A DNA stretch of 61,755 bases, filler included, from Nemertoderma westbladi (Eukaryota > Animalia > Xenacoelomorpha): assembly GCA_032718475.1 (NCBI GenBank). It is 3 parts of 3 records of this genome, joined end to end, with 100 filler letters (N's around TTAATTAATTAA, not from the genome) between each part and the next. Parts side by side here need not be neighbours in the genome. Positions count along the whole stretch, not along the records: positions 1 to 22,310 come from JAUCBJ010003152.1; 2 more parts are not named here. One strand, given 5' to 3'. The notes under the pieces were generated by a model that worked only from the letters and a program-made list of their open reading frames with translations, ran no database searches and had not been told where the DNA came from. Made by a program: the position numbers and the translations under genes. The number at the start of each line of letters is the position of its first letter. Position 1 is the first letter of the stretch. Positions 1-61,755 of the stretch are shown piece after piece.

Positions 1-3000
1 GGTACCGTCACTCGGTGTAACGTGATATATACGCAATATATTAGAATACCGGTATGCTTATAATATATAAGTATTATTACAGACTAGATTTGTCACAGAG
101 TACCGGTATAATTTTAGCACAAATATATATATATATAGTAGGCCTATAATGAATACCGGTATACAGCTTACACTTACTGCATGTAAGTATAATTATGAAC
201 TAGAATTAATTACAGAGTACCGGTATGATTTCAGCTCAAATTTATAGAAATAAATATAATAAGCCTATGGTAAGTACCGGTATGTCAATTATTTTTAGAA
301 TAATTGAATTCCTGAATATTTTAGGGTTACTTAGTTACTTTAACTTACTTTATTACCGTTATTTAAGCAGTAGTCCAACTGATAGTGAGACCTAGTTGTC
401 GTATGGCAGGCCTACTATTTATAAATCGTTGGGTTGATTTATAATATTTATATACCCGTTACATGGGTTTTTGTCAATATTTGAAATAAATGTTATTATT
501 TCTGGGGGAGTCACTACACAGAAGCTGAACGCTCTCAGTGAAGTGCTATTTATTTGACACTAAAACTGATAATTCTAATTTACCTAAGTTACTTAATACT
601 ACAAATTACTTACGATACGGGTGAGATCAATTCTCTAATTAAACACAACAAAATATTACGTACGAAATTTTTAGGGTAATTTTACAGGAAGTCTACAAAC
701 CAGTCCAACAAAGGGTTAGATTTCTGGCTATTACAAAGGACAGGGTACTACGGTATTTAAATAATAAGTAGTAGTAAATATATTGTACTGTCCAGATAGG
801 AAAATACCACCGCCTGACGACCTATAACCGTATCGCTATAGGTACTACGTTATGTATCACGGATTGTTCCTACCCGGAAGCTAATAGAGCTAACGAATGT
901 GCCTATCAACCACTTTACAACACAAATATACTGCCTACACTAATTACTTCGGATAGCACTGTACACTAAACCCTAAATTAGGTACAAGTACCGGTATAAC
1001 AAATAATCAGTAGTTAAATATACTTGAACAGTTAAAAGAACCACGGCATCTGCTGGAGTGACCGAAGCACAAAGTCGTCAGTCTTTACCTACGCCAAGCA
1101 GCCCTGATGTAGTACCGGGGTTAGTTTAACTATAACGGTATGTGTAACAAACACAATTACTGTAGGAATAAACTTGGGGACATGAATGTTGCGAATAATC
1201 GCATAAACTCTGAATAATAAATATTACGCTACCCGCACAGAATACTCAAACAAATACAAACCAAAACGCTGGCAGACTACTATCAAGCCTAAACAAACTA
1301 CAGTATGTGCAGATTCTGAAACTGTTAGTCAGTATGCGTTCTAACACGGTAGTACGACTTACTCTTTAAGAGGGGATTGACCTTACCGCTTATGGCTGCC
1401 CCAACTTACTAACGGCACTTGATCAGACCAGCTCTACACACACAGCAATCCCTTCAGACCCAAAAATAGCCAGACAACAATCCAGCCTACAAATATTTGA
1501 GTAATAACTATTACGGTACCTGAACAGACCACACAAACAAACACAGGCTAAAACACTGGCAGACTACGATCAAGCCTAGATAAACTACAGTATATGCAGA
1601 CTCTGAAACTGTTAGTTAGTATGCGTTCTAACACGGTAGTACGACTTATTCTTTAAGAGGGGATTGACCTTACCGCATATGGCTGCCCCAACTTACTAAC
1701 GGCACTTTATCAGACAAACTCTACACACGCCGTAATCTCTCCAAACTCAACAACAGTCAGACAGCAGCTCAGCCTACAATTATCTGAACAATCTGAGCAG
1801 ACTTACACGTCTTCAGCTCAATATTAACTTACTAGGAAATAAAACCGACAGAAATAAGTAAGCTCCAAAAGAAACAAGGGGTGTACAGTCCCTAATCTCT
1901 TAGACAGCCTACCGGTATACAATAATCAAAATCGAATAATACTAAATGTACTTGTACAGCAGTACCGGTACCGGTGATGACAGTTAGGCCTACTGACCTA
2001 CAAAGTACCGGTTCAGTTTTACCGGTCACTACGGTATTTTGCAACCTTATTGCCTACTGCAATAAGATTTTAAACTGTTACTGTTCGACAGAACAGTATT
2101 AAACTGTATTTAATGCCTACACTTGCAACCTTATTGCCTACTGCAATAAGATTATAAACTGTTACTGTTCGCGCTTTTGAAGACCTTTAGCAGTTTAACC
2201 TGCCAAAATTTATATGTCTTCTAGTTAATTAAAACCACTTTAGCATACGACAATATTTTATGCTAATACGCAAAACATTAGCCGAAGTCAGCCCATGCGC
2301 GATCATTCACCCGATGGATCTACACCCGGGAGACTGAATTCGGATGCTTGAATTGTATTATTACAGTGTAAGGTTGCAGTGTATACCTAATGTATTATTC
2401 GATAGATCGTTAATAATTAATCTCTGACAGATATTATTGGCTTTCGGGAAATATTAACAGTTCCTTTAGGACGTGGCGCTTTATCTATTTAAACAGAACT
2501 AGGACTTATACTAAACGCAACGATACTGCTTATGATTAAAGTATAAAGCGTATTCTTTAGGAAATACTTTGTTACCAATCACAATCATACACACTATTCT
2601 GCCGACCGTCAGTATATTTGATCACACATAAAGAGAGCAGCAATTGACTCACGTAGGGTCTGCTAAATAACATTGGATTCAATACACACCACATTAATAT
2701 AAATCGCAATTGTTATGTATAGCCGGTCTCTCTAACCTGTAGTGTATCAAGAAAATTGGGAATTTGGGTGATTTATCCGTATTATCCAAATAGCAATATT
2801 TCCATCAACAAATAGGTACAATTAATAACTGATGGTAAAATAACAGTACAAACAATATGATTAATGCAATTAAATTAAGTGAGTTAAGTGAGTTTCATTA
2901 GATTGATTAATTAGGTAACAGTTTATACTTTCGATAATTCAAGCAGTTTACTAGAGTTCTTCCCAAAAAGCCGGTGTTTCTGGCTTAGACAGCAATAACA

Positions 3001-3406
3001 ACAAAGTATCAAGTAAAAAACAGTAAGACTGAACACTCTCCTTATGATCGACTAAAAAGCTACACGTCGACAGGAAAAATCGCTCTGATTGGCTCAAGCC
3101 AAACAAAGAACCATACATCCAATGGCTGTTTCCATGTCAGCAACCAGCTGTTAGATGTCGTAATATGAATCATCACGGCTAAGCTGTGAAAGGTAGTTGG
3201 TGCATTACAGGTTTTTTGCCTTACCATGTCCGCCAAAACACGTATATAGCAGAATTACTTTTATGTCCGTTAAAACACCTGTAAAGGTACCTTGCGGGCG
3301 AGGGGAATATATATACAGTCAGAGAACCCTTTTAGAGTATTCCAGCGCCTGGGGGGAACTGGCCAGCAAAGGCAAACGTATCAGTTATCCCACAAAAGCT
3401 TTTACA
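1..3406 (-). mobile_element. BEL/Pao LTR retrotransposon A: 5' LTR plus long leader; coding part lies left of the window
   Basis: The reverse complement aligns colinearly, with clear divergence, to 5977-8790 of element C. Both copies start TGTAAAAGCTTTTG (minus strand at 3406) and homology stops there. Candidate LTR 3' end ...AGACA at 2215. Confidence 0.75.
1240..1790. repeat. Tandem duplication, ~287-bp period, in the leader of element A
   Basis: CTGGCAGACTAC..TCAAGCCTA...CAGCCTACAA occurs at ~1269 and ~1556. The equivalent region of C (~7370-7640) has one copy. Confidence 0.85.
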
Positions 3407-5976
3407 GAAGACGATGTCGTCCAGGTACCGGTATTGCTCAATCTCGATCTTTGTAGGTCGCCTGGCATTGATGTTGATCAACTATTATTTTTATGGGTTC
3501 GATCGTAGCCCCATAGTCGCACCCTGGTGTTATCGCTTTGATTCCATACCTTCCCGCCCTCATCTTCATGACCTCGTTTTTACTTGAGATCATAGTCACC
3601 GCATTTTACTTGGCCTGGTTTGTAATCCTATCTTCTCGGCCACCCAACTCTCCGTTAGCGTGATCGCTGCTCATCTATCGACCAACATTAGTGTTGTAAC
3701 CGATAGCCCGTTCTCTCCTATTATCCTCACTGGTACTACTCCGAGTAGTACTGTTCTCTTCCTCCTTACTCCCGTGGTGCTTGTCGCCATTGTCTGGCCT
3801 CCAGTTCCATCAGTCTCGGTATATTTGATCGGTGGTTCTTGACATTCATCCTTTCTGTGTCCTCCTACCGCACATCGATGATATAGTCCATTCTTACCAG
3901 TGTAGGCTATCCGATCTTGTTTAAGTAACGCCTGCCAATTCTTACAGTCTATGGTCTTATGAGTCCCGTTTCTATGCAATTGACATTTGTAATCGGGGTT
4001 GTAGCATTCCTCATATAGCGCTTCACGTATTGCGCTTAGATTCATATCTAGTGGTTTGGTGTTTTGGTTGCTTGGACTCAGCCTACTGGGGGTATTGGGT
4101 TTGTATCTATTGGTGTTGTTACTTTGTTTCTGTCCCTGCCACGATGTGGCTCTACTCCCAGGGCTCTGTGGACTTGTAGTCCCCTGTGTGGCCGCATGCG
4201 GTAGCGACTGCCTCACTTTCGGAAATGCATCCACCGGACTATGTTCCGGTTTAGGTCGGCTGCATTCCGCTTTCGGTACCTTACCGAGACTTTCCTCACT
4301 ATAAACTGGATCCGTTATTAACTCCGCCTCATAGTTACGGAAGTTCGACATCTCCTCCAACCCTGGCTCTGCACCTTTCTTCTCTCATGTGGAGAAAGTG
4401 ATCTTTCTCCATTTGTTCCTTAACCAAATCGGTAGTGCCTGCGCTATCATGGTGATGTTGTTCGATGCATTGAGTTTGTAAGTTGCATCCACTATTAGTG
4501 CTTTTTCTACTTTGTTAGCGAAAGTCTTGATGCTAACGGGGTTATCTGCGAGTCCGCCTGATGTTATTCACCTTAAGGTTTGTTGGATAATCTTCGCAGG
4601 ATGGCCAAATTCCCTGTCCACGGCTCTCCATGCGGTCGTGAATCCTCCTTCAATACCTTGGTATTGCCTCACGATGTTGTAGGCTGGCACCCTTGTATAG
4701 ACTTGTAGATATTTAAGGCACTCCATCTGTGTGAGATTTTTCGTCAAAATCTCGTTGCTGTACATCCTCCGGAACTGTAGATATTCTTCCGGCTTGCTAC
4801 CATCAAACTTAAAAGGCTCCACAGGTGGCAGCTCAATTCTAGTTTTCAGCGTGTCAGTGAGTGTTGCAATTCCCATCGCTTGAACTTCCACCGCGAACGA
4901 CGGCAGGGATGCAGGCTCCCTCAATGTTGGCTGTGCTTCGCCTCTTGGGTTCATCGACTTTCCCTGAGTGGGATATATCATCGGGGGTAGCGGTCCCCTC
5001 CATATCTCTGTATCACACGATCTATTTGGATCTGAGGGGGTCGGGGTTTTAATTTTGGTTGTGCGTATTGCGGATACAGTAATGGGGGAATGTCACCCTG
5101 TCCCCCCCCCCCCCCCCCCCACCGATGTTATATTTGGTACTGGGGTAGATGTCATTATATTGGGGCCCATACACCTATCTGCAATACCCCCTTTCCCCTG
5201 GGTATGTATTATATCCCTGCATAATACAGTCCTACTGGTGTGCAGGTACGGGTATAGGCCTACCAGGTTCCTGCCTACTCACCAGTATGTAAGTTGTGAC
5301 CTCCGGGTCCAATCCCAGCATTCGCGCTACCCTATCACCTACACTATCTCTCCCAGCATGGCCTATAGTGTGCAGTAAGGCCTACAGTATATCCTGCAGT
5401 CTGCCTGTGTCCCTCCGGATCGAAGTTTAGTTTTCTCGAATATTCCGAGAACTCCTCCCCATGACTACCATATCGTCGATCAGTAGCTACGTTCCGACAG
5501 GAAGTTTCTCTCCGATCCCTTCCTCTATCTTCCTCCTTGTACCAGTACACTCTGTACCCCTCACCCGGTGTGTGATATTTCGCCAGGTTGTGTTTCTCCG
5601 GGTCGACGGCAATCTCCCGAAGTACGACCCCACTGGATCTCTCCCTCTAATTCGACTATAGACGGTTCGCTGTCCATCTGGTCTCGATGTCTCTGGTTGC
5701 CCATAGCAACATTTCCTCCTTCGGTGTTATATCCTCCTTCATGAGGTCTCATCGTATCGACCTCCCAATGAACTCTACTGTTCTCCTCCCATCCTCCGAG
5801 TGGGCTCGAAGTTTTCTCGTTTGGCCGCTTACGGCACCAACATCCCTCCCTCTACCCGGTTGTATGGTCTCGCGGATATTCGTTGCCCTTCTATTATCCT
5901 CCGTCGTCGGGTGCCACGGTTCACTTAACTCACCGCGCGCATTATCCGCCGACGCTCGTGGGGCTTCTACTGCCCC
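3407..5976 (-). pseudogene. gag: BEL/Pao gag-protease remnant (element B), broken by stops and frameshifts
   Basis: ORF 4568-4981 has the BEL gag core (LPPVEPFKFDG..EYLQF...LKYLQ...AW..VDREFGHP). ORF 3671-4360 has Zn knuckles CQLHRNGTHKTIDC and CAVGGHRKDEC, followed by protease-like VLLGVVPVRI...LMLVDR*AAITL. Confidence 0.8.
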
Positions 5977-7071
5977 TGTAAAAGCTTTTGCGGACATAAC
6001 AAGTCATTTTTACGAAATGCGCAGAATACTCTAAAATAGCCCTAAAATTGTTCAACTACGCCTCGGACAGAAATTAGAACCGAGATGACGAAATCTGTCA
6101 GCTGATTCTTTATGTATGTGGAGATTTCTTTGTTCAAGCTTATTCAGCCAATCAGAGCAATCTTCCTAGTTATATCAGTAGAGACCTACCTGAGAAAACT
6201 AGCACATGCGCATTTAGTTATCGTTTTTCTGAGAATTAGATTCCTCTCAGAATTCTGTACTAAGTACGGTCGTTTCAGACTTTGGCCCAAGAACATCTGA
6301 TGGCCTTAGTTATAAGAACGTAAATCTATTAACGAACAAACCACATCGGCATATCTGGTCATACACTTGTCATACTGGAACACTGGACTTCATGAACACA
6401 TACTGACTGTTCACCACACTGTTTTAATTCTGTTTTATATTGTGTTAATTGCTGTTTATATTAATGGATGTTATATTTGAAGAATACCGATAAATAATCG
6501 TAAACCCCCTCAATCTTCTTGATTACTGAGGTAAGCGGAGGAAGAGTTTACCGGTAGCAACTGTGACTCAAATTATAGTGGTTTTTGTGTGAATTAAATG
6601 TTATTTCATAATCCCTACGTGTGTCAGTTGCAATCGTCCTTATATATGATCAAAATCAGTGACTGTCGGCAAATTAGTGTGAATTAGTGTAAATTAGTGT
6701 GAAGTAGTGTGAAGTCGTGTGAAGTCGTGTGAAGGTTAATAAAGCATCTCCTAAAGAATGCGCTATTTACGAAACTCTGTGGCCATCTAGTTGTGATTAG
6801 TGTAAGTCATCACTCTGTTTTTATACTTAAAGCGCCACGTCCCAAAGGAAATGTTAATATTTCCCCGAAAGTAAATATAGTTGTCAGAGATTATATAGTA
6901 GCGATCAATCGAATAATACAAGTAGCCTACACCGCAATAACTTCCTCTGGAACCCGAATCCAGTCTCCCGCACCGTGGGTTATACGCCGCGCACGGACTG
7001 GCTTCGGCAGATGTAAATTCAGTACACCAGGTAATTGGTACGGGCAAAGTCGATTCATAATCAAAAGGACA
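5977..7071 (+). repeat. Candidate 5' LTR of element C
   Basis: TGTAAAAG start shared with A; CCAAT box near 6148; AATAAA near 6738; ends ...GGACA before a conserved TGG motif. The 3' boundary is inferred. Confidence 0.5.
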
Positions 7072-8871
7072 TTTAAAATTGGCAGGTTAAACTGCTAAAG
7101 GGCTAAAAGCACGAACATTAATAGATTTTGATTCTTTATTGCTCAGTAGACAATAAACCCAAAACGTACCGGTAGGATGGTAGACTGTAGGCCTAGTAAC
7201 CCGAACCGGTACTTACCCAGTATTATTTGATTGTGATAATTATATACCGGTAGGTCTTAATATTTAATCAGGGACTGCAGCCCTGGTTTTTATTAGGATT
7301 TTACTTATTTCTGTCAGTTTTATTTATCTGTAAGTGTAATATTGAGCAGAAGGCGTGTAAGCCTGCTCAGATTGAATAAATAATTTGTAGGCCGGATTGT
7401 TGTCTAACTGTTGTTAGGTCTGAGGCGATTGCAGTGTATGTAGAGTGTCTGTCCGATAAAGTGCTAGTTAGGAAGGTGGAGGCATCCAGTGCTGTAAGGT
7501 AAATCCCTCACGAAAGAATAAGTTGTACTACATAGTTGGAACACTTACTAACTAACCATTTCGGAGATTACATATACTGTAGCTTATTTAGGCTTGACAG
7601 AAGTCTTCCAGCATTTTGTCTGTCTGCCAGCCTGTGTTTTATTTGTATAGTCTGTACGATACGGGTAGCGTAATATTTATTATTCAGAGTTTATGCAAGT
7701 ATTTGCAACCTTCATCTCCCCAAGTTTATTCCTTACAGTAATTATGCTTATTATGCAGACCGTTATAGTTAAATTAACCCCGGTACTACTTCAGGACTGC
7801 TTGGCGTAGGACAGACTGGTGATTTTGTGCTCCGTTCACTCCAGCAGATACCGTGGTTCTTTTGGCTGTTCACGTATATTTAACTGCTGGTTATATGTTG
7901 TATAAGTACTTGTACCTAATTTAGGGTTTAGAGTACAGTGCTTTCCTGAAAGTTATTTAGTGTGTAGGCAGTATATTTGTATTGTAACGTGGTTAATAGG
8001 TCCGTTAGCTCAGGTTGGCTTCAATAATTCACCTCTAGGTTTAGGACACTCCAGGTACATATCGTAGTGCTTATAGTTTAAGACTATAAGCTGTCAGACG
8101 GTGGTATTTCCTTATCTGGACAACGCAACATACTTAATACTACTTTATTGGTTTCAAATACTGTAATTTCCTGTCAGTTTGTAAGAACCAGAAATTCTAA
8201 CGCCTTGTTAGTCTGGTTCGTAAATTTATTGTTAAATTACCCTAAAAAATTGTACGTGTAACTTGTTTATTGTTTATTTAGAGATTGTGTAATCTCAACC
8301 CGATACGTAAGTAATTTGTAGTGATAAGTAACTTAGTTAAGTAGAATTATCAGTATTAGTGTCTAACAAGTAGCACTCCACTGAGAGCGTTCAGCCTCTG
8401 TGTAGTGACTTCTTATACAGAAACAATAACATTTATTTCAAATATTGTCAAAACCCATTACAGGTATATATATATACATTTACAAATTAGTAGGCCTGTT
8501 ATATATCAATTAGGTCTCAATATCAGTTGAACTACTGCTTAAAATCAGTAATAAAGTAAAGGGAAGTAATCCCTAAAATTCAGAAAATGAGTTATTATTA
8601 AATAATTGACATTACCGGTAGTTACGGTAAGCTTATTATATATATAATAAATTAGGCTAAACTTATATACCGGTATTCTGTGACTGATCCTAGTCTGTAA
8701 TAATACTGATATATATACTATAGGTGTATACCGGTATTCTAATATTAGATATATACCACGTTATATTGAATAGCGATATCAGTAACTACTAGACGGACAG
8801 TTGATACTGATTTCCCCTAGACTTTCTTTAACTGTCATTATAGTAGTAGGTATTCAACTGTTAAATAAATT

Positions 8872-11800
8872 ATGTCTGACACAAAACAAACACTGTCAGA
8901 TAGTCTCTTAGAAAGAACGATCTGTGACCCAGATCAAAGTATGGAACATCCTAGACCGAAGTATAAGTCCCCTCCTACTGTAAGAAAGGTTATCCCTACA
9001 GTAGTGGTATCGGACCCTAGGCTAGTAAAGCACCATAGGTCTATTATAGGCACTAGGGCTCAAGTTAAGCGAGACCAAGCTATGGCTGCAAAACAACAAC
9101 AGTTCCCAAACCAAGAACTTATTTCTCAACTGCGTAGTAACTCTAGTTCCGACACCGAAGAGTTAACGCCCGAGATCGGAACAAGGATGGAAGAAGCGGT
9201 TTATCCAGACCCACTTCTAATTCTTCCTGGGGCAGTACTCAGTAGAGTACTTATAGCTGTAGCAGAACATCAAGCGGATTGGATGAGAAATAAGAGATCG
9301 ACCAGGACAGTTATACAGGATACCCGATGGAAGAACTAAGGTCTATTGTAGAGACTCAATGGAACTTCCCCGGACCCGGACTCCCGTTTAACTTATCGGA
9401 AGCTGCCTGGGAAGATTTATACCAAATGGGGGTAGTGAGAGACACTAGAGATCCCGCTGTATGGAAGAGGTCAGCAGCAGGAAATGTCCAGGGATTCTTC
9501 AATTCCTTGGAAAAAATAGAAATCCAATTATTTCAACAACCTCAGGGACCTCAAGAGCAGGGAGAGCTGCTTTACCAAGTGAGAGAGCGTATCTTGAGGA
9601 TCAGGTTAATCCTTTCAGCCTTTGAAGAGGCCTCGAAGAGAAGTCAAGACACGTCGTTACAGGTGGCTGTAAAGACTTGGTTCCAACGAGTGAATGTTAA
9701 AGTCCAGGGAACAACACAATGGAGGGTTCAGTTAACTGAACGCATAACCCACGGAGAATCAACCGATGCAACTTTTTCTCATGTGGAAGGCGAGGCGGTA
9801 TCTGAAAAACCTAAGAAGAAGGATGCTATTGACATCTATCTGTCGGATTATCAACGATTTATATGTGACAAAGAGCTAAGGACACGGCTAGCTGGACTTC
9901 ACCCCAATAGTGAAGGAGCCAAATTTATTTTGGACTCTTTAGATGCGGAGATATTAGCCACGGAGCAGGCTAAATTTGATGAAAGTATTCTCATCGCAAT
10001 GGACAAAGAAGAACAAATAAAGAAAAAACAGATAGAAGACCGAAAGGTAGCAGCGGCAGTGGCAGCGGCAGAGGCTGAAAGAAAAGAGGCAGCGGCAGCG
10101 GCAGCAGCAGAAGCTGAAAGAAAAGCGGCAGCGGCAGAAGCTGAAAGAAAAGCGGCAGCAGCAGCGGCAGTGGCAGAAGCAGAACGGAAGGCATCTGAAG
10201 CGACAGTACAGCTAGAGTTGGAGAACCTTCAGGCGAAACAAGATTACTTAAATAAACAAAGAGCAGCTACTCAGATGCAACTACTGAGTCGATCTACTCC
10301 CAGAAGGCAGGGATTTACCTCCTCGGATGAAGCTGATACAACTGATCCCGAGGGTAAAGGTAGTAAATCTCATTCAAACGGATGTAGAAGAGCGCCCCAC
10401 AGGCATAAGTTACCTAACTTACCCCCTGCGGTGAGAAGGGAGTGTAATGAAGAGGGAGTAATAGAGAGCCACAGCCCAAATTATAAGAGTAGAAAGACTC
10501 CATACTATAGTAGATGAGCCAGAAATAATTAGGCCTGTTAGCGAAGCCACTCCCTTAATAGAGACCCGTTTACTTCCAGAACCTAACTCTAAATTCCCTT
10601 TACACAGTACCAAACTACCTGTGCCCAGTAGACAACTGCCAGAATCTCAGACAGCCATGGACACCGAGCAAGAAATAATAAATAGATTGTCTCCCATCGT
10701 CCCGATGTGCCATCCAGCTACGACGTTGGCAACTCCCGCCTCCGCGGTTGAGTGGATGGACGAGGGACGACGGGGGATGGAGCAGTTGCTCGGACAACTC
10801 GAAGACAATAAGATCAAGTCTTCCAAGCAAGTCCTAGAATTGGAAGGGACTGTTCAGCTGTTAAAGGGAACAGTAAGAGAGAGTAGGTTAGAGCTGCAAG
10901 AAGTACAGCAAAATATCGCTCTCGAGCGCGATAAATTAGTAAGTCTACAAATGGGTATACCACCACCCTCTGTAACAATGTGTCAGCCTGTTAGGTCTGA
11001 AGTATTTCATGCGCAAGGTGTAGAAACTCCAATAGTAAACCCTATTAAGGGTATTAATAAGCATGTTGATAATGATATCCCATACTGATCTGATAATAAT
11101 CCGAGAAATTTATATACCGATAATTCGATATTAAATAATACGATGGCTCAAGAAAGTTTTACACATCAGATGGCTAGAACGGAAGCCCGTCAAGCGGTAA
11201 AGGTGGGAGAGGTCGTCAAGTTCAATGGAGATGAGATGAAATGGTTACCTTTTACTGAATATTACAAAGATAACATACAGAACTCCGTACTATCCAGCGG
11301 AGAAAAACTACGATTCCTCATTGAGTGCTTGGAAGGACCTCCCAAGTTAATGGCGTTAAAGTTTATTGGACATCCAGACAGATTGAGACAAGTTTGGGAT
11401 ACGCTAAACATCAGGTATGGTAATAGGACTAACATAGCTAGATATCTGTATGTGAAATTAGTAGCGCCCCGAAAGTTTCTTAGCAGCGGGATTATAGAGT
11501 TTTCCGATGAGATTTAGGAGATCTGTAAACAGCTAGACTGGTTGGGTAAGTCTCAGGAATACCAGAGTTCTATGGTTGTAGGAGCCGTAGCATCAACTTT
11601 GCCAAAGGGTGGAGTAGGTACTCGCTGGGACAAAAAGGTTCTCTATCTGATGGACCAACAACATAGAGACCCTACAATGGCTGATCTCATGTCGTTCTTA
11701 AACGGAGAGGTAAGATTACAGCTCCTAAAACAGTCTAGAGAGAAGACACCGGAAAGTAAGGTAATTGAAAAACCCGTTACTAGGAGAAAGGTAACACCAG

Positions 11801-12390
11801 TGTGTTATACAGATGATGACGAAAGCCAAACGTCACATGACGAGAACAGTGGCAAGGACACCGAGAGATCTTACTATGTAAACAAAGTTAGGAAAGACGT
11901 AAGTAAATCTAAAGCTCGAACCAGTGACAAGAGAGAACAGGTAACAACTCCCCCTACGTCTCCCAAAAGAATTCATGGAAGGAAGCCCGAAGAAAGAGCT
12001 AGCGTACAAAATACGACGCAGGTTAAGGTAAGTAACATCAAACCTAAGTGTGTATTGTGCGACGGGCCGCATCGCTTGAGTGGGTGTGAAGAATTCTTAA
12101 AGAAATCATTGAAGGATAGACGTGATGTCATGTGGGATAAACGGTTGTGCTATAACTGCCTCAGGCGAGGACATCAACGAAGAACCTGTTACTCAGACGC
12201 GAGGTGTGCTAAGTGCAGCGCGAAACATCATATTTTGCTTCACACCGAATTTGATAGTACCCGGACGAGTCACGTAAGTGAGCCCGAACTACATGTCCAA
12301 TTCAGTGATGTGAACGACACTGACCACAGTTCGGAGATGGAAGGATTCTACACCGATGAATTTTCGACGAAAATGAATCCTGTTATATGA
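8872..12390 (+). pseudogene. gag: gag of element C, split into ORFs 8872-9339, 9327-10517, 10621-11088, 11143-11517 and 11542-12390
   Basis: BEL gag core KFNGDEMKWLPF...EKLRFL...WDTLNIRYGN and BEL Zn knuckles CVLCDGPHRLSGC, CYNCLRRGHQRRTC, CAKCSAKHHILLH. The last three ORFs are in frame, separated by single stops. Contains an (A)nEAERK coiled-coil repeat at ~10045-10200. Confidence 0.9.
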
Positions 12391-14503
12391 TCAACACAAC
12401 CGTATATCGAGCACTTACATATGAGACCGAGACGGAAGGAGAGGAAACCCGATTGTCTATTCCGGACAGGCAGCTCTCATGGAAAGCACCAACATCATCT
12501 GTCGGTATCCGAGAGTTTCCCGTGGTGCAACTGAGGGTGCATGGAATAGGGAAGAGCTTAATAGTGAACGCCCTCCTTGACTCCGGCAGTACAGGCACCT
12601 TTATAGACAAAGACCTAGCCGAAGATATCTTTGCTGGTCAACCAAAGTTCCGAACCGAACTGAACCTTTCTGGAATTATGCAGGTTTGAAAATCCACGGT
12701 AGCCACCGATTACTATGTGGGTTCGTTGTCCACTCCCCAGGATGAACTAGGAGAAAATAGTGTAAGGTCAGTTAAGATGGTGGTGATAAAGAACTTTGCT
12801 ACTAGCCAAGTGGAGCTCTACAACTGGGATGAAGATCATTTTACCCAGCAATACAACATACCTAGATTCAGTACCAATTATCCAGGGGTACAGATATTAC
12901 TCGGCCAAAATGCGCACGAGGCGCTTGAGACAATAGAAAAACGGCCTGCTCGACCGTGACCACTCCAGACTTATGCGGGAAGAACAAGAGTAGGTTGTTA
13001 CTTCACTGGACCTTCCCACAGGACTTTACAAGAAAGACCATCAGGTAAATGAATGTGAGGAAGATATAAGTGAAGAAGAAATACCAGCTGAGGAAACCCC
13101 ATACTCCTCAGATAACGACGATATACATAACTTGTATGACGAGGAAAATACCCTTGAACTCCTCACTGAGAATCAAACTTGGTTAAACCAAGTTAACTTG
13201 TGTAACCTTATCAGTCAAAATAGCGAACAATTTACTTATGATGATGAATTAAATGAAGCGGTAGAGCGGTACAATGTGGGATGACTCGTGGGATGATCCA
13301 CTCAAGGGAGAACTGCTAAAGAAGTGGATGAAATTGGAAGATTCTTTACCATCTATCGAGAACTTTAAGATTTCCCGCTCATATTTCGGCCACGTTCTCC
13401 CCACATATTCCTATCAACACCATGTTTTTGGAGACGCCAGCGATATTTGAATAGGTATAGTAGCCTACCTGAGGTTTGAAACTCTCGATGGAATTAAGGT
13501 TTCATTAGTCGCCTCTAAGGCCCTAATAAACAACAAACTGCGAGTTCCCAAAGCGGAGTTAAAGGCGGCTCTATACGCTACAGCCATCGGCCGGAATGTA
13601 ACGGAACAGATCGACTATCCACTAGAGAAAACTGTCTATTGGACTGATGCTTTACTCGTTCTGGAGTATATAACTAATGAAGTCTGTCAGTTCAGCGTCT
13701 TTGTTACCAACAGAGTAGCCATTATACTCAGTCGCTCTAATATAGATCAATGGAGACATTGCCCTGGGACGATTAATCCAGCTGACATCGCTTCCAGAGG
13801 AGCAACTCCTCAAGGATTGATAGATACTCCAGACTGGTTAGGTGGACCCGACTTCCTGGGTAAAGAAGAGGAGGAATGGCCCCCTCATCTCACCATGGCG
13901 GAGATCAGACAAGCCAAGGGAGCGGAGAAAGTCAAACCGAAATCCCGGACGAGTAAATCAAAGCTGTTTAAGCCAGCGATAGATCTGTCTGTGCTACACA
14001 CCGCCGGTGACGCCACTGTGGATCTAAACTCACCCATGGATGTTATCCGAACTATAAATAAATCCGTTATAGAAATCAGAGAAAGAGACTGGAAATCTGG
14101 GACACCAGACGTCTCGCAAGGACTCTCTCCTCTCATACAAAGAGCGATAGATCATTACAGCTCCTGGAATCGGCTTTGCAAGGCCATTGTGTATCTGAAA
14201 AGATGTTTCCATCATCACTATTCCAGGACAAAGATCGCTAATGATACCACTCCAGTAGTAGCTGAAAAGGTCCATGCTACTAAAGACCTTCCCACTTATA
14301 GAGTGCCTGATAGGTTTCTGACGGAGAAGGTCAGTTACCAAGAACATGATGATACCAACAAGCAGATACTGAGACTCCTGCAATGTTACGAGGATTCCGA
14401 TAAGTATTTCCTGTTGTTAAGAAATCCACAGATGCGCTCAAGGGATCGTTTCTCTAGCACAATGATAGATGGGTTAATACGTGTCGGAGGGAAATTAACC
14501 AAT
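12387..14503 (+). pseudogene. pol: pol remnant of element C: aspartic protease, RNase H region, lead-in to integrase; RT missing
   Basis: ALLDSGSTGTFI (protease). At ~13285 the sequence jumps to WDDPL..W, HVFGDAS, VPKAELKAA, YWTDA, NRV, WRHCPGTINPADIASRG, WLGGPDFL, GLIRVGG. No YxDD motif seen. Confidence 0.88.
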
Positions 14504-15076
14504 TGTGACGGGATCAGATAGAGGATCCCGGTTTATCCGGTGGTTTGGTTTATTTACGCGTCCCGCCGTGTGAAAAGAGTTTGTTAGAGTTCCTGTTGTT
14601 AATCGCTCAGTATGTATATAATATAGAATGGTATAAAGTATAAGCACAGTTATAGCGAATGCAGTTAGTAATTGCGGTATACAGACAACAGGAATGAATA
14701 AACGGCTGAATGGTAATAAAAGTTACCGTCCTACCCTAACTGAACTGGCTAGCTAATGAGTGAATGAATAACACGGTTACTGGTAATATATTGCACCGGT
14801 TGGCCGCATTACACTACTCAGCCGATACCTTCCCCCCATTGGCTAATAACTCACTTGTCACCCTCCCATCTCCCTGGGAGTACTTCCCCCCCGCTGCTGT
14901 GTCTCTCTCCCTCCCGGAGGTGTAACCTCTGACCCCCGCTGTGTGTGTTCCCTTGGGGCCTATTGTCCCCGCTTATTGGGGTGACACGAGGTTGATTGGT
15001 AACCAACCTCGTGCTCCCAATATTGCTTAAAACCAACTCTGTGTGGGCCTGGCTAGCGGAATTGAATATGCTAACA
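14504..15076 (-). repeat. 3' LTR of BEL/Pao element D (573 bp)
   Basis: Minus strand reads TGTTAG...TCACA. Preceded by PPT GGGGGGAG (15077-15084); AATAAA ~45 nt before its end; interrupts the pol of C mid-frame. Confidence 0.8.
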
Positions 15077-15771
15077 CTCCCCCCATGCTATCTTCCCGGT
15101 GAGAAGATAGCATCCACCGCTAGTGCGCTACAATTCCGCTGGATCTCGACCTAGTATCGAGTGTGGGGTGGAACTATTTTCCTCGGAGCCGGCTTTCCAG
15201 ACCGCCCCCTATGGGTATGATATCGCTACCCTGTTTACCTGGCGTCCCGTGTCGGGCCGATCGTGCGCTCCTCTCACACGACTTTTGTTTCCCCAAAACT
15301 TTCACCACTAACTCTACTCTGTTCTCACCCTGACTCTCCTCTACTTCTCCTCACTTCCGCTCTAACTTTCGGACTTCCCTGTCCCTCACTCAGCCTCTTA
15401 TTCCTCCCCCCCCCCCCCCCACACTTGAATTGCACCCGCACTCTCTCCGCACTACAACTCAACCCCTATCTCTCCCACTCACTCCCGACGAGTTTCACTC
15501 CCCTCCTGTGCCGTCGCACTCAAGAAGTGTGATGTCGTCCAGTGTCTCGTCCATGATAGTATTATAGTCTATCGGTCCCCAGTCCCAGTAGCTAATTGAG
15601 AAAAAGGTTGTACGACTATAGTACTTACTTTGATTATATTTTGCTAAACTAATAATGATTACTACGTACGTACCTACTAATTGCACTTTTCAATTATTTA
15701 AATTACTTGAATTTGTACTTAGGAGTTCGCACGTCTCGTGTGGTGCCTTAGAGGCATGTTACACCGAAGTC

Positions 15772-16827
15772 TTAGTTCGTTCCACCAGCCTTTGGGAACC
15801 ACATCAAGTCTTTCCCTCTGTCGTCCTCCTCCCTTGGTCGTTTCCTGGTCACTGCCGCTCCTCTGGTCTTGTCTGCTTTCTGGCTTCGGACTCTCGCCGC
15901 CACCTCCTTACTGATCCCGGTTGTCGACTCCTTGGGTGCTGGTGTTATTAGCTCCCGGTATCGCTTTGCGGGTGGCCCCTCCGAGTGGCCCTGCTGTCTC
16001 CCCCTGGTGGCATCCCATAGGATCATTTTCATTGCCCGTGGCACATGCTCCGCCAAGAAATCCCTGATCTCTCCTCTGTTCTGTGGCGTCCACCTATCCA
16101 AATACCTCTGCGTATTTATCACCCCGGCATATGACGCCGCCGTCGCCACTTCCTGGTAGGTAAACGGAAGCCTCCATTTGATAATCTCCATGTGGGCCTC
16201 CTGATTAATGTTAAAGAAGCCCCACCGGAACTCCTGGGCCTTCATACGTTGCCGAGTCATCGCCCCGACGTCGGCCCACTCCTCGAAGACCCTAAACTTC
16301 TCTTCGTCGTCCATCCAGTCGCACTGGCGTCCGTAATGTCCCCGAAAGTTACACTTCGAACATCGGTTATGCAACCGTGGACACGCCCCCATCCTGTGGC
16401 TCGACTCGCTGCAGTAGAGACAACTAGTCCCTTTCTGGAACCGGTACAAGCAGCTCCTTTCCTGATGGGTCTGTCTCCCACAGTAGTCACAGCCGAGCAC
16501 CAATGTCTCCCGCCCCACGTCGTCTTTCGTCCCAAGCGATCTCCGCGGTCTGTGGAGTCGCTGGTAAGCGAACTTCCGGACGTTAGCGTCCCTGTCTACA
16601 TCGATCTCCTCGCCCCTCCCGGGCATCATCTCCCCGAATACTACCCGTGGTGCCGTCCCCGGTTGCTCGCCCAACCTGATAGTGCTCCCCGCGAAATCCA
16701 TCGCCGGCTCCTCATGCACCCAGGCCCGCTTGCCGGGTCTATCCCAGAAGGCCCTCGCCCCACTGGCCGTCACCACCCTCCCGCCAACCCAGTCCGTGTC
16801 CGAGTGGCCGATCCTCTCTCCGAACAT
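15772..16827 (-). CDS. Accessory ORF, C-terminal part: three CCHC zinc knuckles plus uncharacterised region
   Basis: CDYCGRQTHQERSC, CLYCSESSHRMGAC and CSKCNFRGHYGRQC are each CX2CX4HX4C. 351 open codons, same strand as pol. Confidence 0.75.
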   Translation of the reverse strand: MFGERIGHSDTDWVGGRVVTASGARAFWDRPGKRAWVHEEPAMDFAGSTIRLGEQPGTAPRVVFGEMMPGRGEEIDVDRDANVRKFAYQRLHRPRRSLGTKDDVGRETLVLGCDYCGRQTHQERSCLYRFQKGTSCLYCSESSHRMGACPRLHNRCSKCNFRGHYGRQCDWMDDEEKFRVFEEWADVGAMTRQRMKAQEFRWGFFNINQEAHMEIIKWRLPFTYQEVATAASYAGVINTQRYLDRWTPQNRGEIRDFLAEHVPRAMKMILWDATRGRQQGHSEGPPAKRYRELITPAPKESTTGISKEVAARVRSQKADKTRGAAVTRKRPREEDDRGKDLMWFPKAGGTN

Positions 16828-17329
16828 GGCATCTCTCCGAACTCGTCGTCGTCCTCGTCCTCTTCTGGCAGTGGCTCCAACCCTGGTATCCCGGTGGACC
16901 CACTATGTCACTTCCCGCCTTGGCTCTCGCCCGTAGCTTTCCATCCTTCTAGCTCCCCTAACCTCCTTAGCGGCTGGTCGCCCTCGGCGCCCGCTGGTAT
17001 GGGCATCGTCTGCAATCCCGACGTCGACTGTTTCGGTGATCCCACCGTCCATCCTAGTTCTCGCCCTAGAGACTCCCCCGAACTCCCTGATGAGGTCCAA
17101 CGAAGTTCGTCTAAGGCCGCCTGTTCCTCGAAGCCGTAGCTCTGTGCTCTAGCTTCCTCCTCACTTTCCTCTGCTTCTCTCCTCTCCTGTCTAGCGACTT
17201 CTTCCAATCACTTCGCCTCTCGTCTATCCGTCTCTAGCTGCTCCCACCTCTGATACGGCGTATCTACCTCCCCGTCTTCCAGATGTCGGCTGTTGTAGTA
17301 CACTGACTCGCCCTTCAGCCCCGGGTGGT

Positions 17330-18370
17330 CTACCAGACCCTCGAAAGCCGTCTTAAAGGGACGGCTCTTCTGTAGCTTAGGGGTGATCCCAATAATAGGA
17401 ATGCCGCTGGTTCCCTCTCGATAACCACGGTCATGAATAGGTTAAGCAAACCCATCATTATCCAGTCCTCCTGTAGGATATATCGCTTCTGATATACCTT
17501 TATCACTCCTCTCCGGAATTGATACACCTCTTGTCTCCCTGGCCTCGCTCCCCACTTCAGCGAGTTCGCCAAGTCCGCTCCGTACTCCCCTCTGAACTTA
17601 CCCCAGTCCATCGGTTTGTGACACACGAGCCCCATTAACTGGCCCATTGCCACCGCCCCGCAATGTCCTGTGTTCTCCACTAGTCCCAACCCGTCTGGTG
17701 CTGTCATAGCCATATAGACCGTCTGCATATCCACAAGGTTGGGGGTGTCCGGACCGATGATTCTCTCTGCATCGTCGCGAATCGCCGATCCCACTTTCGT
17801 CGTCGACTTCTCTCTCACTAGGGTCTGCACCGCCTTCGGCAACCGGTTCAATTTCGGCCCGTCCTTCTTTCCATACATTCCTAGATCGAATAGGAATATA
17901 TCCCCATTTGGCACGGCCACATGTAGGAGTATGGTTCTGGCCGACCCCGCCGATCCTCTCCTCGAACCCTCCTCGTCTTCCACGGTTCCTTTGTCGTCTA
18001 GGATCATGTATCCTCCCCTGCCGATGGACTCTACGAACCTCTTCCAATCTTTCCTCGGTGGCTCTCTCGCGTACTTCGGAATCCCGAACTTCGCCTCATC
18101 TCCTTTCACCACGTAGTGGAAATGCTCGAAGATCGCGTTGTCCAGCGACGGCGTCCCATAGGTCCCGACCAGCCGCTGTTCGTGCACCTCCCTGAAATGG
18201 TCCTGTAGCGCTCGCGCTGCGTGACCCCTCTCTAACCGCTCGTAGTATCCCCTCGTCTTCTCTTCCGGATGCCTCTTGGTGAAATCCACTAGTATTTCTT
18301 TTCTTCCTGACTCCGCCTTTCTCTTCCTGATCAGTTTCCGCGCCATTCCGAACTCTGCCCGATCGCTCAC
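17330..18370 (-). CDS. Accessory ORF, N-terminal part: DnaQ/DEDDy-like 3'-5' exonuclease domain (RNase D/WRN-exo/EXD type)
   Basis: Motifs in the expected order: MILDDKG (ExoI-like), ILLHVAVPNGDIFLFDL, LPKAVQTLVREKSTTKVGSAIRDD (ExoII-like), NLVDMQ, QKRYILQED (ExoIII-like). Confidence 0.7.
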   Translation of the reverse strand: MSDRAEFGMARKLIRKRKAESGRKEILVDFTKRHPEEKTRGYYERLERGHAARALQDHFREVHEQRLVGTYGTPSLDNAIFEHFHYVVKGDEAKFGIPKYAREPPRKDWKRFVESIGRGGYMILDDKGTVEDEEGSRRGSAGSARTILLHVAVPNGDIFLFDLGMYGKKDGPKLNRLPKAVQTLVREKSTTKVGSAIRDDAERIIGPDTPNLVDMQTVYMAMTAPDGLGLVENTGHCGAVAMGQLMGLVCHKPMDWGKFRGEYGADLANSLKWGARPGRQEVYQFRRGVIKVYQKRYILQEDWIMMGLLNLFMTVVIEREPAAFLLLGSPLSYRRAVPLRRLSRVW

Positions 18371-18779
18371 CCGTTGGGTGGTGCCTTGGCAAGGCGCAAT
18401 AGGATGAGTGATAGGTTAGGATGGTTTATTTCAGTTCAATGGCCTGTCTCTCTCTGAATTACTAAGTTATATAGCCTATTTTACACTACCTAATTTCTGA
18501 AGCTACCAAATTGTACTTTAAATTACAATTTTGTCAGTTACTTTAATTATGTTCCAGAATTTTCTTGCTACTGTTACCATAATTTGTTAATTTTCTTAGC
18601 CCTATTCTATTTTTAATATTTTAATTTAATTCAATCCTACTACTGTGCTACTACTTATTATTGCCAATGGATTATTCTATTCCATAATCCACATTCTGGC
18701 CTACTCTGTGGGCTTGTGCAGTACAACAGTATGCGTCGCGTGGCCTACACGATTTATCCTGCTGTACTCATATGCCCCC

Positions 18780-19385
18780 CTCTCGCTACTAACTACTAAC
18801 TAATGTCTATATTATACATACCCTTCTACCTCTTACTCTTACTAGCCGGTACTACGTACCCTCTTACTAACCTCTAACTCTCTCTAACTAACTAACGGTA
18901 CTACGTACCCTCTTACTACTAATTTCCCACTATCTAACTAGCGGTACTACATACTCTCTCACTACTAATTTCCCACTATCTAACTAGCGGTACTACTTAC
19001 TCTCTCACTACTAATTGCCCACTATCTAACTAGTGGTACTACATACTCTCTTACTAATGGTACTACGTACCCTCTTACTACTAATTTCCCACTATCTAAC
19101 TAGCGGTACTACTTGCTACTTGCTAACGGTACTACGTACCCTCTTACTACTAATTTCCCACTATCTAACTAGCGGTACTACTTGCTACTTACTAATGGTA
19201 CTACATACCCTCTTACTACTAATTTCCCACTATCTGACTAGTGGTACTACTTGCTACTTACTAACGGTAATACATACCCTCTTACTACTAACTCTTACTA
19301 ACTAACTAGCGGTACTACGTACCTTCTAACTACTAACTCCTACTATCTGCCTAACTCTTACTAACTTCCATCTGCCTACTTACTC
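18780..19385. repeat. Composite tandem repeat between pol and the accessory ORF of D
   Basis: Repeated modules CTACTAATTTCCCACTATCTAACTAGCGGTACTAC and GGTACTACGTACCCTCTTA, with periods of about 50 and 78 bp. Confidence 0.85.
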
Positions 19386-19506
19386 TTCCTTTATTTATTA
19401 TTTTTTTTATTTTTTATTTTATTTGTGGGAAGGGCGTCTCGCCCTCATTCCCACCCCCCTCAGTCCAAAACTTGGACGACTAAACTCCACTAAAATCCAC
19501 CCTAAC

Positions 19507-22310
19507 TCAAGGTGCCCCCTCTAGCAGACAGCATTTCCCTACAGCCCTCCTGTAGGTCTTCCTGTCTTTCGCACCTATCTTGCCTCCTATTCGCACTTCT
19601 ACCGATCGGACTCTTCTGTCCTCATCGGAGTAAGTGCCCACAACTCTCGCCAACCGCCATTGGTTGTTAATGATGGTATCGTCCGTGACGATAACCAGAT
19701 CACCCTCCTTTAACTCTCTATTTGTATTCCTCCACTTGCTTCTTCTATGTAGCGTGGGCAGATATTCCTCGACCCACCTCCTCCAGTACTCTGCGCTTAT
19801 CGCCTTAGCGACTTTCCAACTCTGTCGGGAGTGTATATTGTCTGGGTCTACACCCCGCATGTCGATGGTCACCGGCCTCTCCATTAGAAAGTGACTGGGC
19901 GTCAGCACATCTAATGACTCTGGGTCATCATTCTCTGGATATAGCTGTCTGCTATTAATGATACCCTCACACTTTGCTAGTACTGTCCTTAGTACGTCCT
20001 CTGTAACCATGTGGGTGTTCATCAACTTCGTCATCAGACGCTTCGAACTACCCACTAGTCTCTCGACGCATCCTAGGGTATGCGGAGCATACGGCGTCCT
20101 CCTCGACCATTTCACTTGTCGACTTCTCATGGCTGCCCTGACTTCCTCCCCTTCCAGGATATCCAAGGCCTCTGCCATCTCGTTCTCTGCCCCCACAAAG
20201 TTGGTCCCGCTGTCAGAATACATTACTGCGATCGTCCCACCTTTGCGGTCTCTAAACCTTTCTAGAGCATTAATGAATGCTGATGCGGTTGCATCTTGGG
20301 CGAGTTCTATTCCTACCGCCCGCGTGTTGTTACATACGAAGATGATACCGTAGCGTTTCTCCGTGTGCCGCATCACCTTAATCTTTATCGGCCCGAACAT
20401 ATCCACACCGCAATGCGTAAATGGCGGGTCGTGCTGTCTCACCCTACTGGCCGGTAGTGGCGCCATCTCCTGTATGGCTCACTCCTTCTTCGCTCGTCGG
20501 CAGGTCTGGCACTGCCCCACTACCGCCTTTACCTTCTTCCTCAGCTGTTTGACCCAAAAGGTCCTCCGTATCTCCGTGAGGGTTCGGTTGGTGCCCCCGT
20601 GCAATATAGACTTGTGGGAGTCCCATATAATCTGGTGGACTATCGGCGATCCAGTAGGTATGATGATGGGTTTTGGCGGTATTACAATACTGTTGTTGTT
20701 CAATACCCTCGAGTTCATTACTAGAATCCCATCATCATTAAGTTGTGGTGACAGCGTGATCAGCTTGCTGTCCCGTTGGAGATGCTGTTGTTTACCGACG
20801 CGTTCCACCTCGTCGCCGTAGTTCTTTCTCTGCTCATAGCGGATGACTGCTTTGGCCACTTCCTCCAGATCGATGGTTGTTCTAACTTTTACGTCTTTGT
20901 CGACTCCCTTGAGGAAATCCCCGAAGGCTCTCCAGTACGCCACTAACTTCTTGGTCTTGTACCAACTGGAGCTGTAGCTGAGGAGTTTATCCGTCGGGTT
21001 ATCGCACAGTTCTCCCGGTTTTGGTTGCACGTCCCTTATCTCCCTCACCATTTGGCTGTATATCTTTTCTCCCTCTGAATCTCCCTCTTCTTCCTCTAAC
21101 GCTACTTCTCCTGAGCCCGGGTCCACCTTTCTCATCGGTGGCCAGGCTTCCTTATCGCTCAGAAACTGTGGCCCGTGTTGCCACAATACTTCCTTTTTTA
21201 AGAAAGTGTGGCGTGCCACGCCCCTCGATAACAAGTCCGCTGGGTTCTCGTCCGTTGGGCAGTAGTGCCACCTTTCCAGTTCTGTGGTCGCCCTTATTTC
21301 ATCCACCCTATTTGCGACGAATATAGGGTATCTCGTCCTCTCGTTATGTAGCCAACCGAGCACTACCATGGAATCCGTCCAGTAGTGTGTTTCCACTATG
21401 TTGGGGATAGCGTCCATTAAGTAGGCTGTGGCCCTAACTCCTAACCTCGCTGCTGTTAACTCGAGTTTCGGAACCGATGCCGAATCTGGTGGCGTCGACT
21501 TCGCCTTGCTAAATGCGATGTCTGGGCTTGTGAGCCCCCTCTCGCTGTACTAAGTAGAGTGCCGCTCCGTATGCCTCTAATGACGCATCGGAGAACATAT
21601 GTAAATCCAGATTCGTCATGTTCCCGTCCGGGAAATATACACGTGACATGCTGCATGTTCCCATTTGCTCTAAACTCTCTGTCCACTTGCTCCATTGCTT
21701 ACTAATCTCTTCCGGGACCTCTGTGTCCCACTCGTCCTTTAATTTGTATACTCTCTTGAGTATCTGTTTCCCCGTGACTAGTAATGGGGATGCTAGGCCT
21801 AGGGGATTGTATATCCTCGCTATATACGACACATAGCCCCTCTTTGTGTGGATACCTGCGCCCTCCTGACTCAACTGGTATTTTAACTCGTCTGTCTCTC
21901 GGTTCCACACGATCCCTAGTGCCTTCTGCTGGGACTCCAATCTCTTGTTCGCCATGTCCTGTCCCTTGGCTGTCGTGGGATTATCCATGGTCGACTCTGG
22001 CCTCCTGTCCTCTATGGCTTTCATGAACTCTTGCGAGCTGGATTGGAACTTGGTTAGGTTGAACCCGGATCCTATTAGGATGTCGCGAACCTCGCGCCCC
22101 GTGTCCAGTAGTTCCTTAACCGTATTTCCAGACTCCATCCCGTCGTCTACATAGAAGCCGCGTCGAATCATATCGACGGCTCTAGCACTGTATTTATCTT
22201 CTTTTCCCTTTACTGTGTCTCTTACGGCCATAGTCATCGTGAACGAAGACGACTTGGCTCCCATATTCTGTACTATCATCTTGTACATTGGTATTGTCGA
22301 CGGTTCCTCG
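19507..22310 (-). pseudogene. pol: pol of element D: RT C-terminal half, RNase H and integrase, with one frameshift (~21520) and one in-frame TGA (20479-20481)
   Basis: FYVDD, GFNLTKF, YNPLGL, HMFSDAS, VPKLEL, YWTDS, NPADLLSRG, H..ILH...CQTC, GVDMFGP, SDSGTNF, ERLV, LTPSHFL, W..EYLPTL..RSKW. Confidence 0.95.
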
Positions 22311-22410
22311 NNNNNNNNNNNNNNNNNNNNNNNNNNNNNNNNNNNNNNNNNNNNTTAATTAATTAANNNNNNNNNNNNNNNNNNNNNNNNNNNNNNNNNN
22401 NNNNNNNNNN
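22311..22410. other. Assembly gap with artificial six-frame-stop linker
   Basis: N44 TTAATTAATTAA N44. Confidence 0.97.
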
Positions 22411-25400
22411 CTGATCTATACGGGACACAAACACCCTATATGGGACACAAACAACCTATTTGGGACAAATTTAAATTAAAGTTATGATAGTGGATTCTAT
22501 TTTCTTTTGAGTATTTCCATGAGATTTATAAACTATGTAAAATCATTTTGAGGAAGTCACACGCTATTTGGCACAAAAAAACACCCTATATGGGACGAAA
22601 ACAACCTATTTGGGACAAATTGAAATTAAAGCTATGGTAGTGAATTCTATATTCTTTTGAGTATTCCATTACATTTCGAAACTATTTGAAATCATTATAA
22701 GCACTTCACACCGTATACGGGACACAAACACCCTATACGGGACACAAACACCCTATATGGGACACAAACAACCTATTTGGGACAAATTTAAATTAAAGCT
22801 ATGATAGTGGATTATATTTTCTTTTGAGTATTTCCATTATATTTATAAACTATGTAAAATCATTTTGAGGAAGTCACACGCTATTTGGCACATAAACACC
22901 CTATATGGGATGAAAACAACCTATTTGGGACAAATTGAAATTAAAGCTATGGTTGTGAATTTTATATTCTTTTGAGTATTCCATTACATTTAGAAACTAT
23001 TTAAAATCATTATAAGCAATTCACACCCTATACGGGAGTCAAACACCCTATATGGGACAAAAACAACCTATTTGGGACAAATTGAAATTAAAGCTATGGT
23101 AGTGAATTCTATATTCTTTTGAGTATTCCATGAGATTTAGAAACTATTTAAAATCATTATAAGCAATTCACACCCTATATGGGTCTCAAACACCCTATAT
23201 GGGACAAAAACAACCTATTTGGGACAAATTGAAATTAAAGCTATGGTAGTGAATTCTATATTCTTTTGAGTATTCCATGAGATTTAGAAACTATTTAAAA
23301 TCATTTTGAGAAAGTCACACGCTATTTGGGACACAAACACCCTATATGGGACAAAAACAACCTATTTGGGACAAATTGAAATTAAAGCTATGGTAGTGAA
23401 TTCTATAGTCTTTTGAGTATTCCATTACATTTCGAAACTATTTGAAATGATTATAAGCACTTCATACCCTATATGGGACACAAACACCCTATACGGGACA
23501 CAAACACCCTATATGGGACACAAACAACCTATTTGGGACAAATTTAAATTAAAGTTATGATAATGGATTCTATTTTCTTTTGAGTATTTCCATGAGATTT
23601 ATAAACTATGTAAAATCATTTTGAGGAAGTCACACGCTATTTGGCAAGAAAAACTCCCTATATGGGACGAAAACAACCTATTTGGGACAAATTGAAATTA
23701 AAGCTATGGTAGTGAATTCTATATTCTTTTGAGTATTCCATTACATTTCGAAACTATTTGAAATCATTATAAGCACTTCACACCCTATACGGGACACAAA
23801 CACCCTATACGGGACACAAACACCCTATATGGGACACAAACAACCTATTTGGGACAAATTTAAATTAAAGTTATGATAGTGGATTCTATTTTCTTTTGAG
23901 TATTTCCATGAGATTTATAAACTATGTAAAATCATTTTGAGGAAGTCACACGCTATTTGGCACATAAACACCCTATATGGGACGAAAACAACCTATTTGG
24001 GACAAATTGAAATTAAAGCTATGGTTGTGAATTTTATATTCTTTTGATTATTCCATTACATTTAGAAACTATTTAAAATCATTATAAGCAATTCACACCC
24101 TATATGGGACTCAAACACCCTATATGGGACAAAAACAACCTATTTGGGACAAATTGAAATTAAAGCTATGGTAGTGAATTCTATATTCTTTTGAGTATTC
24201 CATGAGATTTAGAAACTATATTTAAAATCATTTTGAGAAAGTCACACGCTATTTGGGACACAAACACCCTATATGGAACACAAACACCCTATATGGGACA
24301 AAAACAACCTATTTGGGACAAATTGAAATTAAAGCTATGCTAGTGAATTCTATATTCTTTTGAGTATTCCATTACATTTCGAAACTATTTAAAATCAGTA
24401 TAAGCAATTCACACCCTATATGGGACTCAAACACCCTATATGGGACAAAAACAACCTATTTGGGACAAATTGAAATTAAAGCAATGATAGTGAATTATAT
24501 TTTATTTTGAGTATTCCATTATATTTATAAACTATGTAAAATCATTTTGAGAAAGTCACACGCTATTTGGCACACATACACCCTATATGGGACACAAACA
24601 CCCTATATGGGACATAAACAACCTAGTTGGGACAAATTTAAATTAAAGCTATGATAGTGAATTCTATAGTCTTTTGAGTATTCCATTACATTTCGAAACT
24701 ATTTGAAATGATTATAAGCACTTCATACCCTATATGGGACACAAACACCCTATACGGGACACAAACACCCTATATGGGACACAAACAACCTATTTGGGAC
24801 AAATTTAAATTAAAGTTATGATAGTGGATTCTATTTTCTTTTGAATATTCCATTATATTTATAAACTATGTAAAATCATTTTGAGAAAGTCATACGCTAT
24901 TTGGCACACTAACACCCTATATGGGACAAAAACAACCTATTTGGGACAAATTTAAATTAAAGCTATGATAGTGAATTCTATTTTCTTTTGAGTATTCCAT
25001 TATATTTATAAACTATGTAAAATCATTTTGAGAAAGTGACACGCAATTTGGGATACAAACACCCTATATAGGACACAAACACCCTATATGGGACATAAAC
25101 AACCTATTTGGGACAGATTTAAATTAAAGCTATGATAGTGAATTCTATTTTCTTTTGAGTATTTCCATTATATTTATAAACTATGTAAAATCATTTTGAG
25201 AATGTTACATGCTATTTGGGACAAAAACTCCATGTAAGGGACATAAACACCCTATATGGGACATACACAACCTATTTGGGACAAATTGGAATTAAAGCTA
25301 TGATTATGAAGTGGAGTTTTCGGTATTCCTTTACATTTATAAACTATTTTAAATAATTTTGATAAAGCTACAGGCTATTTTGGACAAAATCAACCTATAC

Positions 25401-25440
25401 GTGACACTAACAACCTATTTGAGTCAAATTTTAGACTTAT
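22411..25440. repeat. Satellite DNA with ~140-160-bp monomers, each built of 3-4 copies of a ~20-bp subrepeat plus an AT-rich segment
   Basis: Subrepeat ACACCCTATATGGGACACAA and spacer AAATTAAAGCTATG.TAGTGAATTCTAT..TCTTTTGAGTATTCCAT recur about 20 times; the array decays towards 25440. Confidence 0.95.
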
Positions 25441-25544
25441 GAAGGACTATTTGGGATGAGTTGAGTCTGGGGGAGGAGGTTGCGATATCACTAATTTGAT
25501 TTTCATTTAATTATTATTATGCGAATGTATTTAGATTTATTATA

Positions 25545-25636
25545 AGTGAATAAATTGCACCACATGAATAAATTGCACAATGAATAAGTTGCACAACATG
25601 AATAAATTGCACAATATGAATAAATTGCACAACATG
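25545..25636. repeat. ~19-bp minisatellite
   Basis: ATGAATAAATTGCACAAC repeated about 5 times. Confidence 0.8.
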
Positions 25637-28319
25637 AAATGAAATAACGTGACTATGATGACCCTATAGCCTATAATGCATCACAGTCTTACAAGCCATT
25701 TGCAAGGCACCCACAGTATATCTTTAACCATAACTTGGGAACATGTATTCCAAATGCCCTTATTTAGAATGGGAATTTCCACTGTACATATACCTCAACC
25801 AGCTCTTATCCCAAATACGTTGCTTGGTCCAGTATAGGTTGTTATAATGAGCCCCGGATTCGTAGCTGACACTTGGATTATATATCAGTGGAATTTTCCA
25901 TTAACCTTTACATTATATAGCCAATAAGGGAGATGCCTAACTGTAGGAATGTTGGTATTGGTCCGATGACGAGGAGTTGGCTCATATGATGATTTGATTG
26001 GATGCCCCTATATTGGACAGGTTGGAAATCATTAGGCAACGTATTTGGGACAGGTAGGACTAATAGAAAGCCCCATAGAAGTGAAGGGAAACACCCTATT
26101 CTGGACAATGATGTAGATACTATTGAATATCTGGGTGAAGAATCTGAAAAATTTCAAAAAATGCAATATTGGAGGCTCTGGTGGAGAGCTCTGATTATAG
26201 CTATGTTCATGAGCTTTTTTACCTGACATCTTTGACACAAAATGAGCGCCATGTCAAAATTTGAAGAGTAAACTAGATGTTCTAGAGCGTGTATGACTCA
26301 TTTTAAAATTATAATAAATTAAAATTTTAAATGGTCCTCAAGGTGGTCTGACAATTAGTTTTTTGATAAAAATACATTTTTTCAAACGATATCTGGGCAG
26401 AAGACTATATTTCAAAATTTAAAGCAAAAACTAACAGTCAGACCCATTATCTGACCTACTATTGAATTATTTCGAGTAAGTATCTGATCACATGCTGCTC
26501 GAATTCTCGCTCGCTCGATATAAATCGATTTTATCCAACTACTATTACAATATAACAGTATAACAATACATTAATTCGAATTATAAATCAAAACAGCCAG
26601 ACAAACAAAATATAATTTGTTTTTGATGTTAACAGTTAAGTAATAGTAGGCCAAATAATAATTAAAATTAATTAAAAATGCCGCAATACGGCAAGTTTTG
26701 GTAAACGGATACATTTTTCAAACGATGTAATAATGACAAAAATACTTCGTAATATAAAACAACAACAGCCAGACACATATATTATTAGTTCGGATTAGTA
26801 TAAGAAATTAATTAGGCCCCTAGTATAAAAAAAAACAGCTGCTCATTGGTATTAGAATGGAATGAAGAATGAATGCCGAATGCCTGTATGACGAGGCCTA
26901 CTCTACTATGCTAAGTTAAGTGGGGTATCACAATAAAAAAATATTAAATTCGAATAGTACAGTACATATAAATTTATCCGAACAGTATAAGGCCTTAATG
27001 AACTACACAATTCTCTAGTGTGACCTTCATTTATGAACTGATCAACAGTACTGGTATATAAATTTTGGTCGGTTATTGCACAACAATACTGATAGTTTTT
27101 GTAACATGTACATATATTTTTCATAACAACTTTTACATAACAACAGTACGTCAATGGCGGATATACTACTACTACTAAGTCGAGCGAACTCGGACAGTGG
27201 AAATGAGATCCTTCCAGGCTTCCCGATTCTCCATAGTTGTCGAAATTTCGTTTCTCCCAAGTTCAGAGATGGCGGATATACATTACATCATAATATGGCA
27301 TGGCAGTCTCGTGAAAACAAGGGCCTTCACATTCCCAATTCTCTATCTAATCTATTATGGTTGTGCGTAATGCTCAATACTACTTTATGATATTAATTCA
27401 TTCACGTTTAACATTAACAGCCACGTTTCATCAACCCCCCCCCCCCCCCCCCCCCCCTTCCAATGTGACAAACTATCACGATATGTTGGCCTTGGGCCCC
27501 GTCCCTACGTCCACCCTCCCTTGTGAAGGGCTAGGGGGGACTTTCGACCCATCATTACTAAAGGGTAGTGATAATATTTAAAATAAGTTTTCCCATGTAT
27601 ACGTAATTTTATTCTTAAATAGGTACTTGTTTGTTCCTAAATTCTGCCTAAATGCTGCCTTACTCAATGTTAAATAATTTATTGTTCTCGAATATTTATT
27701 TCGTAACTAGGGAACCGCTTAACTACAAACCAATATTGGATATGGAGTTCCGTTTCGAAGTTCGCCTTGCAGAGACTAAAGTTGCAATAACTTTTGAGTG
27801 TGTGAATGTAATTTACTCAAATAGGGTAGGTGCGCGAAAAAATAGTTGGGCTAGAAGTATTACGTGCAAACCTTTTCATTTCGATGCTCTTTCAACACAA
27901 CTAATAAAATTAACCAAAAATATTTTTTTCACTCATTGTAATTATATTTACTGTTTGCTTAATCTGTTTGTGTTTATATCTGTTTATGTGCAGTATTTAG
28001 TGCCCTACGTCAAAGAAACTAATATATTTATAGCATTATTTACATTTCTAATTAAATTAAGGAATTAAAAACGTGTTGGTGTTATTATATTCATTTATCG
28101 GAATTTGTATTATAGGAATTTATTATTCGTTTATGCATTCTAGTTAATTAATTGATATAATTAACGACATAATTATGTAAATAAAAATTGTTAAATGAAA
28201 CAAATCTTTGTTTCGGTTTATAATTGACAATAGCACACCCTCACAATCACTTCAAATTGAGAGTTAAAGTGATTGATATTTTGTTAATGAACTACGCTTT
28301 TGTAAAGCATTGGCAAATT

Positions 28320-28622
28320 CCAACAAATTCCGATGGCGTCAAACATCTTCAGACAACTTCAAACAGTTTCAGACAACTTCAGACAACTTCAAACAACTTC
28401 AGATAGCTTCCAACAACATCCAACAGAAATTTCAAACACTTTCAGACGGATTTCAGACAGATTCAGATGGGCTCCAACAGACTAAACTTGTTGGAAATAT
28501 TTTCTCCAACAGAATCAAACAGTACTAAATCTCCGTAGGTTAGCATTGTGCTTGTTTGAAGCTGTCGGAGTGTGTTGGATCCGATCGGATCCGATGGCAC
28601 TCTGTTGGTGAGCGGGACTGTA
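28320..28622 (-). mobile_element. Probable end of a non-autonomous DNA transposon with 10-bp subrepeats
   Basis: Degenerate (AACTTCAGAC)n array ending in GAGCGGGACTG|TA, i.e. a TA-flanked CAGT terminus on the minus strand. The other end was not found. Confidence 0.35.
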
Positions 28623-28664
28623 TAATGAAAATCATTTATCCCGTTTTTCATTAGGGCCTACTAG

Positions 28665-30405
28665 AAATAATAATAATAATAATAATATATATTTATATAG
28701 CGCCTTTCTGAACATATTTCAAGGCGGTTAAAAAACTAATTGAAACCAACTAAAAAACTTTAAAAAACTGCGTTCTAAAAAACTGCGAGCTAAAAAAACA
28801 CCAGGCTACCTACGTACAGTGAATTAATTACTAAGTAAAAAGTTTGAACAATATTAAATAAAAATCAGCAATATTCCTCTTTGTACATACAGGTGAGTTT
28901 TGAGTCGCGATTTAAACAGAGTCAACGTCGTGGCATCTCTAACTTCTTGCGGGAGGGAGTTCCAGATCGTTGGTGCCGCAATTGAGAACGCCCGTCTCCC
29001 GTAATTATGCAAGTGAAACTGCGGTACAAATAGAAGTCCCTTTTCAGCAGACCGTAATTGTCGTGGAGGTACATAGGGAGTTATTAAATGGGTCAAGTAG
29101 TCAGGAGCAGCACCATGTAAACACTTGAATGTCAACAAAGCTATTTTAAATTTGATCCGTAAATTTACAGGTAACCAATGCAAACGTTTAAGGACTGGAG
29201 TGATGTGCTCTCGTTTCTTAACGCCCTCTAGCAGTCGCGCTGCGGAATTCTGTACAAATTGTCATTTTTGATTGACTTCGAGGGTAATCCATAATATAAT
29301 GAGTTGTTGCTATCGAGTTTGTTTGTGACAAAGGCGTGAATTAAGATTTCAAGGTCATGTCTGCTGAGGTACCGTTTAATTTTAGCCAAACTTCGAAGAT
29401 GAAGAAATGCATCTCGGACTGTCATACTTATTTGATTGCTGTATGTCAGATTTGAATCCATGATGAAACCTATATTACGTGCCTTGTCGCTGCAGCTGAT
29501 CAGGTCATCCCCTATTTGTATGTTAGGGGGCGTTAGTGGTTTACCGCAACAGGACTGCAGAAGGATAATCTCCGTTTTATCTGAGTTCATTTTCAATAAA
29601 TTATCTTCCATCCACTTCTTTACGTCGGCCACGCAACGTTCAGTCACCTCAACAGCGACGGACGAATTAATAGGTTTAAAACTAATGTATAGCTGGATGT
29701 GTATCGTCCGCGTACAAATGATACGTGAGGCCGTGTTTGCGAATAACATTTGAAAGCGAACGAGTGTATATCGAAAATAATATAGGTCCAAGTACCGATC
29801 CTTGTGGCAGCCCGTACAGCAAATCCAACCAGTTCGAATATGTTGCATTAATGCGAACCTGTTGTGACCTATTCGACAAGTACGACCTTAACCATTCCAG
29901 GGCGTTTCCCTCAACCCCGATTTCTCGTTCTAGAATGTCCAACAGTTTAACGTGGCCGACCGTGTCGAAGGCAGCACTAAGGTCTAATAAGACGAGAAGT
30001 ACTCCCGATCCCGAATCGATTTTGCGTAATATGTCGTCGCTTACCTTAAGCAACGCGGTCTCCGTTCCGTGAAAGGGTCTGTACGCGCTCTGTAAAGGTT
30101 CATACAATTTATTTATGTTCATATGAGTCATCAGCTGGTTTGCAATCACCCGTTCTGTTAACTTCGCTAAATATATCAGATTAGACACCGGCCTAAAGTT
30201 CCTAAGTATCTCAGGGTTTAATCGTGCTTTCTTTATGACTGGTGTTAACACAGCTTCCTTGAATAGAGTCGGCACAGTAGCAGTTGTAATTGATAAATTA
30301 ATAATTAACATAATCACCGGTTGCAACAATTTCATTGAAAGTTTTACTAATTGCGTGGGAATCGGATCCATGGTACTAGATTTAGATTTTGAGTTCTTTA
30401 TTAGC
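28665..30405 (-). mobile_element. 5'-truncated CR1/L2-group LINE (RT), frameshifted
   Basis: DPIPT, NFRPVSNL, QSAYR..HGTETAL, LLDLSAAFDTV, GLPQGSVLGP, YADDT, HWLPV..RIKFK; 3' end GGCGCTATATAAAT followed by an (ATT)n tail. Confidence 0.95.
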
Positions 30406-30477
30406 TTTCTGCCTCATCCATTGTTATTTTATTAAAGTGTTCCAATTTGGGAATATTGTTTCCTTTACCGTTGGTTG

Positions 30478-30970
30478 CACCCCCCGTACCCGTAGGAACG
30501 CCCAGTCCCGTAGCGCCCCCCGTAGGGACGCCTAGGTTAGTTGCGCACCCCGTACGAACGCCCAGTCCCGTAGCGGCCCCCGTATGAACGCCCAGTTCAG
30601 TAGCCCCCCCGTAGGAGCGCGCAGTCGAGTAACACCCCCCGTAGGAACGCCCAGGTTGGTTGCGCCCTCCATAGGAACGCCCAGTTCACTAGCGCCCCCC
30701 GTAGGAACGCCCAGATCCGATGCTTCCCCCGTAGGAATGCCCAGGTTGGATGGTCCCCCAATAGGAACGCCCAGTTCAGATGAGCCCCCCGTAGGAACGC
30801 CCAGTCCAGTTGCACCCCCCGTAGGAACGCCTAGTCCGGAAGCGCCCCCCGTTGGAACGCCCAGGTCAGATTCTCCCCCCGTAGGAACGCCCTGGTCGGA
30901 TGATCCCCCTGTAGGAGCGCCCAGTCCAGTATCACCACCCGTAGGAATGCCCAGGTCAGTTGCGCCCCCC
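30478..30970. repeat. 30-bp tandem array (~16 units) with a constant core and a variable part
   Basis: Core CCCCCGTAGGAACGCCCAG every 30 bp; open frames on both strands. Confidence 0.9.
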
Positions 30971-31344
30971 ATACAATTGATTATACAACAGAAACAATTT
31001 GGTTGAATCTTTTAAAACGCATTTTGGTGTTCTCAGTCTTTCTAAATTTTGACACAAATTATACTTTTCTTCTGTCACGCCGTTTCTCAAACAGTCAAAC
31101 TTTAATGCCCCATTGCTTGCTTACTTACTACCTACCTTGTGGCGATGTTCACGTTGTCAAATATTATTATGTTTAGTTCCATTTCAGCCTTTGATTGAAG
31201 CATTTGATTCTTTAGTTTTGTTTATGCCTATACCAGTATATACGGAAGCCCACAACTGTCAAGGACAAAACATTAATAAAACTTGGACGCAATTAAATAA
31301 ATTTCATACAAAGCCATAGAAAGCATGCCATTTCAAAATTCATC

Positions 31345-31497
31345 AGGGCATTTTGCTCTGAGGGCGTTTTGCCCTGAGGGCATTTTGCCCTGAGGGCGTT
31401 TTGCCCTGAGGGTATTTTGCCCTGAGGGCATTTTGCCCTGAGGGCGTTTTGCCCTGAGGGCATTTTGCCCTGAGGGCGTTTTGCCCTGAGGGCGTTT
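31345..31497. repeat. 16-bp self-complementary minisatellite, ~9.5 units
   Basis: Unit GAGGGCRTTTTGCCCT with AGGGC/GCCCT arms. Confidence 0.92.
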
Positions 31498-31564
31498 ATA
31501 GGCCTAATGTATATTGTAATGTACATTAAAATGATAGACACTAACCCGATAATAGATATGACCG

Positions 31565-34182
31565 ATGTTATCATTGACAATGGATATACTGCTCCTATAC
31601 ATGAAGAAAACATGGAGGATATTAAAGGAACTATCATCATTAGTTTACTTACTCGTCGAAAGTTCTATATTAATGAGTCTTACTGATATAGGACTCAAAC
31701 TCAAACCAGCCAAATGTGTATTTGGAGCTTCCTGTGTTAAATTCCTGGGCCATATCATAGATAGTAAAGGTATACACGTTGATCATGAGAAGGCTACATC
31801 CATGTGTAATTATCCCAGGCCTACTAGTGTAAAACTGTTGAGAAGTTTTCTTGGGTTTACAGGATTTTATCACAAGTTTATTAAAGACTATAGTAAGATA
31901 ACAGCTCCTTTAAATATGCTGTTACGGAAGAATGTTCGTTTCCTGTGGACAGTTGATTGTGAAGAGGCATTCTTGGAGCTGAAACGTCGTTTAACATCAT
32001 CACCAATTCTTGGGCATCCAGATTTTCATTCAGAATTTTTTCTTGAGACTGATGCTAGTGGATCAGGTTTAGGTGCTGTTCTTTATCAATCTGATCAAGT
32101 AATTGCGTATGCTTCCAGGTCTATCAGTGTTAGTGAAGCTAAGTGGAGTATTACAGAACTGGAGTGTCTTGCGTTAGTATGGGCCACTACCAAGTTCCGC
32201 TTCTATTTATTTGGTAGACCATTTACTATTATTTCGGATCATAATCCTTTGACGTGTCTTTCTAGTAAACAACAACTTCCAGGCCGTTTGCAGAGATGGG
32301 CTATAAAGTTGTCCGAATATCAATATACAGTTCGTTATCAACCTGGTAAGCTAAATAAAGCAGATTTTCTGTCCCGTCAAGTCGATTTTCCTATGTTACC
32401 GAGTAACAGATGTTCCGATGCGATTGTGAGTAATACGCAAGCTGCAAGGGAGAATTTATCTACAGTAGTTCCAGTGATGAACACCGTTGCCTCTGTGGTA
32501 TGATACAACCCGATCAAAGGGAGGAGAATAATAGCATAGACAGCTACATTAGAGATCCATTACTGGTCGTTGATGTTGCCAGTATAGCTTTAAATATATT
32601 AATTCTCGAATCCGAACCTTCATATGATGAGCCTACTGCCTTACAGAATATTATTAATGAAGTAGAACATAATCGTACCATTCTTGAAACTGATAGTGGT
32701 GATATTGTATCTCAGTGTTCCGTCATAGATGCTATTGTACAATCTGCAGGTGATGTTGATGACAGTTTAGAGATCGATTCGTTACAACATCACTTCATTG
32801 GATCTGTGGGTCATCCGCAGAATTCTGGATTTATTTCTGTCAGTATGTTACGACATTTTCAACGAACTGATAGGAACTTAGGACCAATGATTTCATTTCT
32901 AGAATACGGAACATTACCTTCAACAGATGTAGAGTTAAGCGAGTTGAAACATATGTATAAACTAAAGACCCATTATGGTCTTGTAGATGGATTATTGGTA
33001 CATTTTTCGAAAGCAAAGACATCGTCAAAGGTCATCCAAGTTGTTGTTCGAGAACTACTTTGTAAGCAGATCTTGTATTATTTTCATGATCAATCGTCGC
33101 ATTTGGGTCTTGATAAAGTAATGTCATCAATTCAGACTCGTTATTATTGGGTTAACTTGCAAGGGACTGCTGATAAGTATATTAAAGGGTGTGACCTCTG
33201 TCAACGTCGAAAAGGTTATCCTGCATTACAGCCTTTGCATCCCATTCCAATTCCTTCCAGAACTATGGAGAGACATTCTATGGACATTGTAAAGGGGTTC
33301 CCACAAACTGTTAATGGAAATAACAAAATATTATCTGTTATTGATAATTTAACCAAGTACTGGTTCTTAATGCCACTTCCAAATGAAGAGGGGACAACTG
33401 TTGCTAAAGCTCTTGTCAACAGTATTTTTCTAGTGTACGGATCTCCCGAAACCATTCTAACTGATCAGGGAAGTAATTTTCTTTCGGATCTTTTCAAGGA
33501 ATTAGAAAATCTCTTTGGCATCACTCACCTTAGAACGGCTGTTTATAATCCTGCTTGCAATGGTGCGGCAGAATGTACCAACAGGTCAATGTTAAGCATG
33601 TTGTCGTTAACATGTACAGATAATAACAGATGGGATGAATCTCTTCCCCTCGTTGCTTTTAATTACAACATTAGCAAACAAAGTAGCACACAAGTGTCAC
33701 CATTCTTTATAATGTTTGGCAGAACACCACGTGTCCCAGTAGATACATTCATTGAACGGCCGGATTCCATAATCGCTGATACTGCTGAATACCCCGAAGT
33801 GTTGAAATGGAGACTTCAAGAATCTCAGGATATAGCTCGGAAATGTTTGCAGCAAGCCCAGGTTCATCAGAAAGTGTACCACGATAAACGGGTGAACAAA
33901 GCTGTAATAAAAATTCCGCAGGAATTTCGTTGCGGACAACAAGTTCTTTACTTTGACCGTAGCATTAAACGAAAGAACAACAAACTTCGACATCTTTGGG
34001 CTGGTCCATATATTATTGTAAAGAAGTTGTCACCTTTGACCTACAGAATTAGACCACCCCGTAAACGTGTGTCGGCTAGAACACCGGTAAAGACGGTTAA
34101 TATTAAGGATTTAAAGAGGTACATTCACCGAAGTGATAATTCGTCAGAGGCGACGACGGTTCCTACGGTTGAGAGTGACTAA
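31565..34182 (+). pseudogene. pol: Ty3/Gypsy pol remnant: RT end, RNase H and integrase; frameshift near 32500
   Basis: GLKLKPAKC, KFLGHII, RSFLG..FY..FI, ETDASGSGLGAVL, ELECLA, SDHNPL, H...HLG...CDLCQ, ILTDQGSNF, GAAE..NR, WAGPY. Confidence 0.93.
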
Positions 34183-34969
34183 TCGGTGTCGGAGGCGTTT
34201 TAAGACTCACACTATGTACGGGACCCATATAAGAAAGGAACAAAATTGAAACTGTGAAAATAATGTAAAGTATGGGGAACATGGGTCGAGTATAGTCAAA
34301 TGTAGTGAATCCATGTGGGGGTTATTTTTTATATATAGCCATACTGTATGTATACTTGTAGTTGTGTTTAATGCTTGTTCTTGGTTTAAAATAAAAACTC
34401 AATTTAACAAACTCGTTTGTGTAAGTAACATTTTGTGGGTTTTCTATGGTAGACTTATTATAGACTAGAAGCTAAGAATATAATTAATTACTTTCTGTAA
34501 GCAGCGGTTTACGTGCTTTTATAGTAGATTACTAAAGGTACAGTAGGCCTAATATGTTGTTGGTGTTATTGAGCAATGCTAAAAGGAAGGATGCTATAGA
34601 TATCCCTGAACAGTTGCCATTTTTTTTATATTGGTTGTTTTGCACTAAGTGCCATTGTGGAATTTATTATGTTATGCATCATATTGTTTTATCTTTGATA
34701 AATAATCTAGGTTTGTTGTGATTGTGAAACTTGATGTTGTGAAATAGTTTATCCATTTACAGTATTTCCATTTTTTTTACTTATTTAGTGTCTACTAGAC
34801 TGTTGTCAATTACATCGTATTTCAGTTATTGTGTAATACTGGTCAACGCCTATCTGATGACATCTGATTTAGGGGAAGGAGGGGGTCAACATTTTAGGGA
34901 AAAGTGCAGACGTCATACTTGGACGGCCCCATACAGTAAATAAGCCTATGACTGGGGTCAGCCTAAACA

Positions 34970-35112
34970 CCCAACTACACCCAACTACAACCAACTACAC
35001 CCAACTTTCTCCCAACTTTCACCAACTACACCCAACTCTGCAACTACACCCAACTTCAACCCAACAGCATCCAACTTACACCAAACTATACTGTATGGCA
35101 CCAAACTTCCAC
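34970..35112. repeat. 10-bp degenerate repeat (CCAACTACAC)n
   Basis: Direct inspection. Confidence 0.8.
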
Positions 35113-35144
35113 AAATTACAATATGTACAGTACAAGGCATTTAC

Positions 35145-35857
35145 GGATATATCTTTTTACAGAACACAGCAGAACACAATAGAACACAGCAGAACACAAT
35201 AGAAAACAGGCGGAACATAGGCGAACACAGCTGTAATTAAAATCTACACCAAAAAATAACACACTTGGGAAAGTACCGGATTTAATCATACAACTGTAAG
35301 ATGTCAATTACATATTTGAATTAAATGGCGGTTTTCCATATCCTCCAAAATAAATTACCTGATCAGAGTTGCCCGATCAGCTGTTCGGTTAGGCCTGTAC
35401 CTGTTACTAGTCCAGCAGTCTGCCTGTCAGCCTGTTCCAGTACTGCAGTAGGTCTAGTGCTGTAGAGACATGTACAGACTGACAGACTGTACATTGTACA
35501 GGCAGACAGATGTAGGCATTTACCGGCAATTACCGGGCACAGTGTAGAGTATATTACCAATGTACTGATGTAGGCCTACTCAGCTACCGGTACTGTACTG
35601 CTGTAGAACTAACCAACTCTCCATGGTTACAGGATAATGATAAGTAATTTATTTTGGAGGATATGGAAAACCGCCATTTAATTTAAATATGTAATTGACA
35701 TCTTACAGTTGTATGATTAAATCCGGTACTTTCCCAAGTGTGTCATTTTTTGGTGTAGATTTTAATTACAGCTGTGTTCGCCTATGTTCCGCCTGTATTC
35801 TATTGTGTTCTGCTGTGTTCTACTGTGTTCTGCTGTGTTCCGTAAAAATAACTATCC
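35145..35857. mobile_element. Mutator-like MITE, 713 bp, with ~210-bp TIRs and a 9-bp TSD
   Basis: 35145-35357 is the near-perfect reverse complement of 35644-35857. GGCATTTAC is repeated directly at 35136-35144 and 35858-35866. Confidence 0.9.
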
Positions 35858-36245
35858 GGCATTTACGGGAGGCGTCAGCCTTACGAGTCATGCCGTTACG
35901 AGTCTGTCTGTAACTCTTATGAGTGTTATCAAGTGCCTTGGGGTACCTGTCGCGCAGCAGGAACACTCACGAAAGTGTGGGTGTATATATATATTATCTA
36001 ATATAATATTTTTAATATAATAATTATATATAATAATATATTTATAATAATACTTAATTTAAACTTATATTATCTAATATATATATCTAACTGGATGTAC
36101 AACTAATTACTGTAAGTATAAGGCTTCGGCGCTTACAAACTGCTTCGAGGGGGGGTGATAGTTACGTGTAAACCGTTCCGTTATATATTGTGTTGTCGGC
36201 AAGTAAATGTACGTGTGACTTACATTTATTACAGGTAGGACACTA

Positions 36246-36941
36246 TGTTGACTCAGTGCGTGGTAAGCGCACAGTTCACTCGTACTGCATACATAGTGTT
36301 AGTAGATGATATTTACCAGTCGGGGAATAATATTGCAGTACTATGGACGCAAACACTCGCACTAAAATGAACCGAATCTTTACAGACAGGGCGCAGTTAA
36401 TCACTAACCGTGTGGAAATCGAGTTGGTTTGATCTCTGGTCTTGTATATTCATCAACAATAGTAGAGCAATAATAGTAAATAATAATAATGCAAGCAAGC
36501 AAGATGTTAAATGCATGCAACAAGTTACTATGCACACAGCAAGGTGAAATACTACGAGTCCGATAGTTACAATACAATAACTCGCAACAGGCTAATATGA
36601 TGTTAGGTTAAGCCTGAAGTAATGGGATGACATCGACTATATAAAGGCACAGAAATACTGTAAGTAGAACAGCCAATAAGACGCAAGAATGCTGGCTCAG
36701 GTAGTTACCAATAAGAGTTCAGTAATACCACAACTGCTGCTAGGCAACATATAAACAAATTTATGGAGATATTCAACACGAGTTAGGCATAAATGCTATA
36801 CGCACTGAAATTGAATGATAATGTGTTAAAAATATAAGATTTCTGTATGCAGTTAGCCCGTGCAGCAAAATGCATATTCATTATTATTCAGGACAATGAG
36901 TCCTGAAAATACTCATACATATTCTTTCGGTTGACTCAACA
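36246..36941. mobile_element. Possible solo LTR
   Basis: TGTTGA...TCAACA termini, internal TATATAAAG and two CCAAT boxes. No TSD found. Confidence 0.35.
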
Positions 36942-37779
36942 GTAGTCTCTAATTTGACTCTCATTGGTTCGCTCTGTTGACTCACCTGTGGTCTCTCCTG
37001 TTGTACAGTATTGTTAAAATAAGTAGTAAACAGAATTTGTGAATACGGCGTCATCTTTTTTTCCTGTCTAGAGTAGCTGTTGAGTTAATATCCAGACCTA
37101 ACTATCTGAATTATACTAAATGTATCACATGTGTATTGTCCAGTTGAGATCATGACGTGTACAACAATGGAAAAACAAACTACCGTTCAAAAGTTTAAAT
37201 AGCCTTTATGGACAATTCCAAGTGTGGCTCATTCGCCGAGATAAAAAGACCATCGTTTTTCTAAATAATCCGTAACAAATGACCTTTGCATATTACCAAT
37301 TGTGGTGTCGTTTCAGTCTATTTTAACATATCATTAACTTAATTTCGCGAATATTTAAATGTCGATATGATTTCACCATTTATAAGCAAGGTACATTTTA
37401 AAGGAAAGTAGCATTTATATTTCGAACTAAATTTCTCATTCAATAGCCTGACAAAAAGTAGCAAGCTGTACCTGTAGTCAGTTACTATACTACAGTCCTG
37501 TTCACAATTGAAATCCATTCTTCAATCTCAGTCAATCTAGTCCCATAGAAAAATAATATTTAGATTGATGAAATTGAACCATTGGAGCAAAGTTCGCAAC
37601 CCTTGAAACAAAGTATAAGTATCACCATATTTAAGTACTGCAGAAAAGACTTGTCCTTTCTGTGGGCCGTATGTATATATAGATAGATGTGGGTGTAGGA
37701 AGTAAAGATAGGCATGCGCGGTTGAATTAGGTTGGTTAAATATCATTTTCACTCAACGCAATGAAGTATCATCGATTAT

Positions 37780-38210
37780 GTTGTTTATTTTGATTAACTG
37801 TATCACCAATGACATCGCCAATGACAATGGCGTCCAGCCCCCCCCCCCCCCCCCCCCTTATTCACTCCATGAGGCGGCATAGCACAATATTATGCACTGT
37901 CTGGTCCTTACGGCGAAAGCAATGTCCTGCAAAGCGGAGGCGGCTTGCTCTATTAACAAGCGTTGGGGAATCAATGAGACACCTCCAATGTTATACTGCA
38001 TAGTGTCTGGTTGGAGATGTGTGCATTGTACTTGACACAGTGAACCCGACGTAGCATTCTTGTGAATGTACAATCCAGAGATTTGGTGTCCTCAGCAGTT
38101 AGAACCCAGTAGGCTTATGGATTCCCATAGAGGAGTACTGGAACTACTGCTGGTCTAAATAATCAGACCTTTAGTTTACGATGAATTCTATGTGACTTCC
38201 AAATCCCACT
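37780..38210 (-). mobile_element. RTE-type LINE 3' fragment
   Basis: The reverse complement matches 61430-61755, e.g. GTGTCAAGTACAATGCACACATCTCCAACCAGA and CGCCTCCGCTTTGCAGGACATTGCTTTCGCC. Confidence 0.85.
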
Positions 38211-39391
38211 GATATAAATATCAATATCCAACTGAGATGTTTTGTTGTTGATGTAAATTGTCACAGGGTGTAGCTTTTGCTTTACACTTGAGTCTGCCTA
38301 CAACCATTCAAAGTCAATTATTACAGCATAACACATAGCCAAAGGGAAATTAATTATTAGGTTTCATTGGAGTCTTTCAGATAAATTCCCCGTTCATTCA
38401 AGCCGCCATTAGTGCGGCGGCTATAGGGATAAGGTACGCGATTTAATTACATTTCACAATTATTTTGACTGCTCTGAATACTTAATAATCAGTAGGGGTA
38501 GTACTAAATAATCAATACTAAAAAAATTATTTCCTTAAAAATACTAATACAACAAGAGATAGTCTAAAGCATAGAGCAATAAAGAAATTTACTGGCTAAG
38601 CAAGTAAGTATCCCGACAGTTGTCCCATTCCCCGCTTACACCCCCCCCCCCCCCCCCCCCCCCCCTTGATAACAGTGTTTAGCCTGCACAATACTACTGT
38701 AGCTAATGCTATTAAACATGTGTTAAAAACATGTTAACGATGAAATCTTTCCCACGATATGCGCCCGACTTATGGAATACAATGGCTCCAAAAACTCTAC
38801 AAACCTCAATGGACTCTTTCAAAACACAACTAAAAACCTATTTATTTAATAAATACACTTAATTTGTAATTTTCCGTGTTTTGTCATTTTCAGTAAGTTT
38901 TTATTCAGTAAGTTTTTATCGAGTACGTAGATTATTTTAAACGTCTGTCTGCTATCCGCCTTCAAAAATTGTTCTAAATTTGTCGTAATTTATCAAATAT
39001 TTGGTGCAGTTTATCACAGCCAGGCGCCCTGATAGGAGTAAAATCTAGGAGGGCGCCTGGTTAAACAAATATAAATATTGCAATTATTATTATAGTGCGC
39101 AGTCTAGTCACGCAAGAAATTAGCCTTCAAAAAAATAAAGAATCCGCCTCGTTAATCCAAAACAAAATGTACATGTAACGCAACAGTACAGTACGTATTA
39201 ACCAGTATTATCATTTAACTAAATGTGCGATATTACTTATATTGAAAAAGATCGGCCTTCTCAATTAAAATAGCTCTTACGAGCTTATGTGATTGAAACT
39301 GATATTAAAAATGAAATGAAAGCTTTTGATATTAGACTGGTTATATCCCTGCAAACATTTTACGTTAATTACGATAATCTAACGTTAGACT

Positions 39392-40622
39392 TTAGTCTGT
39401 TTTTAACAGGTTTACAACGACCTCATTCATAGAACTGCCCACATCGGCGCTGTTGGATGGTTGTGCTTGTGGAATATGACGTAATCCTTTCTCGGGATTG
39501 AATGGCACTATACCTGAGGCTCCGAATACCTTAACAAGGTTCATGCTGATGGCAGGTTTTCCGAGGCTGTTATGGAGACGTTTCAACAGACCGGGGCTTT
39601 GGGTCTTAGGTATGGTGCCCTTTATCCTACTCTCTTTACGCCAAGCGCTGAGTTCCTTTCGCCACGCTGTTTTAGCAGGTTTAAAGGAAGCCACATCTAG
39701 GCCTGAAGGATGTGGGTACTGTTGGGAGGCAGCGGAATGAAGCGAATATTATTATCAAGGCAAGATTGCACTACTTGGACAGACATATGTGACCCAAGGT
39801 TATCGCCAATCAAGACTTTCTTGCCTGGCAAATCCTTTATTGATGGAAGATAAATTGTGGAAAACCATTCCTCAAATTTATCCATATTGAACCAGCCGGA
39901 CTCTGTTGAACTATAATGAGCCCCAACTGGGCCCCCGACTGTCCACCCCTCATACATATGCTTGGCCTTGTGGACAACCATAATTGGATTAAGGGTTCCA
40001 TCCGCGGAACCACTGTACATGACTGATGTCATCTGTTTCTGTTATTTATTGAATGCTCAGTGCCTCGGCTGCAAATAACGCGTTTAGACCCAGGATCGTT
40101 AGAGAATCCAGTTTCATCGTAATTGCCAAGATTTTGTGGCGGCACACCTTCAACTTCAGTTCATTATAGAAGTCAATTATCACATTTGGAGTGAGTTTTG
40201 CCCTAGCTGGCTTGATATTAGCAGCCATACGTTGTGTTAAGTTATGTCTCTTTAGAAAACCTCGAATCCACTCTATCCCAGGAAAATTATCTTTAAAGGC
40301 AGCAATCACCACACCTTTCTTATTCAAAAACTGTTGCACGATGTGTTGTATTTCACCATAGTCTAGCCTCTAACGGCTTCTTCCAATATACAAACGTGTC
40401 AATAACATCCAAAAGGCACTTTTCATCTGCAGGGTCTAATGCTACTGGATGACCGACACTGCCACTATGAACTTTGTTTACACTATTCCAAATCGTCCCA
40501 TATGATACTTGGAATTTCTTAGAAGCGCCTCTTCCTACAGCTGCAACAGCTTTCATTAATGTCTCACTTGTATAATTCCCATAGGTACGTGAACCCAGGG
40601 GCTTTTTGTAATTCCGAACCAT
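39392..40622 (-). pseudogene. pogo/Tigger-like transposase (psq-type HTH, CENP-B HTH, DDE_1), frameshifted
   Basis: MVRNYKK...KAV.AV...ASKKFQV, PGIEWIRGFLKRH, NYDETG (alternative frame), SGWFN...FEEWF, LIGDNLGSH, LPPNSTHILQ. Confidence 0.9.
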
Positions 40623-40669
40623 TGTAGATAGGTAGTGATAGGCTAGGTGCTAGAGGCCTATCTTACAGA

Positions 40670-41355
40670 TATACATAAATGTGTAATTCCAACCACGCAT
40701 TTATCTTTGATATAATCCATGATAGTAGTGTATGTTTTCGATAGATTCGATAGATTCATCGCAAGCATCATGTATGTTAAATTCGTAATCAGCGCGTTTA
40801 TTTGGTTTGCCATTCTTCTTTAATATAGGACTTAGCCTCCAGCATCACAAAATAGTTTATCAAGAACTTCACCTTTCACATTATCCAACCCTTCCTCAAC
40901 ATTCGTGTATAATTTGACTTTATTTGATGCGCCAAGAGGCTTTTTAAGTAAAACTTTGCTTCGGTCACATCCAGAGTAATTGAATTTAATCGTGAAGTTA
41001 ACAACTCTGCTGTTCTCGCTTGGTCGTGGTCGACAGCGGCCTACATGACGACGTGTAGCAGCTGCTCGAGATGCTATAGCCCTTCGACTATTACTATTCC
41101 CAAATGTAACTGATGCTGATTGTCTTCGTTGAGTATCAGTGTGAGTACCATCATTACCGGTTTCAGGTCTACCATCTGCAGAAATCATCCTATTGCTCCC
41201 AGTGGGAGTACCGGCACTGGTACATGATGGAGTCCATGATGGTGACCCAATATGACCACTTATCTCGTTTAATCTATTGCAGTATTGTTAATTCGATGGC
41301 GCAGTTCAGCCAGTTCTGATTGAGATAAGTCAGGTGTATTGTCCTCGTCATCCAT
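40670..41355 (-). pseudogene. Degraded ORF of unknown function upstream of the transposase
   Basis: Starts MDDEDNTPDLSQSELAEL, includes ORF 40832-41188, and continues after a frameshift as SPILKKNGKPNKRADYEFNIHD. Confidence 0.4.
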
Positions 41356-41679
41356 TTTCAATAGACTATGCCTGCCTATAGGCCTACTTCTTATGTCTTA
41401 CCTGCAGTACAGTTCTATATACAACTACTGAACTAACTAATCCTATGGAATTACCGGTCTTTCTGAAGATTGGTAAGGTAAAGCTGCCGGGTTGGCCGTA
41501 GTCAGGTCGTATCAGTCTGTCGGTAGTCAGTAGTGATTAAAAGATTAACAACTAACTACAGAACTAAGCTTACAGAGCTACAGGCAACCGGTACTGCAGT
41601 ACTGCACTGATAGACTGAAAAGGGAACGACAATTTGCTGCACTGCACTGAGACAGTATTTTAAATTTCCCTCCAAAATG

Positions 41680-41800
41680 TTTGAATTATATTTGATTAAT
41701 TTCTGTTTCTGGTTGAATTATATTTGATTAATTTCTGTTTCTGGTTGAATTATATTTGATTAATTTCTGTTTTAAGGAATTATATTTCATTAATTTCTTT
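41680..41800. repeat. 32-bp tandem repeat, ~4 units
   Basis: TGAATTATATTTGATTAATTTCTGTTTCTGGT. Confidence 0.9.
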
Positions 41801-43134
41801 TTATATTTCCCATTTTGAAAATTAATTAAATTGGCCACATTCAGCCGCCGTATAATACAGTAATAAGATCAGAAAAGGGTCTGTATGTGTATACTATACA
41901 ACGACGGCCCGGCACTATATTAAATTCCATGATTGGTACATAGGCCTACATACAGACATATACAATATATACTGATATATGTATGGTGATGACATGTATG
42001 ATGACAGGATGATGACATATGTATAAATAAACCATCTTCCATATCTTCAACTGGCACTGATACTGTGATAAGCTGATTCCATTATTTTACAGTGACATGC
42101 AGACAGGCAAAGTTTCTGTTCATGAAAAAGTGAAATTTTAGGTTTTTTGAATTTCGAATAACACACAATAACAGGCTTTCAGGTGCCTTCTGAAACAAGT
42201 TAATGCTTGCCTATATTCAGATATTTGTAATTAATTAATAAACTGATTAAATAGGCTAATTTCATTTATTCGATTTCATTAACTTTTAGATGGGTTATTT
42301 TATTTGCCCTCAAAAAATCATGGCCATACCACCCCTCCAAATTTAGAATTTGGGGTGGTATGGCAATAACAACTGCCAGAGACCATTAATATTTGCTTGG
42401 CCTACTGTCTGGCCTATATGGAATATTGACAAAAAGCGCGCCACACGGGTTCTGGTATAACGAAAAGCGCGCCAGCCATGACATTCAATGCGCGCCAACC
42501 AATCACCATTAAATTTTGCAATTATTACTGTATTATATTGTAATCATTTACCAAGATGTTTTGCAGAAATGTAAACATTAATACAGTAATAGTCTGTTAG
42601 TAGGTCAACCGACTGTTTTTAAATACATACTGACTGATGTGATTAAATTGAGAGCACAGTGAGCAAGTAAATTTTAAAATTTATAGCTGTATATAGTAGG
42701 CCAACCAACTGTTTTTAAATAAATAATGTTATTATGGATTAAATTGCGAGTGTAGCGAGCAGAGCACGAGAATGTGGTTTTATATTGGTTTGAACAATTG
42801 AAAAACTTTTGAAACAACTCATGTTTTAAAGGACTGAAGGTGTAGGCCTACTGCGAGTGCAGGATTGCAATAATAATTAATATGCTGCTACAGTATTACC
42901 AGATTACATAACAGTCAACCAACAGTTAGGCATACTAATCGGCTACCTATCTATGGCATACATTTGATTTTAAAATCCCGCTACATTAAATCACGCGCAG
43001 AAACATTTATTTCACCTCTACAAGCGCACGGTTTTATTATTTACAGGATGTAATAATTCACAAATTGATTAATTTCTCCTCCTATTTTAGGGGGTGATAT
43101 AAATGGATACATTAATGTGATTTTATCTTCCCCC

Positions 43135-44522
43135 CAGCGATTGGCTGATTTGGGAGGGAATTTAAATACACAATTATGCAGTAATAAATCCGTTCGCCAA
43201 TGATTGGTTAATTTAGGGGAGAGTTTAATAAAACAATTATGTTGTAATAAATCCGCCTGCTAATGATTGGCTGATTTAGGGGAGAGTTTAAAAACACAAT
43301 TATGCTGTAATAAATCCGCCCGCTAATGATTGGTTGATTTAGGGGAGAGTTTAAATACACAATTATGCTGTAATAAATCCGCCCGCTAATGATTGGTTGA
43401 TTTAGGGGAGAGTTTAAATACACAATTATGCTGTAATAAATCCGCCCGCAAATGATTGGCTTGAAAAAATTTGAAAATTCTCTATTTCCTAAATTGTATG
43501 AAAGCTGTACTAAATAACAGGTCATGTAACAGGTTAAAAATTGTCTACTAATTCTATAAAACACCATTTTTATTCGGTTTGTCAGTCTAAATAATAAGTT
43601 AAAATTGCCAACATTTTATTTTATAATTCGTCAATTGTGAATCATATTTCTTAAAGTCAATATTTGCCAATAAACTAAACTGTCCAATCAGAGAGCAAGA
43701 CCTGTAATAGCATGATTTTGACATTCCAGAATATTATATTTCGGTTAGCAAATGTTAGAAATAAAGGTCAGCCACCAGGCATGTTTGTTGAAAATTATAT
43801 AAGTAGTAAATAGTAGCCCAATTTCTATCTGGCGGTCATAATGGGAAATTATCGTAATTCCCGTCACCATGGAAACGGGATTGAAAAATAAATTAAATGT
43901 AAAATAATTTGAAAGACTTTTATTCCATTTACTCATACACCAAATCTGAAGAACAGAATCCATTGTCGTTTTGAATTACAGGCGCTCGAAATTTGAACTT
44001 TGCACCCGGTTACCTTGGCAACTACAAGATAAAAATCCCAGAAAGACATTTTATTACATTTCTATGAACCCTAGTCATCATATCCACCTAACCAAAGAAG
44101 CACAAAAGAAGTTTCTAAGGAAATATTATGAAAAAAGTGCCATAAATAGGGAAAAGATCGGCCTCCGCTAATTTCAGCAATCTGCTCGCTGCATGACCTG
44201 TTATTTAGTACACCTTGATTGTATGCTACCAATTGCGGTACTGTTGCACAGTATGTCATTTTCAAATAGGCCTCTCGTTATATTTCGATAAATTATCCAA
44301 AGCTTGGGGTGGATATTATTTCAGCCAATCACTAGCGCGAGGATTTAATAACACATAATTTGTGTATTTAAATTCCCTCCTATTCCAGCGAATTATTAGT
44401 GCGATGATTTAATACACCATAATTATGTATTTAAACTCTTCTCTAAATCAACCAATCATTAGCGGGCGGATTTATTACAACATAATTGTTTTATTAAACT
44501 CTCCCCTAAATCAACCAATCAT
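43135..44522. mobile_element. Foldback-like element: inverted arrays of a 63-bp unit around a ~860-bp spacer
   Basis: About 5 units at 43135-43460 and about 3 reverse-complement units at 44320-44522; the right arm is cut by an RTE LINE. Confidence 0.65.
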
Positions 44523-45582
44523 TTCCAAGTCATTCCCATTGGCGATATCTCCTTTGCAGAAGTGAAGGCTGCTGCAAGGAGCATTAAGACCAATCGTGCC
44601 AGTGGAGTAGATGGTGTTCCCCCTGAGGTCTTTAAAATACCTGAGTGTTTAAAGCTCATCTATCCCATCATAGTAGACATGTACCGAACAACAAGAGTCC
44701 CACAAGAAATGAAAACAAATAAGTTGGTGCCAGTTCCCAAGAAGGGCAACCTAACACTCTATGGTTCTTTTCGGGGAATCTCATTGATCTCGATTGCTGC
44801 AAAGCTATACAATAGGATTCTATTAAATCGCATCAGGGACCCCATTGAGAGACTGCTCCGTGGAAATCAGAATGGGTTCCGTAAAGGTCGTGGGACCATG
44901 GAGCCCATTTTGGCACTTAGAAGGATAATTGAAGAGTTATCAAAAAAGAAAGACAGGCATCTGGCTGTTATCTTTGTTGACTTCTTCAAGGCCTTTGATT
45001 CAGTCTCTCGCTCACGTATGTTCAGCATACTTTCATTATATGGGATTCCTGATGAAATTATTGCAGCAATCAGATCAGTATACGATGGTTCGACAACATT
45101 TGTGTCTACTGTTGATGGTGACACGGAACCATTTGAAGTGTTATGGGGCGTCCTCCAAGGAGACACACTTGCACCATTCTTGTTCATTATTGTGGTTGAC
45201 TATGTTCTACGCATGTCCTTAGATCATTATAATGATGATGGGGTGATGATAACTCCACCTACTGGCTCCAGAAGTCGAGGAAATCCTGCCAAGTACCTAA
45301 CTGATCTAGACTTTGCTGATGACTTAGGAGTACAGGAGTACTCTCAGAATCATTAGAGGGAGCCCAACGGCTCCTCAGCTCATTAGAACATGCTGCTTCT
45401 AGTGTTGGTCTTTTTATTAACTCCAGAAAGACCAAAATTCTGACAGTAAACTTTGAAAGTCCTCAGCAAGTCTCTGATCGGATGAGCATAAGCTCAAAGG
45501 ATGGTATGCTTGAGCATGTGGACGACTTCTGTTACCTGGGATCATGGATCCGGAAGTCAGGTGAGGACCTTCGAATACGTAA
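44523..45582 (+). mobile_element. RTE-type LINE RT, 5'-truncated, running into the gap
   Basis: ASGVDGVPPE, PKKG, FRGISL, QNGFRKGR, FVDFFKAFDSV, GVLQGDTLAPFLF, DFADD, FCYLG. Confidence 0.93.
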
Positions 45583-45682
45583 NNNNNNNNNNNNNNNNNN
45601 NNNNNNNNNNNNNNNNNNNNNNNNNNTTAATTAATTAANNNNNNNNNNNNNNNNNNNNNNNNNNNNNNNNNNNNNNNNNNNN
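45583..45682. other. Assembly gap with artificial six-frame-stop linker
   Basis: N44 TTAATTAATTAA N44. Confidence 0.97.
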
Positions 45683-45824
45683 CCCAGACTGTGACGCTAA
45701 AAATAATTATACTGTATAACGGCTAATATAATTATACTGTATAACAGCTAATATAATTATACTGCATAACGGCTAATATATGTACAGTATAACACGGGCT
45801 AACATAGGTACAGCGCCATATATC

Positions 45825-46065
45825 GTAACACAGCGCATCCTCCAGCACCTGGTACTCGTCGTCACAGTCTGGGGCTATGTGCTGGAGGTAGGCCCACTCC
45901 CGTTGGAGGGAGCCGGCCATGGCAGCGAACGCGGCTTGGGGTTGGGCCTCGGCCATCTCGGAGAGACGACCAACCGATGCGACCCACGCAGCAACTTTGG
46001 CCTGAACGTAACCCAATCGCTCTGCAGTCCCACCAAGATACCCGCCCAGGAAACGGTGACCCGAT
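45825..46065 (-). mobile_element. Short fragment of another non-LTR retrotransposon, post-RT region (CRE-like, tentative)
   Basis: GHRFLGGYLGG followed by YVQAKVAAW..V.RL.EMA..QPQAAFAA...LQREWAYLQ. Confidence 0.55.
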
Positions 46066-46111
46066 ACTACAGTATGTTTATCTCCTGGCCAGCGAAAACT
46101 CTACGAAAACT

Positions 46112-46904
46112 CTATAATATTGTGGTAATTAGATGCATTGTGGTAATTAGATGCCAATGTAAAATAATATTGTGGTAATTAGATGCAGCATGTAGTCTTG
46201 TGGTAAATAGACACTTGCATTCTATACATTGTGGTAATTAGATGCCAATGTAAAATAATATTGTGGTAATTAGATGCAGTGTAGTCTTGTGGTAAATAGA
46301 CACTTGCATTCTGTATATTGTGGTAATTAGATGCCAATGTAAAATAATATTGTGGTAATTAGATGCAGTGTAGTCTTGTGGTAAATAGACACTTGAATTA
46401 TGTATATTGCGGTAATTAGATGGCAATGTAAAATAATATTGTGGTAATTAGATGCAGTGTAGTCTTGTGGTAAATAGACACTTGCGTTCTGTATATTGTG
46501 GTAATTAGATGCCAATGTAAAATGATATTGTGCATGGTAATTAGATGCAGTGTAGTCTTGTGGTAAATAGACACTTGCGTTCTGTATATTGTGGTAATTA
46601 GATGCCAATGTAAAATGATATTGTGGTAATTAGATGCAGTGTAGTCTTGTGGTAAATAGACACTTGAGTTCTGTATATTGTGGTAATTAGATGCCAATGT
46701 AAAATAATATTGTGGTAATTAGATGCAGTGTAGTCTTGTGGTAAATAGACACTTGAGTTCTGTATATTGTGGTAATTAGATGCCAATGTAAAATAATATT
46801 GTGGTAATTAGATGCAGTGTAGTCTTGTGGTAAATAGACACTTCGGTTCTGTATATTGTGGTAATTAGACGCCATTGTAAAATAATATTGTGGTAATTAG
46901 ATGC
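46112..46904. repeat. 89-bp tandem repeat, ~9 units
   Basis: The unit contains TATTGTGGTAATTAGATGC twice; units are nearly identical. Confidence 0.95.
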
Positions 46905-46914
46905 CTCTATCGAA

Positions 46915-47027
46915 TTGTTGGGGTAGATTGCGGTAGATTGTGGTAGGTTGGGGTAGATTGTGGTAGGTTGGGGTAGATTGTGGTAGGTTGGGGTAGATTG
47001 TGGTAGGTTGGGGTAATTAGTAGGACC
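46915..47027. repeat. 20-bp G-rich repeat ending at a possible transposon terminus
   Basis: (GGGGTAGATTGTGGTAGGTT)n followed by GTAATTAGTAGGACCG. Confidence 0.8.
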
Positions 47028-47301
47028 GATTATTATAAGCTAAAGTCTAAGTGCAATATTTCGGCAAAATACTGATATACTTTCGACCAATATACCTATG
47101 GTACTGTGTACTGTGGTACTCAATACAACAATAATAATACAATAATTAATAAATTAAGTTTTTTTAGTTAAAATCCCCCCCCTGGATACTCCCATGCTGT
47201 AAAACATTATTACATTAAATTTTTCGAACCTTTCTCATCTGTACGTAAACACCATAGAATAATATTGATAATGATTCCCTATGTAAAACCAAGACAATAG
47301 A

Positions 47302-47492
47302 TTAGCCGTAACGCGACTTTTTGAGTAGCCGTACCGCGACTTTCAAAGTCGCGTTACGGCTACTCTGAAAATTAGCCGTAACGCGACTTTCCGTAACGCG
47401 ACATTAGCCGTAACGCGACTTTCCGTAACGCGACATTAGCCGTAACGCGACTTTCCGTAACGCGACATTAGCCGTACCGCAACTGCGCCGTA
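47302..47492. mobile_element. MITE-like end with direct and inverted CCGTAACGCGAC motifs
   Basis: 32-bp units, an inverted copy near 47345-47363, and terminus ...CTGCGCCG|TA. Confidence 0.5.
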
Positions 47493-47631
47493 TGCACTAT
47501 GTAGGTATGGCTGTATCTACCTGGAGCTGGACCTGGTTTATCTAGTACCGGTACTGTAGAACTGTGCCTAGTTGATTAATTTTAATAAAAATTTACACTG
47601 TTATTTAATAATAATTATAAATTATAACTAA

Positions 47632-47751
47632 CTGGCATCGTTAACTAAAGACCCCTGGTATGTCGTGGATATAGAATCTGGGGAACCCAATAACGAAGTC
47701 GGTGATTCAACTCACACTGTGGCAGCAACTCATCCGAACTCAACCAATTCA
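47632..47751 (+). CDS. Candidate upstream exon of the TRPA1-like gene; 5' boundary uncertain
   Basis: 40 open codons (LASLTKDPWYVVDIES...NSTNS) ending at a phase-0 GTAAGT donor, in frame with the exon at 48854. Confidence 0.4.
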
Positions 47752-47975
47752 GTAAGTCATAAATAATCAGCTCTACTAACAAATAACTCTAGCTGTCCAC
47801 TAGCAAGATTACCGGCAGACACGAAGCTGCACAACATGTAAGAGTATTGTCCGTTCTGAGCTGGGCAGTCGTAATCCATACTGTTAATCGTTATAACATT
47901 TCAAAAGGAAAGGTAATATGTTCTGTACTCCATTCATTGTTGTGTTACCGGTACGTACATACCGGTTCCTACCGG

Positions 47976-48499
47976 TGTAACAGAGAATTGTCACTCCCCA
48001 TGCAAAATCACACTCCGGTTAAAATTCCCTAGTGTATTCTCACTCCCAGGGTGTATTTTCCCTAGTGTATTTTAGCTCCCCCCCCCCCCCCCCCCCCCCC
48101 AGTGAAAACTCACCCCTGCATTTATAAATTTCCATGCTGTGCAAATCCATCCCTGTTTAAATTTCCCTAGTGTATTCTCACTCCCTGTGTATTTTTTGTA
48201 TCTTCTACAGTACTTTACTATATACAAACCTCCAGCGTGTGTTTGTCTGTGTAGTATAGATCTGTGGTCGTCTGTACGCTTTTAACTGTAGGCTTATATC
48301 GAATTTAATAAATATTGAACTTTAAAATATCATGGGGGTAATAATTCACTGAGGGGGGTTAAATTTCACTAAAAAATCACCCAGAGTAGTTTCACCCCCG
48401 GTTAAAATACCCTAGTGAATTCTAATCGGGGGGAGAAAATACACTAGTGAATCTTAACCGGGGGGTGAATTTTTAGGGGGGTGGAAATTTTCTGCTACA
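47976..48499. mobile_element. MITE with imperfect TIRs and CTAGTG subterminal repeats, intronic
   Basis: TGTAACAGAGAATTGTCACTCCCC versus the reverse complement of the right end, TGTAGCAGAAAATTTCCACCCCC. Confidence 0.65.
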
Positions 48500-48808
48500 T
48501 AGAGAGCAAACCCTAACTGTAGTCCTCTCTGTAGAGAGCAAACCCTAACTGTAGTCCTCTCTGTAGAGAGCAAACCCTAACTGTAGTCCTCTCTGTAGAG
48601 AGCAAACCCTAACTGTAGTCCTCTCTGTAGAGAGCAAACCCTAACTGTAGCTCTCTCTGTAGAGAGCAAACCCTAACTGTAGCCCTCTCTGTAGAGAGCA
48701 AACCCTAACTGTAGCCCTCTCTGTAGAGAGCAAACCCTAACTGTAGCCCTCTCTGTAGAGAGCAAACCCTAACTGTAGCCCTCTCTGTAGAGAGCAAACC
48801 CTAACTGC
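48500..48808. repeat. 32-bp minisatellite, ~9.6 units, just upstream of a splice acceptor
   Basis: Unit TAGAGAGCAAACCCTAACTGTAGTCCTCTCTG. Confidence 0.95.
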
Positions 48809-48853
48809 TTGTGGGCTAGACCTTTTCTGTGAGCGATTTGTTTTCTTTACCAG

Positions 48854-49129
48854 CTCCCCGAGCCGGTCACCAATCGTCCATTAATGTCGGACGGCGGAGT
48901 TTCCGGCGAAGGTGTCTTCTTTCTGGTGGACCCAGATAACCCAGACAGTCGACGTCACTACAGCGATGACGGGCCAAGACCCCAGAGTAATGATCTCGAA
49001 CTCCGAGACATAAAAGGCTCGACCAATCCAGCGGTGAACCCGGATCTGGATCGGACGATATCCAATGAGGAGGCCGAGTTAATACGAATACAGGAATCCA
49101 GCGAGTCATTGGGAATAACCTTACATCAG
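48854..49129 (+). CDS. TRPA1: TRPA1-like channel exon (N-terminus, ends ITLHQ)
   Basis: Acceptor TTTTCTTTACCAG, donor CAG|GTATAT, phase 0; joins the next exon as ankyrin motif TLHQ|AARD. ATG at 48884 is in frame. Confidence 0.75.
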
Positions 49130-49403
49130 GTATATAAATGTTTACACCTAGTTTCTACCTACACCTAGTATATATTACGTTTACTTACACGTCTTATAAG
49201 AACAACCCTGGACTACGATTACATACTTGGTTGTATAGATTACACCACGCTATGTTATAAATATACAAAATACATTTTACTTATTTAATTAGTTGCTATT
49301 TTCACTGTACCAAGTATAGTTATATACAGTTTACATTATTAAGCATACTTTTACTACACTTTGTACTACATTAAGTTTAAACCATTGTCTTTTTCGCATG
49401 AAG

Positions 49404-49578
49404 GCGGCTCGCGATGACAACAAGGAAGTACTTAAGAGCCTCCTGGAGGCATTGTCTCGGAATCCCAACAAACGGAAGCGCCTAGAGGCCCTGGATGAAG
49501 ATAAACTCAGTCCGCTGCACATCGCTGCGAAATATACAAACTTTGATTGCGTCAAGTTACTGTTGGAATTCGGCGCCT
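49404..49578 (+). CDS. TRPA1: TRPA1-like ankyrin exon
   Basis: AARDDNKEV...LSPLHIAAKYTNFDCVKLLLEFGA; donor T|GTGAGT, phase 1. Confidence 0.85.
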
Positions 49579-50047
49579 GTGAGTTAACAGATGTAACTTT
49601 ACTTTTGCTTTAGGACATAATATTGAGTTCGATTAGGTTATTTTTCGACAATGAATGACTACAATAATACGGTATCTAACATAATATAACCACGAACCTT
49701 AGCGAATAGTTGTTGTAAGTCGCATGAATCGTGATAACACAAACATTATGAACCATAATTTCGTATCATGTACTTGAACCACTGTGTAAATGTTGCTCGA
49801 ACCATAATATTAAGAAGGATGAACCTTTTCATATAAACATATTGATTACGAGCCTTAGAACAATAACTATTGTGGTTTACAAATTAAATAAAACATTGCT
49901 GCAAATATTAGTAGGCTATAGAGGCTAAGGAGAGGGTTTATTATTCCACGATTATCTAAGGAAGAGGAACCAATAGCGGAGACATCTATTTCCTTGATTG
50001 AATATTTTAATATTATAAAATGGATTAATTTCTCATTGTTTTCTCAG

Positions 50048-50154
50048 CTACCCATACACCTGGCGAGGATGGGAATACTGCGCTCCACTTCGTCTGTCGG
50101 TGTAAACCATTGAGTCGTAAACTCGCGTACACCGCGAGTAGTGGTGCGTTAGAG
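50048..50154 (+). CDS. TRPA1: TRPA1-like ankyrin exon
   Basis: Acceptor TTTTCTCAG; THTPGEDGNTALHFVCRCKPLSRKLAYTASSGALE; donor GAG|GTGAGT, phase 0, matching the next exon. Confidence 0.8.
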
Positions 50155-50411
50155 GTGAGTGAATCACGAAACTTGCGAACACCGCGAGTAGTGTTGCGTT
50201 AGAGGTGAGTGAATCACGTAAACTCGCGTACACCGCGAGTAGTGGTGTGTTAAAGGTGAGTGAATCACGTAAACTCGACTCGCGTGGTGCGTTAGAGGTG
50301 AGTGAATCACGTAAACTCGCGTACACCGCGAGTAGTGGTGTGTTAGAGGTGAGTGAATCACGTAAACTCGCGTACACCGCGAGTAGTGGTGCGTTAGAGG
50401 TGAGTGAATCA
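50116..50411 (+). repeat. ~51-bp tandem repeat (6 units) spanning the exon/intron boundary
   Basis: Unit CGTAAACTCGCGTACACCGCGAGTAGTGGTGCGTTAGAG|GTGAGTGAATCA; donor-to-donor spacings 50, 51, 42, 51, 51. Confidence 0.95.
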
Positions 50412-50984
50412 CATAGGGTATTAATAACTTGGGATAGGAATATCGCCCACCCCTACCCTCGGTTAGCAGCTATCGAAAGAGGAGCCTTCGGGTTGCCTCC
50501 GGTTTCGACTCACTGTTGCTTTTGATTCACTTAGTCAATCACAAACCAGCCTACTGCATAAAGCAATGTAGACCACTCAATCACAAACTATACTTTAGGT
50601 CCGAGTCACAAACTATAGATTAAATAATAAAAAATATATATTCCCAAAAGAGGAGCGGTATAATGAATGACAATGAATTTTATGATAATTATTTTTAATA
50701 TCCACTAAAATTATTTTGTTTTCCTCTAAATCTATTCCAGAAATTGTATTTTTTGTTCAAGTATTTTAATTTACGATTCGACAATCATCCACGTCTATTT
50801 TTTATCGGAACAACATTGATGATATTGTTCTATGTGAATTCTTTTAGGGAATAATATTGTGTAATGCTAAATGATTTTTAATTAGTGGCTTCTGGGAGGC
50901 GATTTAAATTAATGATATTCAAAGATGATTTCGTTAAGATATATGGAAACAATGAGAAAGCGCGTCACCGGGGGTTGAACCTGC

Positions 50985-51022
50985 GCTATACGCGTTTCGG
51001 CCTATCAGGCCTCATCAGTAAC
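50985..51022 (-). ncRNA. Minimal type I hammerhead ribozyme (Penelope-like element type)
   Basis: Minus strand reads GTTA-CTGATGA-GGCCT gat AGGCC-GAAA-CGCG-TA-TAGC: both core boxes intact, 5-bp stem II, palindromic ACGCGT stem III, GUA cleavage triplet, 4-bp stem I. Confidence 0.8.
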
Positions 51023-51367
51023 TCTTACTTGTTCAACTACTTTCCTCTAACACCTTATTTCTTCAACCTAGTTAGGTTGCGTGATTGATTTAGATATCAC
51101 AATGTGAAATACATTAATTTATCCTTCTATTATGATATTATTTAGTGTATTAGGCTTAATTAAACTAATTATACTAATTCGATAATATTAAAACAGCATC
51201 TTGCAGTTGCATTATCAGCTCAACTCTAATTGATTTAATTAAATTTAGTGCCAAAGTTAGTAAAAATAGCGAAATTCCTTGAGAATAGTGTTTATAGCAT
51301 TATTACAATTGGTGGAAATATTAGATTTTTAAGTGATGATAAAAATCACTGGGTTGTTTCTATTTAG

Positions 51368-51580
51368 GACTCTGGTGATTCAACCGCCAAGGCCCTGGAA
51401 GGCCAACAACTAACTGTGACGGAGAGGGTGATAGCGTTGTTAGTTAACAATAAGTTCAGCGCGGCCAATGTAAACGCCCAGGATGACTACGGCATGACAC
51501 CGCTGCACCACGCCGCTCTTAGGGGTAACGATCCAGCCGCCAAAGCTCTACTCCGGTGCAAACCTGCAATACAGATTGGG
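51368..51580 (+). CDS. TRPA1: TRPA1-like ankyrin exon
   Basis: DSGDST...ANVNAQDDYGMTPLHHAALRGND..AKALL...IQIG; AG/GT boundaries, phase 0/0. Confidence 0.88.
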
Positions 51581-51694
51581 GTGAGTGAACTCTGTTTGAT
51601 AAATCTTTGTGTTTTGAAACTCCTATTGATAAAGCTTGCTTAGTAAGTAGATAATAGCAAAGGATAAATAATTCGGTTAATTTTTAATTTGCAG

Positions 51695-51779
51695 CAAACC
51701 GACAAACAACGGATGACAGCCTTACACGTAGCTGCCACTCATGGTCACACTGAAATCGCTAGACTACTGATCGACGAAG
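51695..51779 (+). CDS. TRPA1: TRPA1-like ankyrin exon
   Basis: QTDKQRMTALHVAATHGHTEIARLLIDE(G); acceptor TTTGCAG, donor G|GTTAGT, phase 0/1. Confidence 0.88.
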
Positions 51780-52375
51780 GTTAGTGGTTTACGGTCCACG
51801 TAGTTTATTGTGTAGGTTAATTACCATCCGGTTCTGTTTCCTTAATGATATCAATAATTATCAGTTACATAGTGCCGTCTACTATTAAGTACTACTCGCT
51901 AAGTGTTGTATAAGTAATACTGCTCACGAAGTACTACTCGTTAAGTAACTGCCCTGCTCACTAAGTAATGCTTACTAAGTTAAGTACTGTGCTCACTAAG
52001 TACTGGAGAATTATACAGAAAAGTGGCCAAAACATACAAAAAATGGTGTAATTCCATTTCTACTGAATGAAATCTCATGAAATAAAATGTTACAGGTAGA
52101 CATTTTCATCAGTATTCTAGGAATCCATGTTTGCTAAACGCTAACTGTAAATTAATAGCACTAAATTTTGCTTCTTATCGTCAAAAACCACGGAAAATGT
52201 GATTTTTTTGACAATAAAAATAATTAGCAGTACTTAAATAAGGAGCTCTAATGACTCCCGCCCAGGAGCTCTGACTGTTAATATGTTACCAAATGAAAGG
52301 TCAAAGAAACATCATACATTGAAACATTTAGAAACATCATAGTCTGTATAGATGAATAGTTAGAGTTAATAGAAG

Positions 52376-53135
52376 CGAGTGGAGACGGAGTGGGAAGTAC
52401 AGGAGGATCTGTGGAAGATGTGGGAGACGGAGTGGGAAGCTCAGGGGGATATGTGGAATTGTGGGAAAGATGGAGTGGGAAGTATGGGAGGATCTGTGGA
52501 GGGTGTGGGAGACGGAGTGGGAAATACAAGAGGATCTGTGGAGGGTGTGGCAGACGAGTGGGGAGTACAGGAGGATCTGTGGAGGGTGTAGGATACGGAG
52601 TGGGAAGTACAGGAGGATCTGTGGAGGATGTGGGAGACGGAGTGGGAAGTACAGGAGGATCTGTGGAGGGTGTGGGAGGCGGAGTGGGAAGTACAGGAGG
52701 ATCTGTGGAGGAAGTGGGAGACGGAGTGGGAAGTACAGGAGGATCTGTGGAGGAAGTGGGAGACGGAGTGGGAAGTACAGGAGGATCTGTGGAGGGTGTG
52801 GGAGACGGAGTGGGAAGTACAGGAGGATCTGTGGAGGAAGTGGGAGACGGAGTGGGAAGTACAGGATGATCTGTGGAGGGTGTGGGAGACGGAGTGGGAA
52901 ATACAAGAGGATCTGTGGAGGGTGTGGGAGACGAGTGGGGAGTACAGGAGGATCTGTGGAGGGTGTAGGAGACGGAGTGGGAAGTACAGGAGGATCTGTG
53001 GAGGAAGTGGGAGACGGAGTGGGGAGTACAGGATGATCTGTGGATGGTGTGGGAGACGGAGTGGGAAGTACAGGAGGATCTGTGGAGGAAGTGGGAGAAG
53101 GAGTGGGAAGTACAGGAGGATCTGTGGAGGGTGGA
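52376..53135. repeat. 42-bp G-rich intronic minisatellite, ~18 units
   Basis: Unit GGAGACGGAGTGGGAAGTACAGGAGGATCTGTGGAGGGTGTG. Confidence 0.95.
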
Positions 53136-53769
53136 GATGAAACTGATGAACAATTTACAGGTTTTGACTAACTGCTCTGCTATAGTGATATATAACAGTT
53201 ATAAACTTAATAGTAAACAGAAAGTCATAGTAATAAACAGTAATAGAATAATAAGTAATAAACAGAAATAAGGACCATAAAGATTTATTATGATTGATTA
53301 TATTTGCAAATAAGCTTTATTGAAAGGTGTTACTGGGATCAGGTATGGCTGCATAGCTCCCACTCAGAGACGAAATCTAGGTTAATTTAACATATCAGTG
53401 TAATTATAACTGGTGTTACATGGTGGAACAAATTGTTACAGGCATCGGAAATCACCATTCAAGGGATTGGCTGATATCGGGCGTTACATTGTGGGACAAG
53501 TGTTACAGGAATGGACATCTGTTTTTCTCAATTATTTGTTACCATGAGGTCGGGGCTATTGGGAAATTACCACCATTGAATTCAGCGCATCGAGAGCTTT
53601 CTGGTGATATATAATATTACATACTTTGGGGGACTTTTTTTTTACAAAAAAATGAATTTTTTTGGCCACTTTTTATGAGTTTGAGCCGTTTGTATAATTG
53701 TATATATACAATATGAATATACATATTATTGTAACAATAATTGTACAAAATAGTTAACGGAATCCTTAA

Positions 53770-53900
53770 AACCATCACTAACTTAATCTCAGTCCTCCAC
53801 GTGTAACGCCATCCCATTACTAACGTAATCTCTAAGTCCTTCACGTGTAACGCCATCCCATCACTAACTTAATCTCTAAGTCCTTCACGTGTAACGCCAT
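53770..53900. repeat. ~44-bp tandem repeat, 3 units
   Basis: CACGTGTAACGCCAT recurs three times. Confidence 0.85.
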
Positions 53901-54299
53901 TATGCTTCCAACACTACCTATAGTGTTAGGCTTCATATGCATTAAGTGTCATATTTTTAATGAATTGTAGTTTGGCTACAGGAGCTATTTTTTCCAAGAC
54001 TATTATAAAAAAAGTAATCTGGACAAAGTAGACTTGTCAAATAATGTGTGGTTTGTCCCTAAATATAGTAGTCTTGTAACAATAACTTCGTGAATGAATA
54101 CTGTAAATTGGTGGACAAGTATACATATTTTCTTGACAAAAATAAGTTACATATGAAATGCGTAACTTGTCAACAATTAATAGTCCAAGGCGTACGGGAC
54201 AGGGGGGCGGGGATGGCAATTGCCCATCCAACAAATTTATATGGGGCGAAATTACAGGCATAATGAAGGGCGAAATTTTTGAGTATAACAACTTTTTCA

Positions 54300-56895
54300 A
54301 ACATTATCGCCCTGATCCAGTAACCAGTGGTACTTCGTATGCCAACTTTTTGGAAGAATTTGAATCGCTCCTGTCACGTTTATTTGTCGCCTCATCTGTA
54401 AATACAATTCTAGTTGGAGATTTAAATATCCATCTGGATACGCACGCAACTCGATTGATCGTTTCACCGATATTCTTCAAAGACATAACCTTACTCAATT
54501 TATTTCACAGCCTACACATTGTGGGGGTCACACATTAGATGTTGTTATTACTCCTACTAGTATTGCACACCTTATTGATTCAGAATCTATATATATTGAC
54601 TGTATGAGCGAAATTTACCCTGACCACTACCCAGTTTCATTCGTATATGAAGCGCACATGTAAACAAAGTCAAAGACAGTCCTGTTGCACAAAACAAAGT
54701 TATTAAATGTTGGAAAGATTGTAACACGCAAGATATAGATAACCTACTTTCACAGATTAAATTAGAAGGTGATAACTCTTCTCAGCTGCTCGACGCATAT
54801 AATTCATGCCTTCAAAAGATTGCAGACACTGTAGCTCCCGAGAAAACGATCCGCTTCAAACCTCGTGACTCTTCACCCTGGTATACTGCAGAGTTGAAAC
54901 AATGCCGCAATAAAATGAGGAGTTTGGAACGTCGATGGCGTCAGAAACCTACTCTAGAAAACAAACTTCGCTATAGCGATCATACCAAGGTCTACAACCA
55001 ACTTTGTAAAAAAACTGCTACTGAATATTTTGATTCGAACCTTCACGACAAAGACTCTGGCAGTCTCTTTAAATTTGTGAAGTCGTTATCAGCTTCTCAA
55101 AGTCCGTTACGTCAATCGCAAGATGATACTCAACTTTGTGATCGGTTTGCTGATCACTTCGTCTCCAAAGTAAGTTCTATTCGCGACTCCCAACTCCAAA
55201 TGAACTCTGTCATGCCCCAGTTTCAACTGCAGTCAACTAATGAGAATACAGTATGGACGACATTTAAACTTCCCACTATATCAGAAACAAAGACAATTAT
55301 ATCAAATATGAATGGCACGCACTACTTGCGATTTAGACCCTATACCTACCAATATTTTAAAGAAATCTGATTCATGGGCCCCCTTAGTCAACACTGTTGT
55401 AGTAGCTTCTGTACGTTTTGGTGAATTTCCTTCAGCTGGTAAACAAGCACTGTTACGTCCATTGTTAAAAAACCCAAACTCGACCCGGAAATTTTAATGA
55501 AATATAGACCGATTTCAAACTTACCATTTCTTCCTAAAGTAATTGGTAGTAAACATGCGTCACTTCAACTAATCGAATTTTTAGAAACTGAAAAACACAT
55601 ACCTGTGTACATCTCTGGTTACCGTAAAAATCATTCTGTGGAAACTGTTCTTTGTCGACTACAGAACGACCTTCTAAATACACTCGATAATGGTAAATTC
55701 TCATCGCTTTTTCTTCTAGATCAATCATCGGCTTTTGATCTTGTTGATCATGACATTCTGCTTGAAAAACTTCGCTTACTGGGAATTGGAGGAACTGTTT
55801 ATGACAGGTTTAAGTCTTATATCACTGATCGTTCCTACGTGGTCATTATCAAAGGAAAAAGATCCCGTGTAGTGCGCTTGTCAACGGGAGTCGCCCAAGG
55901 TTCGGTATTTGGAGCGATTCTCTATGTAATATACAGCCTACCTGTCGCTTCCACTTGTGATAAACTTGACATCGGATATCACATATATGCTGATGATAAT
56001 CAACTGTATATCGTGTTCGATTCACTTGATCATGGTACCCTTGAATGGATGATACAGAACTGCGTTGGACAAATAAAGATCACACTCGATGAATTACGTC
56101 GTCAATTAAATGACGAGACATTGGATATTTTATTAATAGGCCGAGGCTCAGAATTTCACGACTTTGCAGCTTCGTTTAACATCGAGTTAGGTGGTAAAAT
56201 AATCCCAGCACGGTCTTCAGTTACTACCCTTGGTGTTAGACTAGACAGTGAACTTCGTATGAGACAACACGTCAACTCCACTGTATCATCTCAGAAATAT
56301 TAGACAAAAACGAGGTCACCTATCAGAAGATAATACCGCGAATCTGGTCAATGCGCTTGTTGTTTCAAGACTTGACATGAATAATTGTTTGTTGTATGGT
56401 CTCCCACAGACTCTCCTTAGCCGCCTCCAAATTGCACAAAATTCTTGTGCTCTGCTGATAAAGAGGCAAGGACGCAGGTCGCACATAACTCCAGTGCTAC
56501 GGGAATTGCACTGGCTTCCAATCTCATTCAGGATAGACTATAAAATCGCGCTTTTAACGTGGAAAGCTTTAAACGGTCTCGCTCCGACATATATACTCAA
56601 TATATTAGAGCCCAACTACAACCGTACGAGAACAGAGTATCTGTGTACCCTGAAGGTCCCTGCCTTCAAACTATCAAGCTTTGGGGCCAGATCTTTCAGT
56701 TACGCCGCGCCAGTGGTTTTTAATAGCCTCCTACTTAACCTAAGAACTGCTACTCAAATAAAACACTTTAAAGTCGGTTTAAAAACAGAACTCTACAATA
56801 GAGCGTTTAATATCTAAATGGAGCATGAGCGCCTTAGAATCTATTTATAGAGTTGGGCGCTATATAAATAATAGTTTATTATTATTATTATTATT
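54300..56895 (+). mobile_element. CR1/L2-group LINE ORF2 remnant (partial AP endonuclease plus RT), intronic and decayed
   Basis: YRP, ILVGDLNIHLD, GHTLDVVI, DHYPV, DPIPT, YRPISNL, SAFDLVDH, GVAQGSV, YADD, HITPVLRELHWLPI; GGCGCTATATAAAT plus (ATT)n tail. Confidence 0.95.
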
Positions 56896-57869
56896 TTTAT
56901 TATATGTCATGCTTTTGAAAACTATATGTTTTGACCATATTTTCGGCTTAAAGTGTTACGTGCCATATAATTGGTACCTCGGTAAAACAATAACAGTTCT
57001 GAAATCGTCCTTGAAACTGCTTTCATATGATGTATAATGTTCATACGCAGCATTTATAATGTGTGTTTGGCAGTTTCAGTCGTACGATAAAACGTCCCCC
57101 ACCTGTAACCGGGCTCTCATTACATTTACATGGAAGGTTACAGGAAGACAAATGTCCCACGCCTGTAACCAATTATCCTAAAATATATCCTATATAGTGT
57201 TTCACTGACATTCCCATAATTTACAGTCTTATAAATTTGATATTTATTTTACTGTCCCAACACCCCAATCATGTGGAATATTCCTTCCCAATAAAAATGG
57301 CATTGATTTACCATAAAGCTGCATTACTGGTAGTAAGGTCTTTATTAGTTTAATGTTTCGATGATATTTAAGATAACGTAGGCCCGCGCCGCACTGGTAA
57401 CTCATAAGTCGCCATCCGATTTTGTCTGAGTCCGTCGATGTCAAAAGAAGATGCGTCTAAGATTTAATGGAACACCATAAATTGCTGTACAATATTTTCT
57501 GGCTTGCTGGTACCCAAAGAACTAATCACAGACCTCTTGCCGGATATAACTCATGAGTCGTATGTAAAAAGATGGAACATGGGACATAATCACTTTCGAC
57601 CCATGAGTCTTAACAAACGACTTATAAGCCAATGTGTTCCATAATTTATTTTGATTTATGACACATATACAACTTATCAGTACAATACCTTATGGTTGAA
57701 TAAAGTAGAAAACAAAGCAATACAGGAAGTAATGCATGGCCTATTTTTCACTTTTCAAAATTCATCTTTGAAATTATTTAGGTTTTCTAAACAAATTAGA
57801 GATTTTCTAAATTTTTCCTCGCCGTTTAGAAACTTTTCACAGCGGGCATTTTGAATAAAAAAACCTGCT

Positions 57870-58555
57870 TCTAAGTAATGCTCGGGATCACTAAGTACTA
57901 CTCGCTAAGACAGCTCACTAAGTACGGCTCAGTGCTCACTAAGTACTACTCGCTAAGTGCTGATCACTAAGTACTAACTAAGTACTCTTTCTAAGTAATG
58001 CTCAGGCTCACTAAGTACTACTCGGTAAGAAGGCTCACTAAGTACTGCTCAATGCTCACTAAGTACTACTCGCTAAGTGCTGATCACTAAGTACTAACTA
58101 AGTACTGTTTCTAAGTATTGCTCAGGCTCACTAAGTAAGTACTACTCGCTAAGACAGCTCACTAAGTACTGCTCAGTGCTCACTAAGTACTACTCACTAA
58201 GTGCTAATCACTAAGTACTAACTAAGTACTGTTTCTAAGTAATGCTCAGGCTCACAAGTAAGTACTACTCGCTAAGACAGCTCACTAAGTACTGCTCAGT
58301 GCTCACTAAGTACTACTCGCTAAGTGCTGATCACTAAGTACTAACAAGTACTGTTTCTAAGTAATGCTCAGGCTCACTAAGTACTGCTCGCTAAGACAGC
58401 TCACTAAGTACTGCTCAGTGCTCACTAAGTACTACTCGCTAAGTGCTGATCACTAAGTACTAACAAGTACTGTTTCTAAGTAATGCTCAGGCTCACTAAG
58501 TACTACTCGCTAAGACAGCTCATTAAGTACTGCTCAGTGCTCACTAAGTACTACC
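57870..58555. repeat. ~120-bp tandem repeat built of CTCACTAAGTACT motifs; related degenerate copy at 51880-52005
   Basis: TCTAAGTAATGCTC recurs at ~120-bp intervals, about 6 times. Confidence 0.92.
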
Positions 58556-58602
58556 GCTTATTAATTGATATCGCTTACTCAATTTCTTCGTTACCCATTT
58601 AG

Positions 58603-58736
58603 GTGCTGATTTACGGGCTAAGGAGGAAGAGAATGGCACTCCTCTTCACTTCGCCTGTAGCGAGGGAAACATAAACATTGTCCATTTACTTTATGAGGCC
58701 GCGATAAACAAATACAGTTGGATTACATGGAAGGAG
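58603..58736 (+). CDS. TRPA1: TRPA1-like ankyrin exon
   Basis: (G)ADLRAKEEENGTPLHFACSEGNINIVHLLYEAAINKYSWITWKE; phase 1/0, consistent with both neighbours. Confidence 0.88.
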
Positions 58737-59431
58737 GTTTGTGGTGTAATAATATAGTATAATATTTATTATATAGTATATAGTATATTATAGGATTACA
58801 TAGAAGGGGGTTTGTGGTGTAATAATATAGTATATTATGGTTTCAACCTTCAATGTGTATAAGACCAGTCTATAATAATCAATTGATTTTTTTCATTTTC
58901 AAACATTTTTAACAAAAAATTTTCAATACAGTTTTTTTTTATTAATTTACATTTTTCAGTATAGTTTTGCTTGCAATGTTAAAATTTTCTAATAAATAAA
59001 CAGTCTCCATTCTCCTAACTCATATCTACTCTCTCACTCCGACTCTATTCAATATTTAATGCAACAATCAGCACATTGTAAAGTTCCTATTAAAGACACA
59101 TTAATTTTTTTGAAGTATTATAAATAAAATATAAATATCAAAAATAAAAATTAAGTATTTATTATCTTCTCCGATACGCTTTGTGTACCAAATGAGTTCA
59201 ATCTTCAAGTTTTTTTTAGTACCAAAGGTGCAATACACCTGGATTCAATCTTCAAGGTATATGTTTTGTGAACTTATTTCAAAATTTACGGAAATTATAT
59301 TCTACTGCAGCAATAAACTTTGATTAATCGTGAGAATCTTCCTTTAACCGAATTTCATACAATTAATTATCTTTATCCGATACAGTCGAGAACGATATGT
59401 GAACATTTTTTTCTCTCTTTCTACATATTAG

Positions 59432-59525
59432 ATGTTACTGGACGTTGACATGGAACTGAGTACGGCTCTGCATACCGCCGTAGCCAGCACCCACACACAT
59501 GTCGCAAAGTTCCTTACAGATAAAG
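59432..59525 (+). CDS. TRPA1: TRPA1-like ankyrin exon; gene continues beyond the window
   Basis: MLLDVDMELSTALHTAVASTHTHVAKFLTDK(G); phase 0/1. The repeat series resembles invertebrate TRPA1-like N-termini; the channel domain is not in the window. Confidence 0.82.
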
Positions 59526-60631
59526 GTAGACATACTAACACGACCTTGCTGATATTTTTCTGCATTTGAGATTCACAAAATGATACTCTTCTGTATAGCA
59601 ATGTTTCTATATAGTTTATCTGGAGGTCTTTTGTAAGACATATTGTAACTCTAATCTCTCTAACGCCTTCAATTACATCATACTGTAATGAGCATTGCGG
59701 GTGGTCGGTTGGTTGTGTCTCAATTTCATGTTTCAATGGTGAATTAGTTTGTCCAACGTTTACAAAATATATTAAGATTGAAGTTCTTTAACTTATATGC
59801 TACGCTTATTTCTAATGGATGCATGCAATACGTAGTTTTATATTAAAGGGAACATTATTTTCACGGCGATATTACACCATGACCCCCAATATTGTCATTT
59901 CTGACACCGCCAAATTTTTCTACAATAATCTTTATCGTATTGCTTAAAATTTGAAACACAACTAGTTCACCTCACCTTTGAGGGCCCCATGAAGTCGGAA
60001 TTTTCGATTTACCTTTACATTTTTCTATAAGCGTTTTAAAAAGTGCTTAATTGTAGCCTTTACACCGCCGCCATTCTTCACATTATCATCATCGATTTTT
60101 ACATATCATATATCATATCATTCCAAATATGTAACAATGTCTGAGTTTCGTTGAGAAACAGCTGAGAAATAGGCGTTCAAAGATTGCATGAATTATTCTG
60201 CAGGACATTTATTCTATTTAATAAATACACAATGTTCTGGAACATTTTGCTTTATGTATGTCAAGCTCATGGCGTCCTAAACTATTAGGCCGCGCAGCCG
60301 GAATTTTCTAGCTAACTTGAGGGTATTTCATAGTAAACAAAACACACTTTGGAAATTTAATGTAAATATAATAACTATATTTCATTTACAAAAAGAATGC
60401 ATTTTTGTCCGTCTTTTTAATACGTATTTTATAGGAATAGCAATAGCTTATTTTTTAGAGGCCGAAAACCAAGGACGTTCCGTTTTGTTGGAGTACACCG
60501 TGCAGGCAATAAAGTTACAATAACTTTTGAGTGTGTGAATGGATTTTGCTCAAATTACTTGCAAACCTTTTCTACTTCTGAGTGTTTGAACCTCATTTAT
60601 CACATAGTAGACTTGTATACAGAACGACAAG

Positions 60632-61755
60632 AGGCCCACAAGAAATGAAAACAATTAAGTTGGTGCCAGTTCCCAACACGTAACACGGGAATCACATTGA
60701 TCTCGATTGCTGCAAAGCTATACAATAGAATTATATTAAATCCCATCAGGGATCCCATTGAGAGACTGCTCCGTGGAAATCAGAATGGGTTCCGTAAAGG
60801 TCGTGGGACCATGGAGCCCATGTTGGCACAGTTGGCACATGTTCAGCATACTTTCATTATATGGGATTCCTGATGAAATTATGGCAGTAATCAGATCAGT
60901 ATACGATGGTTCGACAACATTTGTGTCTACTGTTGATGGTGACACAGAACCATTTGAAGTGTTATGGGGCGTCCTCCAGGGAGACACACTTGCACCATTC
61001 TTGTTCATAATTGTGGTTGACTATGTTCTACGTATGTCCTTAGATCATCATAATGATGATGGGGTGATGGTAACTCCACCTACTGGCTCCAGAAGTCGAG
61101 GAAATCCTGCCAAGTACCTAACTGATCTAGACTTTGCTGAAGACTGAAGACTACTCTCAGAATCACGGGGTGCCCAACGACTCCTCAGCTAATTAAAACA
61201 GGCTGCTTCTAGTGTTGGTATTTTTATTAACTCCAAAAAGACCAAAATTTTGACAGTTATCTTTGAAAGTCCCCAGCAATTCTCTGGCAGGATGAGCATA
61301 AGCTCAAAGGATGGTATGCTTGAGCAGGTGTACGACTTCTGTTACCTGGGATCATGGATTCGGAACTCAGGTGAGGACCTTCGAATACGTAAGGCATGGG
61401 CAGCCTTGAATGTTGAATGGGCTTTCCAGGATTTGGAAGTCACATAGAATTCATCGGAAACGTTCAAGGTCCGATTATTTAGAGCAGCAGTAGTTCCAGT
61501 ACTCCTCTATGGGAGTCCATGCTGGGCTCTAACTGCTGAGGACACAAAGTCTCCGGGTGGCACATTCACAAGCATCCTACGCCGGGTTCATTGTGTCAAG
61601 TACAATGCACACATCTCCAACCAGATACTATATAACATTGGATGTGTCTCAATGACTCCCCCAAGCTTGACACTAGAACAAAATCGCCTCCGCTTTGCAG
61701 GACATTGCTTTCGCCTTGAGGACCAACCAGTGCATAATCTTGTGCTTTGGCGGCC
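60632..61755 (+). mobile_element. RTE-type LINE RT copy, same family as 44523-45582, with internal deletions
   Basis: Near-identical DNA to 44700-45582; GVLQGDTLAPFLF, DFAED, FCYLG. Confidence 0.93.

Follow-up and report, generated by a model that had tools for sequence, protein, structure and literature searches.

The window, i.e., the whole stretch of 61,755 nucleotides of Nemertoderma westbladi DNA that was analysed, raises the question of which gene an LTR retrotransposon carries in its env slot, between the end of pol and the 3′ LTR, and what this gene would do for the element. The original prediction placed there a gene for a 3′–5′ exonuclease domain plus three CCHC zinc knuckles. The preferred reading, held with a probability of about 45%, is that this third gene (ORF3) of a BEL/Pao element, kept by selection, encodes a likely DEDDy exonuclease followed by knuckles, which together would form a knuckle-anchored RNA-trimming enzyme serving the element.

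The host element and the gene behind its pol

The features of the locus are as follows.

14504-15076, minus strand: 3′ LTR, 573 bp, TGT...ACA (boundary in other copies)
15077-15170, minus strand: hairpins and polypurine tract (PPT) ahead of the LTR (fold z = -3.42)
15772-18346, minus strand: accessory ORF3, ~855 codons, broken in the window copy (frames, codon model, contigs)
15775-16320, minus strand: C-terminal region of no known family, with basic clusters at its end (no Pfam match)
16321-16491, minus strand: three CX2CX4HX4C zinc knuckles (motif; zf-CCHC_4, E = 0.015)
16827-17357, minus strand: acidic low-complexity linker (composition)
17440-18010, minus strand: likely DEDDy/DnaQ-type 3′–5′ exonuclease domain (ESM Atlas, alignment, weak local HMM match)
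17998, 17797, 17773, 17482 and 17464, minus strand: putative motif residues of this domain, i.e., ExoI-like D, KVG, ExoII-like D, ExoIII-like Y and W, respectively (alignment)
18347-19427, minus strand: non-coding spacer from the integrase side to the ORF3 ATG (codon-model scores, repeats)
18385-18421, minus strand: candidate splice acceptor for a subgenomic RNA (predicted from sequence)
19428-19506, minus strand: hairpins and first PPT-like G run, ~19461-19454 (fold z = -2.96)
19507-22310, minus strand: 3′ part of BEL/Pao pol, i.e., end of RT, RNase H and integrase (Pfam domains)

The pol copy in the window, which is split into three pieces, matched the Pfam families Peptidase_A17 (E = 2.3e-28 and 1.9e-5), Integrase_H2C2 (E = 4.2e-13), rve and DUF5641 (E = 1.3e-23) in this order, which is that of a Pao-type RT/RNase H followed by integrase (RT-RH-IN). 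The integrase end predicted at 19507 is confirmed by a frame stop there, with DUF5641 and rve matched. On the 3′ side of ORF3 and on the same strand, a purine run and TGT...ACA delimit an LTR-like sequence at 15076-14504, as had been predicted, which carries a TATA-like motif at 14620 and AATAAA at 14554; a PPT followed by a TG...CA LTR of this length falls within the 0.2-1.2 kb BEL/Pao range. By its pol order and its PPT/LTR, the host element of ORF3 is a BEL/Pao (Belpaoviridae) LTR retrotransposon. The LTR sits inside a plus-strand pol that belongs to another BEL element, and the 14503/14504 boundary was confirmed by a loose end at 14503 that continues the latter element in other copies. A neighbouring element at 11518-12390 has BEL gag knuckles with mixed spacing. 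A second LTR copy was sought in the window and none was found; the upstream side of pol is cut by an assembly gap (N run, 22311-22410), and the 5′ half of the element is missing there, which is why only a single LTR can be seen.

ORF3 starts with an ATG at 18346 and ends with a stop at 15772-15774, on the strand of pol. The coding-like stretch that had been proposed from 18370 is borne out in its minus strand and its stop, but its start moves to this ATG. The window copy has four breaks, i.e., a frameshift at ~17358, stops at 17208-17210 and 16908-16910, and a frameshift at ~16826. The frame switches were located by a codon model trained on the element's own pol, in which the N-terminal piece scores +36.6 in its own frame versus -96 and -84 in the other two. 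The first frameshift, expected at ~17360, coincides with a contig indel row at ~17358, and the TGA at 17208-17210 was found where it had been described. In contrast, a second frameshift at ~17100 was rejected, since the codon model scores -1.2 and -2.8 there versus 10.6 for the best switch at 16828, and a contig indel row lies at 16826. The second stop had been given as TAG 16903-16905; the middle-frame stop is instead the TGA at 16908-16910, and the frame of the TAG is not yet coding there. Neither a signal peptide nor a transmembrane anchor was found in the three pieces of ORF3, the highest 19-residue Kyte-Doolittle mean being 1.36, and the N-terminus of the protein is basic. An env identity was rejected.

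The spacer ahead of ORF3 consists of an A-rich tract (19427-19384) followed by tandem arrays with units of 46 and 69 bp, whose copy number varies, and it scores from -105 to -179 in every frame of the same codon model. The candidate acceptor within it comprises a branch-like CTAAC at 18419, a pyrimidine tract and an AG ending at 18385, 39 nt 5′ of the ATG, and its tract is the most pyrimidine-rich 30-nt segment of the spacer (73% vs. 37% background). An Rfam search of 14400-19600 gave no match.

Copies, linkage and selection

Contigs of four runs, from three samples and three studies, were compared with the window copy as the reference. All 30 bins of 13500-22310 were covered in 4/4 runs, and contigs from the three studies cover the whole of ORF3, which is present in many copies. 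The listed ORF3 sites are shown by ~20-75 contigs per site in run X1, within the range of pol sites, a depth that is not equated with copy number. A one-off insertion was rejected. Three of the four breaks are places where other copies differ from the window: both frameshifts, with indel rows at 17358 and 16826, and the 16908-16910 stop, within which a substitution row lies.

An explanation that bears on linkage is that ORF3 and the LTR come from another element or a non-autonomous one, which follows this pol at the present locus alone or in just a few recombinants, with the BEL body ending at ~19455. The first PPT-like G run, a second one besides that ahead of the LTR, lies directly 3′ of the integrase stop and would suit such an end; no element-spanning contig was found among the contigs of the four runs, linkage consists of short local bridges, the A-rich tract (19384-19427), which the contig comparison skipped, is unbridged, and the 5′ LTR is lost at the gap. 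However, the integrase stop is bridged in other copies, with at least 31 bases on both sides in 5/6 listed crossing pieces, and diverged copies in two studies continue from integrase into the spacer. One contig (18040-18724) links the spacer and ORF3, another (15617-15952) crosses the ORF3 stop into the 3′ UTR, and the PPT/LTR junction row at 15078 comprises 34, 13, 17 and 3 contigs in the four runs. Moreover, the 18 loose ends listed (of 400) include no LTR start at 19454, and none of the 15 listed joints (of 137) skips ORF3 from pol to the LTR. A separate element behind pol is considered extremely improbable.

The selection counts rest on 26 listed rows, 15 of which come from one contig: among the 14 sites listed as segregating between copies, third codon positions account for 11 (p = 0.0007) and synonymous changes for 8 (p = 0.035), which gives a rough dN/dS of 0.3. 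Sites private to the window copy look neutral, with 4/12 listed synonymous in ORF3 and 1/9 in pol. In one diverged contig, ORF3 has 19 substitutions and 0 gaps, whereas the spacer has 26 substitutions and 23 gap letters, a gap contrast with Fisher p = 1e-4 by letters and 0.01 by listed events. Because the differences favour third positions and indels avoid ORF3, the gene was under selection, and the data support a multi-copy ORF3 family under purifying selection. These signs of purifying selection indicate that ORF3 did something for the element. With its many copies, this selection and no membrane segment, ORF3 agrees with the accessory, non-envelope gene that had been proposed for the env slot.

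The putative nuclease domain and the knuckles

In the ESM Atlas, the N-terminal domain has a recognition of 2657 (i.e., above 2300) and 170 shared features, clusters of PF01612 account for 24/30 matches with a best score of 0.93, and 10/10 best family matches agree. Aligned with 49 EXD2-like proteins, the domain places D, KVG, D, Y and W on invariant columns and in order, in a motif register taken from one global alignment. In the window copy, which is decayed, ExoI keeps its D, with K two codons on at the E position of D-x-E; the ExoII D and ExoIII Y are on invariant columns, and the ExoIII acid four codons from the Y is E rather than D, the next residue being D. At the ExoII motif, 5/2000 shuffles equalled the weak local HMM match, which ranked first of 80 window stretches. 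By the Atlas and the motif order, the N-terminal domain is likely a DEDDy-type 3′–5′ exonuclease.

The domain may instead lack a DnaQ fold and resemble one by chance, ORF3 then being an orphan protein with knuckles. Every alignment-based significance test was negative or marginal, and 4-10% of shuffled proteins reach 0.9 in the Atlas. For the domain, no Pfam family, no match in a PDB sequence search and no match in a phage search were found, hhalign was not significant (E = 0.049; score 19.9 vs. shuffles up to 28.9), nor was the global profile test (z = 1.1 and -0.1). For the N-terminal piece, phmmer gave no relative at E ≤ 0.001 (0 matches) among 1.84 billion representatives, a word-based search among longer proteins gave nothing, and bacterial RNase D-like profiles, 2/39 'short' rows of which are wrong-frame translations, were matched as well by 317/1000 and 46/1000 shuffles. 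However, this chance resemblance would have to account for the Atlas agreement and the five ordered motifs, and the original prediction had named the fold blind; a single-sequence model has a strand-helix order that fits DnaQ by eye, though at pLDDT 33 the model itself is too poor to use, and a Foldseek search with it was uninformative. An alignment-guided DEDDy-fold model (pLDDT 67) superposes on RNase D with Z 11.3 and rmsd 3.4 over 160 aligned residues, WRN and T. brucei RNase D (TbRND) tying with RNase D, but DEDDy proteins made up the alignment that guided it, so that it is not independent evidence; Foldseek with this model gave only E ≥ 1.3e-3. An orphan protein is considered very unlikely. 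The exonuclease-like domain that had been predicted is moderately supported, with the Atlas and motif order in its favour and nothing significant from Pfam, phmmer, hhalign or the global profile. The capture of the gene that had also been suggested stays a proposal, as the searches gave no relative for a tree.

The charged helical linker that had been described is indeed acidic, with 31 Glu among 177 residues and a net charge of -23, but it is helical-looking only in part. The three predicted CX2CX4HX4C knuckles start at 16491, 16422 and 16362. Their spacing differs from that of the mixed-spacing gag knuckles at 11518-12390, and a second gag was rejected, as it had been from the outset. The best PDB matches of the knuckle region are retroviral nucleocapsids (E = 0.005), and TbRND (7C42) matches weakly (E = 0.036). 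For the C-terminal piece, a word-based search among proteins of near lengths gave nothing and no related loci were found in viral and metagenome contigs; its best Atlas score is below 0.9, to CCHC and Air2-like clusters, which is a lead only.

The DEDDy-derived domain may be catalytically dead or weak; ORF3 may then bind the element's RNA as an adaptor, in the manner of EXD1 or Egalitarian, and serve to localise, export or shield it. Such an adaptor would fit the D-D-K of ExoI and the Glu for Asp of ExoIII in the window copy, the divergence of the domain beyond the reach of Pfam or phmmer, and a protein that combines three knuckles with a long acidic linker and has basic clusters at either end; in addition, both EXD1 and Maelstrom have been cited as DEDD derivatives without activity (PMC5408684). 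However, 3/4 acid positions are acidic and the tyrosine is intact, and the ExoI lysine may be private decay because the window copy has many private non-synonymous changes (8 of the 12 listed); the listed contig rows (40 of 82) do not include the ExoI codon. Rotifer ORF3s also vary the acid motif (DEED) yet retain the acids (PMC5408684). A pseudo-nuclease is considered somewhat unlikely.

The nuclease may also be active on the element's own nucleic acids, trimming 3′ ends of genomic RNA or primer or cleaning and proofreading cDNA ends in the particle, with the knuckles as nucleocapsid-like packaging aids. The nucleocapsid matches point in this direction, a role of this kind was proposed for rotifer ORF3s (PMC5408684) and for Dada DEDDy domains (PMC3706591, in part), and WRN/EXD2-type domains also cut DNA (PMC5408684). 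However, the knuckle likeness is generic, replication proceeds in most BEL/Pao elements with no gene of this kind (PMC8742986; PMC3118150, in part), and ORF3 is separate from Gag-Pol with a candidate acceptor of its own. This role appears distinctly improbable.

Proposed function and comparison with known systems

In the preferred reading of a knuckle-anchored RNA-trimming enzyme, ORF3 would be expressed from a spliced subgenomic RNA via the candidate acceptor at 18385, the knuckles would grip single-stranded RNA and pass its 3′ end to the nuclease site, by analogy with trypanosome RNase D, and working copies of the family would be catalytically active. The likeliest substrates may be short host silencing RNAs, i.e., unprotected or tailed piRNA and siRNA precursors, which would make the enzyme a counter-defence; this choice of substrate is the weakest step of the proposal. 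Mature piRNA 3′ ends are usually 2′-O-methylated and resist such enzymes. That a BEL/Pao lineage independently evolved a TbRND-like enzyme destroying or mis-trimming host small silencing RNAs, convergent with gypsy elements, is regarded as fairly unlikely; if true, it would be a transposon-encoded counter-defence nuclease in an animal.

With a likely DEDDy domain in ORF3, env-slot exonuclease cargo, known from gypsy-like elements of rotifers, would also occur in Belpaoviridae, a second family of retrotransposons. Should LTR elements recruit a 3′–5′ nuclease with RNA-gripping knuckles time and again, this would point to a need that recurs in their life cycle and is otherwise unmet, for which escape from small-RNA silencing is the obvious candidate. 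To our knowledge, animal transposon-encoded enzymes for such escape are poorly documented, and the high-copy ORF3 family offers natural variants for testing it.

The bdelloid rotifer LTR elements Juno1/2 and Vesta2/5 carry a DEDDy exonuclease ORF3 that is shared with Athena/Terminon (PMC5408684). Like the present element, they place between pol and the 3′ LTR a third gene that is not an envelope gene; it has a DEDDy-type domain (a likely one here) with an altered acid motif, no membrane segment and a putative function. They differ in belonging to a rotifer gypsy-like clade, whereas the host element here is BEL/Pao; in having only a Cys-His-Cys motif mentioned for two ORF3s, versus ~855 aa and three CX2CX4HX4C knuckles here; and in that the variation test there, on env and GDSL ORFs, gave neutrality, in contrast to the purifying selection here (PMC5408684). 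The likeness is one of slot and domain type, the rotifer ORFs being set beside ORF3 by description. The novelty that the original prediction had raised is limited to the BEL/Pao context and the triple knuckle, because a DEDDy ORF3 in the same slot had already been published (PMC5408684). No BEL/Pao exonuclease third gene was found in print, Repbase and GyDB BEL entries being outside this search.

Env-like third genes are known in BEL/Pao elements, e.g., in roo and in chuvirus-glycoprotein elements (PMC8742986; PMC3118150 and PMC13524379, in part), with which the present element shares the pol domain order, the PPT, an LTR length in the 0.2-1.2 kb range and the presence of a third gene 3′ of integrase. 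Their third gene is a fusogen, whereas the one here is predicted to be soluble and putatively nucleic-acid-binding. The word exonuclease is absent from the main text of PMC3118150 and PMC13524379, the part of these sources to which this statement applies. Dada DNA transposons are also mobile elements bearing a DEDDy exonuclease, but their domain lies inside a DDE transposase and keeps four acids, whereas it would form part of a separate retroelement gene here (PMC3706591, in part).

TbRND resembles ORF3 in its N-terminal DEDD 3′–5′ exonuclease, likely in ORF3, followed by tandem CCHC knuckles, but it is an enzyme of the cell, and its four knuckles come with a linker of 28 residues (PMC7797062, in part), whereas ORF3 has three knuckles ~300 residues past the putative nuclease, plus a C-terminal region. 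The resemblance may be taken as an analogy of how the two would work, with kinship limited to generic domains. In TbRND, the CCHC domain is required for RNA binding and efficient trimming (PMC7797062, in part).

Layout of the element and its surroundings

The BEL/Pao element and the other decayed elements of the window are arranged as follows.

Ending at 19507, minus strand: BEL/Pao pol, with domain matches to Peptidase_A17, Integrase_H2C2, rve and DUF5641
Between pol and ORF3, minus strand: non-coding spacer of 1.1 kb
ATG 18346 to stop 15772, minus strand: ORF3, the accessory gene behind pol, ~855 codons
Between ORF3 and LTR, minus strand: UTR of 0.7 kb, then a purine tract
15076-14504, minus strand: LTR of 573 bp, TGT...ACA
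28854-34179, 44463-45582, 54146-56814 and 60740-61392: other decayed elements, with gypsy-like RH/IN and non-LTR RT remnants

The pol gene is cut upstream by the assembly gap at 22311-22410, and the gag, PBS and 5′ LTR thus lie outside view. The outer end of the LTR was fixed independently: the LTR breaks into another BEL pol, and three sequencing runs contain a loose end at 14503 that carries on this interrupted pol. This second, decayed BEL element (8869-14503, plus strand), which retains Peptidase_A17 and a gag with mixed-spacing knuckles, is interrupted at 14503/14504 by the ORF3-bearing element, and no continuation of it was found within the window before the gap.

Two PPT-like purine runs were observed on the minus strand, one directly after the integrase stop (19400-19506) and one before the LTR (15077-15170), each preceded by a hairpin (fold z −2.96 and −3.42, respectively). 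The first run may be an ancestral PPT behind which the whole ORF3 module was added, or an internal plus-strand start. Directly behind a G+C hairpin, an A-rich tract (19384-19427, minus strand) carries three AATAAA motifs (19423, 19411 and 19399) and may serve pol RNA as an internal poly(A) site. At 18836-19378 the spacer contains 46- and 69-bp tandem arrays, whose unit number varies between copies.

Elsewhere, a BEL-type gag remnant (DUF1759, 4571-5092) is flanked by a pair of inverted arms of 221 nt, 2374-2594 and 6717-6937; other such arms occur at 509-1700 and 7383-8410. A 147/167-bp satellite array (22416-25430) adjoins the first gap, and an identical 12-base spacer between N runs occurs in both gaps (22311-22410 and 45583-45682), which looks like a scaffolding mark. 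Among the other decayed elements, the non-LTR remnants look L2-like and RTE-like by eye, and one of them is present twice, at 45018 and 60839.

ORF3 as a selected, multi-copy gene

Contigs were compared from four runs (three samples, three studies), one of which, X1, may itself be what the window was assembled from. Every one of the 30 bins of 13500-22310 was covered in the four runs, by short contigs that number in the thousands and vary in identity; their depth was not taken as copy number. The integrase stop is bridged into the spacer, with at least 31 bases on each side, by at least five contigs among those listed (two studies), and two of the five extend to 19428, 26 bases beyond the first PPT-like run. 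The tandem arrays are bridged by joints, spacer and ORF3 are linked in one contig, a further contig runs across the ORF3 stop, and the PPT/LTR junction was found in 34, 13, 17 and 3 contigs of the four runs. These links are local and leave gaps in the chain: none of the contigs runs the whole length of the element, and the comparison passed over the A-rich tract 19384-19427. Among the ends and joints listed (18 of the 400 loose ends, 15 of the 53 joints), four loose ends lie near the junction; by eye, three of them look like the window's own integrase-end or hairpin sequence, and the fourth is AT-rich and unrecognised.

Reading frames were scored with a three-periodic model trained on pol of the same element. 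The N-terminal piece scored +36.6 in frame vs. −96 and −84 in the other frames, and the middle frame scored best from 17358 to 16827, followed by the knuckle frame, with the optimal switch at 16828. In same-species contigs, indels fall at 17358 and 16826, and the stop 16908-16910 contains a substitution. Based on these frames and contig differences, the window copy is broken at ~17358, 17208-17210, 16908-16910 and ~16826. Other copies are unlike the window at three of the four; a difference at 17208-17210 is absent among the 40 of 1671 listed. The original prediction of one joined gene holds overall, with its frameshift at ~17100 and TAG at 16903-16905 corrected to ~16826 and 16908-16910.

For a rough estimate of selection, 26 listed substitutions in ORF3 (excluding the stop-codon row; tool-chosen, 15 from one contig) and 13 in pol were classified. 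Sites private to the window (at least 90% of X1 depth differing) look neutral, being synonymous at 4/12 in ORF3 and 1/9 in pol, as a dead window copy would show. Among ORF3 sites segregating between copies, 11/14 are third positions (p = 0.0007) and 8/14 are synonymous vs. 0.305 expected (p = 0.035), giving a rough dN/dS of 0.3; the corresponding pol sites are 4/4. In one diverged contig the coding part shows 19 substitutions without a gap, the spacer part 26 substitutions along with 23 gap letters; further listed coding pieces carry 84, 48, 37 and 35 substitutions, all gap-free. ORF3 is a genuine accessory gene of a BEL/Pao family, present in many copies and under selection.

A likely nuclease with three knuckles

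The ORF3 protein contains three CX2CX4HX4C knuckles (starts 16491, 16422 and 16362), in contrast to the mixed spacings of the neighbouring BEL gag, and no membrane segment was found in it. In the ESM Atlas, the N-terminal piece reached a recognition of 2657, with PF01612 clusters making up 24 of 30 hits (0.93, 170 features); the best of these carries PF01612 on 50% of members, and the hit that ranks first (0.94) is a cluster with no name. When the piece was aligned with 49 of 120 fetched bacterial EXD2-like proteins (14-22% identity), its D, KVG, D, Y and W matched, in order, invariant columns of the alignment, and the profile of all 120 gives an ExoII motif match of 4.3 bits, equalled by 5 of 2000 shuffles. 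A model built under guidance of an alignment (pLDDT 67) reaches Z 10-11 against RNase D, WRN, TbRND, EXD1 and Nibbler, a fit that indicates compatibility with a DEDDy fold only. Searches for the nuclease domain in Pfam, PDB sequences, hhalign, RNase D profiles and a global profile test gave nothing significant; no relative of the N-terminal piece was found among longer proteins (word search) or 1.84 billion representatives (phmmer), nor of the C-terminal piece among near-length proteins (word search) or viral/metagenome contigs. We place the probability of the DnaQ assignment at roughly 0.85-0.9, and ORF3 most likely encodes a DEDDy nuclease with three knuckles. Of the four acid positions, three are acidic in the window copy; the second ExoI position is Lys if read ungapped, which may be private decay of this copy.

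For the knuckle region (16321-16491), the nearest ESM Atlas clusters are Air2-like/DUF8363 CCHC proteins (0.84-0.89, a lead only). Air2 is a partner of the Rrp6/TRAMP pathway.

ORF3 would most likely be expressed env-like from a spliced RNA (predicted candidate acceptor 18385) as a soluble protein, with knuckles that would grip single-stranded RNA as its 3′ end is trimmed by the nuclease. T. brucei RNase D works in this way: loss of its CCHC domain almost eliminates binding and sharply reduces cutting (PMC7797062). The best guess for the substrate would be host small-RNA precursors, which would make the product a counter-silencing nuclease, a role of low probability; the rival readings are a dead adaptor and a product that processes the element's own RNA or cDNA.

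Comparison with known elements

Full-text literature searches listed no paper on an exonuclease gene in BEL/Pao elements; such an entry may exist in Repbase, GyDB, subscription journals or the supplementary files of PMC3118150 and PMC5408684, which lay outside these searches. The ICTV profile of Belpaoviridae lists gag, pol and env only (PMC8742986). DEDDy exonucleases are termed well-known accessory domains in PMC6338049, and occur in Terminons (PMC6431247) and in Dada transposons (PMC3706591). DEDDy ORF3s located after pol are known from the rotifer Juno and Vesta elements (PMC5408684).
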